Virus record (IMG/VR): IMGVR_UViG_2690315929_000005
Span: 1 to 64,000 of that record
Length of the DNA stretch: 64,000 nt
DNA from: an uncultured virus (IMG/VR IMGVR_UViG_2690315929_000005)
Taxonomy: Duplodnaviria > Heunggongvirae > Uroviricota > Caudoviricetes
Reading direction: 5' to 3' (one strand)
Shown: one piece after another, positions 1 to 64,000 of the stretch
Layout: each line of letters begins with the position of its first letter
How positions within the stretch are numbered: the stretch's first letter is position 1
Program-made: the position numbers and the translations under genes
Notes under the pieces: generated by a model
The model's database searches: none
Told to the model about the DNA's origin: nothing
Seen by the model: the letters and a program-made list of their open reading frames with translations, nothing else

Positions 1-1158
1 TCATTTTAAATTCTCTACTTTTCTTAAGTGGGACGTATTTGGGACACAAGTGCCAAAAATACTGTCTATTTGCTTTGCATGTTCAGTTAAATGATTAGGC
101 GCTAGGTGAGCATACCTTCTAACCATATCAACTGATTCCCATCCGCCCATTTCTTGTAATACTGAAAGCGGAACTCCTGACTGAATTAACCAGCTCGCCC
201 ATGTGTGGCGCAGATCATGAAAACGGAAGTTTTCTATTCCTGCTCTTTTTAACGCTGCTCTCCATGCTGTGTTAGAATCAACTCGCATTTTCCTAACGCT
301 TGGTGTTAATGTTCCGTCTGGTCTCTTCTTTGATTCAGTATGAACAAATACCCACTTGTGATGGTTTCCTATTTGTTCCTTAAGAACCTGACAAGCAGTG
401 TCATTTAAAGCAACACCAATTGCTTGTCCTGATTTGCTATCCTCTGGGTTTATCCATGCAACTTTCCTTTGCATATCAATTTGACTCCACTCTAAATTGA
501 TAATATTGGATCGCCTTAATCCAGTGGCCAATGCAAATGTAACTACGGATTTCAGTGGTTCAGGGCATTCTTGAATCAGTCTTTTAGCTTCATGATGTTC
601 TAACCACCGAACCCGCTTTTCTCTGATTGTTGGGACTTTGATAACGGGAGATTTTTCTAACCATTTCCAGTCACGTTCAGCAGCTCTTAACAGAGATTTC
701 ATGATGGCAAGATGTTTTGCTTTGGTTGCGTTACTGACAGGGACATCAGTAAATGCGGGGATTTCCTTTCCCTTTCTTTTAGCTGATTCCGCTTGTTTTT
801 CCCATCTCTCCCTTGCTTTTCTGTTTACCATCTTATTGATAACGGAATATATTTTTGCTTCTGTAATATCCTTAAGTCGGTAACCTTCAAAGTGATCTAA
901 CCAAAAAGAAAGCCGACCTTTATCGTCATCCAGTGATTTTTTGTCTGCTTTCTCTTCAATCCATCGAACTATAGCCTCTTCGAAAGTAACATCAGGAAAG
1001 TCACCAAGACGCTCTATGCGCCATAACTCGACCTTTCTTGTGTCGTGCAACTCCTGCGCGAGCTTCTTGTCCTCTGTGCCAAGAGATTCCTTGATTCTTT
1101 TACCGCTTGGCGTCGTGTAGTTTCCGTACCATATTTTACCTCTTCTGAATAAAGACAT
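1..1158 (-). CDS. int: Tyrosine integrase, DLP12 IntD/P22 type
   Basis: N-term [11 protein letters not shown]...KRIKESLGT; catalytic motifs [21 protein letters not shown]. Confidence 0.95.
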
Positions 1159-1382
1159 GATTTTCCCTCTCGTGTCTCACCAGCGTTCACTGGTATATTG
1201 TGAATTGATTTATTAGCTGCCGCAATACACGCGGCTCTCGTAAATAGGTATGGCGAGTTTTTCTTTGATGGATCCTTTCTTGTGTATGCAATCAATCCTA
1301 GCTTGCACCAACGAGAGAGTGTGTCTTCTGATATACCAATATATGCGGCAGCTTCTTTTCTTGGCATGGTCATCCCTTCCAT
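1014..1382 (-). CDS. xis: Excisionase, P22 Xis-like, overlapping the int 5' end
   Basis: [17 protein letters not shown] and [13 protein letters not shown] motif as in P22 Xis. Confidence 0.8.
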
Positions 1383-1391
1383 TTTACCCTC

Positions 1392-1589
1392 CTATCCATT
1401 CTTCCTTTTATACTGTTCATGATCATCACCGCAATCTTTACTGCAGTATGCGCTATTAGGTGCGACTGGTTCTTCGTGACACCAGATACACATCCCGTTA
1501 TATGATTTAATTGCTACCTTGCGATTTGATAATGACACTTGAATATATAGTTCGTTTGTTTCATTTGCTGAGTCGATAATGTCAATAAT
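1392..1589 (-). pseudogene. Small Zn-ribbon phage protein with no ATG (ATT start or lost start)
   Basis: Reads IIDIIDSANE...CIWC...YCSKDC...; in-frame TAA immediately before ATT ATT. Confidence 0.55.
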
Positions 1590-1593
1590 TTAC

Positions 1594-2148
1594 CTATGCT
1601 ATTTTCCATTCATTTAATATTTTACTTCCAATATTTAATAAATAATTTCTATTTACAGTATTGATTATTCTGCGAGGAGTTATATAAGGTCGCCATATTA
1701 AAAACATAGAACCTTTATTATTTCCGCTAACTGGCTTTTTTGTTTCTGCATTAATAAAAGATATTCGACCTCCCGTAATTAATCTTACTTCATCAACTGT
1801 TTCTAATGCTGATTCATACCAACCAACAGAAGTATCAGAAGGAACTAACATAACAACAGGCTGTAATTGCTTTTTGCATTGCTCAGCGGCTTTGTTTACC
1901 CATGGCTGAATATCTGAATAGGGCGGATTCACCCAAATAGCTCCGTAACTTTCCCAGTCGCAATTCAACGAGTCGTCTTTTTCGGTGAGGTAATGAGAAC
2001 AGAGAGCATTATTTTTATCGGCAGCGGCATCTAAATAAAAACCAAATTCAGCGTCCAATGGCGCAAACAAAGGTAGGGGAGTTTGCCATCTATCACGCAA
2101 TTCCTTTGGTGTGTGGCTACCTCCATAATCAGCTTTCATTCTCCGCAT
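1594..2148 (-). CDS. dam: Phage N6-adenine DNA methyltransferase (phage Dam family)
   Basis: WQTP, LDAAA and NPPY motifs. Confidence 0.9.
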   Translation of the reverse strand: MRRMKADYGGSHTPKELRDRWQTPLPLFAPLDAEFGFYLDAAADKNNALCSHYLTEKDDSLNCDWESYGAIWVNPPYSDIQPWVNKAAEQCKKQLQPVVMLVPSDTSVGWYESALETVDEVRLITGGRISFINAETKKPVSGNNKGSMFLIWRPYITPRRIINTVNRNYLLNIGSKILNEWKIA

Positions 2149-2482
2149 CCTTAATACACAAGAAAATAATCATTGCTGCTTTTAATGGGCTGGCAATGCT
2201 GCACTCTATATTTCCGTCATTAGTTGCAAACTGGAACTTCCTATCTTGATATACAAGACTAATTCCATATGCATTGATAATTACCCACGCATTATTTACT
2301 GTGCAGCAAAAATCCAACTCACACCCTTTTTGGCTTATTATATCTCCGTAATTATGGTTTGAGGGAACATTCCAAATCAACTTACCTACATCGCTCGCAA
2401 TAAATAAATGTGGTAGCAAACCTAACGCTTCAGCAACCTTTTTATTAATCTCGAAGTCAGATAGTTCGGTGTATTTATTCAT
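2129..2482 (-). CDS. NinX-family (DUF2591) protein
   Basis: LSDFEINKKVAEALG...AW.II...ISL...PLKAAMIIFL. Confidence 0.75.
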   Translation of the reverse strand: MNKYTELSDFEINKKVAEALGLLPHLFIASDVGKLIWNVPSNHNYGDIISQKGCELDFCCTVNNAWVIINAYGISLVYQDRKFQFATNDGNIECSIASPLKAAMIIFLCIKDAENES

Positions 2483-2789
2483 TGATTAACTCCAGCATTT
2501 TCTCATTGTACCAATCTCGGTTGTCCCACCAATCGTGCACTAAGTAAGGCGCGTAAAGTTCTTCTCGAACCAATTCAATAACCCCAATTTTCTCATACCC
2601 CTTAACTTTAACCTTATCGCCGACTTTAAATTTCATCGCCATACCTCTCCACAAACTATTTCAACATCCCGCACCTGCATTATTTGCATAGCACGACTCT
2701 CGCATTCTTGCTGTGTGTATATTTGCTCAGTTACAGGCACAGCAGACCCTGTATTAGCACTAGTAATACATATCCGATTATTTGCATGG

Positions 2790-3158
2790 TTATTCTTCGT
2801 TTATTTTAATGCCTGAGACAATACCAACAATTGAATCAGTAATTGATATGTCATAACCATCATTCAGTATTATATCTGCCATAGTATCTAAATTACCGGC
2901 ATAGTCTTCGCCATTGATATTGCAATCATATTGATGGAGTATTGCGTACAATGTTTTCTCAATTGCATGATTAACCATTCCCTTAATTATCATATTTCCG
3001 TCATTTCGCATTACGCCGCTAATAATTAAATCATGAGATTTTTTCTCAACAATTTTTAGTAGGTTTGATATTTTAATTGCCGCTTGCTCATCTTTTGCAT
3101 TTTTCAGAAAAGAACCATCAGGGAAACCGTTATCATATGTTATTGGTATTTTATTCAT
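2790..3158 (-). CDS. Hypothetical phage protein
   Basis: 122-aa ORF in early left operon. Confidence 0.6.
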   Translation of the reverse strand: MNKIPITYDNGFPDGSFLKNAKDEQAAIKISNLLKIVEKKSHDLIISGVMRNDGNMIIKGMVNHAIEKTLYAILHQYDCNINGEDYAGNLDTMADIILNDGYDISITDSIVGIVSGIKINEE

Positions 3159-3167
3159 TTTTTATTT

Positions 3168-3524
3168 TCACTCCCAATCTTCTTTAATTAATTGCTTACC
3201 TTTATCAGTTAATTCGAGATTTCGACCAGTATCAATTCCGTAGCCTAAATCCTCTAAAAATTCGCAAGCATTCTCGCCAGCCGACATAAATAAATGGTCA
3301 TCATTTGCATATTGCCGGAAAACTAAAATTAAATGTCTGATTGCTTGGTCGCGTTCTTTTTCCAAACTCTCGCGTGATGCTTGCCAGCTAATCCACATTA
3401 AATCTACATATTGGTCAGCGTAATTTAATCCGTTATTTGCACGTTTAAGTTTTGATTCAAATTCTGACGGGTCGCTAAGTTGCTTTATTGCCTCTTCAAA
3501 CTGCTGTCTTGATTTATCCATCAC
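3168..3524 (-). CDS. Hypothetical phage protein
   Basis: SRQQFE...W.SWQASR motif common in lambdoid early proteins. Confidence 0.65.
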   Translation of the reverse strand: MMDKSRQQFEEAIKQLSDPSEFESKLKRANNGLNYADQYVDLMWISWQASRESLEKERDQAIRHLILVFRQYANDDHLFMSAGENACEFLEDLGYGIDTGRNLELTDKGKQLIKEDWE

Positions 3525-3814
3525 TCCACCTTTTTAATATTTTCGATTGCCAATTCCATTTTATGACGTGCTGATGAATTAGAAGAATGAACAATAATTT
3601 CAGGTGCTTTAAATCCATTTAAATAAACTTGTTCTTCTATCCACAATAAAACGTCATAGCCTGTACCTCGTTCATCATCACCTAAATCATGGTCTAGGCT
3701 GATTAACTCAACCTCGCCAGTCTCCAGTAATTTAATCGCTTCATCAGGCCAGTAAGCGCGAACAAATCCATCTGGCGTTTGGCGCTCGTCGTCGAGATAG
3801 ACTTTCATATTCAT
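3521..3814 (-). CDS. Cyclic-phosphate-processing receiver-like domain protein
   Basis: YLDDER.TP, ISLDHDLG, TGYD, IIVHSSN motifs. Confidence 0.75.
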   Translation of the reverse strand: MNMKVYLDDERQTPDGFVRAYWPDEAIKLLETGEVELISLDHDLGDDERGTGYDVLLWIEEQVYLNGFKAPEIIVHSSNSSARHKMELAIENIKKVE

Positions 3815-3843
3815 TCCTCTTCATTGCATCCCTGCACCGATCC

Positions 3844-4182
3844 CTAATTCCAATTAGATATTTCTTCTTCGATTAAGTCGTCTATCTCTCCGTTAGTTGC
3901 TTCTTCATTGAGAAACAAACGGGCTTCAGTAATATATTTTTCTCTGTTCTCATCAAAGAACTTTGAAAATTCAGGCGACCATCCGTGGTAATCCCCATCA
4001 ATATCAAATTTGGCATTATTAAAAGCCATATCTTCAATCATACCGTCAGCAGTAATCACGCCAGACTCACGACAAAATCCCTTTAAGTCGCGCTTTCTGA
4101 AATAAGGTGAAACCTTAGAATCACAAACACTCTTGAATCGTTGCTTCCATCTCTGAATGCAACGACCATGCAAACTTTTCAT
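3844..4182 (-). CDS. Hypothetical phage protein
   Basis: 112-aa ORF with RBS. Confidence 0.6.
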   Translation of the reverse strand: MKSLHGRCIQRWKQRFKSVCDSKVSPYFRKRDLKGFCRESGVITADGMIEDMAFNNAKFDIDGDYHGWSPEFSKFFDENREKYITEARLFLNEEATNGEIDDLIEEEISNWN

Positions 4183-4214
4183 GGTTATATCCTTTGGTTA
4201 AACGGGTAGGGTGG

Positions 4215-4667
4215 TTAAAATGGGATGTCATCATCAAAGTCCATCGGTGGCTCATTTTGTGGTGCTTGCGGTTGTTGCGCTGGTTGCTGTGGCTTCTGGC
4301 TTCCTGCCTGATTACCACCGTTACCACCTAACATCTGCATTGTTCCACCAATATTGACCACTACTTCCGTTGTATATCGGTCTTGCCCGCTTTGGTCAGT
4401 CCATTTTCTGGTTTGCAGAGAACCTTCTATGTATACCTGTGAGCCTTTTCTCAGATATTCACCTGCAATTTCGGCTAATTTTCCGAAGATGCATACTCGA
4501 TGCCACTCAGTTTTCTCTTTCATCTCACCGGTTTGTTTATCACGCCACGATTCCGATGTGGCTAGTGTGATATTAGCGACTGCACCACCACTTGGCATAT
4601 AACGGATTTCTGGATCCTGCCCCAAGTGACCAATGAGAATACATTTATTCACGCCTTTACTTGCCAT
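4215..4667 (-). CDS. ssb: Single-stranded DNA-binding protein
   Basis: [20 protein letters not shown]...DFDDDIPF. Confidence 0.97.
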
Positions 4668-5355
4668 ATACACTCCATTGATTGCCAAATTGAATGCCTA
4701 ACTTGTTTAATCCCTGATCCATCACCTCAATGAACTCAGGTACTAACTCGTCAAATTCTTTCATCATTTTTTCGTCACGCTCAACAGGGAAGTATGCTAT
4801 TTCTTTCCCAGCCGGCATTCGTGGGTCAAAATTTGCAAAATGCCAGATATCCTTACCTGTAACCCACATGGAATATTGAACTTGAGCCACATATTCCTTT
4901 TTCATTGCATCGATTCCGTTCAATGCTAAGTCAATAAATACGTCCGTGTTGTTCGGGCATTTAAGCTCTAATCCTGAGCCATCACTGCAAATGCCGTCTG
5001 GTGAGCAAGCTATCCGTAGTTGCTCATCTTTGAATATTATTGGCACTTCCTTTGCCGTTAATCCTGTGTAAAACTCGAATGTCATCCTTGCTTCTAATTC
5101 GTAGTTTTTACCCCATTCCAGCGTCCTTGCTGATACCTCCTTGTAAATTCCCGTGCAGACTTCACCAATAAGGGTGTTTAAATATGTTTTCTTTGTGTCT
5201 GTCCATTTTGTTCCTGATCTTGGCTTAGAGATAACTTTCCATGCCTCAGAGGCAGTTACTACGCCAAGCCTGATAGACATCCATTCTTCGCTTCCTTGCT
5301 CTACTTTGGTTAAATCGATGCCTGTTTTGCTTAGAATGATGTCATTACTAATCAT
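4657..5355 (-). CDS. exo: Lambda-type exonuclease (YqaJ family)
   Basis: QGSEEW...R.G..TAS, CSPDG, ELKCP, QVQYSMW. Confidence 0.92.
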
Positions 5356-6278
5356 TTCCCTTCTGCCTTTTTCCTTAGCATGTCGATAATGGTATTGGCT
5401 TCAAATGCGGTTAATTGCTCTGGATGGGATATTTGATGGTTGAATTTTTTACTAATGAATGTGAAGAATGCGTCACTCCATTCGCCATTAACTTTAAGCA
5501 TCAAGTCCGTGATAGCCTTTAATTGATCTTCACTTGCTGGCGTTATGTCCCTTGGTTCTTGTTGCTCGTTCCCAAAATCAATACCTTCTCCAGCCTCAGT
5601 ATTAACATAGTCAATAGCCTTATCTAAACGTTCTCTTCGAGGCCAGTATTTGGCTGCTTGTTTCACTACTGTTTTTAGAATCATCTGCTCTTCGTCAGTT
5701 ACCCAAGGACACGATTTTTTCTTTGATATCCAAGCTTTCCATGCTGTTGAGCGGTCACGTATTGCGTAAATATCAGCAATAGCCATTGTGTGAGTTAGAT
5801 AGTCTCCATCTTCTGTTTTTACTACTGTGTAAGCGCCAACAATCTCACCTCTCTGCTCCTGAGTAGCAAAGGCGTTGTATTCGTGGCGAGGTGCGGTATC
5901 TATTGATGTAAGTTGGAAATTATCATTTTGTCGAACAATGCTTGATTGACACCACTTAATAGCCTGTGATTGTTGAGCAATATGCATCAATCCCATGTAA
6001 CTGATATCGAGACATACTTTCTTGTCTCTAGGAACTAGGTAAGCCAACTTTTGCGCTGGGTTTAAACTAATTCCGATAGCTGAGACATTCATGATCGCAC
6101 TACGAACTGACACAAGATTATTAACTGCAACATTTGCCAGATAATCATTGTTCGCGAATATTTGCATGGCAAATTCAGATTCCCTTTTGAATGCAATGCT
6201 TGGCTCGCTACACACTTGTTCGAACTCATTTTTAAGAGGATTTACAACCTCATATATTTTTTGAACTGCATTTGTCAC
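5352..6278 (-). CDS. recT: RecT-family ssDNA annealing protein
   Basis: GISLNP...AYLVP, ISYMGL, PW....EQMILKTV; adjacent to exo. Confidence 0.88.
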
Positions 6279-6496
6279 GACATCCTCCTACGTTCCTGAT
6301 AGCTCTTTAACTCCTTATAAAGACCATCAATTGTCATATCGAAAACGCTGTCACTCCATTGACTGGTAATATCCTTTGGTAATCCATCAACCACATTAAA
6401 TGCGACATTACTTAATTCAGCGTCCTTTGCATCAATCCATGATGCTTCTTCTTGTTTGCGTTCTTCCCTTGCGTCAAGTTCATGGTAAGGATTCAC
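6275..6496 (-). CDS. Hypothetical phage protein
   Basis: Translationally coupled ORF. Confidence 0.6.
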   Translation of the reverse strand: MNPYHELDAREERKQEEASWIDAKDAELSNVAFNVVDGLPKDITSQWSDSVFDMTIDGLYKELKSYQERRRMS

Positions 6497-6753
6497 GCAA
6501 CCCTCCTTAGCAGAGCCAGCTTAGAAATAGGGGCATCCATGCTTGCTTCATTGACAATCCTGTCAATCTCTTCCTTGTCGAACTGCATAATCCATTGCAG
6601 AGCTTCCACTGGGTCAATTTCCGTTAATTTAGCCAACTCAGCGAAACTTCCTGTCTCAATGCTAAGTTTGCTACTTTCGTCAAATTCCATGACTGTTTTG
6701 CCGTCTACTACCCGAGTTCCGTTCGAGTAGCTGTATGAAATTTGCATAATCAC
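6493..6753 (-). CDS. Hypothetical phage protein
   Basis: Translationally coupled ORF. Confidence 0.6.
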   Translation of the reverse strand: MIMQISYSYSNGTRVVDGKTVMEFDESSKLSIETGSFAELAKLTEIDPVEALQWIMQFDKEEIDRIVNEASMDAPISKLALLRRVA

Positions 6754-6965
6754 CTCAACTTACAAATGTCGGTATTACGCCGACTGTTATCACAATGACC
6801 ACAGCTAAACTGAATAACCATGGGCTTGTACGTTTATTTTTACGTGCTTGAGGCGTAGTGATACGCACCGCCATGCAATCACGCATAGCGCTGTAATAGT
6901 TAGTTTTCATTGTTACCTCGCTAGGTGAGCGATAGGGTGGTTATCTGGTGTTGGTGCGGTGGGTA

Positions 6966-7907
6966 TTAGTAGTTCATTGTCATGTGGGGGATTTTATTAC
7001 TAGCAACTAACTTAATAAATTCAGTCGCTAATTTTTCATCAAACCCGTGACTTGCCAAGGCTTGTAAGGTTTCTTGGTTATACTTGCGACGATGTTCCTT
7101 ATCAGCCTGACGTTTAGCTTCCTCCTGACGCTTACGTTCTTCTTCTGCTAATCGCGCTTGTTCTGCTTCCTGTGCTTTCTTGCGTTCGGCTTCGATAGCT
7201 AATTGTTTCTCACGTTCGGCTCGCTCCTGAGCTTCTTTAGCATCACGTTCAGCCTTTTCCTTAGCTTCTTTTGCTGCTTGCTCTGCACGTTGAATTGCTT
7301 CCTGCTTTTCACGCTCTGCACGTTCAGCGGCTTCTTTTGCTTCACGCTCACGCCGTGCTGCCGCTTCAATTTCTTGCTGTGCTTTGCGCTCAGCTTCAAG
7401 TCTTGCCTGTTCCGCAGCTTGTCGCTTCATTTCTTCTTCACGAGCAATGCGTTTGCGTTCTTCTTCAGCTTTGCTTAAATCAAACAGCTCGTTCATTTGC
7501 AGAGCTTCTTCATGATCAACTTCGATTTGCTTCTTAAGCGCTTCGGCTTCTTCGCGAGCTTTTTCTTGTGCTTCCCACTCTGTTAGTGGCTTGCGAATTT
7601 CTGTGCTCAATGCATCTAATTCGTCACGAAATATCTTACGGCTAGCATCAACTTTTTTAGGTAGCTCTTTTAGCTTATCGACAACTGCTTTACCTTCCTT
7701 GTCGATATACGTTTTTGTTTGAGCAACTTTGTACGCCAGAGATGCAAAAGCCTTTCGGTTTTTAGCTACTGAGAAATCACTGTCGAGTTCTTTACGCTCT
7801 TCTTCTGCAAGAGATTTAATGTGCTCCAGCATCTGATTTACTTTTTCTGGTGCCGTAAACAAATCTAGCGCCGTAGCTTGCTCAATTACGACTAATTCAT
7901 TTGCCAT
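6966..7907 (-). CDS. Coiled-coil phage protein (E/A/K/R-rich)
   Basis: ASLAYKVAQTKTYID...ELPKKVDASRK...IRKPLTEWE plus a long coiled coil. Confidence 0.75.
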   Translation of the reverse strand: MANELVVIEQATALDLFTAPEKVNQMLEHIKSLAEEERKELDSDFSVAKNRKAFASLAYKVAQTKTYIDKEGKAVVDKLKELPKKVDASRKIFRDELDALSTEIRKPLTEWEAQEKAREEAEALKKQIEVDHEEALQMNELFDLSKAEEERKRIAREEEMKRQAAEQARLEAERKAQQEIEAAARREREAKEAAERAEREKQEAIQRAEQAAKEAKEKAERDAKEAQERAEREKQLAIEAERKKAQEAEQARLAEEERKRQEEAKRQADKEHRRKYNQETLQALASHGFDEKLATEFIKLVASNKIPHMTMNY

Positions 7908-7989
7908 TCCTATGTTCCTTATGTGCGTATTCCTCACTATTAATAGCGATATGAATGATTAAGTGGTGGGTTACTACTGACCGAGGGCT

Positions 7990-8223
7990 TTAGAGTTTTG
8001 CTACAACTTCGTCATAATTAACTTCAAAGTATTCGCAGGTTTCTTTCAAGTCGTTAAAGTTAATTGCGTGATTTAAGGCGCTAACTTCATCCTGAGTTAA
8101 TTGTTCATCTCGGTAGTCATTAAATCCAACCGATAACAACTTACCGCCTAATATCTCCGTTCCTGCGTTTACAGACGGCTCCTTGCCATCTTCATACTCA
8201 ACTACGAATGTCATTTTTCCCAT
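7990..8223 (-). CDS. Hypothetical phage protein
   Basis: ORF with strong RBS. Confidence 0.6.
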   Translation of the reverse strand: MGKMTFVVEYEDGKEPSVNAGTEILGGKLLSVGFNDYRDEQLTQDEVSALNHAINFNDLKETCEYFEVNYDEVVAKL

Positions 8224-8294
8224 GTCATACCCCCTCCGTTATTAACTAAAGCAACAGTTTCCAAAATGGAAAAAGTTGCTCTATCTCCTATCTA

Positions 8295-8483
8295 TTAATC
8301 ACCAAGCCATTCAAGGTATTGCATCTCTTGAATAACTTGCTCGTCTGTTGGCTCTCTGTTCTCTTTATTGCATTCCTTGCAGTTAGTTGCCGCTACAGGT
8401 TGACCCATGCATCCACATTCACGACCAGAGCAACAGGTGATAAACTCAATGCCGTCTTGGCAATATTTATTGCTACACTTCAT
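8295..8483 (-). CDS. Small Cys-rich protein
   Basis: CCSGRECGCMG...CKEC. Confidence 0.6.
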   Translation of the reverse strand: MKCSNKYCQDGIEFITCCSGRECGCMGQPVAATNCKECNKENREPTDEQVIQEMQYLEWLGD

Positions 8484-8576
8484 TGCGGCTCCTATCTATT
8501 AATCAACTCACCACAGCCCACAGAATGGACTGTAATTAGTTAACTGTGCCCGTTTATTTATCCACTTAGGGCGTCA

Positions 8577-9164
8577 GTGGTTTCTCTAGTCCCCACCAAA
8601 GAAATTGGTTACAATGTGTTCACCCCACCAATGAAAAAGGAAAACAACATGCACGTTCTATCTGAGAGGCAAGAAATGATTATTCAAGCATTAAATAATA
8701 GAGAATTCTTAATGAAACCAATAAATCAGGATAAATTTAACGAGTTACTGGAAGAATTCGGAGAAGACCAACTAGCAAGAGAGTTGGACTACTTGCAAAA
8801 AAGAGGGTTAGTACAAGACGGTGCTGTGAGAATCGGCGTTGTCGATGATGAACCCTATTCTTTTAATATTCACAAAATGGGGTTAACCGCTGATGGTGTT
8901 GACTGCGCTAATGCCGACACTCTTGGTAACAAATTAAACGTTGTGAACATAAAAATTCACGAAAGCACCATTAACAATTTAGAAGCAATGATCAGAGCCG
9001 TTAACCTACCTGATGAAGATAAAAAAACTCTTCTCGATATGGTAAAGGAAAAGGGCGCTGAAGCTGTTGTTAGTAGAATGGTTGATTATGCATTTGCTAA
9101 CGCGAGCATTGCTACTAAGTTATTCCTTGAAGCTACCAAAACAAAACTTGGATTTCATGACTAA
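8577..9164 (+). CDS. Accessory protein transcribed against the pL operon (start probably 8648); possible winged helix
   Basis: LDYLQKRGLV...LTADGVD; opposite orientation to neighbours. Confidence 0.65.
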   Translation: MVSLVPTKEIGYNVFTPPMKKENNMHVLSERQEMIIQALNNREFLMKPINQDKFNELLEEFGEDQLARELDYLQKRGLVQDGAVRIGVVDDEPYSFNIHKMGLTADGVDCANADTLGNKLNVVNIKIHESTINNLEAMIRAVNLPDEDKKTLLDMVKEKGAEAVVSRMVDYAFANASIATKLFLEATKTKLGFHD

Positions 9165-9179
9165 GCCCATCCGTGGGCT

Positions 9180-9491
9180 TTATCTCGCCGTAACCCCGAA
9201 CTCACTGCTCGGCTGTTTTGTTTTAACTCCTGAAAATACTGCTACATTAGGTAAGCAACAGTTATCTCCACTTGGATAATGCTTTGTTGGTTTGAGAGAG
9301 AGAACAGGGCGTTCTGGTTTCTCTTTCACTGAGTTAGCTTTAGCAATCTCTTCTTCTTTCAGTTTGTTAGCTCTGAAAGATGCATATCTAGCATATTGCC
9401 TAGCCTTGAATGAGTTACTGTTAACTTTCTTAACGCTAACTGGTGTTGGATTGCCTTTAAATTTCTTTGGTGGTTGATAGTAAATTTCCAC
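9180..9491 (-). CDS. N: Antitermination protein N-like
   Basis: First gene after pL and nutL; basic helix and C-terminal CLPNVAVF...TAR resembling N-family proteins. Confidence 0.7.
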   Translation of the reverse strand: MEIYYQPPKKFKGNPTPVSVKKVNSNSFKARQYARYASFRANKLKEEEIAKANSVKEKPERPVLSLKPTKHYPSGDNCCLPNVAVFSGVKTKQPSSEFGVTAR

Positions 9492-9714
9492 ATAACCTCC
9501 GTTATTCTTTTACTTACCATAGGTCACTCATTGAATGACCTATAATTAGTATTCTTGCGCTTACATACCTAACATCTGCCAGTGTTGCCTATTCCCATCT
9601 GTAATCACTCTCGTGCAGTAGTAACATTCTCACTAGCCAGATCGTGCCTAGTGATACGTCGCATTTTTGCGTAAGGGTCTAAACAGGGTAGGTATGCTGT
9701 TCCGACTTTCCAAA

Positions 9715-9727
9715 TTGTTAAAGAACA
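9715..9727 (-). promoter_or_regulatory. nutL boxA
   Basis: TGTTCTTTAACAA on the minus strand just downstream of pL. Confidence 0.7.
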
Positions 9728-9764
9728 TTAGGCTGTATTTCATGTTGTTTGCCTTCGATGAGTT

Positions 9765-9808
9765 ATATTTAAAACTATAGTTGTTTTATTGTCAACAACC
9801 AAAGTTGT
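9765..9808 (-). promoter_or_regulatory. pL promoter and OL operators
   Basis: -35 TTGACA (9789-9794, minus strand) flanked by 14-bp ACAA-N6-TTGT-type sites at 9771-9784 and 9795-9808. Confidence 0.75.
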
Positions 9809-9923
9809 TTGTAATGGTGTTTTTATATTGCTTTGGTTTTATTTGGTTGTTTTTGTTGGTAATTTATTTTCAAAAAAATCTCAGATTGGAATGTAGGTCA
9901 CTTATTTCGAGGGGAGAGGGCAC

Positions 9924-9947
9924 AAAAAAGCCCTCGCGTGGAGGGCT
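9924..9947 (-). terminator. Intrinsic terminator after the NYN gene
   Basis: GCCCTC/GAGGGC stem plus U6 on the minus strand. Confidence 0.75.
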
Positions 9948-9953
9948 GGGAGA

Positions 9954-10784
9954 TTATCTTCTTTTAGGTTTTGTTCTATGCTTGCTTGTTTTTTTTCTAA
10001 CTTCTGATCTGGCTACTTTATCTTCCCACCAATCTGGCATGGGCTCTGGGGTTACTTGTAGTATGTCTGCAATTGCAGAAATTAAACTATAAGATTGAAT
10101 CCCATCTATATGTTCAGATAGAGTTGGTGATACATCTTGCCTTAATGGGTCTAAGATGAAGTCTATTCCTTTTGTTCTTGCGTGTTTAGCTGCCGGGACA
10201 AAATCTGAGTCACCAGCCACCAAAACCATTACATCTACTAATTTTTCATATGCAAGCATGGTTATATCCATGCCTAGCTTAATGTCTACAGCTTTTTGTT
10301 TTATGTCGTAATGAAAATCATCATTGGTCAGTTGTTCCCATTTTTTCCGGCCAGCAAGAAGATCTTTGAGCGTGTGTTCATTTATTTGCCAACGCTTACT
10401 ATCAACTAGTGTTCCCATTCTAAGGGCTGTTTTTCTGCTTTTCCTTAACTCTTCATGGAGTTCTGTTCTTAGAATATAAGATGGCTCTAGTTTAAAATTT
10501 TTCCTTGGTGGCGACGTGTGCCCTTTTTCGGCTGGCAACGGGTACCTTGTTTGTATATCAAGAGGTGGGCAATCGTAGAAATAAATTCGGTATAATTCCA
10601 GTGGAGATCTATGCTCATGAGAGCCATGTCTTTTGTTCAAGTGATACTGAACAAGCCCCCATATTAATTTCATTAGATGAGATGCATTTAAATCATGACC
10701 TTTAAAATGCTTACGCCTTACAGCGTTAACTCGTGAGATAAAGAATCCTGCATCAATAAGAATAGCTGTCTTTTTCATAATCAA
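9954..10784 (-). CDS. NYN-domain (LabA/DUF88, PIN-like) RNase in the immunity region
   Basis: AILIDAGF, YRIYFYDCPP, QKAVDIKLGMD, AGDSDFVPA. Confidence 0.85.
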   Translation of the reverse strand: MIMKKTAILIDAGFFISRVNAVRRKHFKGHDLNASHLMKLIWGLVQYHLNKRHGSHEHRSPLELYRIYFYDCPPLDIQTRYPLPAEKGHTSPPRKNFKLEPSYILRTELHEELRKSRKTALRMGTLVDSKRWQINEHTLKDLLAGRKKWEQLTNDDFHYDIKQKAVDIKLGMDITMLAYEKLVDVMVLVAGDSDFVPAAKHARTKGIDFILDPLRQDVSPTLSEHIDGIQSYSLISAIADILQVTPEPMPDWWEDKVARSEVRKKTSKHRTKPKRR

Positions 10785-10786
10785 AT

Positions 10787-10850
10787 AAAAAACGCCCAGA
10801 GCCGTTATGTAGATATTAACTATTGTCTACGAACGGGGCTGGGCTTGACG
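10787..10850 (-). ncRNA. Structured leader RNA or attenuator upstream of the NYN gene
   Basis: Long hairpin 10794-10844 followed by a U tract, downstream of a TTGACA..TAGTCT promoter-like sequence. Confidence 0.5.
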
Positions 10851-10928
10851 TCCTTAGACTATTCCAGTTGCCAACCCAATGTCAACAACTTTTTTAATTA
10901 TTTTATATCAGACTTAGATGCCACACCC

Positions 10929-11100
10929 TAAAACGTGTCGTCAGGCATTATAGCCACGCTATACTCACAGCGATATAAAGTACAAATACCCAGAATGCAC
11001 CTTTTACCAATAGGTAAATTAGATTCCAGATTGCGGTATCTAAATTCACTAAAGCCTGAAAAAAATCATTTATATGTTTCATTAAAACGTGTCGTCAGGC
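10929..11100. repeat. 18-bp direct repeat TAAAACGTGTCGTCAGGC (10929-10946 and 11083-11100)
   Basis: Exact repeat; minus strand encodes (W)PDDTF-stop, like lambdoid cI C-termini. Confidence 0.85.
10948..11082 (-). CDS. 44-aa hydrophobic membrane peptide, not in the ORF track
   Basis: MKHINDFFQALVNLDTAIWNLIYLLVKGAFWVFVLYIAVSIAWL between the direct repeats. Confidence 0.6.
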   Translation of the reverse strand: MKHINDFFQALVNLDTAIWNLIYLLVKGAFWVFVLYIAVSIAWL

Positions 11101-11107
11101 CATTGGG

Positions 11108-11833
11108 TTAGCCGTGGAACTTATAGGTAATAGACTGGCTAACTAGCACCTTAGCGCATATATAAAGCCCATTAATAGCATCTTCGTCTAGATACCAAGT
11201 TTCATATCTAGGGTTGTCAGATATAACTGCTAGGCGCTTGTACTGTTTCTGCAATCGCTTTATGTAGAGCTGGTTATCCAATACGAACACATAAATCCCG
11301 TCACCATCAAAAAAGTTTGTGGTTATATCTACGAATATCTGATCCCTAGGTTCGAACGTTTCAGCCATCGAATCACCTTTTACAGTGATCATCTTTATCG
11401 TATTTGAAGGTCTGCCACCGAATAATCTTTTGGCTTCATCCGCCGAATACTCAATAGCCGTGATAGTCTCGATAAAATCATCGATAACCATCACGCCAGC
11501 ACCTGCGCTCGCTTCTACGTCTAGTATTTCAACCTTATAAGCATTACTAATACCACCCCCTTCATCCGAGTGCGTATCAGTACTTATGTTGCTGACTTCC
11601 GAACTATGGATAACAGGAATAGTTGGCTCTTCGCCATTACCAGACGACAACCATTCAGGAGAGACCCTCAGAACTTTAGCTATTTCTATTAATTTTGTTG
11701 AATTTTGTGCATTTCCAACCTCAATCTTTTGAATTGCAGCCTGTGATATACCAACAGCCTCGCCTAGTTCTTTTTGAGATAAGCCCGACAATTTACGAGC
11801 TTTTTTTAATCGTTGTGCAAGAGTAGTTTTCAT
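11108..11833 (-). CDS. cI: CI repressor (HTH plus S24 peptidase)
   Basis: XRE HTH, A-G cleavage site (ASAGAG), VKGDSM, IKRL. Confidence 0.95.
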   Translation of the reverse strand: MKTTLAQRLKKARKLSGLSQKELGEAVGISQAAIQKIEVGNAQNSTKLIEIAKVLRVSPEWLSSGNGEEPTIPVIHSSEVSNISTDTHSDEGGGISNAYKVEILDVEASAGAGVMVIDDFIETITAIEYSADEAKRLFGGRPSNTIKMITVKGDSMAETFEPRDQIFVDITTNFFDGDGIYVFVLDNQLYIKRLQKQYKRLAVISDNPRYETWYLDEDAINGLYICAKVLVSQSITYKFHG

Positions 11834-11845
11834 AGTCTTAAATAT

Positions 11846-11906
11846 ACAACCGCAGTTGTTGGCATTCAAACAAATATAGTTGTTGATTAAAAACAACTAA
11901 GGTTTT
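11846..11906. promoter_or_regulatory. OR operators with pR/pRM
   Basis: ACAACCGCAGTTGT, ACAAATATAGTTGT and ACAACTAAGGTTTT (434-like ACAA-N6-TTGT) between cI and cro. Confidence 0.8.
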
Positions 11907-11937
11907 ATTATATGTAAAATAAACAACGGAGGTTTTT

Positions 11938-12165
11938 ATGAACGAAGCAATTAAAACCGCCATTGATATTGTAGGGACACAAAAAAAACTAGGTGAAGCA
12001 TGTGGCATAACACAGCAAGCAGTTTTTAAGTGGCTACATAACAAGGCAAAAGTATCACCTGAGCATATCCCATTAATTGTTAAAGCTACAAACGGTCAAG
12101 TTAAAGGAAAAGATATTCGCCCTGACTTACCGCACTTATGGGATTTGGGTAATAAATACTGGTAA
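11938..12165 (+). CDS. cro: Cro-like repressor (YdaS family)
   Basis: GTQKKLGEACGITQQAVFKW...IRPDL; divergent from cI. Confidence 0.9.
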   Translation: MNEAIKTAIDIVGTQKKLGEACGITQQAVFKWLHNKAKVSPEHIPLIVKATNGQVKGKDIRPDLPHLWDLGNKYW

Positions 12166-12171
12166 CACAAT

Positions 12172-12183
12172 CGCTCTTTAAAA
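12172..12183 (+). promoter_or_regulatory. nutR boxA
   Basis: CGCTCTTTAAAA directly after cro. Confidence 0.8.
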
Positions 12184-12307
12184 ATTCATGCAGTGCCTTT
12201 TGACTTCAATCGGCAAATTATTATCAACAATCCGCTCATATGGAATGAGCTACGGATCATTACTGCTGTTCCCAATATGGGAAGTAATCTAAGAAGGAAT
12301 TTAACAA

Positions 12308-12640
12308 ATGGAATTATCAAACGAACGCAAATTTCGAGAAATCGAATCAAAAATCATGAAAGGGATACTTGTTACTGGCGCTAGAGAAGTAGCGAAAAGA
12401 ACGGGTATTCACGAATCACAAATATCTCGCTGGCAATCTCAACAATCTAAAACGCAATTAAGCTTCATACAACGTTGTGCAAGGCTTTTAGTTGCTATTG
12501 GGTATGAGACACCAGATGACACAGTGATATTGCAAGGTGATGAGGCTAGGGCGTTAATTCAGATGCTTGAACATGTCAAAGCACCAAAAAGAAAAGCCCC
12601 AGCGGTAACTGAGGCTTCTCAACAAATGGACTTAATTTAA
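12308..12640 (+). CDS. cII: CII-like activator
   Basis: GIHESQISRW motif; position after cro. Confidence 0.85.
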   Translation: MELSNERKFREIESKIMKGILVTGAREVAKRTGIHESQISRWQSQQSKTQLSFIQRCARLLVAIGYETPDDTVILQGDEARALIQMLEHVKAPKRKAPAVTEASQQMDLI

Positions 12641-12661
12641 CAACAACCCAATGAGGTAATT

Positions 12662-13345
12662 ATGAATCAAATAACTACTTTAGTAAACAGTGGTGAATTA
12701 ACCATGAGTAGTCGTGAAATTGCAGACCTTACAGGCAAGAGACACGACAATGTGATGGCTGATATCCGTAAGATGTTGGTTGAAATTCAATCTCCTGAAA
12801 AGTTAGGAGATTACATAGACACTAAAAACAGAACACAGCAAATGCTTCTGCTCAACAAAGAAGAATGTTTGTGTCTGATTTCTGGTTACAGCATCAAGTT
12901 AAGAATGGCAATCATTAAACGCTGGCAAGAACTTGAATCTCAAAAATCCCTCATCCCTCAAACTCTACCGGAAGCCTTACGTCTGGCGGCAGACCTAGCA
13001 GAGCAGAAACAAATCGTTGAACAGAAATTAGCAATTGCAGCGCCTAAAGCTGAATTTGTTGATCGCTATGTTCAAGCAACTGGCTTACTGGGTTTTAGAG
13101 AGACAAGCAAATTACTAAAAGTGAAAGAGAACTTCTTTAGAGAGTTTCTACTTTCAAAAAGAATTATGTACAAGCTGGCTGGAAAATTAACACCTTATTC
13201 AGAACACCTTGAAGCAGGGCGTTTTGATGTAAAAACAGGTGAGAATCAAATCAACGGTCACGCATACACACAAGTTAAATTCACACCCAAAGGAATTCAG
13301 TGGATCGCTGGGTTATTGGCAGTGGAGCAATTGGAGGCAGCATGA
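12662..13345 (+). CDS. Rha-N plus KilAC/ANT antirepressor-like protein
   Basis: MSSREIADLTGKRHDNV, PQTLPEALRLAADL, PKAEFVD, FTPKG. Confidence 0.88.
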   Translation: MNQITTLVNSGELTMSSREIADLTGKRHDNVMADIRKMLVEIQSPEKLGDYIDTKNRTQQMLLLNKEECLCLISGYSIKLRMAIIKRWQELESQKSLIPQTLPEALRLAADLAEQKQIVEQKLAIAAPKAEFVDRYVQATGLLGFRETSKLLKVKENFFREFLLSKRIMYKLAGKLTPYSEHLEAGRFDVKTGENQINGHAYTQVKFTPKGIQWIAGLLAVEQLEAA

Positions 13346-13704
13346 GTAAGGGGATAGGGATAAATAAAAAGGAAATTACTCACGGAAAGTATGGTTGTAA
13401 ATGTGCTTACTGTGGAACGCATCTCTCAATCAATGAAATGCATATAGATCATGTTGTACCAAAAAAGTTAGGCGGTAAAAACAATATAAAGAATTTAAAC
13501 CCATCCTGTCAGAGCTGTAATTCAACTAAGGGAGCAAAAAGCTTAGAGGATTACAGAATTCACTTAATGATAAAAAAATCTAAGTTCTCCGGTGTTATCA
13601 ACGTCTCACAATGGAGAGATCTTTGTCGATTAGGTGTGTCGATTCAATTGCCAAGTCATTCATTTTATTTTGAGGAGATTAATTATGAGCAGAATAGCTA
13701 CTGA
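13342..13704 (+). CDS. HNH endonuclease
   Basis: CAYCG...HIDHVVP...NL.PSCQSCNSTKG. Confidence 0.88.
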   Translation: MSKGIGINKKEITHGKYGCKCAYCGTHLSINEMHIDHVVPKKLGGKNNIKNLNPSCQSCNSTKGAKSLEDYRIHLMIKKSKFSGVINVSQWRDLCRLGVSIQLPSHSFYFEEINYEQNSY

Positions 13705-14389
13705 TTGGGCATGGAGCCTAGACTTAAAAGCTCCTCAAAAAATACTGATCTTATCTTTAGCTGATAGAGCTGATGAGTATCACTGCTGTTACCCAAGTAT
13801 ACAGCGGTTAGTAAAGGATACAGGGTTAGACAAAAAGACTATTGGTAAATGGATAAACCTAATGATTGAAGATGGCTTGATATCAGATACAGGTGAAAGA
13901 AAAGGGCCAACAAAAAGAGTAAGAGTTCTACGTTTAAACATTGAGCTTGAATGCACCCAAAAACGGGATGATACCAAAAGTGGGAATGTACCCAAAAACG
14001 GGTCTTTGAATGTACCCAAAAACGGGTCTTTGAATGTACCCAAAAACGGGTCACAGAATCAGTCACTAGAAACAAACAATGAACCAAAGAAAAAGGGATT
14101 TGATGCGAAGAAGGAATCTATCCCTGATTGGTTAGATCGTGAAATTTGGTTCAACTGGATTGATTACAGGAATGAAATTAAAAAGCCCTTCAAAACTAAA
14201 AAGACCTTTGAGTTACAGGTTAAGTTTTTACTGGAATGTCTCGAAGAGGGTTATTCACCTGAAGAAATAATTAATCAATCCATAACTAATGGCTGGCAAG
14301 GGCTGTTTAAACCTAAAAATAACCATCAGGCAATAACATCACAGCAAGGTAGCTGGAACACGCCGGAGGCATGGAGGGATTTCATTTGA
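13685..14389 (+). CDS. Replication initiator, O-like
   Basis: N-terminal HTH (CYPS...L...TG), internal iterons, C-terminal INQSI.NGWQGLF. Confidence 0.88.
   Translation: MSRIATDWAWSLDLKAPQKILILSLADRADEYHCCYPSIQRLVKDTGLDKKTIGKWINLMIEDGLISDTGERKGPTKRVRVLRLNIELECTQKRDDTKSGNVPKNGSLNVPKNGSLNVPKNGSQNQSLETNNEPKKKGFDAKKESIPDWLDREIWFNWIDYRNEIKKPFKTKKTFELQVKFLLECLEEGYSPEEIINQSITNGWQGLFKPKNNHQAITSQQGSWNTPEAWRDFI
13949..14052 (+). repeat. Phage origin iterons inside the O gene
   Basis: AATG(T/C)ACCCAAAAACGGG four times, three of them at a 24-bp period. Confidence 0.85.
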
Positions 14390-15072
14390 AAACCAATCTA
14401 ATGGCGGTAATCAATAATCGTGATGCGGGCGCTTTAGCCAGAATGTCACAGGGAGATATCACAAAAAAAGTAGTCAATTCAAACGCTGAAAAGATGGTTG
14501 ACTCACTATTCAAAAGTTTAAAGCAACTATTCCCTGCATCCGTTAGTACCGTTTTTAAAAATGCAAATGATGAAATGGACGCAAAACGACAATGGATCGC
14601 CGCCTTTGCAGAAAATGGAATTACTACCAGAGAGCAACTTCAAAACGGTATGCGACATGCTAGAGCAAGTGATAACCCTTTCTGGCCTGCTGTTGGTCAA
14701 TTTATCAAGTGGTGCAAGGAAGAAGATTACGTAGCTCTTGGTTTGCCTGACGAGGAACAGCTTTACGAACTTTATCGAGAATACTGCAAAATGCGTGGCT
14801 GGCGTGAAATGAAATGGCCCTCAAACGCTTGCTACTGGATGGTTACCAAAATTTACTCTGATATGCGAAGTAAAAGCCTAACGGATAGTGAGGTTAAGAA
14901 GCTTTGCGCCAAAGAGTTAAGAGCCATGACTGCAAGAATCAAATCAGGTGAAACTATTCCAGCGCCAGTTAAGCAAATACCTCAGTTACACATTCCAACC
15001 AGCAAAGAAAGATCATTAGAACACCTTGCTTCAATTAGAAAGAAATTGAATCTTAACCCTAAATCTATTTAA
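14386..15072 (+). CDS. Replication protein P (helicase loader)
   Basis: [18 protein letters not shown]...GM..AR....[12 protein letters not shown]. Confidence 0.88.
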
Positions 15073-15082
15073 GGAAATAAAC

Positions 15083-15994
15083 ATGAACTTTTTCAAAAAT
15101 GCGATTGTATATCGTATGACTCGTGACATTCAAATTTCAGCAGAACAACTTGAAGAGGCATTAAAAACTTTAGCATTTACACCATGCAGTAGCCAAGATA
15201 TGAGTTGCTCTGGTTGGGTGTCACCACTTGGTAATCACGGTGAGATGTTAACTCACGTTGCTGGCAATCAGATTTTACTCTGCCTCAGAAAAGAAGAAAA
15301 AATATTGCCATCGACAGTTATCAAGGAAGCTCTACAAGAAAAAATAGAAAAACTCGAAAATGAGCAAGGTCGCAAGCTGAAAAAGACAGAAAAAGCGACA
15401 TTAAAAGATGAGGTTATTCACTCTCTCTTACCTCGCGCATTCAGTAAATATTCTCAAACTCAGATCTGGATTGACTTGGATAAGCAACGAATTATCGTTG
15501 ATGCCAGTAGTTATAAACGCGCAGAAGATTCACTTGCGCTACTCCGTAAGACACTAGGCTCACTGCCAGTCATTCCACTTCACACCGAGCAACTAATCGA
15601 GCTAACACTTACCGAATGGGTCCGTAACAATGACACCCCATCAGGATTTATGCTTCATGACGAAGCTGAGTTAAAAGCGGTGTTAGAGGAAGGCGGTATT
15701 GCTAAGTTTAAAAAGCAAGATTTAGCTTCAGACGAAATTGCTACCCATATTGAAGCCGGTAAACATGTTACTCAGTTATCAATGGAGTGGCAAGAGCGCA
15801 TCAGCTTCACGATAACCGATAGTCTTATGCTTAAGAAAATCAGCTTATCTGATGTTTTGAAAGAGCATAACGACGACATTCATCATGAAGATTACGCTCA
15901 ACGATTTGATGCTGATTTCATTCTGTTTACTGGTGAATTTTCCGTGCTGATCGATGAATTAGTATCTGCGCTAGGTGGCGAATCTAAGGCTTAA
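15083..15994 (+). CDS. rdgC: Recombination-associated protein RdgC
   Basis: [37 protein letters not shown]. Confidence 0.95.
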
Positions 15995-16013
15995 CACGCA
16001 AGAGGATTTTTAG

Positions 16014-16349
16014 ATGAACATTAAACAATTACAGCAACAAATCCATCAACAAAATAAATCTGCTGGATGGTGGGATAACCCACGCGAAAAAGGAACGTTA
16101 CTCTGCCTTATTCATTCTGAAATTAGCGAGGCGATGGAGGGTGAGCGCAAAGACTTAATGGACGATCACTTGCCACATCGAAAAATGGCAGAGGTTGAAC
16201 TTGCTGATGCTGTTATTCGTATTTTGGATTATGCCGAAGCTTTTGATTATGACATTGAAAGCGCAATAACTGAAAAGCTCGAATACAACAAACATAGAGC
16301 AGATCATCAGCGTGAAAATCGCATCAAGAAGGGCGGAAAACAATTCTAA
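16014..16349 (+). CDS. MazG-like nucleotide pyrophosphohydrolase
   Basis: LIHSEISEAMEG.RK...EVELADAVIRILD. Confidence 0.8.
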   Translation: MNIKQLQQQIHQQNKSAGWWDNPREKGTLLCLIHSEISEAMEGERKDLMDDHLPHRKMAEVELADAVIRILDYAEAFDYDIESAITEKLEYNKHRADHQRENRIKKGGKQF

Positions 16350-16362
16350 CAGGAGGCATCTA

Positions 16363-16656
16363 ATGCAGGGAACTAATTCAACCGAAAGAAAAATTAACAT
16401 ACCAGCCGAACTTAGTGAAAATACAGCAAATCTTGTTGTTAAATTTGCTGAAGCCATGGCAGAAAAATTACATAAGTCTGAGAAAAAATACGGGTATTCA
16501 GACGAATGGATGGCTAATAGCTGGGGGTTGGATTGTAAGAATCAATTCATGCGACACATACAGAAAGGCGATCCTGTTGATGTGGCTAATTATTGCGCGT
16601 TTATGTTTTATCACGGCTGGTCAACTATGCTCCCACCAATGCCAGAGGGTGAATGA
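16363..16656 (+). CDS. Conserved phage protein
   Basis: KL...EKKYGYS..W...HIQKGDPVDVANYCAFM. Confidence 0.7.
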   Translation: MQGTNSTERKINIPAELSENTANLVVKFAEAMAEKLHKSEKKYGYSDEWMANSWGLDCKNQFMRHIQKGDPVDVANYCAFMFYHGWSTMLPPMPEGE

Positions 16657-16772
16657 TGAACGAACGCAAATTAAGACTAGAAGCTATAGCAATTTGGCAA
16701 AAGCTAATTTTGCAAGCTAAGCGAAAATACCAATGGTGGGAGTTGTAGCAGCATGGAACAGGAGAGCTAACA

Positions 16773-16991
16773 GTGAGTGACCTAATAACATTGATGTACA
16801 AAATCAGCATGAACCTATTTTGTGGGTTAGGCTTTGCAATGGCATTTATCATGCTGAAAGTATTTGATTGGGATAATAACTGGTTCGTTATCACGATGAA
16901 GGTTATATCAGCAGCAGCGATAATCCTCTGGTTAATATCTATGGCGTACATTTGTTTTTTCTTATTCAACAACGTGTTTCTGGAAAAATGA
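16773..16991 (+). CDS. Small membrane protein
   Basis: Two hydrophobic segments. Confidence 0.5.
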   Translation: MSDLITLMYKISMNLFCGLGFAMAFIMLKVFDWDNNWFVITMKVISAAAIILWLISMAYICFFLFNNVFLEK

Positions 16992-17004
16992 ATAGGAGGC
17001 TAAC

Positions 17005-17448
17005 TTGGAAGCAGATTTTCTCTTCCACGAATCAACCAAAAATACCGCATGGCAACATCTCAAAGAAGTTCTAGCAACAAACCAACCACACCGAATCACT
17101 ATCAAGCCTTGGAAAAACAAGCGTTCACTATCTCAGAATTCCACTTTTCATTTGTGGTGCTCAGAGATAAGTAAATACCTATGTAAGAACAAAGCCAATT
17201 ACACACCAGAAACCGTTAAGGAGATGCTTAAGCATACATTCCTAGGTTACGAGGTGGTCGATATGGTTGACGTTACTACACAGCTTACAGAGCGCGTAAG
17301 GACACTTCGGAAAACATCAAAACTTGATACAGGTGAAATGTTCCACTTCATGGAGCAGGTTGAGCGCTGGGCGGTAGGTATAGGTTGTTTCTTGACGATA
17401 CCTGATAACAGTGAGTATATGAAATTGAAAAGGAAGCAAGACGAATGA
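17005..17448 (+). CDS. NinB/YbcN-family protein
   Basis: KRSLSQNSTFHLW, TSKLDTGEM. Confidence 0.85.
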   Translation: MEADFLFHESTKNTAWQHLKEVLATNQPHRITIKPWKNKRSLSQNSTFHLWCSEISKYLCKNKANYTPETVKEMLKHTFLGYEVVDMVDVTTQLTERVRTLRKTSKLDTGEMFHFMEQVERWAVGIGCFLTIPDNSEYMKLKRKQDE

Positions 17449-17669
17449 CAGACAACGTAAATAACCCGCCACACTACGCATCAGGTGATATTGAATGCAT
17501 AGATGCCATTAAAGCCAGCATGACTAAGGAGGCGTTTCTAGGCTATCTCAAGGGCAATATTCAAAAGTATGTCTGGCGATACGAAAAGAAAATTAATCCA
17601 GTCGAAGATTTGAAAAAGGCTCGTTGGTATATGAGTCGACTCGTTGAAGAAGTGGAGACTGAAAAATGA
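17445..17669 (+). CDS. DUF3310 protein
   Basis: VNNPPHY..G.IECIDAI...GN..KY.WR..KK...EDLKKA. Confidence 0.85.
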   Translation: MTDNVNNPPHYASGDIECIDAIKASMTKEAFLGYLKGNIQKYVWRYEKKINPVEDLKKARWYMSRLVEEVETEK

Positions 17670-17784
17670 CGCCAGAAGAAAAGTTAAAGCAATATGACGA
17701 GAAGTTAGAAGAAGCTCAGAAGTTGGTTCGATTTATCGAAGAAAGTCGCCGTGAGCACATTAACCGCTACAACTTAAACAGGAA

Positions 17785-18240
17785 GTGATCATGACTGAAG
17801 AACAATACAGGACTTATGCACAAGTGATAGTGGCTGGTCGTGAGTTTATCTCATTTAATCACAACACCATTTCAGCGGTAACAGGATTAACGCCAGCAAG
17901 AGTTGGAACTATTTTAAGAAAGTTGCTTGCATTCCAGTGTGTGGAGCATGTCGAAACAAAGAGCCGTAAACGCACTCGCCCAATCAATAACTACGCAGTA
18001 ACAGACGATGCAATTACTCGACTGAGAAGCCAGTTTGAAAAAGAGCGTCTGGCTAACCTTCCACTCTTCCCTAAAGCTAAAAAGATTGAAGCAAAGAAAC
18101 CTAGAAAAGTGCTGGATGATTTTATGTGTGGATTGTTATTTGTCGATAAAGCCAACGTCTCAGGCATGGGTAATCCGATGTTGATGAAAATAGACTCGTT
18201 ACTCAAAGGGGTTCGCAATGAACTGCATGTCATGCAATAG
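17785..18240 (+). CDS. Hypothetical protein, putative HTH
   Basis: ORF in the nin region. Confidence 0.6.
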   Translation: MIMTEEQYRTYAQVIVAGREFISFNHNTISAVTGLTPARVGTILRKLLAFQCVEHVETKSRKRTRPINNYAVTDDAITRLRSQFEKERLANLPLFPKAKKIEAKKPRKVLDDFMCGLLFVDKANVSGMGNPMLMKIDSLLKGVRNELHVMQ

Positions 18241-18340
18241 ATCACTAACAGATGATGAAATTTACGTGTGTAGCAAGTGTGCTGATGAATACGCTCATTT
18301 GGAAGTGATGGAGAAAATCAAAGGAGAGGGAGATGAGTAG
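18218..18340 (+). CDS. NinF-like small Zn-finger protein
   Basis: MNCMSCNRSLTDDEIYVCSKCADE. Confidence 0.6.
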   Translation: MNCMSCNRSLTDDEIYVCSKCADEYAHLEVMEKIKGEGDE

Positions 18341-18477
18341 CGAGTCATTACGAAAAGCACTTAAAGAAAATCCTGAATGGGTAAAGCGATATCTTGGGCT
18401 AGATAAACCATCAAAAATACGAACCCGCCACGTAATTCTATTCTTTTCGATTATCACATTGTTAATGGGGATCGTGT

Positions 18478-18768
18478 ATGGCTAACTTACGCAAAGAAGC
18501 TAGAGGTCGTGAATGCCAAATTAGAATGCCTGGTGTCTGTAATGGTAATTCTGAAACTGTCGTCTTAGCTCATTATCGAATGTCTGGCATTTGCGGTACC
18601 GGAATAAAACCTAATGATATTTTTGGTGCTTGGGCATGTAGTGCTTGTCACGATGAATCAGATAGACGTACCCACTACGTCGATGCTGAATACGCAAAGC
18701 AATGTCATTTAGAAGGTGTTATTCGTACTCAGGATATTCTCATCAAGGAGGGTAAGATTAAGGTATGA
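18478..18768 (+). CDS. DUF1364/YbcO-family nuclease-like protein
   Basis: LRKEARGRECQIR.PGVC...TVVLAH...ACSACHD. Confidence 0.88.
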   Translation: MANLRKEARGRECQIRMPGVCNGNSETVVLAHYRMSGICGTGIKPNDIFGAWACSACHDESDRRTHYVDAEYAKQCHLEGVIRTQDILIKEGKIKV

Positions 18769-19130
18769 ACGAGTATCAATTAAAATTGCCGTGGCCACCT
18801 AGCAATAATACATACTGGAGGCATTGTAGAGGACGGCATTATATCTCACCCAAAGGCACCAACTACCGAAAGCAAGTAACAGATTACATCAAGCAACATA
18901 ACCTAGACGTCAAAACCACTTCCCGCATCAAAATAGTCATCACAGCAAATCCCCCAGATAAACGACAAAGAGACCTCGATAACTTGCCTAAAGCGGTTTT
19001 CGATTCGTTAACTCATGCCGAATTTTGGGGCGATGATAGCCAAATTGATGATATGCGGATCCGTCGAGGTGAAAAGGTTACTCATGGCTCATTAGATATC
19101 ACGATATGGGAGATAGATGATGTTCACTGA
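18765..19130 (+). CDS. rusA: Holliday junction resolvase RusA
   Basis: LPWPPS.N.YWR, PPDKRQRDLDN..K...D.L, DDSQI. Confidence 0.93.
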   Translation: MNEYQLKLPWPPSNNTYWRHCRGRHYISPKGTNYRKQVTDYIKQHNLDVKTTSRIKIVITANPPDKRQRDLDNLPKAVFDSLTHAEFWGDDSQIDDMRIRRGEKVTHGSLDITIWEIDDVH

Positions 19131-19311
19131 CTTAATCGCAGCTATTGAAGAAGCAAGATATTTAAAATACAAATCAGGCGGTCGAGTTAACTTCTGTGTA
19201 ATGCAAGTTATGGACTATATGGAAGTGGTAAGCGGGCTGATGGATGGTGTCAGGGTTTTATATACAACTGCCAATGATGATTATCACACAGTATTACCGG
19301 AGGCGAGATGA
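19117..19311 (+). CDS. Small nin-region protein
   Basis: FTDLIAAIEEARYL; translationally coupled. Confidence 0.6.
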   Translation: MMFTDLIAAIEEARYLKYKSGGRVNFCVMQVMDYMEVVSGLMDGVRVLYTTANDDYHTVLPEAR

Positions 19312-19811
19312 GCTATATCGGAGAAAAGGAATTAACAGATGAGCAGTTTCGCTGGCTTGATGGTTGGTTAAATCTGTGGGGGGCTTGGGTATATTCTGGT
19401 CGTATCGATATTCGCATGATCAATATGATTTATAAATTCATGCAAACAGTTGAGCCAAGTAAAAACCCATCAAGACCTATGTGCAATGACGATGAAGGAA
19501 TGTTGATTTCTCAGGTCGTAGATTCAGTCATCGCCACTGACACACAGGCTTATGGAATATTACTAAGTTATTACGCTCACGGATCATCTAAGTTGTCGAT
19601 TGCATCTTACTATCACCGAGTTGCAAAACCACGCAAAATGCAAACAAGAGGGGGGAATAAATACGCCAAGCCATCTCATAGAACTTGCAGGAGAGAAGTC
19701 GATGAAAAACTCAAAGCTGCTCAGTGGTTATTGTACGAACCTCTGCGAAATGCAATGAATAATCGTAAACGTGTAGCTAAAGTAAAGAAAATAGCTGAAC
19801 TTTGCTATTGA
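19308..19811 (+). CDS. Q: Late antiterminator Q
   Basis: WL.LWGAW, RPMCNDDEGMLIS; followed by pR' and a terminator. Confidence 0.85.
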   Translation: MSYIGEKELTDEQFRWLDGWLNLWGAWVYSGRIDIRMINMIYKFMQTVEPSKNPSRPMCNDDEGMLISQVVDSVIATDTQAYGILLSYYAHGSSKLSIASYYHRVAKPRKMQTRGGNKYAKPSHRTCRREVDEKLKAAQWLLYEPLRNAMNNRKRVAKVKKIAELCY

Positions 19812-19840
19812 CATTAATGGACAAATGGACAACAATTATA
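19808..19840 (+). promoter_or_regulatory. Late promoter pR'
   Basis: TTGACA at 19808 overlapping the Q stop; AACAAT 17 bp downstream. Confidence 0.6.
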
Positions 19841-19884
19841 AGGTAAGTTGCTTTACGTGACTCTTAAGTTTGCTTACCTCATTC

Positions 19885-19908
19885 AAGACCTCGCTACGGC
19901 GGGGTTTT
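19885..19908 (+). terminator. tR' terminator
   Basis: ACCTCGC-TACG-GCGGGGT-TTT hairpin. Confidence 0.7.
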
Positions 19909-19971
19909 AGCTTATAAACATTGAAAATAATGCATATTTCCCATATTGTACTTGTGTGTTAAGTAAGTACG

Positions 19972-20064
19972 GTCGTGGGGTGCTGACATCCCCGATCTGA
20001 GCACAATCCTCGGCAAGGGATTATACTTAATGAAAGCCTGATAGAGATATCGGGCTTTTTTTTT
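19972..20064 (+). ncRNA. Candidate small structured RNA with possible pseudoknot and terminator
   Basis: GGGG/CCCC stem with loop TGCT complementary to downstream AGCA, a second hairpin, then a strong terminator with T9. Confidence 0.4.
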
Positions 20065-20078
20065 GTATCTAAAATCCG

Positions 20079-20145
20079 AACAGTGCCCCTCATAACCTCT
20101 ACGCAGAACGGAGAAATCTGGTTTGCGATACGTTTGGGGCTTTCT
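20079..20145 (+). ncRNA. Orphan copy of the Abi-associated RNA element
   Basis: 66/67 nt identical to 63044-63110; no abi gene follows. Confidence 0.7.
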
Positions 20146-20352
20146 ATTTTAATTCCCCGAATTCGAGGGAATAAGTTTTTGATATTTATCCAGAGTGCTT
20201 ATTTGCATTGTGGTAATCCAACTCTCCGGAAATTCCGGATAGTTCACATTCAGAAGATCGCTTAGGCGGTCTTTTTTCGTATATATTAATTTGCCTTTAG
20301 CTTTATATCTTCTTGTCATAAAATGTAATTTGGATTTTTGCAAGGAGATGTA

Positions 20353-21120
20353 ATGAACCAATTAGAATTGCCATTAATTTCTAGGCAGGAAAACAATGTA
20401 GTTATTTCACAAAGAGCTCATGATGGATACATAAATGCTACTGCAATGTGTAAAGCGGCTGGCAAGTTGTTAGGGCATTATTTGGAAAATTCAACAGCTA
20501 AATCATTTCTATCTGAGTTGTCAGCCGATATCGGAATTCCGATATCGGAACTAATTCAAACAGTTAGAGGTGGATTTCCTCAAATGCAAGGCACTTGGGT
20601 TCATCCGCAGGTAGCCATCAACTTAGGTCAATGGGCTTCACCTAAGTTTGCTGTTCTTGTTTCAAAATGGGTATTCGATTGGATGTCTGGTGCAAAACAG
20701 CATCAATCAGCGATGCCATATCATGTAAGGCGTTACTTAATTAATCGGGAAAAAATACCGCCAACTCACTTTTCTATGCTGGATCAAATGACTTTAAAGT
20801 TATTAGCTCCATTAGAATCTAGAGGGTATATGCTCCCACAAAAACTTATGCCTGACATATCTTTAGGTAGATTCTTTAGCGATATTCTCAGGGCTAGAGG
20901 TTATGATCCTGATTCATTTCCTGTTTATGAGCATAAATTTGATGATGGAAGAAGACCAGTTGTTGAGGCAAGGCTTTATCCAAATGAGTTAATGACAATG
21001 TTTAATTTTGAAATTAACAACTGGATAAAGAATAAATCAATAACTTACTTTAAGGGTAAAGATAAAGAAGCATTACCTCATCTGAATGATATAATATTAG
21101 CCTTACCAGCCCCAGAGTAA
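20353..21120 (+). CDS. KilA-N domain protein
   Basis: DGYINATAMCKAAGK, QGTWVHPQVAINLGQW.SP.F. Confidence 0.9.
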   Translation: MNQLELPLISRQENNVVISQRAHDGYINATAMCKAAGKLLGHYLENSTAKSFLSELSADIGIPISELIQTVRGGFPQMQGTWVHPQVAINLGQWASPKFAVLVSKWVFDWMSGAKQHQSAMPYHVRRYLINREKIPPTHFSMLDQMTLKLLAPLESRGYMLPQKLMPDISLGRFFSDILRARGYDPDSFPVYEHKFDDGRRPVVEARLYPNELMTMFNFEINNWIKNKSITYFKGKDKEALPHLNDIILALPAPE

Positions 21121-21264
21121 TTATGAATCACTTATAGCAAGCCTCACTTTTAGTGGGGCTTTTTCGTATATGCCGACCACAGAATCAATCACAACACCTC
21201 ACGTTCACACAAGAGCTGTGAGTCGGCGTTCTATTAACTAAATTCCTCCTATGGGGAGGTAGGT

Positions 21265-21621
21265 ATGAAACGTATGCCAGAAAAATTCGAATGGGAGCAG
21301 ATTTTACGCTGGTTACAATCGGTCCTCCCACTCTTAGGTGGATTTACTATTGCTACAACAATTGCATACATCAGAGAAAGACAGGCTGGTTCTCAATGGA
21401 AGCGTTCTTTAGGTGAGGCCGTTATGTGTGGCTTGCTTAGTGTTGGAACTATTCGGTTTATTGATTGGTGGCTATCACGTAGTGGTGATGCTAGTTCGTG
21501 GGCATTATTGGCGGAATTCTGTGGTGTTGTAATTGGATTTTTAGGGACAAAGAAACTATACGCACTTTTTGAGGGTGCGGTCAAAATAGTAAAGGCTAAG
21601 TTTGGAGTTAAAGATGACTAA
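21265..21621 (+). CDS. Holin, lambda S-like, with dual-start motif MKRM
   Basis: Three hydrophobic segments, EAVMCG, IGFLG; hairpin over the RBS. Confidence 0.85.
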   Translation: MKRMPEKFEWEQILRWLQSVLPLLGGFTIATTIAYIRERQAGSQWKRSLGEAVMCGLLSVGTIRFIDWWLSRSGDASSWALLAEFCGVVIGFLGTKKLYALFEGAVKIVKAKFGVKDD

Positions 21622-22018
21622 ATCAGCACGCGGGGAAAGAAACAACAACCCTGGTAATATTCGACACGGTTCAAAATGGCAAGGACTATCTGCACAGCAA
21701 ACCGATGAAGACTTTTGCCAATTCGTGTCACCTGAATATGGTATACGAGCAATCTATGTATTGATGCGAACCTACGAAAATAAATACGGGTTGTGTTCTA
21801 TCCGTGAAATCATCAATCGCTATGCTCCGCCCAAAGAAAATAATACTGAGGGATACATTCATCGAGTCGCTAAAGAATTGAATGTAAGTACGGAAGATTG
21901 TGTATCAGTCAACAAAAAAGAAGTTGCGATTGCATTGGCCACAGCGATTGTTGGTGTTGAGCTGGGTTATCAGCCTTACAGCCCAAAAGTATTTGAAGAT
22001 GCATGGTTGTTGTTATGA
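21614..22018 (+). CDS. Putative endolysin (lysozyme-like, NNNPGNIR family)
   Basis: RGERNNNPGNIR, F.SPEYGIRA, RYAP..ENNT..YI; lies between holin and Rz. Confidence 0.75.
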   Translation: MTKSARGERNNNPGNIRHGSKWQGLSAQQTDEDFCQFVSPEYGIRAIYVLMRTYENKYGLCSIREIINRYAPPKENNTEGYIHRVAKELNVSTEDCVSVNKKEVAIALATAIVGVELGYQPYSPKVFEDAWLLL

Positions 22019-22470
22019 ATCTAGGCGAAACGATAGTGTCCGTGTGCGTTATTTTGATGATGAGCGTCGGTATGACGTGGCAGGGTAACAGGATTGGTAA
22101 GCTAAAAGCTTCAAATGCTGAATTAACTAGTCAACTATCTCAACAAGTCGAAATCAACAAAGACTACCAAGCTCGTATCACTCGACTAAATCAACTCGAT
22201 ATTAAATATACTCAGGAGTTAGCCAGTGCAAAGAATGAAATTGACACTCTTCGTGATGCTGTTAACTCTGGTTCTAAGCGGGTGTATGTCAAAGCCGAGT
22301 GTCCAGCAGTCACCAAGAATCCCACCGAAAGCGGAAGCAATGAAGCCACCGCACGACTTAACAAAGCAGTTGAACAAGATTATCTACGTCTCAGAGAAAT
22401 GATAGTCGAGAACGAACAGCAAACTTTGTATTTGCAGAATTACATTAACACTGAATGCCTCGCTCAATAG
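22015..22470 (+). CDS. Rz: i-spanin Rz
   Basis: N-terminal TM segment, LDIKYTQELA.AK.EI..LR, LQNYI...C. Confidence 0.9.
   Translation: MNLGETIVSVCVILMMSVGMTWQGNRIGKLKASNAELTSQLSQQVEINKDYQARITRLNQLDIKYTQELASAKNEIDTLRDAVNSGSKRVYVKAECPAVTKNPTESGSNEATARLNKAVEQDYLRLREMIVENEQQTLYLQNYINTECLAQ
22235..22402 (+). CDS. Rz1: o-spanin Rz1 lipoprotein embedded in Rz
   Basis: MKLTLFVMLLTLVLSG-C lipobox and Pro-rich body in an alternative frame within Rz. Confidence 0.8.
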   Translation: MKLTLFVMLLTLVLSGCMSKPSVQQSPRIPPKAEAMKPPHDLTKQLNKIIYVSEK

Positions 22471-22910
22471 CGGGGCTTTTTAATGGAGAAATATCATGGC
22501 AGCACAAGGTTTCGATAACCCAACTCAATTCCGTGAAGAGCTGGATAAAAGCATTCCAAAAGAATAAAAAAAGCCCAGCATGGGGGCTGGGCAAACTAAC
22601 AAGATATCAATCAAAGTGTAGCGATAGCTACTTAGTATAGCTTAAGTAAATATATATATCAGCAATTAGATAAGTCGTTTATCCATTAAGGAGAGTGATC
22701 ATATCTTGACTGCTAGGAACAGACTAGAAGTGGCTTAGCAGTGTATCGCTAAGCTGCGAACTCTACGCATTTCACCGGCGCATTCACCGCGCAATTAAAA
22801 CACTCACAGAACCTTACAGAAAGTCGAACCTGAGAAAAACCGTTAATGGTGTTTTCTGTGGGGCGGTTATTTCTGGTGAACAGGTTCGCTTTTCTATAAG
22901 GAAATACACC

Positions 22911-23597
22911 ATGTCTTTAGTGGAAATTAAAAAGTTTGATTTGTTAACTAGCTCTTCTGCAATTGCTGATGGAGTTAAAAAGAAACACAAAACAGTCATT
23001 CAGCTTGTTCGTCACTATGTCGATGACCTTAATGAATTTGGAAGGGTAGCATTTGAAATGCGATCCTTTGATACCGATGGTGGACGACAGAAACAACAGG
23101 TGGCGTTACTTAATGAGCAGCAGGCAACGTTGTTAATTACATATATGCGTAATAATGATGTTGTTAGGGCATTCAAGAAAAAGCTTGTTTCTGAATTCTT
23201 TAAAATGCGATCGGCTTTGGCTGCTAAGAAATTAGATAGAAACACATCAAGATTGGAATATAAGCCAATGACTGATGCAGTTAAAAAGTCGAGAGAAGAG
23301 CAAGGTAAAACTATTTCACCTCATCACTTCAGTAACGAGGCAGACTTAATTAATCGTATTGTGCTTGGTATGACATCTGCTAAGTTTCGTGTTCATAACG
23401 AAATAGGAAAGAAAGAACCTATTCGTGATTACCTAACTCCAGAGCAAATACATTGCGTAACTGAATTGCAAAGAGCCAACACAGTGTTTATCTCAATGGG
23501 ATGGAGCTTTGAACAACGAAAGGATGAATTAACTAAGTTGTTTAATAAAAACCATAAGCAACCATTGCTCGATGAGATGCATAGATTAGCGGCATGA
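22911..23597 (+). CDS. Rha-family regulatory protein
   Basis: TSSSAIADGV.KKHK, LNEQQATLLITYMRN, HHFSNEADLINR. Confidence 0.85.
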   Translation: MSLVEIKKFDLLTSSSAIADGVKKKHKTVIQLVRHYVDDLNEFGRVAFEMRSFDTDGGRQKQQVALLNEQQATLLITYMRNNDVVRAFKKKLVSEFFKMRSALAAKKLDRNTSRLEYKPMTDAVKKSREEQGKTISPHHFSNEADLINRIVLGMTSAKFRVHNEIGKKEPIRDYLTPEQIHCVTELQRANTVFISMGWSFEQRKDELTKLFNKNHKQPLLDEMHRLAA

Positions 23598-23607
23598 GGA
23601 TATCACT

Positions 23608-23840
23608 ATGAAAATAAAAAAACTGGACTAACAACAGGTCAATCTTTTGCAATATTAGCCATATTTATGGTTGTAGCTCTATCAATAAGTTTCTTCTTGT
23701 CATGGTGCTTGCTACATATTTGGAACTGGTTTGCTGATTCAGCAGGATTCGACTTGGCAATAAACATCAACTGGGGAACTGTAGTTGGATTGTCGGTAAT
23801 TCTATGGGTTCTTAAGTCGATATTTGGCAAGAAAGAATAG
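23608..23840 (+). pseudogene. Small membrane protein frameshifted in an A tract near its start
   Basis: ATG 23608 stops after 7 codons; one extra A would join it to TGLTTGQSFAILAIF...IFGKKE. Confidence 0.45.
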
Positions 23841-23870
23841 GCCCTAGTGGCCTTTTTTATTGGGTGGAAT

Positions 23871-24086
23871 ATGAAAAATTACAACATAGACGCCAAGACC
23901 ACAGGGGCTGTAACGAAGGTGGATATAACTCATGGTAACTTGAAGGCTTGTTTGTGTCAGGCTGGAAATGTTAGAAAAATCATCGTTACTGGTCGTGGAA
24001 ATGTTCGTCAAATCAAAACTATTGCTAAGGCATTTCATGATGTATTGAAAGAAGGCTCGAATTCATGTCAGAAAAATATCACGTAA
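23871..24086 (+). CDS. Hypothetical protein
   Basis: ORF upstream of terS. Confidence 0.45.
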   Translation: MKNYNIDAKTTGAVTKVDITHGNLKACLCQAGNVRKIIVTGRGNVRQIKTIAKAFHDVLKEGSNSCQKNIT

Positions 24087-24250
24087 TAGCAACTAAGAAA
24101 GATGGCACAACCTACGAAGGCATGATGACCACTAAAGAACCTCGCGTGACTAACGGGTTAATCGGTATCGCATCACTCGATGGCTCATGGGTATACATAT
24201 CACCTGATGAGATTAGTGATATTAAATATGTGCCAGTAGTTGAACAGTAA
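24065..24250 (+). CDS. Hypothetical protein
   Basis: ORF upstream of terS. Confidence 0.6.
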   Translation: MSEKYHVIATKKDGTTYEGMMTTKEPRVTNGLIGIASLDGSWVYISPDEISDIKYVPVVEQ

Positions 24251-24397
24251 ATGATTATTCATTTTAGAAAATTCTACAAATGTCATTCTTTGAGTGGCAT
24301 TGATAGAGTTTTATATAGGTTTATATCCTTAACGGTGTCATTGATTGCCGGAGATATATAAACGAAACCAGTTAATTATTCTAAAAGAGGCTGATTA

Positions 24398-24838
24398 ATG
24401 GCGACTGAAAAGAAAATGGGTCGCCCTTCTGATTACTTACCAGAGGTGGCGGACGATGTATGCGCTCTAATTGCCGATGGTGAAAGTTTGCGTTCTGTAT
24501 GCAAGCGACCAGGAATGCCAAACACAACTAAAGTCATGCGTTGGTTGCGAGAATACCCTGACTTTCGTGAACAGTACGCGAAAGCGATGGAATCAAGAGC
24601 TGATGCCGTGTTTGAAGAGTTGTTTGATATTGCTGATGATGTAACAGAAGAACCATCGGCAGTTGCTAAGGCAAGGTTAAGGATAGATACCAGAAAGTGG
24701 GCTTTAGCAAGAATGAGCCCTAAAAAGTATGGGGACAAGGTAACTCAGGATATTGATTTGAAATCATCTGACGGATCAATGTCACCGACAAAAATAGTTC
24801 TTGTTGCCGGAGGTAGCAATGACGGTAGCGAGGATTGA
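24398..24838 (+). CDS. terS: Terminase small subunit, Sf6 gp1-like
   Basis: GRPSDY.PEVADD.C...GESL..VCKRPGMP...RW...F...YAKA...VAKARLR.DTRKWALARM.P.KYGDKVT. Confidence 0.93.
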   Translation: MATEKKMGRPSDYLPEVADDVCALIADGESLRSVCKRPGMPNTTKVMRWLREYPDFREQYAKAMESRADAVFEELFDIADDVTEEPSAVAKARLRIDTRKWALARMSPKKYGDKVTQDIDLKSSDGSMSPTKIVLVAGGSNDGSED

Positions 24839-26063
24839 AATACCACCTAAATTAATTCCGGTTTTTGAAGGTAACTATCGCTATCGATGTTCACACGGCG
24901 GGCGAGGATCTGCAAAGACAAGAACATTTGCATTAATGACAGCGATTCGTGGCTACATGGCCGCAATGAATGGTCAATCAGGTGTAATACTTTGTGCTCG
25001 TGAGTACATGAACTCGTTAGAAGAATCATCAATGGAAGAGGTAAAGCAGGCAATACGCTCTGTGCCTTGGTTAAATGATTTCTATGAACTTGGTGAGAAG
25101 TATATCCGCACAAAATGTCGCTCTGTTAGTTATGTGTTTGCAGGGTTGCGACATAACTTAGATAGCATTAAATCTAAGGCGAGAATATTAATCGCCTGGG
25201 TTGACGAGGCTGAATCAGTATCAGAAATAGCATGGACTAAATTAACGCCCACTGTTCGTGAAGCTGGTTCTGAAATATGGGTGACATGGAACCCAGAAAG
25301 AGACGGAAGTGCTACGGATAAACGTTTTAGAAAGAATCCCCCTGATAATTCTGTTGTTGTTGAGATGAACTACGGAGATAACCCGTGGTTTCCATCAGTG
25401 CTTGAAGAAGAACGATTAAGCGATCAGGAAAGATTGGACTCTGCTACTTACGCATGGATTTGGGAAGGGGCTTATCTTGAAAACTCCGATAAGCAGGTAT
25501 TAGCAAATAAATACGTTGTTAAATCATTCCCTGATGACTTATGGCAGAAAGCAGACAGATTACTATTCGGTGCTGACTTCGGCTTTGCGAAAGACCCTAA
25601 CACGCTATTGCGCCAATTCATTCTAAACGACTGCCTGTACATCGAGTACGAGGCATACGGAATAGGTGTTGAGCTTGACCATATGCCAGCGTTTTACGAC
25701 AAGATACCTGAATCTCGCAAGTGGCCAATTAAAGCAGACTCCGCACGACCCGAAACAATCAGCTATTTAAAACGCCAAGGCTTCAATATCTCTGCCGCTA
25801 AAAAATGGCAAGGTAGCGTAGAAGATGGCATTACACATCTGCGCGGATTCAAGCAAATAATCATCCATCCTCGCTGTAAAGAAACAGCAAAAGAAGCTCG
25901 TCTTTACTCATACAAAACAGACCGGATCACTGGTGAGGTTCTTCCCGTTATTGAGGATAAGAATAACCATTGCTGGGATGCGGTTAGATATGGGCTTGAT
26001 GGGTATATCACACAAAAATCAAATGCAGGCCTATTGGTTCCAAAACGATTACTGAGGCGATAA
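24819..26063 (+). CDS. terL: Terminase large subunit, PBSX family (headful/pac packaging)
   Basis: GGRGSAKT, WVDEAE, GADFGF, NHCWDAVRY. Confidence 0.95.
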   Translation: MTVARIEIPPKLIPVFEGNYRYRCSHGGRGSAKTRTFALMTAIRGYMAAMNGQSGVILCAREYMNSLEESSMEEVKQAIRSVPWLNDFYELGEKYIRTKCRSVSYVFAGLRHNLDSIKSKARILIAWVDEAESVSEIAWTKLTPTVREAGSEIWVTWNPERDGSATDKRFRKNPPDNSVVVEMNYGDNPWFPSVLEEERLSDQERLDSATYAWIWEGAYLENSDKQVLANKYVVKSFPDDLWQKADRLLFGADFGFAKDPNTLLRQFILNDCLYIEYEAYGIGVELDHMPAFYDKIPESRKWPIKADSARPETISYLKRQGFNISAAKKWQGSVEDGITHLRGFKQIIIHPRCKETAKEARLYSYKTDRITGEVLPVIEDKNNHCWDAVRYGLDGYITQKSNAGLLVPKRLLRR

Positions 26064-27418
26064 TGCAAGAAAACATGAAACTAGCCGTCAATCACATGGT
26101 GAGTGACGCGATAGCTCGTGCCCGTATGGCTTTGGTTAATCCAACCATGGGGCTTGATGCGAAGCGATCATCTGCTTGGTGTGAATACGGATTCAAACAA
26201 GATTTAACCTTTGAGGATTTATATAAACTATTTCGCCGTGGTGGGATTGCCTTTGGTGGGGTAACAAAACTCGTAGGTAATTGCTGGAAAACATCACCTC
26301 AAGTGATTGAGGGTGACAAAGCAGATAAATACAAGAAAGAAACAACTTGGGAAGCTTCATTTAAAAAGTACGTGAATAAACGTATCTGGAAAGCATTCAA
26401 AGAAGCAGACCAGAAGCGACTTGTCGGTCGTTATGCAGGTTTAATTCTTCATATCAATGATAGTGGGAAGTGGCATGAGCCCGTCACGAAATCAAAGCTA
26501 CTTAAAAAAGCAACGCCAGCATGGGCGAATGCAATTAAGCCTACTGATTGGGTGACGGATATTAACTCTCCTAATTACGGTCAACCTAGCATGTGGCAGT
26601 ACACGGAGACGCTACCGAATGGTGGGACTAGAAATATCAATATCCATCCGGATCGGGTTTTTATTCTCGGTGATTATTCAGTTGACGCTATCGGTTTTCT
26701 TGAGCCTGCCTATAACGCCTTTGTAAGCCTTGAAAAGGTTGAAGGCGGATCTGGTGAATCATTTCTTAAAAACGCAGCAAGACAGCTAAATATTAACTAC
26801 GAAAAGGAAGCTAGTCTTGATGAAATGGCAAGAATGTATGGTGTTGACATTGCTGGGTTGCAGGAAATTTATAATGAAGTAGCAAGAGAAATCAACGCAG
26901 GTAATGATTCGGTTCTTGTTACGAAGGGCGCAAATGTCAGCCCTATGGTCACTGCCGTATCTGATCCGACACCAACCTATATGGTTAACCTACAAACCGC
27001 ATCAGCCGCAATGGATATTCCATCCAAAATACTTGTTGGTATGCAAACGGGCGAAAGAGCCAGCACCGAAGATCAGAAGTATTTCAACGCTCGATGTCAG
27101 TCACGCAGAGAAAGCGAGCTCTCATTTGAGATAGAGGACTTCATCGATCATCTAATTAACATCAAGGTACTAGATCCTATCGGTGAGAAAACAGTTATTT
27201 GGGATGATTTAAACGAGCAATCAGCTATTGAGAAGCTCGACAGCGCTGAGAAGATGAGCAGAATTAATCAAGCAGCTCTCTCTACTGGTGAGCCAGTGTT
27301 TAGCGTCGAAGAAATTAGGACGGCAGCTGGCTATGAAAATGATAGTGAAGAGCCATTAGGTGAAACTGATGAAGATACAGAAGATAAGGACGGCGATAAG
27401 ACCCGGAACGAAAGCTGA
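26063..27418 (+). CDS. Portal protein (DUF1073-like)
   Basis: Position after terL, 451 aa, IHPDRV, IP.KILVG.QTGERAS. Confidence 0.85.
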   Translation: MQENMKLAVNHMVSDAIARARMALVNPTMGLDAKRSSAWCEYGFKQDLTFEDLYKLFRRGGIAFGGVTKLVGNCWKTSPQVIEGDKADKYKKETTWEASFKKYVNKRIWKAFKEADQKRLVGRYAGLILHINDSGKWHEPVTKSKLLKKATPAWANAIKPTDWVTDINSPNYGQPSMWQYTETLPNGGTRNINIHPDRVFILGDYSVDAIGFLEPAYNAFVSLEKVEGGSGESFLKNAARQLNINYEKEASLDEMARMYGVDIAGLQEIYNEVAREINAGNDSVLVTKGANVSPMVTAVSDPTPTYMVNLQTASAAMDIPSKILVGMQTGERASTEDQKYFNARCQSRRESELSFEIEDFIDHLINIKVLDPIGEKTVIWDDLNEQSAIEKLDSAEKMSRINQAALSTGEPVFSVEEIRTAAGYENDSEEPLGETDEDTEDKDGDKTRNES

Positions 27419-28298
27419 TCCAACATCAGTCGATAAACTAGAACGTGGCGCAATGAGAGAGTTTGCGAAACGCATTAGAAGAATATCAAAAGGCTATATT
27501 CAACTTCTTAATAGAATCCCCTCTGAGCCAGTCGTCAATAGAAAATACCAATTCGATTTAGATCCTAACTATCTATCAATACTGTTGAGAGATGGTGAAC
27601 TAATGGTTGATGAGGTGCTTTTGAATGGTGGCGAGTTTGGTAACTTTCTTTTCCTTGAGTATGTGAGCACAGCATACGAAAGAGGAACAGCACAGCAGTA
27701 TGCAAACTTAGCACAGCAATCAACTGTCTACGCAGCAACTCAACAAAGTGTTGCAACGATACTGATGAGTGAGCCATATCAACTAAGAATGGCTCTAGTT
27801 CGCTCTCGTGTGTTCGAGGAAATGAAAGGGTTGTCTGGTCAGGTTAAAGCTGACATGGCTCGCATTCTTACGGATGGTATCGCGAGAGGTTTAAACCCTC
27901 GTGAAGTAGCGAGAAACCTAACCAATCAAGCTGGCATTGAAACTCGCCGAGCTAAGCGGATAGCAAGGACAGAGATACCAAGCGCATTGCGTAGGGCACG
28001 ATTAGATGAAGCTGACGAAGCCAAGGAAATGCTTAACCTTGAAACTCGTGAGATTCATGTTTCAGCACTAAGCCCAACAACAAGAGCTAATCATGCAGCT
28101 AGACACGGGAAGATGTTTACGTCTGATGAACAACGTGATTGGTGGGCTCGTGACGCTAATTCAATTAACTGTAAATGCTCAACTGTAACCGTTCTTGTTG
28201 ATAAAGACGGCAAGCCTTACAACAAGACTCTCATCAATAAACTATTAGAGGAAAAAGAAGCCATGAAAGAACGTGGTTATCAATGGGCGGAGGAATAA
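27369..28298 (+). CDS. Head morphogenesis protein (SPP1 gp7/Mu F-like)
   Basis: RAKRIARTE, TR.NHAARHGK, INCKC. Confidence 0.88.
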   Translation: MKIQKIRTAIRPGTKADPTSVDKLERGAMREFAKRIRRISKGYIQLLNRIPSEPVVNRKYQFDLDPNYLSILLRDGELMVDEVLLNGGEFGNFLFLEYVSTAYERGTAQQYANLAQQSTVYAATQQSVATILMSEPYQLRMALVRSRVFEEMKGLSGQVKADMARILTDGIARGLNPREVARNLTNQAGIETRRAKRIARTEIPSALRRARLDEADEAKEMLNLETREIHVSALSPTTRANHAARHGKMFTSDEQRDWWARDANSINCKCSTVTVLVDKDGKPYNKTLINKLLEEKEAMKERGYQWAEE

Positions 28299-28301
28299 CT
28301 G

Positions 28302-29576
28302 ATGCCAATTCAAGTAAATGTCACGACAAAAGTTAATAGCGCCTCTATTCGGCGTGAAACATACAACGGTCGTGAACACATTATTATCCCAAGTTATACG
28401 CTTCCAGCAAACGTCATTATGAATGGTGGATTATATCCAGCAAGTGAGATTGACGCCCATTACCGAGAGTTAGAAGGCACTCCTGCGCCATTAGGCCACC
28501 CTACGCTTGATGGTCAGTTTGTATCAGCGCTTTCTTTCGAAGGTCTTAATGTTGGGTATATCGGCGCAGCAAACAGAAATGTTTCCAAGGTTGGTAATCG
28601 CATCTATTTAGAAAAGTGGATAGATGTAGATAAGGCTAAAGAGTCAGAAGGCGGCAAAGAAGTTCTTCAGCGCGTAGAAGCGATTGAAAACGGTGAAAGC
28701 TCAGAGCCAATTCATACGAGCGTCGCAGTCTTTCTTGAGCAGATTGAAGCAAGCGAAGAGCAGAAAGCGCAGGGTTATAACTGGATTGCAAAGATACACA
28801 GCATGGATCATGACGCAATTCTGCTCTATGAATCAGGAGCAGCAACACCAGATCAAGGTGTTGGAATGATGGTTAATGCTGACCAAGCCACAGAGGTTAA
28901 AACCAACAGTGGCGCTCTAGTTGGTGAAACTTATCGTGAAAAATCACATCGCCTTGAAATGGCCGCAAAGAAACAGTTCGTTGCTGGTGATGGTTACGTG
29001 TGGGTATCGGACTTCACAGACACTCATGCAGTAATCGTTATCGATGGAGGTAATGCAAAACTACATTCCTACACAAATGAAAATGGCAACATCACCTTTG
29101 ATGCGCAAGGCGAAGAAGTTGAGCGTCAAGAGTCATGGGTGAAGGTTATAACAAACAAACTTAAATCAGCTTTCAGTAAACCGCAGGCAAGCCCTGCAAT
29201 CAATAACAGCACGGAGGGCGACATGCCTTTAACTCAAGAAGAAAAAACAGAGCTTTATTCAGAAATCGGCAATCAAATTGCTGCGAATGTAACAAAAGCA
29301 TTGGAAGGTATCACGTCAAAAATTGATACGTTACAAGCCAATCAAGATCAGTTAAAAGAAACTTTAACCGCAAATCAACGCGCAGAAGAAACCGAAATGC
29401 GCAAAGTAATTGCCGAAAAATACGGTGAAGTGGTGGCTAACTCACTGCAAGGTCAAGCACTGATCGACATGCATAAACAAATTGGTGACGCAGCAAGTTT
29501 GGCCGGCAACTCAGGCGCACAGCAAGAGCAAACTGGCGCACCAGACTATGCGGAATACTTTGGAGGTGCTAAATAA
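28302..29576 (+). CDS. Prohead protease/scaffold
   Basis: PLGHP and DHDAIL motifs, coiled C-terminus, position before capsid genes. Confidence 0.75.
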   Translation: MPIQVNVTTKVNSASIRRETYNGREHIIIPSYTLPANVIMNGGLYPASEIDAHYRELEGTPAPLGHPTLDGQFVSALSFEGLNVGYIGAANRNVSKVGNRIYLEKWIDVDKAKESEGGKEVLQRVEAIENGESSEPIHTSVAVFLEQIEASEEQKAQGYNWIAKIHSMDHDAILLYESGAATPDQGVGMMVNADQATEVKTNSGALVGETYREKSHRLEMAAKKQFVAGDGYVWVSDFTDTHAVIVIDGGNAKLHSYTNENGNITFDAQGEEVERQESWVKVITNKLKSAFSKPQASPAINNSTEGDMPLTQEEKTELYSEIGNQIAANVTKALEGITSKIDTLQANQDQLKETLTANQRAEETEMRKVIAEKYGEVVANSLQGQALIDMHKQIGDAASLAGNSGAQQEQTGAPDYAEYFGGAK

Positions 29577-30025
29577 TGGCTATTAGTCGCTATCGCCGTG
29601 TAAACCTTGACGGTAAATCAATCACAGAAACTCGCGCAGCAAAAGCGGTTACGTTGCCGGGCACTTTTGTTGTTATTAACGCAGACAATGAGTTTTCTCA
29701 AGCTACTGCATTATCCGGACGCATTTATGTAGCTAATCCAGCATATCACCAAGGGCTATCTATTCGTGATGGCGTTCCGGTTGGTGATTCTCTAGTTGGT
29801 GAGTATGTAGAAGAAGGTCGAGAGCTGGCTGTGTTGGTTCCTGCTGGAACTTATAAAAAAGACTCACCGATCAAGCTTGGTGCTGATGGTAAAGGCGCTC
29901 TTGCATCTGCTGATACAGAATCAGTAATTGGCTACTCTCAAGATGAAGTGACGCTAAAAGCTGATGATTTCATTCGTGTTCGCTTTCGTATTGGCACTGT
30001 GGCTACTGCAACTACTGATCAATAA
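29576..30025 (+). CDS. Head decoration protein
   Basis: Size and position between scaffold and capsid. Confidence 0.65.
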   Translation: MAISRYRRVNLDGKSITETRAAKAVTLPGTFVVINADNEFSQATALSGRIYVANPAYHQGLSIRDGVPVGDSLVGEYVEEGRELAVLVPAGTYKKDSPIKLGADGKGALASADTESVIGYSQDEVTLKADDFIRVRFRIGTVATATTDQ

Positions 30026-30037
30026 AAAGGAAAAAAC

Positions 30038-31132
30038 ATGTTTTATACTGCTGAAACTTTAGCAACAAATAGCCGACTGCAACGTCAGTGGGATAGCCTA
30101 TGGGCTACACGTAATATCTATAACACGCAACATAACCTGATGATAAACCAGTATCGGAATGTTATGGATGGTGAGACTTTAGCGGCAAACCAGTCAGGCG
30201 GTTTCTCTAAGGACTTTTGGAAAGAAGTAGATAACAATATTATTCAGTTGCGCGACCAAGAAACAGGCATGGAAATCGTCAATGATTTAATGGGCCTGCA
30301 AACAGTGTTACCAATTGGCAAAACAGCGAAACTGTATAACGTGGTTGGTGATATTGCTGATGACGTATCAATCAGCATCGATGGTCAAGCACCATACTCT
30401 CATGATCACACCGATTATGGTTCTGATGGTGACCCAATCCCAGTATTTACCGCTGGCTTTGGTGTTAACTGGCGTCATGCGGCGGGTTTAAGCACAGTTG
30501 GTATTGACCTTGTTCTTGATTCTCAAACTGCAAAAATGCGTCAATTCAATAAGAAAGTAGTTAACTACTTCTTAAATGGCGATGCATCTATTAGTGTTGA
30601 GGGATACAAAGGCCAAGGACTGAAAAATCACCGCAACACAGCGAAAATCGATCTAGGTACTTCTGGTGCTAATATCGATTTAACCACAGCTGACTTGCCT
30701 GCATTGTTAGCGTTCTTTGGTTTTGGTGGCGCGTTCGGTCAGACTGCATTCAACAACAAAGTAGACGCCTACGATGTTATGTGGGTGAGTTACGAAGCAT
30801 GGGGTAACTTAATTAAGCCTGTGGTTGTTTCTGTCGGTGCTGGTGCTGGTAATAGCGTGGTAAATGGTCGCATTATCGATACATTACTACCGTATGCTGG
30901 CGTGAAAGAAATTCGACCTACTTATGCGCTTAAAGGCTCTGAGTTTATCGCTTATCAACGCCGTAAAGATGTAGTGACACCGTTAGTTGGTATGGCAACA
31001 GGTGTTGTTCCTAAACCTCGCTTTATGCCACAGGAAAACTACAACTTTCAAATCATGAGCGCAGCAGGTCTGCAAATTACTCGTGACGGTGACGGTAAGT
31101 CTGGTGTGGTTTACGGTGCCAAACTGAGCTAA
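30038..31132 (+). CDS. Major capsid protein
   Basis: 364 aa, synteny, followed by a small ORF and terminator. Confidence 0.85.
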   Translation: MFYTAETLATNSRLQRQWDSLWATRNIYNTQHNLMINQYRNVMDGETLAANQSGGFSKDFWKEVDNNIIQLRDQETGMEIVNDLMGLQTVLPIGKTAKLYNVVGDIADDVSISIDGQAPYSHDHTDYGSDGDPIPVFTAGFGVNWRHAAGLSTVGIDLVLDSQTAKMRQFNKKVVNYFLNGDASISVEGYKGQGLKNHRNTAKIDLGTSGANIDLTTADLPALLAFFGFGGAFGQTAFNNKVDAYDVMWVSYEAWGNLIKPVVVSVGAGAGNSVVNGRIIDTLLPYAGVKEIRPTYALKGSEFIAYQRRKDVVTPLVGMATGVVPKPRFMPQENYNFQIMSAAGLQITRDGDGKSGVVYGAKLS

Positions 31133-31141
31133 GGATCTGCA

Positions 31142-31315
31142 ATGACAAAGTACGAGGTTATTATCCCTTGGCATGGTGTCGAAAAGGGTCAGGTGGTTGA
31201 GTTAGAAAATCTTCATCCAGCCTTTAAGGCTAATGTTAGAGCATTATCTAATGATGCCGCTGAGTTGGTCCCAGCCACACCAAAAGCCAAGTCTAAAAAA
31301 GACAAAGATGAATAG
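31142..31315 (+). CDS. Small head-associated protein
   Basis: MTKYEVIIPWHGVEKGQVV... Confidence 0.6.
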   Translation: MTKYEVIIPWHGVEKGQVVELENLHPAFKANVRALSNDAAELVPATPKAKSKKDKDE

Positions 31316-31372
31316 CCGCGAAAGCGGTTTTTTTTATGCCCTCGAAAGGGGGCTTTGCTTTGTGAGGTAATC

Positions 31373-31771
31373 ATGATCACAAAAGAGCAAGCCAAAGAGT
31401 ACCTGACAGGGCAGGGAATAGAATTACCTGATTTTATTCTCGACGCACTTATTGAGCAGGTAGGCAGTATTCAGGAATGTCTTGATAAACACTATCCATC
31501 AGCAACAGCACTATTAATCCAGATGTATCTACTGTCACTCATGGCACTTGGTCAAGGTGATAAATATATCAGCTCACAAACAGCACCTAACGGCGCATCA
31601 CGCTCATTTAGATATCAATCGTTTGGTGATAGATGGAAATCGGCTGCATCACTCTTGCGTGGTTTGGATAAGTACGGTTGTGCTAATGATTTAATACCAA
31701 CCGATCCTACTCAAACTGCTCATGCTGGTTTGTGGATAGCGAAAGGTGGCTGTATGTGTAGGGGGGCGTAA
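31373..31771 (+). CDS. Head-tail adaptor
   Basis: Synteny; SQTAPNGASRSF. Confidence 0.7.
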   Translation: MITKEQAKEYLTGQGIELPDFILDALIEQVGSIQECLDKHYPSATALLIQMYLLSLMALGQGDKYISSQTAPNGASRSFRYQSFGDRWKSAASLLRGLDKYGCANDLIPTDPTQTAHAGLWIAKGGCMCRGA

Positions 31772-32112
31772 TGAGTTCAGTTGCGAATTGGGCTTACACC
31801 TCGTGGGCTACTTTATGGCGACCAAACGGAAAAGATAAATACGGCAAAGTTACATTCTCAGAGCCGGTTCATTTTCTTTGTGGCTATGGTAGTGAGCTTA
31901 AGTCTGGAAAGTTAGATATTGGCTCTGAAATAACCATTAAGCTAGTTTTTTGGACTGAATATGCAGATGCTAAAAAAGGTGACTTTATCGCTATCGGCAA
32001 GCACTCAGGCGATCCGTTATCTGTCGGTGCTGATGAAATAAAATTCATCAAACGCGATGAAGACCTATTTGAGCATATTGCAGATGACTACACTCTGATA
32101 ACGGCGGTGTGA
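31771..32112 (+). CDS. Head closure protein
   Basis: Synteny. Confidence 0.65.
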   Translation: MSSVANWAYTSWATLWRPNGKDKYGKVTFSEPVHFLCGYGSELKSGKLDIGSEITIKLVFWTEYADAKKGDFIAIGKHSGDPLSVGADEIKFIKRDEDLFEHIADDYTLITAV

Positions 32113-32113
32113 T

Positions 32114-32482
32114 ATGGGCGCAAAAGTAAGGGGTATTTCTCAGGCTAACGCAAACCTTAGAGCACTTGTTGGTGATATACAAGGTAAGAAAGTGATGAGA
32201 GCTATTCAGTCAGCTTTGTTGATTGGTAGTGCTCAGGCGGCTATATACACACCTATTGATACATCAACACTTATCAACTCCCAATTCAGGGAAGTCACTG
32301 TTAATGGCACTCGCGTTACTGGTCGTGTCGGATATACAGCAAACTACGCGGTTTATGTTCATGATCCAAGAATTAAGCAAAACTTTAGGCGATCAAGTGC
32401 TCGTAAAGAGTTCTTATCTCGTGGTTTTGAAGATGAACGCAAGGCTATTGATGACGCGGTGAGACGGGAGCTTCAAATATGA
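32114..32482 (+). CDS. HK97 gp10-like neck/tail-completion protein
   Basis: TPIDTSTLINS, VGYTANYAVYVH, KEFL. Confidence 0.8.
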   Translation: MGAKVRGISQANANLRALVGDIQGKKVMRAIQSALLIGSAQAAIYTPIDTSTLINSQFREVTVNGTRVTGRVGYTANYAVYVHDPRIKQNFRRSSARKEFLSRGFEDERKAIDDAVRRELQI

Positions 32483-32847
32483 TACATGAGAAGTTTGAGC
32501 GCTACTTAAACAGAGGTAATCTGCTCGATGGTTTCATCGTTCAATATCTGACGTGGAATGAGCAACCAGACGAAAAGACTCAGCAATATGCTGTTATTCA
32601 GCCTGATGATGGTAGCGGACGATTTGCTGATTTGGGTGCTGATGATTTCGTGACGCTTGTTCTAGTATCTGCGCAGTATGATCCTGAACCTGCACTGATA
32701 AGAGCTAATGAAATTCTAAACTTTATTGCTGAATTCCCTGATGATTGCGAACTCAATTCAATCTACAACTTAGGCGGTCTACCAAGGCCCATACCGACAG
32801 AAGAAGGTCGGTTTATCCTCAAGCTTTCTTTTCGCTGTACATCTTAA
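32479..32847 (+). CDS. Tail terminator protein
   Basis: Synteny before the tail tube gene. Confidence 0.65.
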   Translation: MIHEKFERYLNRGNLLDGFIVQYLTWNEQPDEKTQQYAVIQPDDGSGRFADLGADDFVTLVLVSAQYDPEPALIRANEILNFIAEFPDDCELNSIYNLGGLPRPIPTEEGRFILKLSFRCTS

Positions 32848-32913
32848 ATTAAATACATCTCAACAGGTCGCGTATGCGGCCTTTTTTTTATTTGCAAATA
32901 AAGAGGTTATAAC

Positions 32914-33669
32914 ATGGCACAATGCCCTGATGATAAAGGCCTAGTGATGGGCAACGCAGGTATTCTGCGCATTGCAAAAGGCTGTCCTGACCAAGTACCA
33001 GCACAAGATCAATTCTTGCGCTTAGGTGCACTAACAAGCAAGTCATTCGATTTCGGTATGGAGACAGTGACATCTAATGCTGATGACACCAAAGGCTTAA
33101 CTGAGTCAATTGTTACTGGCGCTGACTTTACCATTAGTTTCGATGGTGAATTAAAGAAAGCTGGTGTAACCGGTTCTACTTCCGCGTTTGATATTGCCAA
33201 AGAAATCCTTGATGAAATCAAAGCAAGTCGCCAACCGTCATATTGGGTTCAACTTGATATGAAAGGCGATGGCTCTGATGTTGTTCAGGGTTATATGGCG
33301 TTCACATCTTGGTCAATGGAGTTTCCAACAAAAGAAATTTCCACTTATTCAGGTGAATTGAAAGTCTATGACTCAGACACCGTTGAATGGCTACAAGAAG
33401 AAATCGTTGTTGAAAGCGTTGCCGTTGAGCCATCCACCCTGTCTGTAAAAGTGGGTGAAACCAAGACATTTACTGTCAAATTTACCCCAACCGATGCGAC
33501 GAACAAAAACTATACTGCCGTAAGCGATAAGCCGAACTTTGCAACAGTTACCCAGCTTGTGAATGTGGTCACTGTGCGTGGTGTTGCCGAAGGTACTGCA
33601 AATATCACTGTCACATCTGAAGATGGTAGTAAAACAGCAAAATGCGTGGTTACTGTTACCGCTGCTTAA
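32914..33669 (+). CDS. Major tail tube protein with C-terminal Ig-like domain
   Basis: Big_2-like PTDATNK...G.VT...EGTANITVT...KTAKCVVTV. Confidence 0.88.
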   Translation: MAQCPDDKGLVMGNAGILRIAKGCPDQVPAQDQFLRLGALTSKSFDFGMETVTSNADDTKGLTESIVTGADFTISFDGELKKAGVTGSTSAFDIAKEILDEIKASRQPSYWVQLDMKGDGSDVVQGYMAFTSWSMEFPTKEISTYSGELKVYDSDTVEWLQEEIVVESVAVEPSTLSVKVGETKTFTVKFTPTDATNKNYTAVSDKPNFATVTQLVNVVTVRGVAEGTANITVTSEDGSKTAKCVVTVTAA

Positions 33670-33718
33670 TATTACAAAGGGTGCTTTCGAGTACCCTTGA
33701 TAATATTCAGGAGGGATT

Positions 33719-34411
33719 ATGACACCTATTTTAGAAATCGGGGAGATGGTTATCTCTACTGATAAAAAGGATTACTTATTTAGACCATCGTTCATCAATA
33801 TGACAAGAATCGGTGAGCCTAAACAAATTGTGAGTGCATATGGTCAATTAAATGGCACAGAGGTTCAGGATTTAATTGCACGCGCCGTAATGAGCTACAG
33901 GATTATTCCTGAGTGGTTAATAAAAGCCATTAGCAAGCCAATATATGGGCGTAATATCCTACAAACTGCAATGATGGTTATGCAGGCGTGCTGTGATGAT
34001 GATTGTTCAGAGCTCATTGGTGAATGGAGATCGGGTAAGCGAGGTATTGTCTATAAAAACGGCAAGATGCCAATCGCTGACATTATCGTCATTGCTCGAG
34101 AATTATTCACTCACGGAATTATCGGTAAAGCGAAGATCCGTAAACTTCAACGCAATGAAGGTAAAAACGAATTCTCAGATGAGTTTATGGCAATTGATTA
34201 TATCAGTTCAGCTCGTGCGCACTTTGGTATGAATCGAGAGGAAGCCGAGCAGCTAACCATGACTGAATTTCAGATGATGCTCAAAGCTAAATACCCTGAT
34301 GAGAAAGGCTTCACAAAAGAAGAATATGACAACATCATGAAGCAAGATGATAAGCGCAATGATGAACTGATTAGCGGTAAGCGTCGATTGGTGAGCAGGA
34401 AACGTAAATGA
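33719..34411 (+). CDS. Tail assembly chaperone (DUF6246-like)
   Basis: Between tail tube and tape measure; AR.HFGM..EEA..LTMTEF. Confidence 0.75.
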   Translation: MTPILEIGEMVISTDKKDYLFRPSFINMTRIGEPKQIVSAYGQLNGTEVQDLIARAVMSYRIIPEWLIKAISKPIYGRNILQTAMMVMQACCDDDCSELIGEWRSGKRGIVYKNGKMPIADIIVIARELFTHGIIGKAKIRKLQRNEGKNEFSDEFMAIDYISSARAHFGMNREEAEQLTMTEFQMMLKAKYPDEKGFTKEEYDNIMKQDDKRNDELISGKRRLVSRKRK

Positions 34412-34480
34412 GTTAGTTTGCTTTCTTTTGCATTACCATCTATATAACATAACAACAAATTAACTAACGAGGATGGTGTT

Positions 34481-34861
34481 GTGAAAAGGTTATTATTATC
34501 TTGTTTTTTGGTTTTATCTGCCCTAATTATTTCTGGTTGCGCACAAGAAAAGCAAATTAACTACAACCAAAAATCATCCATGCTTTCATTAGGAATGGAT
34601 AAAGATCAAGTAAGAACAGTTCTTGGTGACCCTAGAAGAACTGAAGTCAATACAGAAAGAGAAAGATGGGTATATTGGGGTAAAGTTTATTATGGATTTA
34701 CTCCGGTAGATAACGAGCAGTTATCTCAGGATAGGTTAGTTGTGACATTTCAAGAGGGTAAAGTGACCAAGTGGGGGCAGCAAACGCTTTCTGATGATGC
34801 ATTAGAGATGTCACAAAAAACAATTGAAGCTACTACTAACGCAATAAAAGCATCACAGTAA
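34481..34861 (+). CDS. Lipoprotein moron (SmpA/OmlA-like)
   Basis: ISG-C lipobox; LGMDKDQV..VLG.P...E.W.Y; own terminator near 34883-34905. Confidence 0.8.
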   Translation: MKRLLLSCFLVLSALIISGCAQEKQINYNQKSSMLSLGMDKDQVRTVLGDPRRTEVNTERERWVYWGKVYYGFTPVDNEQLSQDRLVVTFQEGKVTKWGQQTLSDDALEMSQKTIEATTNAIKASQ

Positions 34862-34924
34862 AATACTTTAAAGATTACACAACCCTGCCAACTGGCGGGG
34901 TTTTTCATTTTAAGGAGCCGATAA

Positions 34925-37900
34925 ATGGCACAAGTAGGCGAAATTGTTTATCAAGTACAGATGGATGTTCAGCAACTACTTACATCTCAACAGCAGTTAG
35001 AGCAACGCCTTAATCGCATGGATAGTAGCTTTAACCGAACGTCTCAGTCAGTAAATAATACAGAGCGTTCAATGCAGTCTCTATCTAAAGTTGCGGTGGC
35101 TCTGACTGGTTATTTATCTGCTTCAATGGTTGCTAGTTATTCCGAAGCATGGACTGAATTAAACAACAAGCTATCTAACTCAGTTCGTGCGAGTGAGTCA
35201 CTTGTTGATGTTACTCAGCGAGTATTTGATATCTCTCAAGCAACGCGATCTAGCCTCGATGCCACAGCAACTCTCTATGCACGATTAGAGCGAGGCACGA
35301 GAGAATACAACACATCAGCAGCGGACTTGGCAAAATTAACATCCATCATCAACCAAGGCTTTATCGTCTCTGGTGCTACTGCACAGGAAGCAGAAAATGC
35401 CATTATTCAGCTATCGCAGGGTATCGCGTCTGGCGTTCTCCGTGGTGAAGAATTTAACTCAGTGGCGGAACAGGGTAGCCGTTTGATGGTTGCACTTGCT
35501 GACTCGATGGGTGTTGGTATTGGTCAACTCCGTAAGATGGCAGCAGAAGGCAAGCTAACTACTGATGTTGTTGTGAAAGGTTTGCTCTCTCAAGGTGATG
35601 CGATCGGTAAAGAGTTTGCCAAAACCACTCGAACAATGTCACAGGCTTTCCAAGAGGCTGGGAACAACCTAACCAAGTTTCTCGGTGAAAATACAACAAT
35701 AAAATCAACCATTAGTGCGTTTAGTGATGCGGTTATTACGGTTAGTAAGAATTTAGATGAGCTTAGCTCTGTCTTGACGGTAATTGCCACAGTGGTTGGT
35801 TCAAGATATGTTGGCGCATTAGCTATGGCTACCAAGTCAAAAGTGATGATGGCAGCCGCCTCTCGTCAAGAGTCAGTCGCTACACTGCAATCAGCAAGAG
35901 CAAGTGAGTATGCTGCAAATATGTCAGTCAGAAAGGCTCAGGCTGATTTATCCTCCGCTAGATCTGCTGTTGCTCTTGCTCAAGCAGAGTACAACGTTGC
36001 AAAAGGAACCTTGGCGGAAGCAACCGCTCTTGATAACTTAATCGCTAAAAAATCATTAGCCTCAAAAGCTGCAATAACATTAACCCAAGCAACACAAGCG
36101 CAAACAGCAGCAATGGCAAACTCAGCAGCCGCAGCGAGAGCTGCATCATTATCTATGGGGTTGTTGCGTGGTGCCATGGGGATGTTAGGTGGCCCTGCTG
36201 GTGTGGCCATGTTAGCTGGTGCCGCAATCTATTACTTCTATCAGAAATCAGAGCAAGCAAAACAAGAGGCTAGAGATTTTGCTGATAGCATAGATCAGTT
36301 AACAGTAAAATTAAAAGAGCTTTCATATCAAGAGATTGCTAGAGATGCTCAAGATGCTAGAGATAAACAAGAGCTACTACGTCTTGAGATGAAAGAGCAG
36401 GAAAAACAGCTATCAGCATTAAGAGCTCAACTTGAATTACAAAAAACTGCATTAAAAGACCAGCCAGAACTTATTGATAAAAACACCACAAGGATCTTGC
36501 GTGAAATTACAAAGCTTGAAGGTGATTTATCTACAAATAGAAAACGCCTTGAGTTAACCACAAAATACCTCACAGATGCTCAAGATGAATACAACAGGAA
36601 AGCAAAGGAAGCTATTGACTTAAGTGTTAAGAGTGCAACAACTCTTGATATTGAGAAATCAGCTTTTGGAAGGTTAACAACTCAGATAAGAGAAGCAACT
36701 GGAGCAAAGGAAGAGTTCAGTCTTGTAAGGCCAAAACTTAATTTTGGTGGTGAGGAAGGTGAAAAGCTAAAAAAACAAATGGAAGAAAGGCTTGCTCTAT
36801 CTAAATTAGAGGGAGCTGAAAGAGCTAAGCTAAAAGCCATGTATGACGCTAAAGATGCAGGGATAACAGATCCTGATGCAATTCGTCATTTACAAGATTT
36901 AGCAGCTCAAGAGTACGAAAACACTCAGGCAAAAAAAGAATCAATTAGTGCTGCCAAAAAAGAAGCCACGGAAGCTGAAAAGCTGAAACAGAAGATCACC
37001 GATGTAGCCAATGCGACAAAAGTTGCTGAATTAGAAACAAAAGGACTTGCTCGCGAGGCTGCTATTCTTGAAGCCGTTCAAAAACTTGGCAGTAAAGCAA
37101 CGAAAGCGCAGATTACAGAAATAACAGAGTTGGCTGGGAAGGAATTTGATTTAAACCAGAAAATACAAGATAGGAAGGACGCTTTCTCTCAAAACCCAGA
37201 AGCAAAGGCAAATCAAGAATACAAGTTATCTCTTGAGCAACTCGAAAGGCAACTTCAAGGTAATTTGGTTACTGAGGAGAATTACCAAAGAAGAAGAGTT
37301 GAGCTAGCTAGTGAGTATTCTAAAAAAATAGCCGAGGCAAATGCTCAGGCTTCAGTTTCTCCAATTGAAGATAATAGGGCGCAGTTCGATCCAATTCAGC
37401 AGTTGAAAAATGAGAACGCTAAAAAACTAGCGCTCATGGATAAGTATTATGCTGATGAAATGGCAATCATTAATCAAGCGTATGCAAATCAACAGATCTC
37501 ACACGAGCAATTTACGACAGCTAAGCAAATTACTGACGCACAATACCTTCAAATAAGAACAGCGCAGGAACGGCAATTCAACGAACAGCAAACTGCCGCA
37601 CAGTGGCAGATGTTAAGCCAGCAGAGCTTAGGTTTTGACATGCTTACATCTGCTGTTGATGCAATGGCAGGAAGCGCATCGAATGCCATTACTGGATTAT
37701 TGACTGGAACCATGACTGCCGCCGATGCAATGAGATCACTAGGTAACACAATACTAAACAGCGTTGTTAATTCCATTGTTCAAACTGGCGTTGAAATGTT
37801 GAAGAATTTCATCATTGGTAAAACAATGGGCGCTGCTGCCGCTGCCGCATCTATGGGTGAAGCCGCAATTGTTGCTTCTGCTTGGGCGCCTGCTGCTGCC

Positions 37901-38332
37901 TTTGTTTCTCTAGCAACGATGGGGGCTAATGCCGCGCCAGCTAATGCAAGTTTAGTAGGAACTACTGGTCTTGCTTCAACATTGGCAATCGCAGGCGCTC
38001 GTAAAAATGGTGGACCTGTTGACGCTGGTTCAATGTATCGAGTTGGTGAGGGTGGTAAACCTGAGATATTCAAGGCGAACAACGGTCGTCAATACATGAT
38101 CCCCGGTGACAATGGAAAGGTTATCTCCAATAAAGATATGCAGGGTGGCGGTATGAATGTGAATGTTGTATTTAATGACTATTCATCTGGTGGCCACAAG
38201 TTTGATGCTCAGACCTCGCAAGATGGAAATACACTAACCATTCAGGCATTCATTATGGATATGGATAACAAAGGCCCTATGCTTCAATCCATCACAAGAA
38301 ACACATCGGCAACAGCGAGAGCAAGAGGTTGA
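34925..38332 (+). CDS. Tail tape measure protein
   Basis: 1135 aa; QLSQGIASGVLRGEEFNSV tape-measure motif; C-terminal GGPV..G..Y.VGE.G.PE. Confidence 0.95.
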   Translation: MAQVGEIVYQVQMDVQQLLTSQQQLEQRLNRMDSSFNRTSQSVNNTERSMQSLSKVAVALTGYLSASMVASYSEAWTELNNKLSNSVRASESLVDVTQRVFDISQATRSSLDATATLYARLERGTREYNTSAADLAKLTSIINQGFIVSGATAQEAENAIIQLSQGIASGVLRGEEFNSVAEQGSRLMVALADSMGVGIGQLRKMAAEGKLTTDVVVKGLLSQGDAIGKEFAKTTRTMSQAFQEAGNNLTKFLGENTTIKSTISAFSDAVITVSKNLDELSSVLTVIATVVGSRYVGALAMATKSKVMMAAASRQESVATLQSARASEYAANMSVRKAQADLSSARSAVALAQAEYNVAKGTLAEATALDNLIAKKSLASKAAITLTQATQAQTAAMANSAAAARAASLSMGLLRGAMGMLGGPAGVAMLAGAAIYYFYQKSEQAKQEARDFADSIDQLTVKLKELSYQEIARDAQDARDKQELLRLEMKEQEKQLSALRAQLELQKTALKDQPELIDKNTTRILREITKLEGDLSTNRKRLELTTKYLTDAQDEYNRKAKEAIDLSVKSATTLDIEKSAFGRLTTQIREATGAKEEFSLVRPKLNFGGEEGEKLKKQMEERLALSKLEGAERAKLKAMYDAKDAGITDPDAIRHLQDLAAQEYENTQAKKESISAAKKEATEAEKLKQKITDVANATKVAELETKGLAREAAILEAVQKLGSKATKAQITEITELAGKEFDLNQKIQDRKDAFSQNPEAKANQEYKLSLEQLERQLQGNLVTEENYQRRRVELASEYSKKIAEANAQASVSPIEDNRAQFDPIQQLKNENAKKLALMDKYYADEMAIINQAYANQQISHEQFTTAKQITDAQYLQIRTAQERQFNEQQTAAQWQMLSQQSLGFDMLTSAVDAMAGSASNAITGLLTGTMTAADAMRSLGNTILNSVVNSIVQTGVEMLKNFIIGKTMGAAAAAASMGEAAIVASAWAPAAAFVSLATMGANAAPANASLVGTTGLASTLAIAGARKNGGPVDAGSMYRVGEGGKPEIFKANNGRQYMIPGDNGKVISNKDMQGGGMNVNVVFNDYSSGGHKFDAQTSQDGNTLTIQAFIMDMDNKGPMLQSITRNTSATARARG

Positions 38333-38335
38333 TAT

Positions 38336-38812
38336 ATGGTTATTGATTACCCTGACTGGCTTCCTCTAGCGCAGAAGGCTGATAAAAGCATGACGCTAGA
38401 TACTGGCTTCTTGACAGATCAACCACAGGTAGGCGCACCTATATTTCAGAAGTTAACTGATGATTTAAAAACTGTATGGAGTGTGAATTGGATATTTACA
38501 CTTCAACAAGAGCGTGCATTTGCGCAGTGGTTGCGAAGTCCCAACTATCTTGATAATTGCAATCGCTGGTTCAGGATGAAAATTAATCTTGGTGGTAGTG
38601 GACTGCAGGAGCAGGAGTTACATTTTGTTTCCTATCCAGTGCAAACCAGTATTAATGGATCTTCTGTAACATGGACTGGTCAAGTCATTAGTAAGAAACT
38701 TTATAATTCAGATGATGAATTCGACGATATTATCGTTGAGTTTCCGCCATCATTTGGAAGTTGGCTTGATATTATCGTCACTGAGACTCTACCAAAGTAT
38801 AAGGAGTTGTAA
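38336..38812 (+). CDS. Distal tail protein
   Basis: Synteny. Confidence 0.65.
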   Translation: MVIDYPDWLPLAQKADKSMTLDTGFLTDQPQVGAPIFQKLTDDLKTVWSVNWIFTLQQERAFAQWLRSPNYLDNCNRWFRMKINLGGSGLQEQELHFVSYPVQTSINGSSVTWTGQVISKKLYNSDDEFDDIIVEFPPSFGSWLDIIVTETLPKYKEL

Positions 38813-39282
38813 TGCCTACACTAAGAGAGTATCGGGCACAAAGGCCAAACAGAATACTTTATGAGACGCTGCAATTTAGTCATCCGTCATTTGGCGATAT
38901 TTATCTCGTGTCTTATCAGGTATTCCCAAAGGTTCTAGGTGGTGTTGAATATCAACCTTGTAATTTCGAACTATCTGACAGTCAGCAAAGCAGAACGCCC
39001 ATCATTGACGCTAGTGTTAAATTCAGCCGTGTCGCACAAGACTTTAAGCAGAAACTTAAACTATGGAAATCATTCAATAGAATGACACCCATAGAGGCTA
39101 CTTATCGCTTATTTGATGAGAAAGACAAAGGTAAGGCCATTACTCGATGGAAATTATTTGTGAAAGATGTGTCGATGGATCATGAAAGTGTCACTGTCAC
39201 GCTATCTATGAGTAATCCATTAAATAAAAATATCGGACGCATTTATGAGCCACAAGAATGGCCGGGCTTGGAGGCTGTATGA
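38812..39282 (+). CDS. Minor tail protein (DUF1833-like)
   Basis: Synteny; TLQFSHP, C-terminal WPGL. Confidence 0.7.
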   Translation: MPTLREYRAQRPNRILYETLQFSHPSFGDIYLVSYQVFPKVLGGVEYQPCNFELSDSQQSRTPIIDASVKFSRVAQDFKQKLKLWKSFNRMTPIEATYRLFDEKDKGKAITRWKLFVKDVSMDHESVTVTLSMSNPLNKNIGRIYEPQEWPGLEAV

Positions 39283-39671
39283 CAACTCAAGATTTCATCA
39301 ATAAGGTAATCGGTAAACCATGGAAAAATAGGTCTTGCACATTTGATGCTATGGACTGTTGGGGACTCGTCGTTCTCTATTATCGACACGTTCTAGGTAT
39401 TGAGATCCACCATGACGCAGGCTATGAGTCTGAAACTAATTTTGTGACTTGCTATAAAAATGAAGTTGAGTTTTGGGAGAAAGTAAATCAACCAGAAAAT
39501 AACGGAATATTTATAGGCTATATAGGCTCAAAACCCGCTCACATTGGCTTGATTATCGATGGTAACGCATTACATAGTCGAGGTGAAAACGGCTCTGTGA
39601 GAATGGATAGGTTGATTGTTCTTGAGAGAAAGTTCACTAAGTTGGAGTTTATGAAATATGCCAATAATTGA
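39279..39671 (+). CDS. NlpC/P60 tail-assembly peptidase
   Basis: DCWGLV, HIG, LHS. Confidence 0.88.
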   Translation: MTTQDFINKVIGKPWKNRSCTFDAMDCWGLVVLYYRHVLGIEIHHDAGYESETNFVTCYKNEVEFWEKVNQPENNGIFIGYIGSKPAHIGLIIDGNALHSRGENGSVRMDRLIVLERKFTKLEFMKYANN

Positions 39672-42126
39672 AATTCAGCGTGTCGCTGGAGTGCCGAAAG
39701 AGAGAGTCGAGATAAAAGCCGGCTCTCTTTTTTTTGATTGGTTAAAAGAGCAAAACTTTCATCATGACGTTGATATCTATGTTAACGGCGTAAAGCTTAA
39801 CGACGATGATCGCCTTGATTTTATTGTTAGTGAATTTCATCACATTCAAATATTCGACCAACCGAAGGGGATTATTGGCGACATTCTTAATCCAGTATTT
39901 AAGTTTGTTTCTAAGATATTTTCATTCTTAGCGCCCAAAGCACCATCATTTAGCGCCGCTGATGTGAATGCAAAGGAAAGTCCTAACAACCGATTAACAG
40001 GCCAAACTAATATAGCAAGAACATACCAGGCTAGACCTGAAATTCACGGACAAGTTAGAGCCTTTCCCGATCTCATTCAGCAATCAATGTTTGAATACAT
40101 CGACAATAAAAAGATGGTTACCGAGTGGATGAACTTCGGCATCGGTTACTACACGATTGAGAATGTGAAATATTCAGAGTCTGAACTAATTGCCCTTGAT
40201 GGTGCCAGTTATCAGATATTCCAACCTGGTGAAGTGATTCCACAGATATTCGAGGGTTTTGAGTTCCCTGATGTTGACGGGCAAGAAATACCGGGTCCGA
40301 ATGAAAGTGACGAAATACCACAATATCAAGCTACTGCTAATAATGTTATTTCTGGTGAAATTAAAGGTGGTGAGGCGGCCATAAAGATAGAGAAGCAAGA
40401 TGAGTTTCGATACTTCATGGATATCGTAAAACCTAGATCAGTAAGCCTTGTTGTTAATGTGACTTATGATACTCCACAGGGTTCGGTTACAAAGGATATT
40501 AAGGTTGATGCCTATTTATCCGATGCGAAAGAGAGTGATGATGGAGCTATTATCTCACCAAAATATTACTACGAATTCTTTTTCACCAATTTAACTGGTG
40601 GTGACTTAGCAACTCTTCCACCTAATGCAATTGTTAACACGTCAAAGTTTATTCTCTATGACAACCAATTCCTGACAGTAGGGCCTTTCTTCTCTCCACT
40701 TGATGGTGGTGAGTTATGGGTGCATTTAAACGCCCAGCTTGGTGATGGTGATTGGGCTAGCGCAAGAATTGAATTCTGGAAGATTGATGATAATAACAAT
40801 GAGATATCAGGAACAAGGGAGGCGTTTGATAGAGGATTTCCATCCGCACCAAAGACAAAAACATACTATCTAACGGAAAAGTTCAAGCCGTTGGCTGGAT
40901 ATGGAAGATATGCGCTTCAATTAACTCGATTAGAAAACAGTAATGATCACAGCATTCTTAAGCTAGAGGAAGTCTTTATTGTTAGAGAGAGAATTAACGA
41001 AGTACATGAAGAAGATACACTTGTTAAGGTAACAGTGAGGGCAACTGAGGCACCAACGGGAACAAGAGAGCGTAAATACAACGCACTGGCTACACGTCAT
41101 GTTATTAGTTACGACATGAATAGCCGTAGCGTTGATTATACATTAAGACCGTCACGATCATTTGCTGATGCGATCGCTCACACTTGGCTAGTTACCGCAG
41201 GACAGCCAGAAAGCACCATAGATTTATATGGTTTGTATTCAATCTATGAATCACTTCCAGATAAGCGCTTAGGATATTTTGATTACACGTTTGATGATGA
41301 AGATGTATCGCTGGGTCAGCGTATAGAAACAATATGCAACGTTGCTCGTGTTATTTCATTTTGGGATAACGGCGTGCTTACATTTACTCGTGAGGAGGAA
41401 AAGAAATATCCATCTGGTACATTTAACAAGTCTAACACGACAGGAAATGGATTCTCGCTGTCTTATGATATGACAATGCCGAGTGGTAATGATGGTGTTG
41501 AAATCGAATACGTAAACCCTAAAACCAACAAAAAGACCTACCTTAAATATCGTATTGAAAATAACAAAATAGTTAACAAGCCAGCCAAGAACCCTAACAA
41601 AATAACCATTCACGGTTGTCGTAATGAGTATCAGGCGACAGATAGGGCACTATTAGAAATGGATAGGTTAATACATCAGCGTATGAGTATCAGTGTGCAA
41701 ACTCTCGCAGATGGTGATTATGTTTATCCAGGTGACTTAATTATTGTTGCTGACACATACGATAAGAATCAACAGGCGGGTTATATAGTTGAGAGGATAG
41801 GCAACCAGTTTTCAACAAATGAAAAAGTTGTCTTTGATGGTGAGATGTTTGTTTGTATCACTGATCACCTAGGTAATACAACAGAAAGATTTAAAGCTAT
41901 ACCGAGAAGCGATACAGCTTACGGATTTATCGCTGATATACCTAACATCCAACTAAATATCTATGACGGTATGAATGTTCAATCTCCGTCACGTTACGTT
42001 ATATCCAATATCGTTGAAATGGACTCGATGAGGTGGATTGTAACCGACAAAAAGCCTAATGCGGACGGAACTTATAGCATTACAGCAAGTGAGTATTTTT
42101 CTGCAAAGAAAGATTACAACGTTTAA
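39658..42126 (+). CDS. Tail tip/host-specificity protein (J-like)
   Basis: SPNN.L.GQTN.AR...P.I.G; 822 aa; synteny. Confidence 0.85.
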   Translation: MPIIEIQRVAGVPKERVEIKAGSLFFDWLKEQNFHHDVDIYVNGVKLNDDDRLDFIVSEFHHIQIFDQPKGIIGDILNPVFKFVSKIFSFLAPKAPSFSAADVNAKESPNNRLTGQTNIARTYQARPEIHGQVRAFPDLIQQSMFEYIDNKKMVTEWMNFGIGYYTIENVKYSESELIALDGASYQIFQPGEVIPQIFEGFEFPDVDGQEIPGPNESDEIPQYQATANNVISGEIKGGEAAIKIEKQDEFRYFMDIVKPRSVSLVVNVTYDTPQGSVTKDIKVDAYLSDAKESDDGAIISPKYYYEFFFTNLTGGDLATLPPNAIVNTSKFILYDNQFLTVGPFFSPLDGGELWVHLNAQLGDGDWASARIEFWKIDDNNNEISGTREAFDRGFPSAPKTKTYYLTEKFKPLAGYGRYALQLTRLENSNDHSILKLEEVFIVRERINEVHEEDTLVKVTVRATEAPTGTRERKYNALATRHVISYDMNSRSVDYTLRPSRSFADAIAHTWLVTAGQPESTIDLYGLYSIYESLPDKRLGYFDYTFDDEDVSLGQRIETICNVARVISFWDNGVLTFTREEEKKYPSGTFNKSNTTGNGFSLSYDMTMPSGNDGVEIEYVNPKTNKKTYLKYRIENNKIVNKPAKNPNKITIHGCRNEYQATDRALLEMDRLIHQRMSISVQTLADGDYVYPGDLIIVADTYDKNQQAGYIVERIGNQFSTNEKVVFDGEMFVCITDHLGNTTERFKAIPRSDTAYGFIADIPNIQLNIYDGMNVQSPSRYVISNIVEMDSMRWIVTDKKPNADGTYSITASEYFSAKKDYNV

Positions 42127-42183
42127 TTAAATTCATTTCAACCATAGCCAGCCTAAGTGCTGGCTTTTTTATTGGGAAATATT

Positions 42184-43392
42184 ATGTCTACAATTCCAAC
42201 GCAAAACCCAGTTCCAAGTGAAGCAGCGAAAGACCTGAAATTTAACTCAGGTAAAATTGACGAGTTCGTTACGTCAATGAAAAATAAATATATCGATAGA
42301 TTTGGGCAAGAGCATTTTACAATCGAAGGGTTGCGATGGGTTGCTCAACAAGCAATATCTCAATTCGGCTATATCACATTAGACTCATTCCAAAAAGGTG
42401 CAGAAATAACACTACCTAATCAAGTTTTGCGTGATGAAGTAACGGGGGAGTATTACCGTTGGGATGGTGAACTTCCAAAGTCTGTTCCTGTTAATTCAAC
42501 TCCTGACAGTTCTGGTGGCGTTGGAGTTGGTTCATGGTTGAGTATTGGCGATGCGACACTAAGAGGTGCTCTATCACAGGCTGAAGGTTACAAATTAATT
42601 GGTGGCTTATTCAACTTGATAAACCCATATGATCTAACCATAGAGAATATAAACAAAACGCCACTTGATAGCGCTATAGAATTAAGAAATAAATCTAAGA
42701 AGATATTAAGGTTTGCTACAAATAACTTATGGACGCATTATTCAACAGAAACATGGTTTAATGGAGATTTAACTTCTCCAAGAAAAACCATGTTATTAAA
42801 GAAGTTATGGTTAATGGTCAGCGCTGATGTATGGGGTTTTCAAGAGGTATTCACAAGCCCAATCAAAGATATTTCAATGTTTCTAATTCCTCCTTATAAC
42901 AACGCTTTTTTCACAGAGACCATATCACCCATAAAAAACTTGGGGTTTAGTTATGGGGTTGGTTGTATGACGCGTCTTAACTGCACTCACTCAGGTGGTG
43001 TTTACTTATCTCCACCATCTGATTTAGATAGTGAGGTTAGAGGGTTTAATGTGCTTTTTTTGGATAATGATATTTTATTTATAAACACTCACTTAAGCAC
43101 AGACCCATCTCGTAGTAAACAGATGATTATTGAACTTGCTGATCTGGTCACTAGTCTTTCAAAAAATAAGGTTGTTATCGTTGGTGATTTTAATACAAGA
43201 AATATTGATGATTTCAAGCCACTAGAAAACATAGGTTTTGAGATAGTTAATAAAGATACATGGTTAGATATAGATAAAATATTAATTAGGAATCTAAATA
43301 TTGTTAATACTGGCATGGTAGATATTATTGGTAGTAGCGCATGGAATCACCTATCAGACCATAATTTATATTTTGTAGACGTGGAGGTTTAG
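42184..43392 (+). CDS. Tail appendage: virion-attachment N-terminus fused to an EEP (endonuclease/exonuclease/phosphatase) domain
   Basis: PTQNPVPS..KDLKFN.GKIDEFVT, YYRWDG.LPK; then ATNN, GFQE, NTHL, GDFN, IDKI, SDH. Confidence 0.8.
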   Translation: MSTIPTQNPVPSEAAKDLKFNSGKIDEFVTSMKNKYIDRFGQEHFTIEGLRWVAQQAISQFGYITLDSFQKGAEITLPNQVLRDEVTGEYYRWDGELPKSVPVNSTPDSSGGVGVGSWLSIGDATLRGALSQAEGYKLIGGLFNLINPYDLTIENINKTPLDSAIELRNKSKKILRFATNNLWTHYSTETWFNGDLTSPRKTMLLKKLWLMVSADVWGFQEVFTSPIKDISMFLIPPYNNAFFTETISPIKNLGFSYGVGCMTRLNCTHSGGVYLSPPSDLDSEVRGFNVLFLDNDILFINTHLSTDPSRSKQMIIELADLVTSLSKNKVVIVGDFNTRNIDDFKPLENIGFEIVNKDTWLDIDKILIRNLNIVNTGMVDIIGSSAWNHLSDHNLYFVDVEV

Positions 43393-43393
43393 T

Positions 43394-44047
43394 GTGAATA
43401 ACTTAATAGGGATTGATTTGACTACACCTGAAGGTGAATCGCTATTTTTAACATTGGATATGATTCTTCTTTCATTAAAACATGGAAGTAAGCTAAAGAT
43501 TCCATGCTATACATCTTTAGCTGAGCTAGGGGTTGATGATGATGTAAAAATAGAAGATTTAATGAATGGACTTCCTTTAAATAGTTATCTACAAATGGAG
43601 GTCGAAAGAAAACACATAGGAATAGGTGTGAAAATATTTGCGAATCTTAGTAATATAGTCCCAGCGGTATTAACAATAGTAAAAACTAAAAATAGAATAT
43701 TTTCTATTCTAAAATCAGAAAATTTTGAAATTCATAGATATATATACGGAACATCAAAAAATGATACTGGGTGGTTTGGTTTATTAAATCAAAGAGGACG
43801 GTTATATGTTGGTGCTGGTGATGTATCATCTATTAATGATTTTATTTTCTCAGGTAACTATTATATTCCTAGAAATGTTTCTGTAACAATAGATGGGTTT
43901 CCGTCTGATTGGGATTGTTTTCTTAAAATAGAGAGTTTTTCAAGCACGCATAAAATATATACTATAGAAAACTTAACAAAAAATTTTGAATGTTGGAAAA
44001 AGATAATTTCACCAACGATACAATCAGAGTGGGTGAAAATAAGATAA
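43394..44047 (+). CDS. Hypothetical protein, possibly tail-fibre associated
   Basis: AT-rich ORF coupled to the tail appendage gene. Confidence 0.6.
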   Translation: MNNLIGIDLTTPEGESLFLTLDMILLSLKHGSKLKIPCYTSLAELGVDDDVKIEDLMNGLPLNSYLQMEVERKHIGIGVKIFANLSNIVPAVLTIVKTKNRIFSILKSENFEIHRYIYGTSKNDTGWFGLLNQRGRLYVGAGDVSSINDFIFSGNYYIPRNVSVTIDGFPSDWDCFLKIESFSSTHKIYTIENLTKNFECWKKIISPTIQSEWVKIR

Positions 44048-44082
44048 TTAATGCAGCCTATACTTATATAGGCTGCGATATG

Positions 44083-45906
44083 TTATTTTATTATTTTAGA
44101 TATATTACTTCCTACAAAATCAGCACCATATATAGATAAATGATTATTATCAGAATATAACGGATTCCCTTTGTCATCAGAAACTCTACATTCATTCTCA
44201 TTACACAAATAGTCGTTAGGATCTACGAAAATAATATTGTCGTTATTATCCAATGATCTAATTATATCACTGGATGGAACGTCTCTTTTCTCAACATGAT
44301 CTAAACAATTAAAAGTAAATATATTTATAGAATTTCTTGCTTTACATTCAAAAAATGAATATCCCATAGAGCCATTACTAGAACCTATGATAATAAATTT
44401 ATTTTTATAACTTGAAGTAAGTTTTTTTAATTCATCTTTAATCACTTTACTTGATGGTAATTCGCTATTGTCATTTAAGTTTTTTAGCGTATATGAGTCC
44501 CAATTCTGACTATAAATAACTAAAGCGTCAGGGTTATCTTTTATAGCAGTTATCATATTATTATATCTATCTCTACACGCTTTTTGGTGACTCTCATTGC
44601 CTTTCACACTTTGATATTTTTCACTAGAAAAACACCCATCAACAAATGTATATATCATATTATAATTGTTTTTTTTGAAAAAGTTAGCGTACTGCCTAGC
44701 GAAGCTATCTCCCACTAAAATTATTTTAATATCTTTATTATTTTTAATAACATACCTTATCTTTCCATCTGATTCTATTCCAGAGCCACCAAAGTAATTT
44801 TCATGGAATTCTTTATTTGTTATCTTATATTTTTCTTCTACCCTTGAGTCGACTCCATTGATTGAAATGAAATAAGACCCACAAAGTGATATCAACCATA
44901 TTAAAAACATCCCATAGCTATAATTTCTCTTTTTCTCTATAAAATTATATATAATGAATGCAAGTAATATAGTGGAAATAAAGTAAGTAAAAATAGAAAT
45001 ATCTATATTTATTTTCTTAAAGAAAACAATAAAAGGCCAATGAATAAGATAAATTGAATAAGACCAAAGCCCTATCTTTTGGAATACATAATTAGATAAA
45101 AGAGTTTTCTTGTTATTAGAAATGATACAAAGATATGCACCAAAAACAGGTATTAAAGCATTATAACTAGGCCAGCTATCAGTATCTGAAAAAATAAAAA
45201 ATGATGTAATAATTAAAACTAACCCTATAGACTCAATTATTCTTTTTTTATTTTCTGTTGTTGATAATGGAAATAGGAATGCAATACCACCCAAAAGCAT
45301 TTCCCACCCTCTAGTGTAAATCATGAAGTAAGAAAGAGTTTTATTTATGGATGAGAAATAAATACAAAAGGAAAGGCTTATGATAGCAGATATTACAACA
45401 ACTTTTTTCAGCGTATTTATTGATAATAACTTTGATAATATAAGCAATATTATTGGATATATTATATAGAATTGCCACTCTACCGATAATGACCATGTGT
45501 GTAAAAATAGTTTACTAAATGAATCAGCATCAAAATACCCGGCTTCATTAGCATAAGTAATATTAGATATGAAAAGTAAACTAGAAAATCCGTGTTTACC
45601 GGCTAGTTGGTATGTTAGTGGTTCAAAAAATAGATAACCAAGCGCCAATACAATTGATATGACTGTTACTAATGCTGGAACTATACGCCTAGCTCTTGCT
45701 TTTAAGAAATTCCAGAGAGAGAAATTATTATTTTCTAATCCCCTAAATATAATTGATGTCATTAGAAAACCGGATATGACAAAAAATACATCAACACCAG
45801 CAAAACCACCAGGTACCAACCCTTGATTAAAATGGAATAACATAACGGATAAGACAGCAATAGCTCTTAATCCATTAATATCAGCTCTAAACTTTTTACT
45901 TTGCAT
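44083..45906 (-). CDS. O-antigen acetyltransferase (AT3 plus SGNH, OafA-like)
   Basis: RADINGLRAIAV, GVDVFFVISGFL, HTWSLSVEWQFY, GDS, D.NHLS. Confidence 0.92.
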   Translation of the reverse strand: MQSKKFRADINGLRAIAVLSVMLFHFNQGLVPGGFAGVDVFFVISGFLMTSIIFRGLENNNFSLWNFLKARARRIVPALVTVISIVLALGYLFFEPLTYQLAGKHGFSSLLFISNITYANEAGYFDADSFSKLFLHTWSLSVEWQFYIIYPIILLILSKLLSINTLKKVVVISAIISLSFCIYFSSINKTLSYFMIYTRGWEMLLGGIAFLFPLSTTENKKRIIESIGLVLIITSFFIFSDTDSWPSYNALIPVFGAYLCIISNNKKTLLSNYVFQKIGLWSYSIYLIHWPFIVFFKKINIDISIFTYFISTILLAFIIYNFIEKKRNYSYGMFLIWLISLCGSYFISINGVDSRVEEKYKITNKEFHENYFGGSGIESDGKIRYVIKNNKDIKIILVGDSFARQYANFFKKNNYNMIYTFVDGCFSSEKYQSVKGNESHQKACRDRYNNMITAIKDNPDALVIYSQNWDSYTLKNLNDNSELPSSKVIKDELKKLTSSYKNKFIIIGSSNGSMGYSFFECKARNSINIFTFNCLDHVEKRDVPSSDIIRSLDNNDNIIFVDPNDYLCNENECRVSDDKGNPLYSDNNHLSIYGADFVGSNISKIIK

Positions 45907-45976
45907 GTTTTATTTACTTTGTGATCTATTAATAAACTTTCAGAATGATATCACTCAATTAGGTGGAGATCACCAA

Positions 45977-46207
45977 TCACTCACTCTTCAAATACTGCAC
46001 CGAATTCCCATCTGGCAACTTCTTACTTCTCTCACGATAAAACGCTAGTCGTTCATTAAAATACTCGCGCAAATATGCTGGTTGTTGTCGTTCAACTTCT
46101 GAGGCGACAACTGGCATATTGAGGCGTTCTTTATATGCGACACCACTTGCGGCCAAATCGACATTAATCTTGTCTTTTTCTTCTTGAGTTAAGTTTGCGA
46201 GATTCAT
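45977..46207 (-). CDS. holE: DNA polymerase III theta homolog (Hot/HolE)
   Basis: [22 protein letters not shown]...EREQP-like...F.ERL..YR. Confidence 0.9.
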
Positions 46208-46254
46208 AACAGATCCGGTTAGTTTTTGGAGAGTATAGCAGGGTGGGAGAATTG

Positions 46255-46330
46255 ATGGGACGAATTTGGGACAAGCAACATGAAGCAGCATAAGGCAACT
46301 TCAAGTAACTTTAGGTAAGGTGGGACGTGT
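46255..46330. promoter_or_regulatory. Probable integrase arm-binding sites of the prophage attR
   Basis: TGGGACGAATTTGGGAC and GTGGGACG match TGGGACGTATTTGGGAC at 29-45 within the int 3' end. Confidence 0.6.
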
Positions 46331-46381
46331 GAACGCTTGGTGAGACTGTATTTAGTTGATATTAAAGCATAATTCTACGCT

Positions 46382-46426
46382 CTTCTAAGCCGTAGGTCAC
46401 AGGTTCGAATCCTGTAGGGCGTACCA
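46382..46426 (+). other. 3' fragment of tRNA-Arg(UCU): prophage attR core and probable satellite attL
   Basis: CTTCTAA anticodon loop, T arm GGTTCGAATCC and CCA end; the 5' half with the D arm is absent. Confidence 0.88.
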
Positions 46427-46591
46427 TTCTCAAGTATTTTAACGTCTACAACAGTCCATAAAATCCTTATAAAATCAGCTATTACAAGAATTCCTAGTAT
46501 TTCAAGGTCTAGTTACGTCTATTGAAATCTACATATATGTGGGGGCATAATTGGGGGCATTATCCCGTTCAATGAAAATTGGTGCCCCCAG

Positions 46592-47803
46592 ATGAAGCTA
46601 ACAGCCAGACAAGTAGAGACTTCCAAGCCAAAAGAGAAAGCTTATAAACTTTCTGACGGAGGGGGCATGTATTTAGAAGTTGCTCCGAATGGTTCTAAGT
46701 ATTGGCGTATGAAATATAGATATGCTGGTAAAGAGAAAAGGCTGGCTTTAGGTGTATACCCATCAATATCACTCGCACAAGCTAGGGCGAAGAGAGAAGA
46801 AGCCAAGCGCATATTAGCGTTAGGTGATGATCCATCTTTAGTGAAGAAAGCAGAAAAGAGAGAGAAAGAATCTCAAGTAAATAATAGCTTTGAAAAAATT
46901 ACGCTTGAATGGCATGACTATAAAAAGCCGAATTGGTCAAAAGGTTATGCGGATGATTTACTAGAAGCCTTCCAGAAAGATATCTTTCCTTATATTGGTA
47001 AAGTTAGCATTACAGAAATTAAACCGTTAGATATGTTAGAAGTGCTTCGGAAGTTAGAAAAACGCGGTGTGTTGGATAAGCTTAAAAAGATAAGGCAGGC
47101 ATGTAACCAAGTATTCCGCTATGCAATTGTGACAGGACGGGCTGAGTATAATCCCGCATCAGAATTAGCCGGCGCACTGTCTACTCCAAAAGCTAAGCAT
47201 TTTCCTCACTTAAATGTGAATGAGTTACCTGAGTTTTTACAGGCACTATCTGTATGTAGTGGAAGTAAGATCACTCAGATTGCGACAAAGCTATTAATGA
47301 TAACAGGCGTTCGTACTATTGAGCTTAGAGCTGCTGAATGGTCAGAAATTGATTTTGATAAAGCTATTTGGGAAATTCCAAAAGAACGTATGAAAATGCG
47401 TCGCCCTCACATGGTGCCATTATCTACACAGGCCTTAGAATTATTCAAAGAAATACAAACCATAACAGGAAAGTTTAAGTATATCTTTCATGGTAGGAAT
47501 GATGCTTCTAAACCAATGAGTGAAGCGGCCATAAATCAGGTTATCAAGCGTATTGGTTATGATGGTAGAGCCACAGGTCACGGATTCAGACATACAATGA
47601 GCACCATCCTGCACGAACAAGGCTATAACACTGCATGGATTGAGACTCAACTTGCACACGTTGATAAAAACTCTATTCGTGGAACGTATAACCATGCTCA
47701 GTATATTGATGGCCGTAGAGAAATGCTTCAATGGTACGCTGATTATATGGATACTTTAGAGAGCGGGGATAATGTTGTCCACGGTAACTTTAAACGTGCT
47801 TAA
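46592..47803 (+). CDS. int: P4-family tyrosine integrase
   Basis: KLSDGGGMYL.V...GSKYWR.KYR, HGFRHTMST.L, QLAH, YNHA; GGGGGCAT arm-type repeats at 46541-46560. Confidence 0.96.
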   Translation: MKLTARQVETSKPKEKAYKLSDGGGMYLEVAPNGSKYWRMKYRYAGKEKRLALGVYPSISLAQARAKREEAKRILALGDDPSLVKKAEKREKESQVNNSFEKITLEWHDYKKPNWSKGYADDLLEAFQKDIFPYIGKVSITEIKPLDMLEVLRKLEKRGVLDKLKKIRQACNQVFRYAIVTGRAEYNPASELAGALSTPKAKHFPHLNVNELPEFLQALSVCSGSKITQIATKLLMITGVRTIELRAAEWSEIDFDKAIWEIPKERMKMRRPHMVPLSTQALELFKEIQTITGKFKYIFHGRNDASKPMSEAAINQVIKRIGYDGRATGHGFRHTMSTILHEQGYNTAWIETQLAHVDKNSIRGTYNHAQYIDGRREMLQWYADYMDTLESGDNVVHGNFKRA

Positions 47804-48077
47804 CCCACCAGCAGACACATACAGAACCAGACAATAAAAGGTCTGGTTTTTTTGTACCGAGAAAGGGCATTAATAATATTTAATCATTAAATGTATGATG
47901 TGGCTGAATTCTAACTAAGATGAGAAAAATCTTAATATACGCTTAAGAGTACACCCTAGTAGACGACAATAGACTATGCGAAGATGTGATAAATAAAACT
48001 GTTCGTTTCTTAAGCTTGACTGTTCATTATTACAGTATAATATACCTAGTAGTACCGCAGTAGATCATTGTGGACTT

Positions 48078-48830
48078 CGCTCTTTAACACCTCTGCGCTG
48101 AAAAACGCGATATGTTCTTTAACAACGATGATGGCGAGCTGTGTGTTAGTCATCAGAACGGTGGCGCTGATAAAGCGACCAATGCTCTTTTACAAATTCG
48201 GGTATGCCCAGAGTAAATTCTCAGGGACAATCTGTCACGGTGGCGCTCTTGAAGCGCTGATATATGAATTTTTATCTGATTAGTAGCAGAACCAGCTTGT
48301 AACAAATAAGGAACGCTCAGAGCAATTTCTCCGAGCATATAAGTTTTATTGATAATCTTTATATTAGATTATCAGCTCTTTAAAATATGGATTCCCCCTT
48401 GGGTTGTCTTGAGGGGGCTAATGATAACCTCATTAGCATGTTGATGACTTCTCAACATAAATAATATTTGTAGCAAAATATGTACTGATAGCTACTTGTT
48501 CTTTAAAAACTGACCTGCGCTCCTTGCAAATGGGAGCTTTTAGTAAACAACTTAATGATTTTGTTCTGTTTACTAAATATATGTAGTTCAGGTCGTTAAT
48601 GGCAATCAGCTAAATTGAATAATATAATTGTAACTATTCAAATTAGTAAATTGTTCTTTGAAATTTAAGTCTCCGCCTTTGTGGAGTGTAGTTCTGTTCT
48701 TTAAAACTTATTTCGCTCCTGCATCAGGAGCAAAGCTCATATCTATATCAATGGAAATATTATCTTATCAAATATTCATTAATTATAGTTATGTTCTTTT
48801 CAAGGCTCTATGCACAGGCAGTGAGCACAA
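48078..48830 (+). repeat. Array of about 8 boxA+hairpin (nut-like) units in the non-coding leader of the alpA operon
   Basis: boxA-like sites at 48078, 48113, 48183, 48374, 48497, 48652, 48695 and 48792, each followed by a different stem-loop. Confidence 0.7.
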
Positions 48831-48983
48831 ATCAGTTTATTATTGAGATTGTTTTATTTTAAACAACAAGCCCCCACTCAAAAAACACCTTAAAATATAA
48901 ACCATAATATGCGTTATTAACCTTATACATTTATGTATAGGGTTTTTTCGCATGTCTTTTCATATCACATTAAGGAAAATACT

Positions 48984-49181
48984 ATGAATAATCTGATTAG
49001 GCTTTCAGAGGTTTTGCGACGCACAGGTTACAGCAAAGCTTGGATTTATAGACTAATTAAAGAAAATGACTTTCCTAAACAAGTCAAAATAGGAGCTCGT
49101 TCTATTGCTTTTGTTGAATCAGAAGTAGATGAATGGATTGCTAATAAGATTGCTGAATCACGTTCTGGTGAGGTGGCATAA
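48984..49181 (+). CDS. alpA: AlpA-family regulator/excisionase
   Basis: LIRLSEVLRRTGYSKAWIYRLI....FPKQVKIG.RSIAFVESEVDEWI. Confidence 0.93.
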   Translation: MNNLIRLSEVLRRTGYSKAWIYRLIKENDFPKQVKIGARSIAFVESEVDEWIANKIAESRSGEVA

Positions 49182-49576
49182 TGAAAAAGAAAAACCACCC
49201 ATCACAGGTGGCTTCTCAGAATAACGTAGCGTCGTCTATTCTATCAAAGAACCCACCTAAAAAACACCGTGCCCGTTTATATATGTTAGGTACTGGCATT
49301 AATGGCTTTACCGAGAATGAAATATTAATTCATTGCCGTTTATCGTCAGGCCGTAATTACCCAAATGAATTAGAGCGTTTATTGAATATCGAACTAGAAC
49401 GCATTGATGAGCCTAATCCTGATGGTATCGGATCACATTATCGTTACCGCTTTAAAACGGCTCAAGATGTGCAGAAGGTTATTAACTTAATAAATAAACG
49501 TGCTGAACAAGGTAATTACCAACCCATAGATAACGCACTCATAAATAATATTTTAAGCCTGTACCCGACAAAATAA
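49181..49576 (+). CDS. Hypothetical satellite protein
   Basis: Coupled to alpA. Confidence 0.7.
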   Translation: MKKKNHPSQVASQNNVASSILSKNPPKKHRARLYMLGTGINGFTENEILIHCRLSSGRNYPNELERLLNIELERIDEPNPDGIGSHYRYRFKTAQDVQKVINLINKRAEQGNYQPIDNALINNILSLYPTK

Positions 49577-49588
49577 CGGAATAAAAAA

Positions 49589-50422
49589 ATGAAACTAAAA
49601 AATAACAGCTTAAATGCTGGTGGATTCGCTCACCCTGAAAACCACTCTAGCGATATTAAGGAATTATCTTTTGCTGAAATGCTGCCAGTAATTCAGGGAA
49701 ATATTAACGGGCAGATTATTAATGCAGTAAGTGCCAAAGCATTACACGAAGCATTAAGTGTAGGTCGTGATTTTTCTACTTGGATTATTGGCCGTGTTAA
49801 TGAATACGCTTTTGTGGAAGGAACGGATTATCAATCAGATGATGACTTTAATATTCGCTGCTTACTTAATGAACAATATTCCCCCGTTTTGGGGAATAAT
49901 ACAAAACGTGGTCGCCCTGAAAAGGATTACTTATTAACGCTAGGCATGGCTAAAGAATTGGCAATGGTTGAACGTACCGAAAAAGGGCGCTTAATCCGGC
50001 AATACTTTATCAAGTGTGAGGAAGCTCTACACAAAGTCGCGCCAACAATCACTAAGCAGTTACGGCATCAACTTAAATCACGCCTCAAAGTGGCTAGTTA
50101 CTTTAAGCCGATGTGTTCAGCGTTAGAGCTAGCACGTATGGAGCAAGGCAAAAGCACACTACCGCACCACTACACAACTGAGTCAAACATGCTTAACCGA
50201 ATTGTGTTAGGTGGACTCACTGCCAAAGCATGGGCGAAGCAGAACGGCATTATTGGCAATCCCCGTGATGCTATGAGCGAAACCCAATTAGAGCACCTTT
50301 CATACCTTGAGCAGACGAATACAACGCTAATTGAATTAGGCATGGACTATCACGCACGCAAGGACAAGTTAATCAGTCTATCTCAAAAGTGGTTAGCGCA
50401 ACGTGTAGAGGTGGCGCAATGA
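49589..50422 (+). CDS. AntA/AntB antirepressor-like protein
   Basis: VSAKALH..L.VGRDFSTWI, DY.LTLGMAKELAMVER...G..IRQYFI.CE. Confidence 0.9.
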   Translation: MKLKNNSLNAGGFAHPENHSSDIKELSFAEMLPVIQGNINGQIINAVSAKALHEALSVGRDFSTWIIGRVNEYAFVEGTDYQSDDDFNIRCLLNEQYSPVLGNNTKRGRPEKDYLLTLGMAKELAMVERTEKGRLIRQYFIKCEEALHKVAPTITKQLRHQLKSRLKVASYFKPMCSALELARMEQGKSTLPHHYTTESNMLNRIVLGGLTAKAWAKQNGIIGNPRDAMSETQLEHLSYLEQTNTTLIELGMDYHARKDKLISLSQKWLAQRVEVAQ

Positions 50423-51360
50423 TTACCCTATGTTCAATAAAGGATATTGCCTACCAAGTGAATAATTCTCTACTGGCAGGTAATAACGTAAGTTCAACTT
50501 ACACCACGACTAATACGGTAGCTTTAAACTATGGTATTACGGGCAGTCAATCAGCGAAAATTTACGCCAATCAATCAATCCTAACCACCGTTGGAGGATG
50601 GGATAACAGCGATAACCTAAAACGTGGAGAATTTACACCATTTATTAAAGGTGATTTTTCTCACCTTTCTAAAGTCGGGAAATCTCGCTATTTATCGAGT
50701 GAAATTGAGTTTTTACAGTCCATAAAAAAGGGCGGCCAATCGGCTACCCTTGGGAACGTCGATATTAAATACCGAGCAAGTGAGAACTATAAGAATAGTA
50801 TTCATCTTGTTATCGGTAAAGATGACAACCTTGAGTTAATACAAAAATGTGCAATACATCACTTGCACTTATGGGTAATTGTTGGCTATAGTGATCAGGC
50901 ACTAGCAAAATCTAGTGTCAGGATTGGCGTTCTGAATTTGTACAAGGCGACACATGACGCGCCTAGCGTCTTTTTTTGTGTCAATGCCTACGCACACCTA
51001 TTAAATGCGGTATTATATCGCACCGAATCTATGGTGGCGGCAGCAGAGCAACCGAAAGGTTGGCTGGTTTCCTTGTACGCCAGTAACGCCAACTCTACTG
51101 TCGTCACCACCCCCGAAATTGGCGTTTCTGGTGGTGACTCCTTAGTATTGTACAAGGAGATCATCGTTATGATGGCAACCCCTACCCAAACTCAATTCAA
51201 ATTTTTGTTTCTGAGTATTAAACGTTCAGATACAACTGCTAAGCCTTGCCGTATCACTATTACCGCACCGAATGAACACGATGCAAGACTGATGCTTGTA
51301 CGTGATTATATCCTGTCATTCGCTGGTCGCTTACCTGTTAAGGAGGTGGCTCATGCGTAA
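50419..51360 (+). CDS. Ash-family long ORF spanning the c4 RNA and ending in icd
   Basis: GYS...AKS..RIGVLN, SMV....QPKGW.VS; in frame with icd. Confidence 0.6.
   Translation: MITLCSIKDIAYQVNNSLLAGNNVSSTYTTTNTVALNYGITGSQSAKIYANQSILTTVGGWDNSDNLKRGEFTPFIKGDFSHLSKVGKSRYLSSEIEFLQSIKKGGQSATLGNVDIKYRASENYKNSIHLVIGKDDNLELIQKCAIHHLHLWVIVGYSDQALAKSSVRIGVLNLYKATHDAPSVFFCVNAYAHLLNAVLYRTESMVAAAEQPKGWLVSLYASNANSTVVTTPEIGVSGGDSLVLYKEIIVMMATPTQTQFKFLFLSIKRSDTTAKPCRITITAPNEHDARLMLVRDYILSFAGRLPVKEVAHA
51031..51110 (+). ncRNA. C4/P4 CI-type antisense immunity RNA
   Basis: Multi-stem RNA whose CCTTGTAC and ACGCCAA are complementary to GTACAAGG/TTGGCGT upstream (50924, 50940) and downstream (51119, 51150 over the icd RBS). 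Confidence 0.85.
51169..51360 (+). CDS. icd: Icd-like host cell division inhibitor
   Basis: MATPTQTQFKFLF...A.NE.DAR..L.RDYILSFAGRLPV; RBS overlapped by a c4 target. Confidence 0.8.
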   Translation: MMATPTQTQFKFLFLSIKRSDTTAKPCRITITAPNEHDARLMLVRDYILSFAGRLPVKEVAHA

Positions 51361-51526
51361 TCCTCAACCTAACGATTTCTACACGCATAAAAATAATAGC
51401 GAAACCGCCAAAGTTCTATCGGTTCAATTCAACCGTGTGACCTTTCAGCGAGACGGCTTTGATAGTCCTGTCATTGTTCCATTAAGCCAGTTCAGCAACG
51501 AATACACCTATGCAGGGAGGGCTTAA
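51353..51526 (+). CDS. DUF4222-like protein
   Basis: PQPNDFY...V....NRVTF.RDGF..P...P...F...YT. Confidence 0.7.
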   Translation: MRNPQPNDFYTHKNNSETAKVLSVQFNRVTFQRDGFDSPVIVPLSQFSNEYTYAGRA

Positions 51527-51528
51527 TT

Positions 51529-51786
51529 ATGGGGCGTTATCCAGAAAACTATAAGCGTATTCAAGCCGAAATTTCGAACATGTTAGGCAATGACCTCCTT
51601 TTATCTTCAGAAGAACGTAGCCGTGACCGATTACTTAGGGTTCGAAAAGGTATGGCTCATATTCTTAGTGAAGTATTTCCTCTAATTGATGATCCCAAAA
51701 AACAAGAACTCTATTACTGGTTGGAAGCCATTAGCCGTATCAGTGGCGCAGAAGCCGTAGACGCTAAATCGAAGGGGGAAGCATGA
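51529..51786 (+). CDS. Hypothetical satellite protein
   Basis: ORF with RBS in operon. Confidence 0.6.
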   Translation: MGRYPENYKRIQAEISNMLGNDLLLSSEERSRDRLLRVRKGMAHILSEVFPLIDDPKKQELYYWLEAISRISGAEAVDAKSKGEA

Positions 51787-51962
51787 GCAAACCTATTCCA
51801 TTGGACATAGCTGCATACAAGGCGCAGCAAAATAATTCATTACTTGCCGTTATCTTAGAGTTAGCAAGTAAAGATTGTTCGCGGGAGTTAATCGACCTCG
51901 TTTCTATTGCGTATGACTTTAATGCGGAAATATGTGAATCCCTCGAGGAGGCGACCAAATGA
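51783..51962 (+). CDS. Hypothetical satellite protein
   Basis: MSKPIPLDIAAYKA...; ATGA overlaps at both ends. Confidence 0.6.
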   Translation: MSKPIPLDIAAYKAQQNNSLLAVILELASKDCSRELIDLVSIAYDFNAEICESLEEATK

Positions 51963-52168
51963 AAACAATCAAATTAAATGTTGGTCACTTATCTACCTTG
52001 GAAGAAGTCGAACACATCAACGAAGAACTTCAAGCGTTGTTAATCCCGCTGTTAACAGCTGTAGAGAATGAAGCTGAGACGGATACGCATTTTATGCTGA
52101 GAGCAGTCAACCGCTTAGTGTGTGCTCAAGGAAAAGAAATCACAAAGTTGGTGGAGGTGATGAAATGA
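51959..52168 (+). CDS. Hypothetical satellite protein
   Basis: Translationally coupled ORF. Confidence 0.6.
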   Translation: MKTIKLNVGHLSTLEEVEHINEELQALLIPLLTAVENEAETDTHFMLRAVNRLVCAQGKEITKLVEVMK

Positions 52169-52776
52169 GACAAGTCACTATCAATGCCACCAGCTTAAGT
52201 CCATTCATGTATCAAGGTAAGCGAGTTGTCACCTTTGCCATGATTGACGAGGTACACCAACGCCCAACAGGTGCGGCTAGAAAATCATTCAATGCTCACC
52301 GTCAATATTTTACTGAGGGTAAGGATTTTTACCGCCTAACTGGACAGGATTTAGAACTGTTTAAACTTTGCGCGTCCATAAAACGGACGCACAAATATTC
52401 ACCCATTAGTGATAAAGCCCGAGAAGTAACACTGATTACTGAATCGGGATACTTGCTAACCGTGAAGCCATTTAATGATCCACTTTCTTGGCAGGTACAA
52501 AACCAGCTTATCGATGCATATTTTCGACTGTCTGAATTCCCTGAATTACAGCACATCAACATACCCACACTGGCAGAACTTGAAGCCATGCCAATTGGTG
52601 AGGCTCAGAACTTGATTAGCCGCTTAGAGGCTGATTCTTATCAAGGGCACGGTAGGCGTGGCAGCTATGCCATGAACCTACGTCGCAAAGAGAAGAAAGC
52701 ACTTAAACCAATGGTAATCGCCATTGAGCAAGCCTCGCAGCTACACATTCAGGATATGGGAGATTATCGCTCATGA
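52165..52776 (+). CDS. ORF6N-domain DNA-binding protein
   Basis: YQGKRVVTFAMIDEVHQRP.G.AR..FN, LITESGYLL.VKPF.D.LSWQVQ..L..AYF. Confidence 0.85.
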   Translation: MRQVTINATSLSPFMYQGKRVVTFAMIDEVHQRPTGAARKSFNAHRQYFTEGKDFYRLTGQDLELFKLCASIKRTHKYSPISDKAREVTLITESGYLLTVKPFNDPLSWQVQNQLIDAYFRLSEFPELQHINIPTLAELEAMPIGEAQNLISRLEADSYQGHGRRGSYAMNLRRKEKKALKPMVIAIEQASQLHIQDMGDYRS

Positions 52777-52946
52777 GAACGTTTCTAATTGCAGGTTATG
52801 GCACAACACTAAAAGGCCTAACACTAGGCATTAACAAGCAAGTGATATCTGCCAGCCTAAAAGATGCTCAGTCACAAGTGGTGCGAGAGGCGCAACGTGA
52901 CGGTTTAATTGATATCCGAATCAACTATGCGCGTGAGGTGAAGTAA
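52773..52946 (+). CDS. Hypothetical satellite protein
   Basis: 57-aa coupled ORF MRTFLIAGYG... Confidence 0.55.
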   Translation: MRTFLIAGYGTTLKGLTLGINKQVISASLKDAQSQVVREAQRDGLIDIRINYAREVK

Positions 52947-53140
52947 TGACGCAAGAACAGAAACGTGAAATAGAGCAATTACTAGAACCGCACCAGTTAA
53001 AAGTATTAATGCTAATCACCTTACTTTCTACGTGGTTGGAAGCAGAGGAATGCGATGAAACCAGAAACATGATCTGGGCTGTATTGACTGTTGTTTATTC
53101 AATTAGGGATGAAATGAACGAAGCAGTAGAGGGTAAGTAA
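52946..53140 (+). CDS. Hypothetical satellite protein
   Basis: Translationally coupled ORF. Confidence 0.6.
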   Translation: MTQEQKREIEQLLEPHQLKVLMLITLLSTWLEAEECDETRNMIWAVLTVVYSIRDEMNEAVEGK

Positions 53141-53736
53141 TGAATATTTCTAATATTAACGCATTCGAACACAGTGAACAGGGTGTGATCCTCATTACTG
53201 AAGCAGCCAACCAAGAGGCTATCAGCTATACCGAAGCATTAGAGGTATTAAACGATGGTAGCTTTGATGGTGATCTGATTTTTGGCTTTGAATTGGTTTT
53301 AGCTATCTGCAAGGGAGAGTGTGACGGCTTTTTTAATCCAACTAATCAGCAGCGTGTGATCTTGTGGCGTTGGATTGTAGCCGCTTCGTTTGTCGCAGAG
53401 CAAGCAGACAATAACGGGACGCATCAAGTTGACAACGGCAGAGGTAAAACCATTACCGCCGCTATTTATCGCAACAAACATGCAACGTTAACCGTCTATG
53501 CCGCAAGCGAACGTATGTTACTAGCTAATCACATTGAGGGCGCTGCTTATGAGCACTATGGGGCAGAGAATGGCGCAATTATGGCAGTAAAGATATATAG
53601 GGATTTTATCAATCTTGAGCCTAAACGCGGTTGCCGACTATCAGAACGAGGGCGTGAGGGGTTATCTGTTCTTCATGATGATCTAATTAGGGCGATAGAA
53701 GATGGTGAATTTAGCGACACCGTAACCATTCATTAA
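53140..53736 (+). CDS. Hypothetical satellite protein
   Basis: 198-aa coupled ORF. Confidence 0.65.
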   Translation: MNISNINAFEHSEQGVILITEAANQEAISYTEALEVLNDGSFDGDLIFGFELVLAICKGECDGFFNPTNQQRVILWRWIVAASFVAEQADNNGTHQVDNGRGKTITAAIYRNKHATLTVYAASERMLLANHIEGAAYEHYGAENGAIMAVKIYRDFINLEPKRGCRLSERGREGLSVLHDDLIRAIEDGEFSDTVTIH

Positions 53737-53750
53737 AAGGACGCAATGAC

Positions 53751-54095
53751 ATGATAACGAAGAATTTTAAAGTTAATTCACTAGCGAATAGCTACGCAGC
53801 TGCTATTTACCACGATATTACCACACGTAATGGCGGTGATTGGTTTTCGATGAAGGTAGGCAACAAAACGATTGAAGTTGCCATTATTGACGGTGTGAAA
53901 GGTATTCGAATGCTCGTTGATAGCTATTTGCTGAAAGCCTTAAAAGGGCAATATCCCACATGGGAGGCAGTTGCTATTGGCTTGATAGAGCAATGTGTCA
54001 TTAATGGATATGTCACAGGTTATGGTCGAGAGGTGTGGCAAAGCATGATTAATGATATGGGCGACTCTTTCGCTGATAAGGGGGCGTTTCAATGA
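53751..54095 (+). CDS. Hypothetical satellite protein
   Basis: ORF directly before the primase. Confidence 0.65.
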   Translation: MITKNFKVNSLANSYAAAIYHDITTRNGGDWFSMKVGNKTIEVAIIDGVKGIRMLVDSYLLKALKGQYPTWEAVAIGLIEQCVINGYVTGYGREVWQSMINDMGDSFADKGAFQ

Positions 54096-56812
54096 AGCCG
54101 ATTGATGTTATCCGTGAGGTGAAGCTGAAAGCTAACGGACAATGGCAAGCTATATTATCTCACCTTGGGGCAGAAGTGCCCCTAAACACGCACACGGCTT
54201 GCCCTCATTGTGGTGGTAAAGACCGGTTTAGATTTGATAACAAGGACGGTAATGGCACGTTTATTTGTAATCAGTGCGGTTCTGGTGATGGATTAGATCT
54301 CGTTCAGCGTGTGTTAGGTGTCAGTGTAACCGAAGCTGCAAAAGAAGTTGCTAACATAATTGGTATTGATACCCGTTCAGCGTGTCCACCAGCCTACCGT
54401 CGTTCTGAGATAAAAGCACAACAAGACGAACTGAAAGCGCAGCAAGCCGAAAAACAAGCTAACGAGAAGAGAGAGAAGCATAAACGCTTTATTGAACGGT
54501 ATAACCGCACTATTGCCAATGTTCAACGTGGGAGATCTGACTATCTCAAGGCTAAGGGGCTGCATGGTTTTGAAATGGATTTATTACAGGACGGTTCTCT
54601 TATCATTCCATTATTGGACGCTGGTGGCGTTATTACTGGCGCACAAACTATTAAGCCTAATGGTGATAAGCGTTTGCTGTCAGATAGCGCAAAGTCAGGC
54701 AGTTATTACCCCATCAATGAGCCTGTAAACGTCTCTACGGTGATTATCGCTGAAGGATTAGCAACCGCCCTAACGTGTCACTTAATCCAACCAGAAGCGC
54801 ACACAGTTGCGGCAATTGATGCGGGAAACCTCATTCATGTAGCTAAGGTAATGCGAGTTAAGTATCCAGAGAGCAAGATTATTATTGCTGGGGATAACGA
54901 TATTAAGCCAGGCCAAGACAATACAGGGAAATTAGCGGCAGAAAAGGCAGCTAAGGTGGTTAATGGTGTCGCTGTTTTACCCCCTACTGATGATAAAGCC
55001 GATTGGGATGACTACCGCCTATCACACGGTATTGAGGCGGCAAGACAGGCATTTAATGAAATATTAGAGCAGCAAGGAGGCAAGGTGATGATAGAAACTA
55101 GGGTAAGCAATGAAGTCGTTAAACCTGACCCAATGAAGCCACGCATTGAATCACGTAAAGAGGGGGTATTTCTTGTTACACCGAAAGCCGACAAGGAAAC
55201 AGGGGAAATCATCAATCATGAGCAGTGGTTATCAAATGCTATCAAGCGGATCACTAAAGGTGTTAATGACCTCAATCAAGAGTATTTGATTATTGAGTGG
55301 GGGAATAACAATGTTCAGGCAATACCGACAGGCGATATAGGAGAGCGTGAAGGATGGCGCACATTAAAAAACGCGGGGTTATTTGTCACTACCAAATCAG
55401 GATTAAGACAGTCGTTTTCTGATTGGCTGTTACGTCAACCATTCAAAGAGGACTGGAGTATTACGAATAAATCAGGTTGGCACAAAGGCGCATATATCAT
55501 GCCCGATGGTTCAATTATCGGCACACCTGAACAACCGATATTTTTTAACGGACAAAGCGCAGCAGCAACTGCCTACAAAGCAAGTGGAACGGTGGAAAGC
55601 TGGCGAAATGATGTAGCGCGATTGGCTAACGGTAATAGTTTTATGATGTTTACGATTGGCGCCGCATTATCTGCACCGATGACGAGTCTTACGGGGGCTG
55701 ACAGCTTTGGTATTCACATTTACGCTCAATCGACAGCAGGGAAAAGTACCACGGCAGATATGGCCGTGAGTTTATACGGTGATCCTGATTTACAGCGCTT
55801 AACATGGTATGGCACTGAATACGGTATGACTAACGAAGCTGTAGCGCACAATGACGGACTTTTGTATTTGGATGAAGTCGGACAAGGGGCAGACCCTAAA
55901 CACGTCTACAAATCGGCTTACACGCTGTTTAATGGTAAAGGTAAGATCCAAGGTGCGAAGGAGGGCGGCAATAGGCAAGTTCAAAGCTGGCGGACAGTGG
56001 CCATTAGTACAGGAGAAAAGGATATTGAGACCTTTTTATTAAGTTCGGGTGTGAAAGTCAATGCAGGGCAGCTAGTACGATTACTCAACATCCCTATTGA
56101 ACGCGCCACTGAACTACATGAATGTGAAACAGGGAAAGCCCACGCAGATTTAATTAAGATAAATTGCCGTTCTAGCTATGGGGCCGCAGGACGTTATTGG
56201 ATTGAATATCTATCAAATCATAAAGATGAAGCTAAAGAAGCCTATAGAACTGCACAACAACGCTGGAGTAAATTAATTCCGAGCAGTTACGGAGAACAAG
56301 TTCATCGAGCCAGTGATCGATTCGCTACTATAGAAGCGGCTTTGATAATGGGCCGTGTGATTACTGGCTGGAATGAACAAGATTGTAAGGATGCTGTTCA
56401 AGCCGCGTTTAACGCTTGGATTGCTGAGTTCGGCACAGGTAATAAAGAGATTGAACAGATTAAAGATCAGACGATCGCTTTTTTAAGTACGTATGGAATG
56501 AGTCGATTTGCTCCATTGCCTTATGATGAGCAATCTTTACCTATCAGAGAACTTGCAGGGTACAGAGTTAAATCAAACACGCAGGATGAAGCGCCCATAT
56601 TATTTTATACATTGCCAACAGTATTTAAGAACGAGATAGCCAAAACGTTCAATACGGACACTTTCGCTGATGCCCTGCATAAACTAGGTATTTTAAAAAA
56701 GCCTTCCAATGGGAAAGGATATCAAGGCAGAACACCGCGTTTGAAACATTTAGGCAACATTCAGCAACGCGCCTATATTTTGATGCTTGTTCCTGATGAA
56801 GAGGAGGAGTGA
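54092..56812 (+). CDS. Primase-helicase (Zn-binding, TOPRIM, DUF927)
   Basis: CPHCGGKDRFR...C.QCG.GDG, EG.ATA, AGDND, STAGKST, LDE. Confidence 0.93.
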   Translation: MKPIDVIREVKLKANGQWQAILSHLGAEVPLNTHTACPHCGGKDRFRFDNKDGNGTFICNQCGSGDGLDLVQRVLGVSVTEAAKEVANIIGIDTRSACPPAYRRSEIKAQQDELKAQQAEKQANEKREKHKRFIERYNRTIANVQRGRSDYLKAKGLHGFEMDLLQDGSLIIPLLDAGGVITGAQTIKPNGDKRLLSDSAKSGSYYPINEPVNVSTVIIAEGLATALTCHLIQPEAHTVAAIDAGNLIHVAKVMRVKYPESKIIIAGDNDIKPGQDNTGKLAAEKAAKVVNGVAVLPPTDDKADWDDYRLSHGIEAARQAFNEILEQQGGKVMIETRVSNEVVKPDPMKPRIESRKEGVFLVTPKADKETGEIINHEQWLSNAIKRITKGVNDLNQEYLIIEWGNNNVQAIPTGDIGEREGWRTLKNAGLFVTTKSGLRQSFSDWLLRQPFKEDWSITNKSGWHKGAYIMPDGSIIGTPEQPIFFNGQSAAATAYKASGTVESWRNDVARLANGNSFMMFTIGAALSAPMTSLTGADSFGIHIYAQSTAGKSTTADMAVSLYGDPDLQRLTWYGTEYGMTNEAVAHNDGLLYLDEVGQGADPKHVYKSAYTLFNGKGKIQGAKEGGNRQVQSWRTVAISTGEKDIETFLLSSGVKVNAGQLVRLLNIPIERATELHECETGKAHADLIKINCRSSYGAAGRYWIEYLSNHKDEAKEAYRTAQQRWSKLIPSSYGEQVHRASDRFATIEAALIMGRVITGWNEQDCKDAVQAAFNAWIAEFGTGNKEIEQIKDQTIAFLSTYGMSRFAPLPYDEQSLPIRELAGYRVKSNTQDEAPILFYTLPTVFKNEIAKTFNTDTFADALHKLGILKKPSNGKGYQGRTPRLKHLGNIQQRAYILMLVPDEEEE

Positions 56813-56845
56813 TTTCTTTCACGTCAGGAAAAAACGCTAATTATG

Positions 56846-57222
56846 GTTGTCTCAGTTGTCTCAATAAGAGAATAGAAAAGATAACTTATTAATATTTATA
56901 GTTATTATGATTATTTTCTGAGACAACCCTGAGACAACATAAGCCCGTTTTGAGACAACCTAAGGCGTTTTTGAGACAACGCTGAAAAGTTTAGGTTAGC
57001 CCTTGGTTGGTTAAAAAAGTGGGTGAGACAACCGAATCAAAGGCTGAGACAACACGGTAATGAGAAAATAACCCTTAAAAATCAATTTATTGTAAAAATA
57101 AGGCGTGGGTAATCATGAGATTGAGACAACTCAAAATCATCAAGTTGTCTCAGAAAAAAATATTTAATATAGCTTAATCAATAGGTTGTAAGTATTGAGA
57201 CAACTGAGACAACTGAGACAAC
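56846..57222. repeat. Satellite replication origin: 13 TGAGACAAC iterons
   Basis: 10 direct and 3 inverted copies with AT-rich spacers right after the primase gene. Confidence 0.88.
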
Positions 57223-57268
57223 CCCTGATCGCGTATCTAATAAAAAGTTTTTTGAGGAAAAAGAAATA

Positions 57269-57723
57269 ATGGTCAGAGTGACTTTCTTATTAAGAAAAGA
57301 TAACAATAATGTAACCCCCCCCCACCAGCAACGAACACACCAAAAAGCGCACGGACTAAAAGGTCACAGGAAGCCTCAAAGCAATCGAAGAAGAAAAATA
57401 AGGCAGATGCTCACGCTAAAAAGAAACAATACCGTATCGACCGTATAGCGAAGCACTGGACGATATTTAATGAACCAGAGGCTAAACCACTGATGATAGG
57501 CATCAAGGAAGTCATGATTGCTGAGGTTAAAGATAAAGGGTTGGATATTCCAGAGAGCCATATTAAACAGGGATTACGATCATACATTAGTCGTAAAACC
57601 TATCTAAAAGCTCTTACTCTGGGCGGTAATCGTTTTGATATGAACGGGCGTCCTAAAGGAGAAATCACACCTCAACAACAAGCATTAGCAAAACAAATGC
57701 TGGTGGAATGGGCTAAAAAATAG
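57269..57723 (+). pseudogene. FinO/ProQ-domain RNA chaperone, frameshifted at a C9 tract
   Basis: KPLMIGI...LRSY....YLKAL..G..RFDMNG.P.GEIT; ATG 57269 with RBS is out of frame unless the tract is C10. Confidence 0.75.
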
Positions 57724-57797
57724 CAATGTAACAACCGCCAAAGCATAAACTGAGGTGATTATGTATAATTTGCCTTATCAACTAAAAGGATCACTAA

Positions 57798-58310
57798 ATG
57801 AAAAAAATCATGATAACGGCTCTATTGGCTTTATTTTTATCGGGATGTGATAACAACCCGCCAGCACCCTACGGGTTTAAGTGGGGGCAGACTGTGGCGG
57901 ATATACAAAAATTAAATATTGCTGGCGCTAGCGAGTGCAAAGACCCAGCTTGCTCTATTATGGTAACACCTAGCGGAGCACATGGATTAACAACATTAAT
58001 TTTCTATAAAGATTCAGGATTGGCACAAGTGGTACACTCAGGGCCACTGAACGAAACCAACAAAGATGATGTAATGGCAAGGTTTAATCATATTAGTAAT
58101 GAGTTGAAATCAATTTATGGTAATCCAACCAGTGAAATAATACGTATTGATGATGAGAATAACTTTATTGACTGTTTAAAACAAATTAGCTGTAGAGATA
58201 TCAAGGCAGAATATAACAAAGATGGTTATCGGGCATTTATCTCAATAGGAACGAGAAAAAAAGACGGGAGATTATTCATTTTCACCGATCACCAAAGACC
58301 TCTAAAATAA
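57798..58310 (+). CDS. Lipoprotein of unknown function
   Basis: MKK...LSG-C lipobox; followed by a terminator at 58322-58346. Confidence 0.8.
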   Translation: MKKIMITALLALFLSGCDNNPPAPYGFKWGQTVADIQKLNIAGASECKDPACSIMVTPSGAHGLTTLIFYKDSGLAQVVHSGPLNETNKDDVMARFNHISNELKSIYGNPTSEIIRIDDENNFIDCLKQISCRDIKAEYNKDGYRAFISIGTRKKDGRLFIFTDHQRPLK

Positions 58311-58481
58311 GCTATACAAACAAGCCGACCTTGAGTCGGTTTTTTGTTCTTATAGCCCCTATCATATTAATTTTTATAGAAATCTCCCTGTTTTATAGTC
58401 GTTTGTATTAATCAATTATTGATTATTTTTTAATCCATTATATAATTGTATTGTATATAATTACAGGTTGGATAAATAAAC

Positions 58482-58655
58482 ATGAGTAAGCAAAAAAGAA
58501 CCTTCAAGCCAGTGTCAATTGATAGTGAAATAATAGAACGCGTCAAAAAGTTTAAAGAAAAACAGGGTGAAAAAGATTTTTTCATTCAACGAGCACCTAT
58601 TAGTCAATTAATTCAAGGGTTACTAATTAATGCCTTACATAACGAGGGATTCTAA
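58482..58655 (+). CDS. Small putative DNA-binding protein (possible ribbon-helix-helix)
   Basis: MSKQKRTFKPVSIDSEIIERVKKF...ISQLIQGLL; coupled to the next gene. Confidence 0.55.
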   Translation: MSKQKRTFKPVSIDSEIIERVKKFKEKQGEKDFFIQRAPISQLIQGLLINALHNEGF

Positions 58656-58996
58656 TGGAAAAATTACAACGGTTAGCAAGCACTATAGCCCAGATTTATG
58701 TTGATAATTTAAAAGCTGAAACAGGAGAAACATTAGTAACTTATAACGGTATCACAGGTAAAGTTACCCCTGAATTACTGGCCGCTGGATTGTTTGATAA
58801 TGCGGTATTTGCGGTTAAAGCGGATGGAGAAGAGATTGACGTTGAAGGTAAGGCGTATGATTTACTATCCCCGTTAATTAACTTATCAACAAAGCCTTAC
58901 TCCCTAACGGGACAGGCATATAAATTGATTAATTTTCTCAATGTGCAGGCACTAAAAGCAGGAAGCACTTTATCAACCTTATCAGTTGTACATTAA
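58655..58996 (+). CDS. Hypothetical protein upstream of the satellite tape measure gene
   Basis: 113-aa ORF. Confidence 0.65.
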   Translation: MEKLQRLASTIAQIYVDNLKAETGETLVTYNGITGKVTPELLAAGLFDNAVFAVKADGEEIDVEGKAYDLLSPLINLSTKPYSLTGQAYKLINFLNVQALKAGSTLSTLSVVH

Positions 58997-59012
58997 TCAC
59001 AGGGAGAAAATT

Positions 59013-62000
59013 ATGTATCATGGCGAAGGTTACACAGTATATGTAGATGCCGATACGGCCGGCCTTCTTGAGGCTAACCGTGAAATCGAAAAAGCAAGAA
59101 GAAAAATAAATGATTTAGGCAACGAAGCAAACACCACAAGCAAATCATTTACTCAATTCAATAAATCAGCAATCGCGGTTTCCAGTGCGTTAAAAATGCC
59201 TGAAATAAACCGCTTATCACGTCAAATGAGTGAATTGGCGGGGCAAATTGGCGCTGCTTCAATGGCAACAGATAAGGCAACGACTGTTAACGCGCGTTTT
59301 ACAGGTGTGATTAGCAATGTGTCTGGGCTACTAGGGGCGGGATATGTTTCTAATATTGGTAGCGCTACTGTTTCGCTCTTGCAACATACTCAAGGGGCAA
59401 TTAATGCCACACAAGCCGAGGTTTTACATACTCGCGCTATTCAAATGAAGGCTCAGGCATTGCAAGCTGCTGCCTCCCAAGAAGTGATTAACGCCAAAAA
59501 TCTTAAAGCATCAACACAAGCAGAGCTAAAAGCAGCTCAGGCAGCGTTAGAACACGTTTATTCATTAGAAGGCTCTAATGATATCAAGCAGCGTAATTTA
59601 GAGTCACTTAGGGCACGACAGGCAGCAGTGCTCAAGGATGCTGAAATAACTTATCAAATGACTGCGAGTGAAGAAAATTTGCAGCGAGTGACTAAAGCCA
59701 GTAATGCGCTACATGCTACGGAAACTAAAATAAAAACGCATTTAGCTACAACCGGAAAAGAAATTGCGCTTGTTGAGGCTAGAGTCGCTAAAGCAAAAGA
59801 AGCAGAAACACTAGCAACTCAAAAATTAAATGCGGCATTAGCATTAGAGCAAAAAGCGAAAGCCACACTAGCCACTACAACAGACGCGGTGACCGTAGCT
59901 AATGGTCGCGCAGCCCAAGCGGCTAGAAGTCAATCCATTGCTATGCAAGGATTGCGAGGTGTTGTGGGGTTATTAGGTGGCCCAACGGGTGTTTTTATGT
60001 TGGCTACTGCTGGCGTGTATGCGCTATATAACGCGATGAATGATGACACCGCAACGAAAGAGTTTAATGACAGAGTAGATCAGTGGATTGATAAAATTGA
60101 CGAACTGTCAGCCAAACAGGCTCGCGCTGTGGCTAACCGCTTAGGCGAGAAGATAGCGGAAACAACCACACAACTAGAGGGACAGAAAAAAAGTCTTTCC
60201 AGTGTTAATTCAGATCTAAAAAGATATGAAAATAGACTTGCTGATATTAATAAAGAGATTCAAAGACAAAAAGAACAAGGTTTTGAAGTAGGTAAGTCTT
60301 ACGTTCAGGATGATATAGTAAAGGAAATCGAAAAACTCACCAAGAAACAGCAGCAGTATGAGCTGATTATTTCAGAAGGTGAGCAGAATATTCGTCGCTG
60401 GACGGTATCACAAGGTAAAGCCGCTAATATTGCAAAAGAGAGAGCAAAACAAACAGACGAACTCAGCAGAGCGGAATTAATTTATCAACGCCAAGCTAAA
60501 GGGATAGTTGATGCTAACCAACAATTAGCTAGATCACTAGAGCTAGGCAGTGACGCAGCCGTTAAGAAAGAACAAGCCATCAAAGAGTTAGAAAAGGCTT
60601 TAATTGCTGATGGTTTTGTTAAAGACTCCGAGTTATTTAAACAAAAAATACAAGAGTTAACGGATGAGCTTGATAAGAAGGCAAGTTTAAACCTTGCTAA
60701 CTCTCTTGCTGAGATAGAGCAACGAACACAAGCCCTCACTATTGGCATGAAAGACGGTAAGCCTGCACTGGATGAATACAATGCCTCGTTACTGCTTATG
60801 CAAATGGGGATAAAAAAAGGTTCGGCTACCTACAATACCGAACTCCCGAAAGCGATAGAGGCAATACGCAATTTACGTGAAGCTCAAGAAGCCGCACTAA
60901 ATAGCAAATCAAATGCTAACAAGTCGTTGAAAGCGATTAATAAGGCAAATGATGCCATTAAAAAACAACAGCAACAGACTGAGACGTTAAGAAAAGAATT
61001 TGAATTATTGAGTTCTGGCGCAGCTAACGTAAATAGAGAGATGGCTATTTTTAACGCTGTTCAAAGTCTGGGTGCTGATGCGACAGACAAGCAAAAGAAA
61101 GCTATTGCTAAAGAAGTCGCCGAAGTTTTTGACCTCAAACAAAAAGTCGATGACTTTATTAAGTCGCAAGAAATTACTCCAGAGTTAAAACTTGCAAGAG
61201 CATTTAGACAAGAATCTGAAGAGCTTAAACGCATGTTTGATAATGATTTCATTGATGAAGAAACGTTTAAGGCGTTAGGCAATAAAGCAATGAAGGCATT
61301 TGATGCTGGAATGGCTGAAATAAAAATAAACGCGGTTATTGACCCAATAACTGAAGCCAAAGGGCAATACGACCCGATACAAGCACTGGCTAACGAACAC
61401 GCTAAGAAACTTGAGATGATCCGCCAATTCGAAACAGAAAAAGGCGCTATTACTCAGCGTGGCTTAGAGTTAATGAATGCCGCTAATACTCAATATGAGC
61501 AAGACCGGTTAAATGCTCAATGGGAGATATGGCGCAATCAAAGCCAAGCCAATCAATTCTTAGCTGATGGGTTGGACGCATTAGGACAGCGCTCTACTAA
61601 CGTACTCACAGGGCTATTAACTCAAACACAATCCATTAACGATGCTTTCCGTAATGTCGCCTTAACCATCGTAGACCAAGCCGTTGGCGCTCTGGTCCAA
61701 ATGGGTATGCAACAAGTTAAGAATATGATTATGGGTGAAAGTATGGCGACAGCCGCTCAAGCATCTGCATTGGCTCAGGCTGCGGCAGCACAAGCGGCAT
61801 GGGCACCAGCGGCATTAAGCGCATCAATAGCCACATTAGGCGCAGCAGTAGCAACGGGAACATCATCATATACGGCGGCTATGGCAGCTAGTAAAACGAT
61901 GGGGTTGGTTGCTGGTGCTCGTAAAAATGGTGGACCCGTAAATGCTGGCTCTATGTATCGAGTGGGTGAAGGTGGTAAGCCTGAGATATTCAAAGCATCT

Positions 62001-62243
62001 AACGGTAGTCAGTACATGATACCGGGTGATAATGGTCGAGTTATTAGCAATCGACAAATGGGTAAAGGTGGTAATGGTGTCAGCATGGGTGATATGAACT
62101 TTACATTCCAAGTTCAAGCACCTAATGGCATTACTCAAAAGGAGGCGCAACAAATACAGCAAATGGTGAGAGGTACGGTTTATGACGTACTTGGTAACGA
62201 AATGCGTAGCGGTGGTGCTTTGGAAAAAGTAAGAAGTTGGTAA
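59013..62243 (+). CDS. Satellite-encoded tape measure protein
   Basis: 1076 aa from the ATG with GGAG RBS; shares LGGP.GV.MLA, DPIQ.L.NE.AKKL and AGARKNGGPV.AGSMYRVGEGGKPEIFKA blocks with the prophage TMP. Confidence 0.88.
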   Translation: MYHGEGYTVYVDADTAGLLEANREIEKARRKINDLGNEANTTSKSFTQFNKSAIAVSSALKMPEINRLSRQMSELAGQIGAASMATDKATTVNARFTGVISNVSGLLGAGYVSNIGSATVSLLQHTQGAINATQAEVLHTRAIQMKAQALQAAASQEVINAKNLKASTQAELKAAQAALEHVYSLEGSNDIKQRNLESLRARQAAVLKDAEITYQMTASEENLQRVTKASNALHATETKIKTHLATTGKEIALVEARVAKAKEAETLATQKLNAALALEQKAKATLATTTDAVTVANGRAAQAARSQSIAMQGLRGVVGLLGGPTGVFMLATAGVYALYNAMNDDTATKEFNDRVDQWIDKIDELSAKQARAVANRLGEKIAETTTQLEGQKKSLSSVNSDLKRYENRLADINKEIQRQKEQGFEVGKSYVQDDIVKEIEKLTKKQQQYELIISEGEQNIRRWTVSQGKAANIAKERAKQTDELSRAELIYQRQAKGIVDANQQLARSLELGSDAAVKKEQAIKELEKALIADGFVKDSELFKQKIQELTDELDKKASLNLANSLAEIEQRTQALTIGMKDGKPALDEYNASLLLMQMGIKKGSATYNTELPKAIEAIRNLREAQEAALNSKSNANKSLKAINKANDAIKKQQQQTETLRKEFELLSSGAANVNREMAIFNAVQSLGADATDKQKKAIAKEVAEVFDLKQKVDDFIKSQEITPELKLARAFRQESEELKRMFDNDFIDEETFKALGNKAMKAFDAGMAEIKINAVIDPITEAKGQYDPIQALANEHAKKLEMIRQFETEKGAITQRGLELMNAANTQYEQDRLNAQWEIWRNQSQANQFLADGLDALGQRSTNVLTGLLTQTQSINDAFRNVALTIVDQAVGALVQMGMQQVKNMIMGESMATAAQASALAQAAAAQAAWAPAALSASIATLGAAVATGTSSYTAAMAASKTMGLVAGARKNGGPVNAGSMYRVGEGGKPEIFKASNGSQYMIPGDNGRVISNRQMGKGGNGVSMGDMNFTFQVQAPNGITQKEAQQIQQMVRGTVYDVLGNEMRSGGALEKVRSW

Positions 62244-62309
62244 TTAAAAGCGTGGATAAAAACCATAATAGGGCAGATTTCTGCCCTTTATAGTATTGAA
62301 GGGTACATA

Positions 62310-62678
62310 ATGATAAAGATAAAAGTATCTAAAAGGAAAGGTCGCAATCAATCATTTCTACAATATTGCCAGCATGTAGATCAACGAGTATCACGGGCTA
62401 TGCAACGGTTTCTTTTCGATGCTGGAGCACAATCCGCAATTTATACGCCTATCGATACATCAACATTGATTAATAGTCAGTTTAGGGATGTTACTGTTAA
62501 TGGTACAAAAATAACGGGACGTATTGGTTACTCCGCCAGCTATGCCGTTTATGTGCATGATCCGAAAGTTAAGCAGAAATTTAAACGACCAACAGCTAAA
62601 AAAGAGTTCTTGAAAAAAGCGGTCGAGGAAACGCTACCTAATTTAACTAAGTATATTCATGAAGAATTGAAGAGTTAG
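62310..62678 (+). CDS. Satellite-encoded HK97 gp10-like neck/tail-completion protein
   Basis: AIYTPIDTSTLINSQFR.VTVNGT..TGR.GY.A.YAVYVHDP..KQ.F shared with 32114-32482. Confidence 0.88.
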   Translation: MIKIKVSKRKGRNQSFLQYCQHVDQRVSRAMQRFLFDAGAQSAIYTPIDTSTLINSQFRDVTVNGTKITGRIGYSASYAVYVHDPKVKQKFKRPTAKKEFLKKAVEETLPNLTKYIHEELKS

Positions 62679-62685
62679 CCTTCAT

Positions 62686-62705
62686 ACTTTCGTGAACAGT
62701 ACGCG
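62686..62705 (+). promoter_or_regulatory. Putative pac-site copy
   Basis: ACTTTCGTGAACAGTACGCG is identical to 24561-24580 inside the prophage terS. Confidence 0.65.
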
Positions 62706-63043
62706 CGTGGAAGGAAATATGCAAAAAACAACCAAAAAGAAACCAACCATTATTTTTATGATGTACCGACAATGCGCCTAATTGTGACGTGTGAACAATC
62801 CATCAACATTCACATAAGAGCCGATAGAGTAACAGGGGCAATCATGAGGAGTTTGTGAGGCAAGCAATCATTGAGAAGCTAAAAAAAAGCAACAGCACAA
62901 ATAGCTAAATCGCTATATGTATGTGTCAATAACTTGGTTATAGCTATATATATTGTGTTTACGTTAAAAAAATAGACAGGTAATTACAAGCTCATAATGA
63001 TTAGCCCCTAGACAAGATAAATATATTCAGTATTATTTATCCC

Positions 63044-63113
63044 AACAGTGCCCCTCATAACCTCTACGTAGAACGGAGAAATCTGGTTTGCGATACGTTT
63101 GGGGCTTTCTTTT
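63044..63113 (+). ncRNA. Abi-associated structured RNA, candidate antitoxin
   Basis: GCCCC...GGGGC closing stem plus U-rich tail, between a TAGACA-16-TATTAT promoter-like sequence and the abi start. Confidence 0.65.
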
Positions 63114-63143
63114 ATCTACTATCTGATAATTTTCCATGCTGCT

Positions 63144-64000
63144 ATGCACCCTCTAAAACCTCATCTAACGTATTTTGACCAAATAAAAAAGCTAGAAAAA
63201 CGAGGAATGAGTTTTGAGGATCTACCTCCTGAGCAGGCGGTAAAGAAAATAATGAATATTGGATATTACAGGCTATCTGGGTATTGGTATCCATTCCGTA
63301 AGTTAAAGTTAATCCCACCAGTAGCACCCGATGAAGCCAGACGTGAAGAAACATTCCTTGAGGGTACAACCTTTACAACGGTATACGCACACTATTTATT
63401 TGATGTAAAACTAAGAAGTTCTATTTTTTATGGAATAGAACGAATTGAAACTTATCTTAAAGCAAAAATAGCTTACGAACTAGGTAAAGTATCCCCTACG
63501 GCATACAAAGATAAGAATATCATCCAATACAGACATCACTACCGACATGATACATGGCTAGAAAAGTTAGATTCTTTAATAGAGCGAAATAGTGATAAAG
63601 ATTGTATACGATGGAATTTAGATAAGTATGGGGATATTCCTATATGGGCTATCGTTGATATTTGGGATTTCGGTACAATGTCTCGCTTCTACGGAATGCT
63701 TGAAGATAAATACAAACATCAAATTTGTAAATCGCTTGGCTTTCTAAAGCCTAACTCAGCAAATGTAAGAGATGGACTGAAAACAGCATTAGAGCACCTT
63801 AATACAGTTAGAAACAGGTGTGCCCACCATGCGCGTTTATGGAATACCGATTTTTCAGACTCAAAAATTAGCATCGATGTGTTAGATAATATTGATTTAA
63901 CAGCCTCGCGCTTGTCTCCAAAAAGCCCTGAACTATCAAGAATGGCAGGTATCATATTTTTAATATGGAGTCTGACCAAGAGAATAAGTTGTAATTCTAC
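63144..64000 (+). CDS. Abi_2 (AbiD/AbiF-like) HEPN abortive-infection protein; runs off the window end and is missing from the ORF track
   Basis: KPHLTYFDQI..L.KRGM, IGYYRLSGYW, YLFD.KLR...IE.IE, PIW...DFG..S, HEPN motif RNRCAHH. Confidence 0.9.
   Translation, partial: MHPLKPHLTYFDQIKKLEKRGMSFEDLPPEQAVKKIMNIGYYRLSGYWYPFRKLKLIPPVAPDEARREETFLEGTTFTTVYAHYLFDVKLRSSIFYGIERIETYLKAKIAYELGKVSPTAYKDKNIIQYRHHYRHDTWLEKLDSLIERNSDKDCIRWNLDKYGDIPIWAIVDIWDFGTMSRFYGMLEDKYKHQICKSLGFLKPNSANVRDGLKTALEHLNTVRNRCAHHARLWNTDFSDSKISIDVLDNIDLTASRLSPKSPELSRMAGIIFLIWSLTKRISCNS

Follow-up and report, generated by a model that had tools for sequence, protein, structure and literature searches.

A toxin-free copy of an AbiF-type RNA in the late leader of a lambdoid prophage: a candidate antitoxin decoy

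The late leader of a lambdoid prophage carries a near-exact copy of the structured RNA that precedes the Abi_2 (AbiF-type) HEPN toxin gene of a neighbouring satellite, and the phage copy is probably a captured antitoxin that serves as a late-expressed decoy against AbiF. Both copies lie in the window, that is, the whole stretch of 64,000 nt that was analysed (positions 1 to 64,000 of the IMG/VR virus record IMGVR_UViG_2690315929_000005); the entire 69.6-kb provirus record, in which the prophage is followed by the satellite, contains exactly these two. In pairwise comparison, 20079-20145 and 63044-63110 are identical at 66 of 67 nt, the single mismatch (C/T at position 26) turning a C-G into a U-G pair, and within the window this is the sole long repeat of such identity joining distant parts. 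The flanks of the two copies do not align and identity drops to background level outside the 67-nt match, which bears out the original prediction that the match stops at the boundaries of the element. Its placement of the satellite copy 5′ of an Abi_2 HEPN gene, and of the phage copy in the late leader without a toxin gene, held as well, the latter with the addition of a KilA-N/BstA-like gene in the same interval. Judging from the named matches, the host is presumably a relative of Proteus or Providencia. The phage copy lies among the following features of the prophage (R1 is a covariance model described below):

19308..19811, + strand: Q antiterminator of the prophage (PF06530, E 4.4e-22)
19808..19836, + strand: predicted pR′-type late promoter (TTGACA-17-AACAAT, 10/12; role inferred from position)
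19886..19909, + strand: predicted tR′-type terminator hairpin (found by eye, not by terminator scan)
20032..20059, + strand: intrinsic terminator, 20 nt 5′ of the orphan RNA (12-pair stem and U tract)
20079..20147, + strand: orphan AbiF-type RNA, candidate antitoxin decoy (R1 27.0 bits, E 3.5e-6)
20353..21120, + strand: KilA-N/BstA-like gene in the late leader (PF04383; PADLOC BstA E 3.4e-11)
21265..22470, + strand: lysis cassette of holin (starting at 21265), probable endolysin and Rz (PF05106, PF03245)

The hairpin at 19886..19909 is seen again behind Q in related phages, and a weak promoter-like site (19921-19949) lies upstream of the terminator at 20032..20059. The RNA itself (fold z = -2.39) consists of an outer stem, a small bulge, a 3-bp helix, a CUCU/AC internal loop, a variable apical hairpin and a U-rich tail. 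Between Q and the holin no Abi_2 gene is present; the middle gene of the lysis cassette has no Pfam match. BstA proteins of prophages cause abortive infection and come with a DNA element for self-immunity, and because of the KilA-N/BstA-like gene, which begins about 200 nt 3′ of the RNA, the Q-holin interval does contain a defence-like gene. The idea that the RNA is the leader of this gene was rejected, as a close homologue of it follows the RNA in only four of 60 orphan loci.

The satellite copy has a different setting:

46592..47803, + strand: integrase at the satellite start (followed by AlpA, AntA, Ash, isrK, C4, primase, ProQ/FinO)
58986..62678, + strand: tape-measure-like and tail-completion-like genes of the satellite (phrog_1107, phrog_5; DNA repeats D1, D2)
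63009..63036, + strand: sigma70-type promoter (TAGACA-16-TATTAT, 10/12; the predicted start coincides with the 5′ end of the RNA)
63044..63112, + strand: cognate AbiF-type RNA, predicted antitoxin (R1 26.9 bits, E 3.9e-6)
63144..64000, + strand, stop at 64139 of the record: Abi_2/AbiF HEPN toxin gene, 331 aa (PF07751 E 1.4e-50)

Here the RNA begins 100 nt before the ATG (63144) of the Abi_2 gene, the product of which also matches AbiD of PADLOC (E 6.3e-58). A profile of 25 homologues gave a single strong match in the PDB, chain A of 8VZ6 (E 4.2e-56, full-length homology), which is the complex of PbAbiF with its ncRNA (PMC12737573, available text). The R-phi-xxx-H motif of HEPN proteins is intact (RNRCAH, residues 223-228), its R and H being invariant in the 25 homologues, and hundreds of contigs encode the same or nearly the same protein, the named ones being from Proteus, Providencia and Morganella. 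With an Abi_2 protein, the HEPN motif and an upstream structured RNA at a predicted transcription start, the locus resembles the characterised systems closely enough to be regarded as a probable type III toxin-antitoxin module of the AbiF/AbiD type, in which the RNA would be the antitoxin. A terminator scan called none on the + strand between the RNA and the toxin gene; the closing stem and U-rich tail of the RNA could act as a leaky terminator.

Some neighbouring genes deserve mention in their own right. The tape-measure-like (1085 aa) and tail-completion-like proteins of the satellite belong to the same PHROG families as those of the adjacent prophage, and no capsid genes were present among the satellite ORFs scanned; tail hijacking or tail interference are possible functions of these genes. 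Directly after abi lies a 223-aa gene (record 64421-65092; 8422-9093 of contig L003) without PHROG or PADLOC match, in place of which related satellites have, among the neighbours of abi copies, a different stretch of about 890 nt; the site is possibly a defence hotspot. On the side of the prophage, a gene for a NYN-domain protein (9954-10784) with weak PADLOC matches adjoins the repressor and is possibly another RNase defence.

The original prediction of an Abi-linked RNA element is confirmed by comparison of Abi_2 loci. Both arms of the RNA and the promoter are kept 5′ of Abi homologues with 63% and 56% identity (L084 and L085), the RNAs of which have a different and longer central hairpin than that of the window. 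When a simple stem-and-tail rule was applied, a hairpin of the same architecture was found 5′ of Abi_2 homologues at 130 of 166 loci versus 13 of 466 control stretches (111 of 145 loci after deduplication; a few matches look spurious), and in a held-out set at 36 of 76 Abi_2 loci versus 6 of 117 controls. The covariance model R1 was built from 45 RNAs of one subtype, which were picked by eye 5′ of distant Abi_2 genes with the clade of the window excluded. In this alignment 84.8% of the cells are paired and 13 of 15 pairs vary on both sides, a value as high as this being reached in none of 500 shuffles and slid controls remaining far lower. Within the window R1 found only 20079-20147 and 63044-63112 (next match, E 1.2), and on 81 further loci it gave 12 matches, of which one is in phage Ghual01 and the other 11 directly precede Abi_2 genes. 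Its sensitivity is limited: for the window copies the score is no higher than 27 bits, 13 of the 27 test loci were found at E<=1, and at this threshold a second class of alleles among the test loci (see below) is missed.

The search with the Rfam abiF model (RF03085) that the original prediction had proposed did not establish membership by score for either copy; neither is listed even at E<=10 (gathering cut-off, 37 bits), and no other Rfam family was assigned to them. RF03085 members likewise have a CCUCU-type loop after the outer stem, lie 5′ of Abi_2 genes and occur in phages, but because RF03085 gives the window RNA no score, the latter is treated as a sister subtype and not as a member. 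The Rfam model does score sister RNAs, namely that of L233 (37.0 bits), at the same position 5′ of another homologue, and one on L255. Further lineage-specific RNA subtypes were noted 5′ of actinobacterial, alphaproteobacterial and desulfobacterial Abi_2 genes (L085-L244, L304-L383); Rfam abiF found one of the 20 such loci scanned.

Toxin-free copies recur in phages of the Proteus/Providencia type. A 17-nt search pattern matched 71 viral loci, once per locus and never as a tandem repeat array: six were dropped as chance matches since the rest of the element is missing, five lie 5′ of satellite abi genes, and 60 are orphans. The latter include the copies in phage Q-lysis intervals that the original prediction had suggested to look for, as Q lies upstream in 59 of the 60 and a recognised lysis gene downstream in 45; these loci are not 60 independent events, some records being close relatives, and span at least three Q types. 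In all four matches to cultured phages the RNA is located between Q and the lysis genes. Phages that have the RNA include Pm34, Brookers, BPM-V3 and PSTNGR2lys. PF07751 is encoded in four of 66 whole records, each time as the satellite gene and never in the phage part, and no Abi_2 sequence was detected, among the matches listed, in 119 late-leader loci, 39 of which have short flanks. Sampled via an independent marker, 21 of 60 Q-bearing late-leader intervals carry the RNA, among the matches listed; it is an accessory, dispensable part of the Q-lysis interval.

What sets the orphans apart is the region upstream: the sigma70-type promoter is in place at 42 of 48 Abi-linked RNAs versus none of 59 orphans, and 47 of the 59 orphans have a terminator within 45 nt upstream. 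The RNA starts and ends at exactly the same points in 20 different upstream and 22 different downstream contexts. In the 31 phage alleles 98.6% of the cells are paired and changes are mostly G-C/G-U, the 17-nt search core being invariant by selection of the loci; in 14 of them two adjacent pairs are swapped together, which may be a single event. Twelve of the 60 orphans have the same sequence as the satellite allele. A second allele class (e.g., L009, L019, L034), with the two pairs swapped, makes up about 25 of 65 copies; the pairs altered include one that 44 of the 45 Abi-linked RNAs have as C-G, and no abi gene with this class was found among the Abi loci whose upstream RNAs were compared. 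A nearest-neighbour assignment of orphans to Abi RNAs from matching hosts is clear for the window only and weak elsewhere. A search of 20,395 E. coli records for the window element was empty; so was one of the 401 genomes of a sample at the level of Enterobacteriaceae, which is uninformative for want of a positive control. The sole match in a plasmid collection is a whole Proteus chromosome. Reads cover 20079-20147 in none of four RNA-seq runs (24 listed), two contigs from which are related phages that skip the element.

The Q-to-holin leader (window 19800-21260; L389-L468) is a mixture of non-coding modules in varying order, comprising the AbiF-type RNA, tRNAs and several uncatalogued hairpins of 30-150 nt. 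Rfam searches of 20 related late-leader loci gave tRNAs only, and a blastn search with the module at 19895-20075 against cultured phages was empty. In one hairpin of about 45 nt the inner segment occurs in both orientations between inverted arms (L443, L389, L446 and L465 versus L464, L457 and L399), that is, as a small inversion inside the stem. The other modules may be decoys, too.

AbiF-type RNAs without a toxin gene are also present in unrelated phages. Across the family, 55 viral matches comprise 23 with Abi_2 directly downstream and 32 without Abi_2 within 1.8 kb; all 32 score with R1, which is not independent of the search pattern. PF07751 was found in none of 33 family-wide orphan records, seven of which are at least 90% complete by CheckV and most of which are fragments. 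Many of these copies are flanked on both sides by structural genes (those for terminase and portal, for scaffold and major head, or for internal virion protein and tail fibre), and L262, L264 and L280 have a sigma70-type promoter of their own. Two candidates were rejected as orphans: L290, which lies 29 nt from the contig end and has the sequence of an Abi-linked allele, and L280, which is 239 nt from the contig end in addition to having its own promoter. The cultured, T7-like Pseudomonas phages Ghual01, MR1 and Ghuch01 (Ghunavirus), which we take to be strictly lytic, encode the RNA (57-63 bits) directly behind a repeated phage promoter and have no Abi_2; of 16 Pseudomonas phage records, three match across the RNA and 13 match the promoter alone. 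Cyanophage S-CBS4 contains a sub-threshold abiF match (34.3 bits) and no Abi_2. On L255 an RNA of the present subtype, a true Rfam abiF RNA and a tRNA-like gene, the anticodon arm of which is unusual, follow each other in a row (760-925), with no toxin on the 5-kb contig. Two enterobacterial Abi-linked RNA variants and one other orphan type gave no blastn match in 50,697 phage records, so phage copies are not known for every subtype.

In characterised AbiF the upstream RNA blocks the active site (PMC13064643), and in the system of C. difficile it neutralises the toxin in trans and tolerates compensatory changes of its stem (10.1101/2025.04.15.648962), as far as the available texts describe. 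PbAbiF-AbiFr (8VZ6; PMC13064643, PMC12737573) and AbiF-RCd22 of C. difficile (10.1101/2025.04.15.648962) share with the satellite locus an Abi_2 HEPN protein with intact catalytic motif and a structured RNA from a promoter (here, a predicted one) just 5′ of the gene; they differ in that the RNA described here is a single one of about 67 nt, of a longer subtype undetected by RF03085, in a gammaproteobacterial satellite. Toxin-free phage copies are not described in the available AbiF texts. Cyanophage S-CREM1 has an abiF RNA which, in the portions available, is given no mechanism and not called a decoy (PMC9964418; PMC12197685); an update on phage countermeasures from 2026 (PMC13728456, available text) does not mention AbiF, and the main text of Weinberg 2017 (PMC5737381) does not contain “abiF”. 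No paper on homologous toxin-free AbiF RNA decoys was found in the literature covered, which took in Zilberzwige-Tal 2025 and Rince 2000 through reviews and Weinberg 2017 through its main text; phage orphans could already be mentioned in Zilberzwige-Tal 2025 itself or in the supplement to Weinberg 2017.

The closest precedent is pseudo-ToxI of phage PhiTE, where likewise a phage has a copy or mimic of an RNA antitoxin, captured by recombination, but not the toxin; it acts on a toxin of the ToxN family, and its repeats were expanded in laboratory escape mutants of one phage (PMC3475682, available text). In contrast, the AbiF-type RNA is a single near-exact copy present at a late position in wild phages of several families; it is likely to work in the same manner as pseudo-ToxI, for a different toxin family. 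That AbiF can be blocked by a phage-derived hairpin follows from lactococcal phage sk1, a cos-region hairpin of which inhibits AbiF (PMC13064643; PMC12184496, available texts); the sk1 hairpin is reported to have no resemblance to the AbiF ncRNA, whereas the phage RNA in the window is a homologue of the antitoxin itself.

T4-like phages reportedly carry orphan antitoxin-like enzymes against DarTG1, so that there, too, an antitoxin is kept without its toxin as counter-defence, but as a protein enzyme, not as an RNA.

The mechanism proposed is as follows. The satellite promoter would give rise to the structured RNA of about 67 nt and, by read-through, to the HEPN RNase, which the RNA would bind and block. 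Lambdoid phages of Proteus and Providencia would have taken the RNA alone, without promoter and toxin, to a site behind the late terminator. Genes in such a position are off in the lysogen and expressed upon antitermination by Q; with its promoter lost and terminators upstream, the phage RNA should therefore be silent in the lysogen and abundant during lytic growth. The late RNA would top up the antitoxin at a time when the host pool would run down, thereby keeping the toxin off until lysis. It would serve as counter-defence against this Abi clade in general, with other RNA subtypes playing the same part in unrelated phages. Processing of the AbiF RNA is attributed to AbiF itself (PMC12737573, available text), an activity which, speculatively, could release the decoy from the long late transcript. 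We infer the antitoxin function from the characterised homologues, and also infer Q-dependent expression, release from or activity within the long transcript, neutralisation of the toxin and a benefit to the phage; late expression could come too late to counter Abi. The phage RNA resembles the predicted antitoxin RNA of the satellite almost perfectly, has the same R1 score and is present in phages lacking the toxin gene, the latter point resting partly on phage records of which many are incomplete. As for expression during infection, the location of the copies, behind late terminators or phage promoters, does no more than suggest it.

It is unlikely, although it fares best among the alternatives, that the RNA is of abi origin and has been kept as a cis element of the late transcript, i.e., as an attenuator, a nuclease-processing site or a stabilising hairpin, without acting on the toxin. 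The GC stem and U-rich tail at its end, the location of copies between late genes or directly behind phage promoters, and the many other hairpin modules of the same leader would suit such a role, for which the RNase III hairpins placed behind promoters in T7-like phages offer a parallel. It would, however, not account for the conservation, in orphans of unrelated phages, of unpaired positions of the family (5′ AAY, the CYCU loop, and AY before the stem), nor for two different abiF-type RNAs in tandem on one contig; further, the RNA is dispensable, as seen from the 21 of 60 intervals among the matches listed and the three of 16 Pseudomonas phage records that have it, and the downstream genes have no function in common.

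Improbable, too, is a role of the RNA as a pass common to satellite and helper, by which Abi would spare the phages that the satellite needs and abort others. Satellite and prophage do stand in tandem with common tail-gene families, the satellite allele accounts for 12 of the 60 orphan copies, and the prophage carries the RNA in the window as well as in two of three other tandem records, one of which looks almost the same as the window over the loci compared. A pass predicts enrichment of the RNA in likely helpers; yet among the matches listed a homologue of the satellite tail-completion gene is encoded in five of 16 RNA-bearing versus 11 of 28 RNA-free records (Fisher p 0.75; 44 of the 60 intervals, on contigs >30 kb, with the helper range inferred from one tail gene only), and little weight is given to it for this reason. 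One tandem prophage is devoid of the RNA (L440), and copies in a P22-like Lederbergvirus podophage and in T7-like phages are also difficult to reconcile with a pass. Thus, of the two interpretations put forward in the original prediction, counter-defence fits the conserved toxin-free copy behind late-leader terminators and its recurrence without abi, and the helper pass is not supported.

It is highly improbable that the phage copy has no function and is merely what was left of an RNA-abi module after deletion of the toxin gene: abiF genes are found in lysis modules of Bacillota phages (10.1101/2025.04.15.648962, available text), the near-identity of the two copies shows recent exchange and a few alleles break pairs (L048, L016, L077), but neither the remnants of promoter or gene that such an origin predicts, and which the original prediction had named as the point to check in related phages, nor decay were seen, as there is no Abi_2 sequence in the 119 late-leader loci (among the matches listed) or in the phage part of the 66 records, the promoter is missing from 59 of 59 orphans, the ends are exact, and pairing is retained.

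Defences of the AbiF family are common, and Cas13 has been proposed to descend from them; to our knowledge, little is known of how phages trigger or escape AbiF. Anti-defence elements made of RNA are invisible to protein-based searches and few have been described. Beyond the captured antitoxin as a late decoy, it may be, and is put forward here tentatively, that AbiF antitoxin RNAs are widespread unannotated anti-defence RNAs of phages, independently captured by lambdoid, T7-like and cyanophage-like viruses and transcribed late, and that the Proteus/Providencia leader is a decoy array, the other modules of which are directed against other RNA-sensitive defences. New in this respect is an AbiF-type counterpart to the idea of pseudo-ToxI, as a single near-exact copy that is widespread in wild phages. 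If these RNAs are decoys, the cultured phages with and without the RNA would be ready pairs for timing the activation of AbiF, and searches for orphan antitoxins could bring to light anti-defence RNAs in non-coding late leaders; the decoys would also account in part for how susceptible Proteus and Providencia are to phages, which bears on phage therapy.

Follow-up and report, generated by a model that had tools for sequence, protein, structure and literature searches.

A tandem array of nut-like sites ahead of alpA in a phage satellite, a probable antitermination sensor for several helper phages

The interval between the integrase gene and alpA of a phage satellite contains, in a single orientation, nine tandem units composed of a boxA followed by a boxB-like hairpin. 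Five of the nine units (U1, U2, the ninth unit, U6 and U7) match genuine nut sites located beside N or cro of Morganellaceae phages, in line with the original prediction of a library of different nut sites in the satellite, and related satellites retain the array while whole units are gained, lost or replaced. As judged by sequence comparison, the array consists of nut sites taken from, or common to, several N-specificity groups of Morganellaceae phages. The interval is best explained as the untranslated leader of the satellite's alpA operon, and this leader probably functions as an N-antitermination sensor for several helper phages. The array appears to be placed where read-through would decide alpA expression; the binding of N, the read-through itself and termination at a hairpin directly ahead of alpA are steps that we infer.

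Results

Layout of the satellite and its int-alpA gap

The window, that is, the whole stretch of 64,000 nt analyzed here, is part of a 69.6-kb provirus record. A lambda-like prophage within the window has a homologue of N (9180–9491), a cI-like repressor (11108–11896) and cro (11938–12165). The N homologue is 35% identical to the N protein of Morganella phage IME1369_01 (E 5e-10) and scores 18.4 bits with Pfam N_peptide, below the cut-off. Two unrelated genes separate this prophage from the satellite, in which the gene order is int, a 1.18-kb gap, alpA, an unnamed ORF, AntA, the isrK and C4 RNAs (50899–51114), Ash, ORF6N and a DUF927/Toprim primase (54092–56812). The integrase (46592–47803, + strand) is a tyrosine recombinase with an arm-binding domain (Pfam Phage_int_M, Phage_integrase and Arm-DNA-bind_3). 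The satellite regulator AlpA is encoded on the same strand at 48984–49181 (Pfam Phage_AlpA, 7e-21), and its role as an activator is taken from the available text of PMC6092414 and PMC11773190. In the annotation to 57 kb, int, alpA and the primase are co-directional, and phage structural and lysis genes are absent between them; the satellite fits the Gram-negative phage-inducible chromosomal island or P4-like type.

The gap contains no credible gene, as originally claimed: the two ORFs in it (71 and 62 aa) are without a Pfam match and are missing from a relative that is 89% identical (L004). No Rfam family, including rRNA, was detected in the leader region (47800–49000) at E up to 1. An rRNA-type antitermination leader was rejected because no rRNA is present at 47800–49000 and the next gene is alpA.

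Structure of the array

The eight boxA-like motifs that had been reported for the gap are all present on the + strand, at 48079–48803. The pattern GYTCTTTNNMA matches the window 14 times versus 4.04 expected, and none of 100 shuffles reached 14 (maximum 11); eight of the 14 matches, all on the + strand, fall within the 725 nt of the array. In dinucleotide shuffles of 47804–48983 alone, the mean number of matches was 0.047 and the maximum 2, with 0 of 2000 shuffles reaching eight. The motifs are therefore more frequent than in shuffled sequence, whether the window or the gap is taken as the reference. The boxA core in the array is that of lambda (CGCTCTTA) and P22 (CGCTCTTTAAC), for which the reference nut sites (lambda nutR and nutL, P22 nutL and nutR) were read from the phage records.

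A hairpin lies 1–11 nt 3' of every boxA in the array. The claim that each motif is followed by a stem-loop holds as far as presence is concerned, but most of the hairpins are individually unremarkable when compared with shuffled sequences. Those that stand out belong to U7 (3 of 200 shuffles), U6 (5 of 200) and the ninth unit (10 of 200). The fold of the whole 941-nt leader has z = -7.4, with 0 of 20 shuffles reaching it.

All units are on the + strand. Unit 1 (U1, 48078–48109) consists of boxA CGCTCTTTAACA and the hairpin GCGCTGAAAAACGCG. Its lambda-like GAAAA hairpin, which formed part of the original prediction, is present, and it is intact in L004 and in a Proteus relative (L284), but it is weak in the window (-3.3 kcal/mol; 84 of 200 shuffles fold equally well). 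Unit 2 (U2, 48113–48180) combines boxA TGTTCTTTAACA, an extra spacer hairpin of the kind found in phage nutL, and a boxB with the loop GATAA. Unit 3 (U3, 48183–48258) has boxA TGCTCTTTTACA and two hairpins (48199–48234 and 48242–48258), a layout that is also that of the phage nutL types B and H defined below, with no sequence match to a phage. The ninth unit (48294–48336) is additional to the eight motifs and carries a decayed boxA (AGCTTGTAACAA) and the hairpin GCTCAGAG-CAATTT-CTCCGAGC. Unit 4 (U4, 48374–48417) is formed by boxA AGCTCTTTAAAA and a 10-bp hairpin, and unit 5 (U5, 48497–48541) by a boxA and the hairpin GCTCCTTGCAAATGGGAGC, which is followed by TTTT and is terminator-like (T1). 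Further downstream are unit 6 (U6, 48652–48686), with boxA TGTTCTTTGAAA and the hairpin CTCCGC-CTTT-GTGGAG, unit 7 (U7, 48695–48731), with boxA TGTTCTTTAAAA and the hairpin GCTCCT-GCATC-AGGAGC, and unit 8 (U8, 48792–48826), with boxA TGTTCTTTTCAA and an imperfect hairpin.

Matches of the units to phage nut sites

Among 50,697 phage records, the sole significant match of the gap is that of unit 2, which shows 85.5% identity over 62 nt to a segment upstream of N in Morganella phage IME1369_01. We identify this segment as nutL of the phage because it is flanked on one side by a PL-like promoter, which has a palindromic operator, and on the other by an N ORF with an arginine-rich N-terminus (Pfam N_peptide, 32.1 bits versus a cut-off of 27.9). 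The layout of this nutL is boxA, spacer hairpin and a boxB with the loop GATAA.

To extend the comparison, 80 loci encoding relatives of the window's N were used, and the boxA-led segments upstream of N were sorted into types. The 50 nt 3' of boxA were aligned to the leader for each nutL type and scored against 200 dinucleotide shuffles. The IME1369_01 nutL aligns to 48134–48177 (0 of 200 shuffles), types B and B2, found upstream of N homologues, match 48306–48337 in the ninth unit (0 of 200), and type C, likewise upstream of N homologues, matches U1 in 14 of 15 nt (1 of 200). It was the type B alignment that revealed the ninth unit, with its decayed boxA. Types D to H gave no match to the leader in this 50-nt comparison, and the nutL of the window's own prophage (type A) gave none beyond boxA, with 179 of 200 shuffles scoring equally. 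The boxA of this prophage nutL (9716–9727) and the 48113 site have 14 nt in common (ATGTTCTTTAACAA), where 13 nt had been claimed; nutL and nutR of the prophage have a boxA but no boxB in common with the array.

For U7, viral contigs were scanned for a boxA followed by the exact hairpin or a variant with the same loop. The 23 stretches found comprise three satellites, five chance matches and 15 stretches at the nutR position, directly 3' of cro-like genes and 5' of cII-like genes; in 14 of these 15, a cI-, cro- or cII-like gene was recognized no more than 1.5 kb away. The U7 hairpin is identical (17/17) to the nutR boxB of one prophage locus (L392), and the same-loop variant GCACAT-GCATC-GTGTGC is the nutR boxB in 14 prophage loci as well as a unit in L004 and in a Providencia relative (L283). 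The scan for U6 (boxA and exact hairpin, viral contigs) returned seven stretches, namely three satellites and four prophage loci. All four prophage loci have, at the nutR position, a boxA followed by a boxB identical to the U6 hairpin (16/16); in two of them this site comes after a cro-like gene, and in the other two after an open frame that neighbours cI-like genes.

Exact scans of viral contigs for the hairpins of U3, U4 and U5 behind a boxA found only the three satellite records, and U8 had no phage match. With blastn at E up to 10, 48372–48840 gave only noise against isolate phages. The search of the hairpins against nutL and nutR regions of Morganellaceae, suggested together with the original prediction, was thus successful for U1, U2, the ninth unit, U6 and U7 and unsuccessful for U3, U4, U5 and U8. 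A generic scan of viral contigs for two boxA 20–50 nt apart was discarded, as it yielded chance matches and coding repeats, with no alpA among the matches listed.

Conservation and turnover of units in related satellites

Among 79 loci with related integrases, DNA of the gap is common only to L002 and L012 (~100%) and to L004 (89%). A scan of species genomes for AlpA added loci of Providencia alcalifaciens (L283) and Proteus myxofaciens (L284), and the window, L004, L283 and L284 were combined in a four-way alignment. In this alignment, the promoter-like site and the first 75 nt, as well as the last 100 nt with the hairpin T2 (described below) and the alpA ribosome site, are almost invariant. 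Between these ends, the middle of the array varies by gain, loss and replacement of whole units. U2 is absent from L283, U5 is absent from L284 (and present in three of the four relatives), and U7 is absent from L004 and L284; in L283 and L284, U4 is replaced by two other hairpins and U8 decays further. The hairpin arms of the ninth unit are invariant in all four relatives. The expectation that related int-alpA intervals would keep boxA and differ by whole units is borne out.

In the named hairpins, 92% of cells are paired, versus 36–51% with slid partners. Five pairs change on both sides, versus 0–2 in slid controls; two compensatory pairs are in the spacer hairpin of U2, and one of the five is in the T2 stem. 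The loop GCATC occurs on two different stems, in satellites and in phages alike. Pairing and covariation in four sequences lend modest support to selection on these hairpins at the RNA level.

Promoter, terminator and RNA data

The elements of the gap follow each other in the order promoter, array, T2 and alpA. The promoter-like sequence TTGACT-16-TAATAT of the putative leader-alpA transcript is present at 48016–48043 on the + strand, as predicted, and agrees with the consensus at 9 of 12 positions. Matches of this kind number 10 in 1.6 kb, versus 5.5 expected, so that the scan alone is not above chance; the site gains weight because it is conserved in relatives, being invariant in three of the four, with a single change affecting the second hexamer of L284. 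An internal promoter-like site at 48599–48628 was rejected, as it is not conserved and L004 lacks the second hexamer owing to a 15-nt deletion.

T2, the proposed regulated terminator (48919–48950, + strand), is composed of an 11-bp hairpin and a run of six U and ends 33 nt before the alpA start. It was missed by a simple terminator scan; its fold has z = -4.7 (0 of 200 shuffles), and it is near-invariant in all four relatives, the compensatory change in its stem being from an A-U to a G-C pair. The promoter scan found no credible promoter between T2 and alpA.

Metatranscriptome contigs, which show neither RNA ends nor the absence of DNA, were compared with the leader. One contig of a variant covers 48063–49191, from just 3' of the promoter to just past alpA, at a depth of 105 versus 2.6 downstream and 0 upstream. 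In a metatranscriptome variant, U2 is replaced by 74 other letters. In run X3, contigs cover 47990–48246 and 48725–48885 only, that is, parts of the leader; the first of them starts at 47990, upstream of the proposed -35. Run X22 yielded no reads and coverage in run X1 is even throughout, so that both are uninformative on expression. A second X1 contig has 48112–48169 in common with unit 2 and carries upstream letters like those of the PL region of IME1369_01; a co-resident prophage therefore carries a nutL nearly identical to unit 2.

Arrays in other satellites

We compared 71 int-alpA intervals. Of these, 11 carry at least two strict boxA, all on the + strand, and their open frames do not exceed 76 codons. 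In another 55, the interval is occupied by an open frame of at least 200 codons, and the remaining five lack both such a frame and an array. Among 39 ORFs that occupy this slot in relatives, none is a known defence gene according to PADLOC and 10 are DUF6387. At the species level, 3 of 80 alpA loci have arrays on the + strand and 0 of 80 on the - strand. Arrays are a recurring minority solution, with an architecture that is retained between genera of the Morganellaceae and that emerged anew in satellites of E. coli and Enterobacter.

Arrays of the E. coli type contain the exact lambda nutR boxB and P22 nutL boxB. In the 573 kb examined, all 11 occurrences of these exact 15-mers are on the + strand at the int-alpA position. 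Of 5426 complete E. coli genomes, 663 contain at least part of one such array, and 32 contain all of it. In addition, 45 nt of this array match a prophage of O157:H7, at a site that precedes an annotated antitermination protein by ~480 nt.

EcCIMP1 of E. coli MP1 has the same gene order as the satellite described here (int, gap, alpA, hypothetical, AntA, Ash/Icd). Its 427-nt int-alpA gap contains three boxA and four or five boxB-like hairpins, an array shorter than ours and with boxB types of E. coli phages: the loops are lambda-like (CCCTGGAGAAGGG), GAAA, P22-like (TCGCTGACAAAGCGC, one base off P22 nutL) and the six-base CTAATA of the hairpin CACGC-CTAATA-GCGTG. With blastn, no isolate phage matched this array at E up to 0.1. 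According to the available portion of PMC11773190, an EcCIMP1 alpA-lux fusion spanning -449 to +50, which therefore contains the whole array, was induced by mitomycin C in lysogens of the helper phage Kapi1 and not in non-lysogens, and induction persisted, in weaker form, without alpA. That 2025 paper describes helper-dependent alpA induction and, in the portion available, gives no mechanism; the terms antitermination, nut and terminator have 0 occurrences in it (PMC11773190). In Kapi1, an N-like gene, Kapi1_020, adjoins cI, and the hairpins of nutL and nutR have the loop CTAACC. In RNA form (CUAACC), these boxB loops are similar, not identical, to the closest hairpin loop of EcCIMP1 (CUAAUA).

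EcCICFT073 provides a counterexample. In the available text of PMC6092414, this island is induced by lambda and phage 80, and the phage inducer of its alpA was unknown in 2018. We found no boxA or boxB in the EcCICFT073 int-alpA gap and no array at any of eight AlpA-like loci of CFT073. Nut arrays therefore cannot be the general mechanism for such satellites.

Discussion

The probable function of the leader can be described as follows. Transcription would start from the promoter at 48016–48043 and proceed through nine tandem nut units upstream of alpA, each consisting of a boxA, the site for NusB/NusE, followed by a boxB hairpin of differing type. Without a phage, the transcript would end before alpA at the hairpin and U-run of T2, and additional stops may occur at the terminator-like unit 5 and, perhaps via Rho, in the G-poor stretch at ~48850–48900. 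Upon induction of, or infection by, a lambda-like phage, the N protein that the phage makes as an immediate-early product would bind the boxB that fits its arginine-rich motif and, together with host Nus factors, render RNA polymerase resistant to termination. alpA would then be transcribed, AlpA would boost its own promoter, and the satellite cycle would begin. With many boxB types, one satellite could answer many phage groups, its units being swapped like cassettes. Several observations speak against such a sensor. U3, U4, U5 and U8, four of the nine units, are without a phage counterpart, the U1 hairpin is weak in the window, and the neighbouring prophage has nothing but boxA in common with the array. 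Arrays are a minority solution and are absent from EcCICFT073, and the boxB loops of Kapi1 do not exactly match those of EcCIMP1. One X3 contig begins 5' of the proposed -35, the promoter scan by itself does not exceed chance, and T2 was missed by the simple terminator scan.

The leader RNA could instead act as a decoy, the second possibility raised in the original prediction, soaking up phage N and/or host NusB/NusE. Delayed-early transcription of lambda-like phages would be throttled as a result, whether to interfere with the helper or as a form of defence; read-through into alpA would then be incidental, or a further use of the RNA. Overexpressed boxA RNA can reportedly have such an effect: around 1990, boxA over-transcribed from a plasmid is said to have inhibited lambda N function through competition for NusB. 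The array offers eight or nine boxA of the strong, rRNA-like consensus type per RNA and occupies the slot in which most relatives carry a variable cargo ORF, and its RNA may exist without induction, given that the X3 contigs cover only parts of the leader. A decoy, however, could function without lying in cis, in the same orientation and just ahead of a terminator and alpA, the layout found in all 11 array intervals. None of the cargo ORFs examined in the slot is a known defence gene, a gene present in one copy would need to prevail over abundant N, and a full block of N would also shut off late genes that the satellite needs. A decoy for N and Nus factors fits the RNA but not its strict cis position; we regard it as unlikely to be the main function, and it may be an additional effect.

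The same rRNA-like boxA consensus would also fit antitermination by host factors only, in which boxA recruits NusB/NusE and rRNA-type factors and shields a long leader from Rho without any phage N. An untranslated leader of 900 nt would indeed be open to Rho, and arrays (11 of 11) are confined to intervals whose slot is without a translated ORF. This would leave unexplained the hairpins that are identical or near-identical to the boxB of particular phages, as well as the nine units of differing specificity and their turnover, where one boxA should suffice, and it would make alpA expression constitutive; we consider it quite improbable. Even less can be said for the notion that the array is inert debris of recombination with phage early regions, or a set of DNA-level protein sites, with no function as RNA. 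Decay is visible in the boxA of the ninth unit, in U8 of L283 and L284 and in the U1 stem of the window. The array, however, consists of minimal nut modules only, in a single orientation and without flanking phage genes; stems covary while loops stay, as with GCATC; and the architecture is not only kept across genera but has arisen again in other satellites, all of which makes debris very improbable.

The N-antitermination sensor that we favour has parallels in known systems. In lambda, P22 and IME1369_01, nutL and nutR likewise consist of a boxA and a boxB hairpin within ~5–13 nt and lie, as is proposed for the array, in a promoter-proximal position upstream of terminators. Lambda-like phages have one nut per early transcript, matched to their own N, whereas the satellite has nine tandem units with differing boxB types, no N gene, and a position ahead of its own regulator. 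The antitermination leaders of rRNA operons (boxB-boxA-boxC), which use host Nus factors only, share the strong boxA type (TGYTCTTTAACA) and the alternation of hairpins with boxA; the array differs in its many copies, its phage-specific hairpins and the lack of an rRNA gene. The Nun protein of phage HK022 binds the nut RNA of another phage and halts its transcription. Both Nun and the array exploit the boxB code of lambda-like phages, the array by borrowing the nut RNA itself. In SaPIs, the helper is sensed through the Stl repressor, which is bound by a phage protein (available text of PMC6092414). Both systems would couple the satellite cycle to an early helper product; in the satellite, in contrast to SaPIs, the receiver would be an RNA and the switch terminator read-through rather than removal of a repressor.

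The openly accessible literature searched yielded no description of nut sites, boxA or antitermination for satellites of this kind. A broader proposal, which we neither favour nor disfavour, is that an evolvable library of nut cassettes forms a multi-channel N receiver through which many unrelated lambda-like helpers can wake the satellite, and that this is the missing helper-sensing mechanism for a subset of Gram-negative islands, including EcCIMP1; once the satellite has replicated, this RNA may in addition deplete N and Nus factors and thereby restrain the helper.

The nut array before alpA is a concrete candidate for the mechanism by which one class of Gram-negative phage-inducible islands detects its helper phages. 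If the proposed mechanism is correct, this would be the first satellite with processive antitermination as its wake-up signal, in which RNA rather than a repressor protein reads phage identity. The array would then be a natural multi-specificity record of the N-protein classes that circulate in the host family. Such arrays could guide the grouping of boxB/N specificities in little-studied phages and could serve as portable phage-responsive switches.

Occupancy of the int-alpA slot and elements around the array

The interval between int and alpA, here termed the slot, is commonly occupied by an open frame in loci with related integrases. A plus-strand open frame of at least 200 codons is present in the slot of 55 of 71 relatives (L003–L078), whereas in the window the array of nut-like units takes its place. 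Ten of the 39 slot ORFs tested belong to DUF6387, and none of the 39 gave a PADLOC match. A conserved leader hairpin (gctatgcctaggctgatccccgaaaac...ggcatagc) lies ahead of many slot ORFs in the relatives.

Within the array, the hairpin GTTGATGACTTCTCAACA (48433–48458), located between units 4 and 5, has no boxA in front of it, and yet it is retained by all four Morganellaceae relatives aligned. The promoter-like sequence of the leader (48016–48043) is flanked on either side by TAGTAGAC-type repeats (47957–47985 and 48046–48070), which are found again directly 3' of int in eight relatives (L003, L005, L009, L011, L014, L036, L042, and L072). In many relatives, the reverse complement of this repeat, GTCTACTA, lies in a hairpin loop immediately 5' of the alpA ribosome site. 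The repeats and their reverse complement could be binding sites for AlpA or the integrase.

nut regions of the phages

In almost every nutL type found 5' of an N homologue (L243, L238, L274, and other N loci), a shared hairpin followed by a T-run, ACCACTGAGTGGTTTTTGGG, lies just 3' of boxB and about 45–65 nt after the nutL boxA. This element could function either as a terminator or as a processing site; the satellite array does not contain it.

The nutR of the window's own prophage (12172–12260) was compared with those of five other prophages (L376, L379, L384, L385, and L390). Their cro genes are 96–97% identical to that of the window, but the sequences differ from just 3' of the nutR boxA onwards, which indicates a mosaic joint inside nutR. 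In the five prophages, boxA is followed by the boxB GCACATGCATCGTGTGC; the window nutR has no recognisable boxB at this position, and the prophage's own boxB was not identified.

alpA and the downstream region

An ORF of 131 aa (49181–49576) overlaps the alpA stop codon. It has no match in a Pfam search but is conserved in satellites of E. coli (L079 and EcCIMP1 of strain MP1), and the encoded protein has a basic segment, PKKHRAR, close to its N-terminus. In the E. coli relative L063, the alpA frame is broken after about 17 codons, some 720 nt after int, and is followed by unrelated sequence, which suggests an insertion into the gene.

Further downstream, Rfam matches to isrK (65.7 bits) and C4 antisense RNA (71.9 bits) are adjacent to each other at 50899–51114, 5' of the Ash domain. 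Both fall within a long ORF call (50389–51360), which is probably too long. The pair resembles an RNA immunity module of the P1/P4 type, here carried by the satellite.

Follow-up and report, generated by a model that had tools for sequence, protein, structure and literature searches.

A capsid-less Enterobacterales satellite with its own tape measure and tail completion genes and a probable role in building chimeric tails

Phage satellites that encode a tape measure protein (TMP) have already been published, namely the PLEs, the EPIPs, the F5 elements and some cf-PICIs (PMC12987554, PMC12822802, bioRxiv 10.64898/2026.10.15.759431). In this literature, remodelling of the tail by a satellite is proven only for the Vibrio cholerae PLEs (Mathur, Boyd et al., Nature 2026, PMC12987554), which parasitize a lytic myophage, combine their TMP with helper tail parts and add a TAC and BhuB, and in which mimicry of the helper pac site by a short copy of the packaging signal is also proven (PMC11417361). 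The EPIPs of Mycolicibacterium alter tails as well, and carry TerS, a head-tail adaptor/stopper, a scaffold and a serine integrase; a tail completion protein (TCP) is not mentioned in the account cited (PMC12822802). The SUSP1 "F5" satellites of E. coli are capsid-less and have a TMP among their only structural genes, with a baseplate protein as its partner; replication genes are described in 2.7% of the members, and smaller capsids were seen (bioRxiv 10.64898/2026.10.15.759431). Within the gene content that these accounts describe, no satellite family with both TMP and TCP was found among the PLEs, EPIPs, F5 elements or TMP-bearing cf-PICIs.

Here we describe such an element in a stretch of 64,000 nucleotides from an uncultured virus record (IMG/VR IMGVR_UViG_2690315929_000005, positions 1 to 64,000), hereafter the window. 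A prophage occupies positions 1-46427, and the satellite follows it and extends to the right of the window. Its features are:

46372..46427, + strand: 3' part of a tRNA-Arg gene, the right att of the prophage (read from the sequence)
46592..47803, + strand: P4-type tyrosine integrase (Pfam Arm-DNA-bind_3, Phage_int_M, Phage_integrase)
48933..53736, + strand: regulatory arm with AlpA, AntA, Ash, isrK and C4 RNAs, DUF4222, ORF6N and small ORFs
54092..56812, + strand: Zn-ribbon/Toprim/DUF927 primase-helicase (domain and family profiles)
57493..57723, + strand: ProQ/FinO-like protein, shorter than the 132-150 aa of its relatives
57798..58310, + strand: lipoprotein, candidate superinfection-exclusion partner of the TMP (putative function)
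58482..58655, + strand: small protein of 57 aa that opens a conserved operon, ribbon-helix-helix-like by eye
58655..58996, + strand: orf113 (phrog_19131), the family marker directly before the TMP
59013..62243, + strand: TMP, 1076 aa (phrog_1107, E 3e-131)
60951..62250, + strand: tract exchanged with prophage TMP genes (DNA identity)
62310..62678, + strand: TCP, Neck1/HK97 gp10-like, 122 aa (phrog_5, E 1e-11)
62686..62705, + strand: decoy candidate 1, 20 bp, an exact copy of terS nt 164-183
63099..64000, ending at contig position 64139, + strand: Abi_2 defence cargo (profile match)
66307-66341 of the contig, right of the window: decoy candidate 2, an identical octamer present three times, at spacings of 15 and 12 bp

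From its gene content the element is a capsid-less satellite, as an earlier note on this DNA had proposed; it is integrated at a tRNA-Arg gene and of the PICI/P4-like kind, with replication and integration genes and no capsid or terminase genes. Its attL corresponds to the tRNA-Arg end bases 46406-46427, and a further copy of the core lies about 21 kb downstream in four relatives (G001-G003, L005) and 18.9-20.7 kb downstream in three others (G426-G428); no second copy occurs before the contig end at 69610, which places attR beyond that point. The integrase is 97-100% identical across Proteus-type relatives, while other members have integrases 61-75% identical at tRNA-Ser/Arg, or one of 29% identity at a different site. 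Rfam matches locate the isrK and C4 RNAs at 50899-50976 and 51027-51114, and iteron-like repeats seen by eye 3' of the primase-helicase (56860-57230) mark a putative ori. The 57-aa gene follows a terminator-like hairpin (58322-58342) and a site resembling a promoter (58419-58446); matches of these two kinds are no more frequent than expected by chance. Positional equivalents of the gene, with stop/start overlap, are found in four distant members. A structural operon to the right had been named in advance as the finding that would contradict a capsid-less satellite, and none is present in the remaining 5.6 kb of the contig. Likewise, 27 phage head, tail and terminase queries matched nothing in 13 att-bounded relatives (18.9-26.6 kb), except for terS/terL fragments in one of them.

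Compared with the known classes, the element shares with Gram-negative PICIs and P4-like satellites the order of integrase, AlpA, Ash/epsilon and primase, insertion at a tRNA 3'-end and defence cargo, but at 19-27 kb these elements are larger than the medians near 10 kb given for PICI/P4-like satellites (PMC10085698). The P4-like set of int, alpA, epsilon/ash, primase (DUF927 type) and C4-type RNA is present, and the psu-delta-sid operon has no match among the ORFs of the element or the conserved family ORFs scanned. No small terminase was found in the element, the right end of this copy lying beyond the contig, or in its clade, either by PHROG/Pfam scans or by tblastn with seven TerS or TerS-like queries; TerS-like DUF5681/DUF2280 genes occur in four distant members (G223, G227, G231, G334), with a homolog in G398. 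Scans also recognised no capsid-morphogenesis gene, several small ORFs having no family. The integrase, AlpA-type regulator and primase-replicase of the SatelliteFinder PICI model are there in the conserved order, but this model forbids tail genes, and the element, with its TMP and TCP, falls outside it on that point; PICI models of this kind may therefore reject such elements (PMC10085698). The cf-PICIs, which resemble it in joining a PICI-type backbone to tmp, encode a capsid, portal and TerL in the accounts cited, and neither these nor a head-tail adaptor were found in the element. It differs from the F5 elements in that the primase-helicase and the AlpA/Ash arm belong to the core, and from the PLEs in its P4/PICI-like backbone, its TCP partner, its likely temperate siphophage helpers and in that no gene for capsid size or Gps-type packaging was recognised.

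Both structural ORFs are homologous to genes of the neighbouring prophage, as the earlier note had indicated, and the phrog matches agree. The TMP shares 33% identity over 821 aa with its prophage counterpart (34925-38332), and the TCP 58% over 97 aa with the gene at 32114-32482; the two genes lie 2.44 kb from each other in the phage, whereas in the satellite their order is reversed and only 66 bp separate them. We place the TMP start at ATG 59013, behind purine-rich RBS-like bases (a mechanical ORF from TTG 58986 would give 1085 aa). The protein consists of a satellite-type N-terminus, a hydrophobic helix at ~317-335, a hypervariable segment at ~390-440 and a helper-matched C-terminal third. 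The prophage motifs QLSQG and SGVLRGEEFNS are indeed missing from it, and Pfam TMP_3 matches the prophage TMP and not the satellite one. The C-terminal block 61911-62035 is 83% identical to 37991-38115 over 125 bp, with 17 synonymous against 4 nonsynonymous differences in an intact ORF, just as had been noticed. A 1.3-kb tract (60951..62250), which ends 7 bp past the TMP stop, has 96.5% DNA identity to one prophage (L017) and 88-90% to 12 further ones.

The TCP is 43-55% identical to phage copies, but its residues 1-35, which include a rewritten, basic N-terminal helix, share only 20-26% with them, compared with 60-66% between pairs of phage copies. The TMP N-terminus has diverged from the phage copies as well. 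In phage 80alpha the TCP is bound to three TMP N-termini (10.1101/2024.12.10.627806), and the two diverged parts, the TMP start and TCP helix 1, are the predicted TMP-TCP interface. The satellite TCP resembles 80alpha gp51, SPP1 gp16.1 and HK97 gp10 in its phrog_5 family, its genomic position in related phages and its predicted layout (10.1101/2024.12.10.627806; PMC11099176), and it departs from them by the rewritten helix and by lying after the TMP, outside a late operon. A low-confidence model of it (pLDDT 63) has the helix-hairpin-helix layout of the 80alpha protein; in a fold search the gp51 structure 9mu2_P came at rank 38 (Z 4.8, rmsd 4.4, 77 aligned), with unrelated helical matches around it. 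In T5 the TCP is located at the tail tip rather than at the neck.

Both genes are maintained by purifying selection, judging from dN/dS ratios of 0.14-0.40 for the whole TMP gene (nine pairs with the window) and, for the TCP, of 0.06-0.20 in four divergent pairs with the window and 0.05-0.16 in six second-clade pairs. The genes are thus not recent debris, as had been argued from the intact frames. That they might be neutral remnants of a prophage in decay, or genes captured recently, is suggested by four members in which the TMP is split (G007), short (G426), truncated (G062) or lost (G227). The TMP is, however, unbroken in 10 of the 11 Proteus/Providencia loci and in 36 of the 37 loci of the second clade, and the ratios well below 1, the att-bounded elements with one common layout at several sites, the satellite-only TCP clades on long branches of the tree and the unrelated TMPs that occupy the same slot largely refute this explanation, which we regard as extremely improbable.

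The C-terminus of the TMP points to a particular kind of helper. Its last 80 aa are 92-99% identical to 26 of 38 phage TMP rows, which contain one duplicate pair and come from phages collected with the satellite TMP as query, a sample therefore enriched for TMP matches. The matching prophages, of the Proteus group, have lambda-type (M-L-K-I-J) tips, confirmed by Pfam in L016. Between 250 and 80 aa from the end there are two allele classes, each common to satellites and phages at 98-100%, and two co-resident satellite/phage pairs (L006/L011, L005/L013) match at 99%. On these identities tip matching holds for the Proteus clade only, because the second-clade C-terminus has at most 59% identity to non-satellite TMPs in IMG/VR and about 70% at the DNA level to GenBank phages, and that of the Providencia members has 21-39% to all sampled phages.

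The earlier note had treated the neighbouring prophage as the satellite's tail helper, which would fit the adjacency of the two, the exact 20-mer decoy candidate in the prophage terS, and a tube and chaperone with 90-100% identity to their counterparts in most lambda-tip prophages. The prophage TMP, however, is only 34% identical in the last 80 aa, its tip genes are of another type (DUF1833/NlpC/822-aa hub), and the adjacency reflects the common tRNA-Arg site: the element adjoins an unrelated prophage in one genome (G008), and in run X1 no prophage is at the site. We consider this assignment very unlikely; the neighbour is probably not the tail donor. It may nevertheless be a source of heads, given that the 20-mer at 62686-62705 is a copy of part of its terS. 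The accompanying forecast of tails about 5% shorter falls as well, because the six matching prophage TMPs listed measure 1048-1109 aa and tail length would barely change.

The 20-mer is one of two motifs that look like packaging decoys copied from terS interiors. The first derives from the neighbour's Sf6-type terS (24561-24580) and had no match in 100 shuffles; its 18-bp core is present in 26 viral stretches, of which 14 belong to that terS family and the other 12 to satellites. The second repeats the octamer arrangement found inside phrog_1206 terS genes of lambda-tip prophages, and a related partial copy lies at 65997-66038 of the contig. The two candidates indicate where the pac sites of two common TerS families are likely to be.

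The lipoprotein gene upstream of the operon is tied to the TMP in another way. Its homologs are hypothetical lipoproteins of Providencia and Proteus; the signal/lipobox is conserved and the body exists in four divergent alleles, which co-vary with TMP residues ~390-440 in two clades. The TMP segment allele is the same in 9 of 10 pairs with the same lipoprotein allele and in none of the 35 other pairs (permutation p 0.0002, or 0.03 once identical elements are collapsed), and the proteins encoded between the two are 98-100% identical among the six closest elements. A Spearman Mantel test was not significant (r 0.18, p 0.12), and two cases depart from the pattern: the window/L051 pair, and L128 within the other TMP type. 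In the second clade, all 14 scorable allele-1 loci have the same lipoprotein upstream (a 15th, cut by the contig start, was not scored) and none of the 13 allele-2 loci does, across different N-termini. In prophages of one TMP type the upstream gene follows the segment in 13 of 14 cases; in those of the TMP_3 type it does not. TMP changes are known to overcome exclusion by Ltp of TP-J34 and by HK97 gp15, envelope proteins with TMP-tied specificity (PMC10883804); the link here is one of co-variation, and no sequence similarity to them was seen. We infer that the lipoprotein probably excludes particles bearing its own TMP allele.

The best reading of these data, and in our judgement a likely one, is that the satellite forms chimeric tails as the PLEs do, proven there and predicted here, probably accompanied by self-exclusion. 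Heads, terminase, tail tube, chaperone and tail tip would be borrowed from a co-resident temperate siphophage, with the satellite supplying the tail lumen. After excision and replication, the helper terminase would begin headful packaging at the decoys, filling each head with about two copies of the element, so that head shrinking would be unnecessary. The satellite TMP would dock on the helper tip by its matched C-terminus and template the helper tube, and the TCP would cap the TMP N-termini and the DNA end, like gp51 in 80alpha. During infection the TMP would form the entry conduit. Its middle part is unlike that of helper TMPs, which may let it evade both the exclusion proteins that helper lysogens make and defences directed at TMPs.

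The earlier note had offered hybrid tails or poisoning of helper tail assembly, and the former branch fits best. Under the latter, the TMP would occupy helper tips and/or the TCP would plug helper necks, leaving dead helper particles and a protected population, and the satellite would spread only in whatever normal tails remain. A poison, too, would be expected to combine a matched C-terminus with a foreign N-terminus, and tail-blocking defences are known in PICIs and prophages (Tai, Tab, Rta). Yet the known blockers considered here are separate proteins rather than full-length TMPs (Rta has 80 aa), purifying selection acts on the whole TMP, a partner is kept (the TCP, or a chaperone in other cassettes) and nothing else in the element would give it access to tails. 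Dominant-negative interference also accounts poorly for the lipoprotein: co-variation between an envelope protein and part of the TMP is to be expected only of a TMP that enters a cell envelope. We hold this branch to be unlikely. Quite unlikely, too, is that chimeric tails serve mainly as self-rescue, with orf113 or another gene as an Rta/Tab-like blocker of helper TMPs to which the satellite's own is resistant. For this speak the PLE11 precedent and the small size of orf113 and its place immediately ahead of the TMP in those orf113-type members that were examined; against it, orf113 has no homology to a known blocker and is absent from the TAC+TMP cassettes, the PLE chimeric tails are independent of Rta, and a complete phage, Klebsiella phage MK448231, has one homolog in its moron region, upstream of its own TMP. 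The orf113 model (pLDDT 87) matched no fold in three libraries, and profile scans gave no TAC family match.

Chimeric tails would make this family a second independent tail-remodelling system besides the PLEs, with temperate siphophage helpers and a natural allele series. The TMP segment/lipoprotein pairs would indicate a specificity determinant of ~50 residues for DNA entry and exclusion, and the rewritten TMP-TCP interface bears on the role of a poorly understood protein. The survey that had been suggested, for TMP plus gp10-like genes without capsid genes, extended the family across Enterobacterales with 37 further virus records of the second clade; 35 have the TCP and the remaining two are cut by contig ends. 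The TCP was not found in 9 of 11 GTDB genomes carrying orf113, and so is not required family-wide. In the same backbone slot, two sister elements (G426, G427) carry TAC_4 with a lambda-H-type TMP, and a third (G428) TAC_9 with an unrelated 714-aa TMP, which is the TAC and TMP pair used by the PLEs (PMC12987554). It is possible, though we advance it tentatively, that the tail lumen is a swappable cassette in a widespread Enterobacterales satellite family: exchange between TMP+TCP and TAC+TMP would retarget unrelated helper families, recombination would update the TMP C-terminus, the TMP-TCP pair would be orthogonal and keep assembly of the satellite's injection core separate from that of the helper, lipoprotein-TMP alleles would define exclusion groups, and decoys for several TerS families would allow packaging of an element that has no terminase gene. 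The elements occur in Proteus, Providencia and related genomes and carry defence and other cargo; in the window, the Abi_2 gene is preceded by a 75-bp element that is also found behind prophage Q genes.

The contig runs on to position 69610, and its main features, including the tape measure protein (TMP) and tail completion protein (TCP) genes of a capsid-less satellite, are listed below.

~1-46427, complete-looking siphoprophage, the "neighbour" (sequence and family scans)
right of the prophage, start of the satellite: P4-type integrase, preceded by the 3' part of a tRNA-Arg (sequence and family scans)
satellite gene content: AlpA, AntA, Ash with isrK and C4 RNAs, DUF927 primase-helicase, ProQ, lipoprotein, two small ORFs, TMP, TCP and Abi_2
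59013-62243, TMP, 1076 aa
62310-62678, TCP, phrog_5 tail-completion protein

When the sequence comparisons were rerun, the figures that an earlier note had given for the TMP and the TCP held, and no structural operon lies right of the window up to the contig end at 69610. ARAGORN called no tRNA in the window, and the att was identified from sequence reading and from relatives. The host is probably Proteus, because the nearest named relative is in Proteus myxofaciens, with 85% TMP identity. Promoter and terminator scans gave matches at chance level. Two contigs from RNA runs, X3 and X16, contain the region. Depth is flat in X3, and in X16 the TMP block is covered more deeply than the primase, contig depth not being equivalent to expression; the raw-read run X24 covered the tRNA only.

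We consider a combination of three elements probable: tails would be chimeric, with a lumen made by the satellite; headful packaging would be driven by decoys, with about two element copies per head; and self-exclusion would probably accompany them. The satellite would work like the tail module of PLEs, but on a PICI/P4 backbone, and it falls outside the PICI, P4 and cf-PICI definitions (PMC10085698). PLEs are described as building chimeric tails, and tmp genes are noted in PLE-like elements and cf-PICIs (PMC12987554); TMPs are also reported in EPIPs (PMC12822802) and F5 satellites (10.64898/2026.10.15.759431). In the main texts of the literature searched, where the relevant matches were PLE, EPIP, Tai, Tab and F5, a satellite family with both TMP and TCP was not reported; family members could be among the accessions listed for Extended Data Fig. 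10 (PMC12987554) or in the SatelliteFinder tables. The satellite is a real variant of a recently discovered kind.

Searching with the TMP gave 44 loci in viruses and 7 in genomes, 11 of which have the satellite layout (one being a near copy of this contig), the remainder being mostly prophages. Relatives are flanked by attachment repeats, and their insertion sites are tRNA-Arg, tRNA-Ser and one other. When 13 such bounded elements (18.9-26.6 kb) were searched with 27 queries for phage structural and terminase proteins, the only matches were terS/terL fragments in G223. The G223 element (L169-L170) contains captured pieces of the junction between a helper's terS and terL, which may have been a source of decoys. 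A second clade, gathered with the small ORF just before TMP (orf113) as marker, comprises 37 further virus records, with a whole TMP (896-1021 aa) in 36 and a TCP in 35, the missing ones being at contig ends. At 80% cover, a second-clade module was found in 0 of 5426 complete E. coli genomes, and the window's module in 0 plasmid records. Among 401 related genomes, orf113 is present in 11, with a long TMP in nine, a truncated TMP in one and none in one; a TCP was found in two of the 11, and in five of the others the right arm carries a TerS-like gene. The dN/dS values are 0.14-0.40 for TMP and 0.05-0.20 for TCP, and we find it scarcely credible that these genes are debris. Satellite TCPs form two well-supported long-branch clades, separate from 18 phage TCPs; a single origin for the satellite TCPs is neither demonstrated nor dismissed (87/90).

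Several members carry further genes. Most second-clade members (L115-L151) have an HGGxSTG-motif ORF between TMP and TCP and, after it, a zinc-finger ORF of ~200 aa, both candidates for packaging or late-regulation genes. The G062 element (L101-L102) has a TMP cut at 210 aa, followed by apparent two-partner secretion/CDI genes (a 3660-aa ORF). In the right-end cargo of the Proteus myxofaciens member (L092:16688-19097), one ORF matches Enterotoxin_a weakly (E 3e-5); it resembles an AB-toxin ADP-ribosyltransferase and adjoins a small secreted ORF. For orf113 itself, a role as tail chaperone or TerS found no support from Pfam, Atlas, Foldseek (PDB, BFVD) or a VIA-wide search (best Z 5.9); only 30 representatives are homologous at E<=0.001, and this lack of matches is proof of neither novelty nor absence.

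The divergence of both tail proteins from those of phages is concentrated at their N-termini. The first 40 residues of TMP are 25% identical even to phage TMPs that reach 55-58% over residues 41-250; residues 1-35 of TCP are 20-26% identical to phage TCPs and residues 36-95 are 57-80% identical, while phage-phage TCP pairs retain 60-66% identity in residues 1-35. In 80alpha, a TCP monomer and three TMP N-termini are reported to form a sheet and superhelix in which the TCP caps the DNA, and this TCP is named as equivalent to HK97 gp10 (10.1101/2024.12.10.627806). SPP1 gp16.1 is described as required for head-tail joining and DNA routing (PMC11099176); the T5 TCP is placed at the tip instead (10.1101/2024.10.16.618446). 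TMP and TCP of the satellite have thus diverged where they are predicted to touch, and may constitute an orthogonal pair. Most TCP-less members keep phage-like TMP starts, as judged by eye. The TCP alone gave a weak structural model, and fold searches with it returned no clear match.

At its other end the TMP matches particular phages. Over window 60951-62250 the DNA shares 96.5% identity with the end of the L017 prophage's TMP gene and 88-90% with 12 other prophages, and the match terminates at the stop codon. In 26 of 38 phage rows the final 80 residues agree at 92-99% identity, the phages compared having been found with the satellite TMP as query. Those matching prophages that were examined have tips of the lambda type (M-L-K-I-J). 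For Providencia members and the second clade, a comparable C-terminal phage match was not found. In 80alpha the TMP C-termini are reported to bind the tip protein (10.1101/2024.12.10.627806), so the C-terminus must fit the tip of the helper. The earlier note had treated the neighbouring prophage as the matching comparison and helper; this choice does not stand, with only 34% identity in the last 80 TMP residues and a tip that is not lambda-type. The element is also located beside an unrelated prophage, or beside none, and we regard it as very improbable that the neighbour is the tail helper. The adjoining TMP segment has two allele classes, each common to satellites and phages; exchange has therefore occurred more than once. 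Across L008-L032 and the window prophage, tube and DUF6246 chaperone genes are 90-100% identical, and head modules, TerS types, TMP halves and tail tips are shuffled.

In the closest elements, TMP residues 1-690 are near-invariant except at ~390-440, directly after a hydrophobic helix. Four lipoprotein alleles (22-55% identical to each other) pair with this segment across genera, the segment allele being common to 9 of 10 same-allele lipoprotein pairs vs 0 of 35 other pairs (p 0.0002; 0.03 after collapsing). A Spearman Mantel test of lipoprotein vs segment was not significant. In the second clade, whose loci are related so that pairing counts overstate independence, a different lipoprotein is present in 14/14 scorable loci with one segment allele and 0/13 with the other, which have only an Imm_superinfect gene at that position. 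Among prophages, the upstream gene pairs with the segment in one TMP type (13/14), and pairing is absent in another. TMP changes are reported to overcome Ltp and HK97 gp15 exclusion (PMC10883804). We infer that lipoprotein and TMP segment are an exclusion pair; if this is right, the satellite TMP is really injected. That satellite TMP and TCP would rather poison helper tails appears unlikely to us, and that the TMP rescues from a blocker of the satellite's own slightly more so; Tai and Tab are described as blocking tails (PMC11364771, PMC10884400).

Three tRNA-Arg elements (G426, G427 and G428) with 97-100% identical integrases differ in the slot between the primase region and decoy 1, a candidate packaging decoy at 62686-62705 in the window. 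G427 (whole) and G426 (shortened) have TAC_4 and a lambda-H-type TMP there; in G428, TAC_9 is accompanied by a TMP of 714 aa that is unrelated and by a DUF7424 lipoprotein. Since unrelated TMPs were captured repeatedly in the same slot, supplying a TMP appears to be the strategy. In the G427 TMP, the match to phage TMPs is as high as 88-100% over the N-terminal 200 residues and is missing at the C-terminus, a pattern that is the reverse of the window TMP's.

Decoy 1 is an exact copy of nt 164-183 of the neighbour's Sf6-type terS, and its 18-bp core is present in 26 viral stretches; of these, 14 belong to the Sf6-type terS family and 12 to satellites. The pac of Sf6 presumably lies in roughly the corresponding region of the Sf6 terS. 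A second candidate (contig 66307-66341, right of the window) has three octamers spaced as inside the phrog_1206 terS of the lambda-tip prophages. Among 80 octamer matches examined of at least 119, 65 are in the phrog_1206 terS family and 14 are non-coding, ten of these accompanied by satellite markers; for the variant octamer, 74/80 are in terS and five in satellites. P22 pac is reported within its own terS gene (PMC9611059), and PLE is described as depending on a pac mimic of 14 bp (PMC11417361); specific binding is not required of the repeats at a pac site (PMC4737164). Both decoys would be packaging signals in a satellite without TerS. With a fixed 15/12 spacing, the triple octamer is DNA-conserved in phrog_1206 terS across many viruses, in two variants, and is likely a pac site there. 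Right of the window, two further stretches of 27 bp (contig 66244-66270 and 66894-66920) match, at 93%, prophage DNA that lies 0.8-0.9 kb upstream of terS, and are possibly further mimic sites.

Other short stretches are common to satellite and prophages. A 75-bp element (63039-63113 and 20074-20148, 96% identical) precedes Abi_2 in the satellite; in the neighbour, as in other prophages, it directly follows the Q gene. The prophage stretch that comes next recurs in part, over 44 bp and in inverted orientation, in the satellite right arm (contig 66727-66770); both are possibly late-control or small-RNA sites. The 75-bp element as antitoxin RNA or late-control site was not retained: it has no Rfam match and travels with one cargo allele. 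Beyond the satellite core, contig 67757-69610 encodes a small excisionase-like protein and a Beta protein and contains an HTH gene that is broken. This part may be a nested element, because the same module in G007 leads to a lambda-type integrase inside an att-bounded element. A conserved RHH-like gene of 138-143 aa at contig 65205-65640 (-) has ATA where relatives have an ATG start. The window prophage carries an O-antigen acetylase (low GC) and a DNA polymerase III theta homolog as morons (44083-46291), and a KilA-N/BstA-like gene at 20338-21120.
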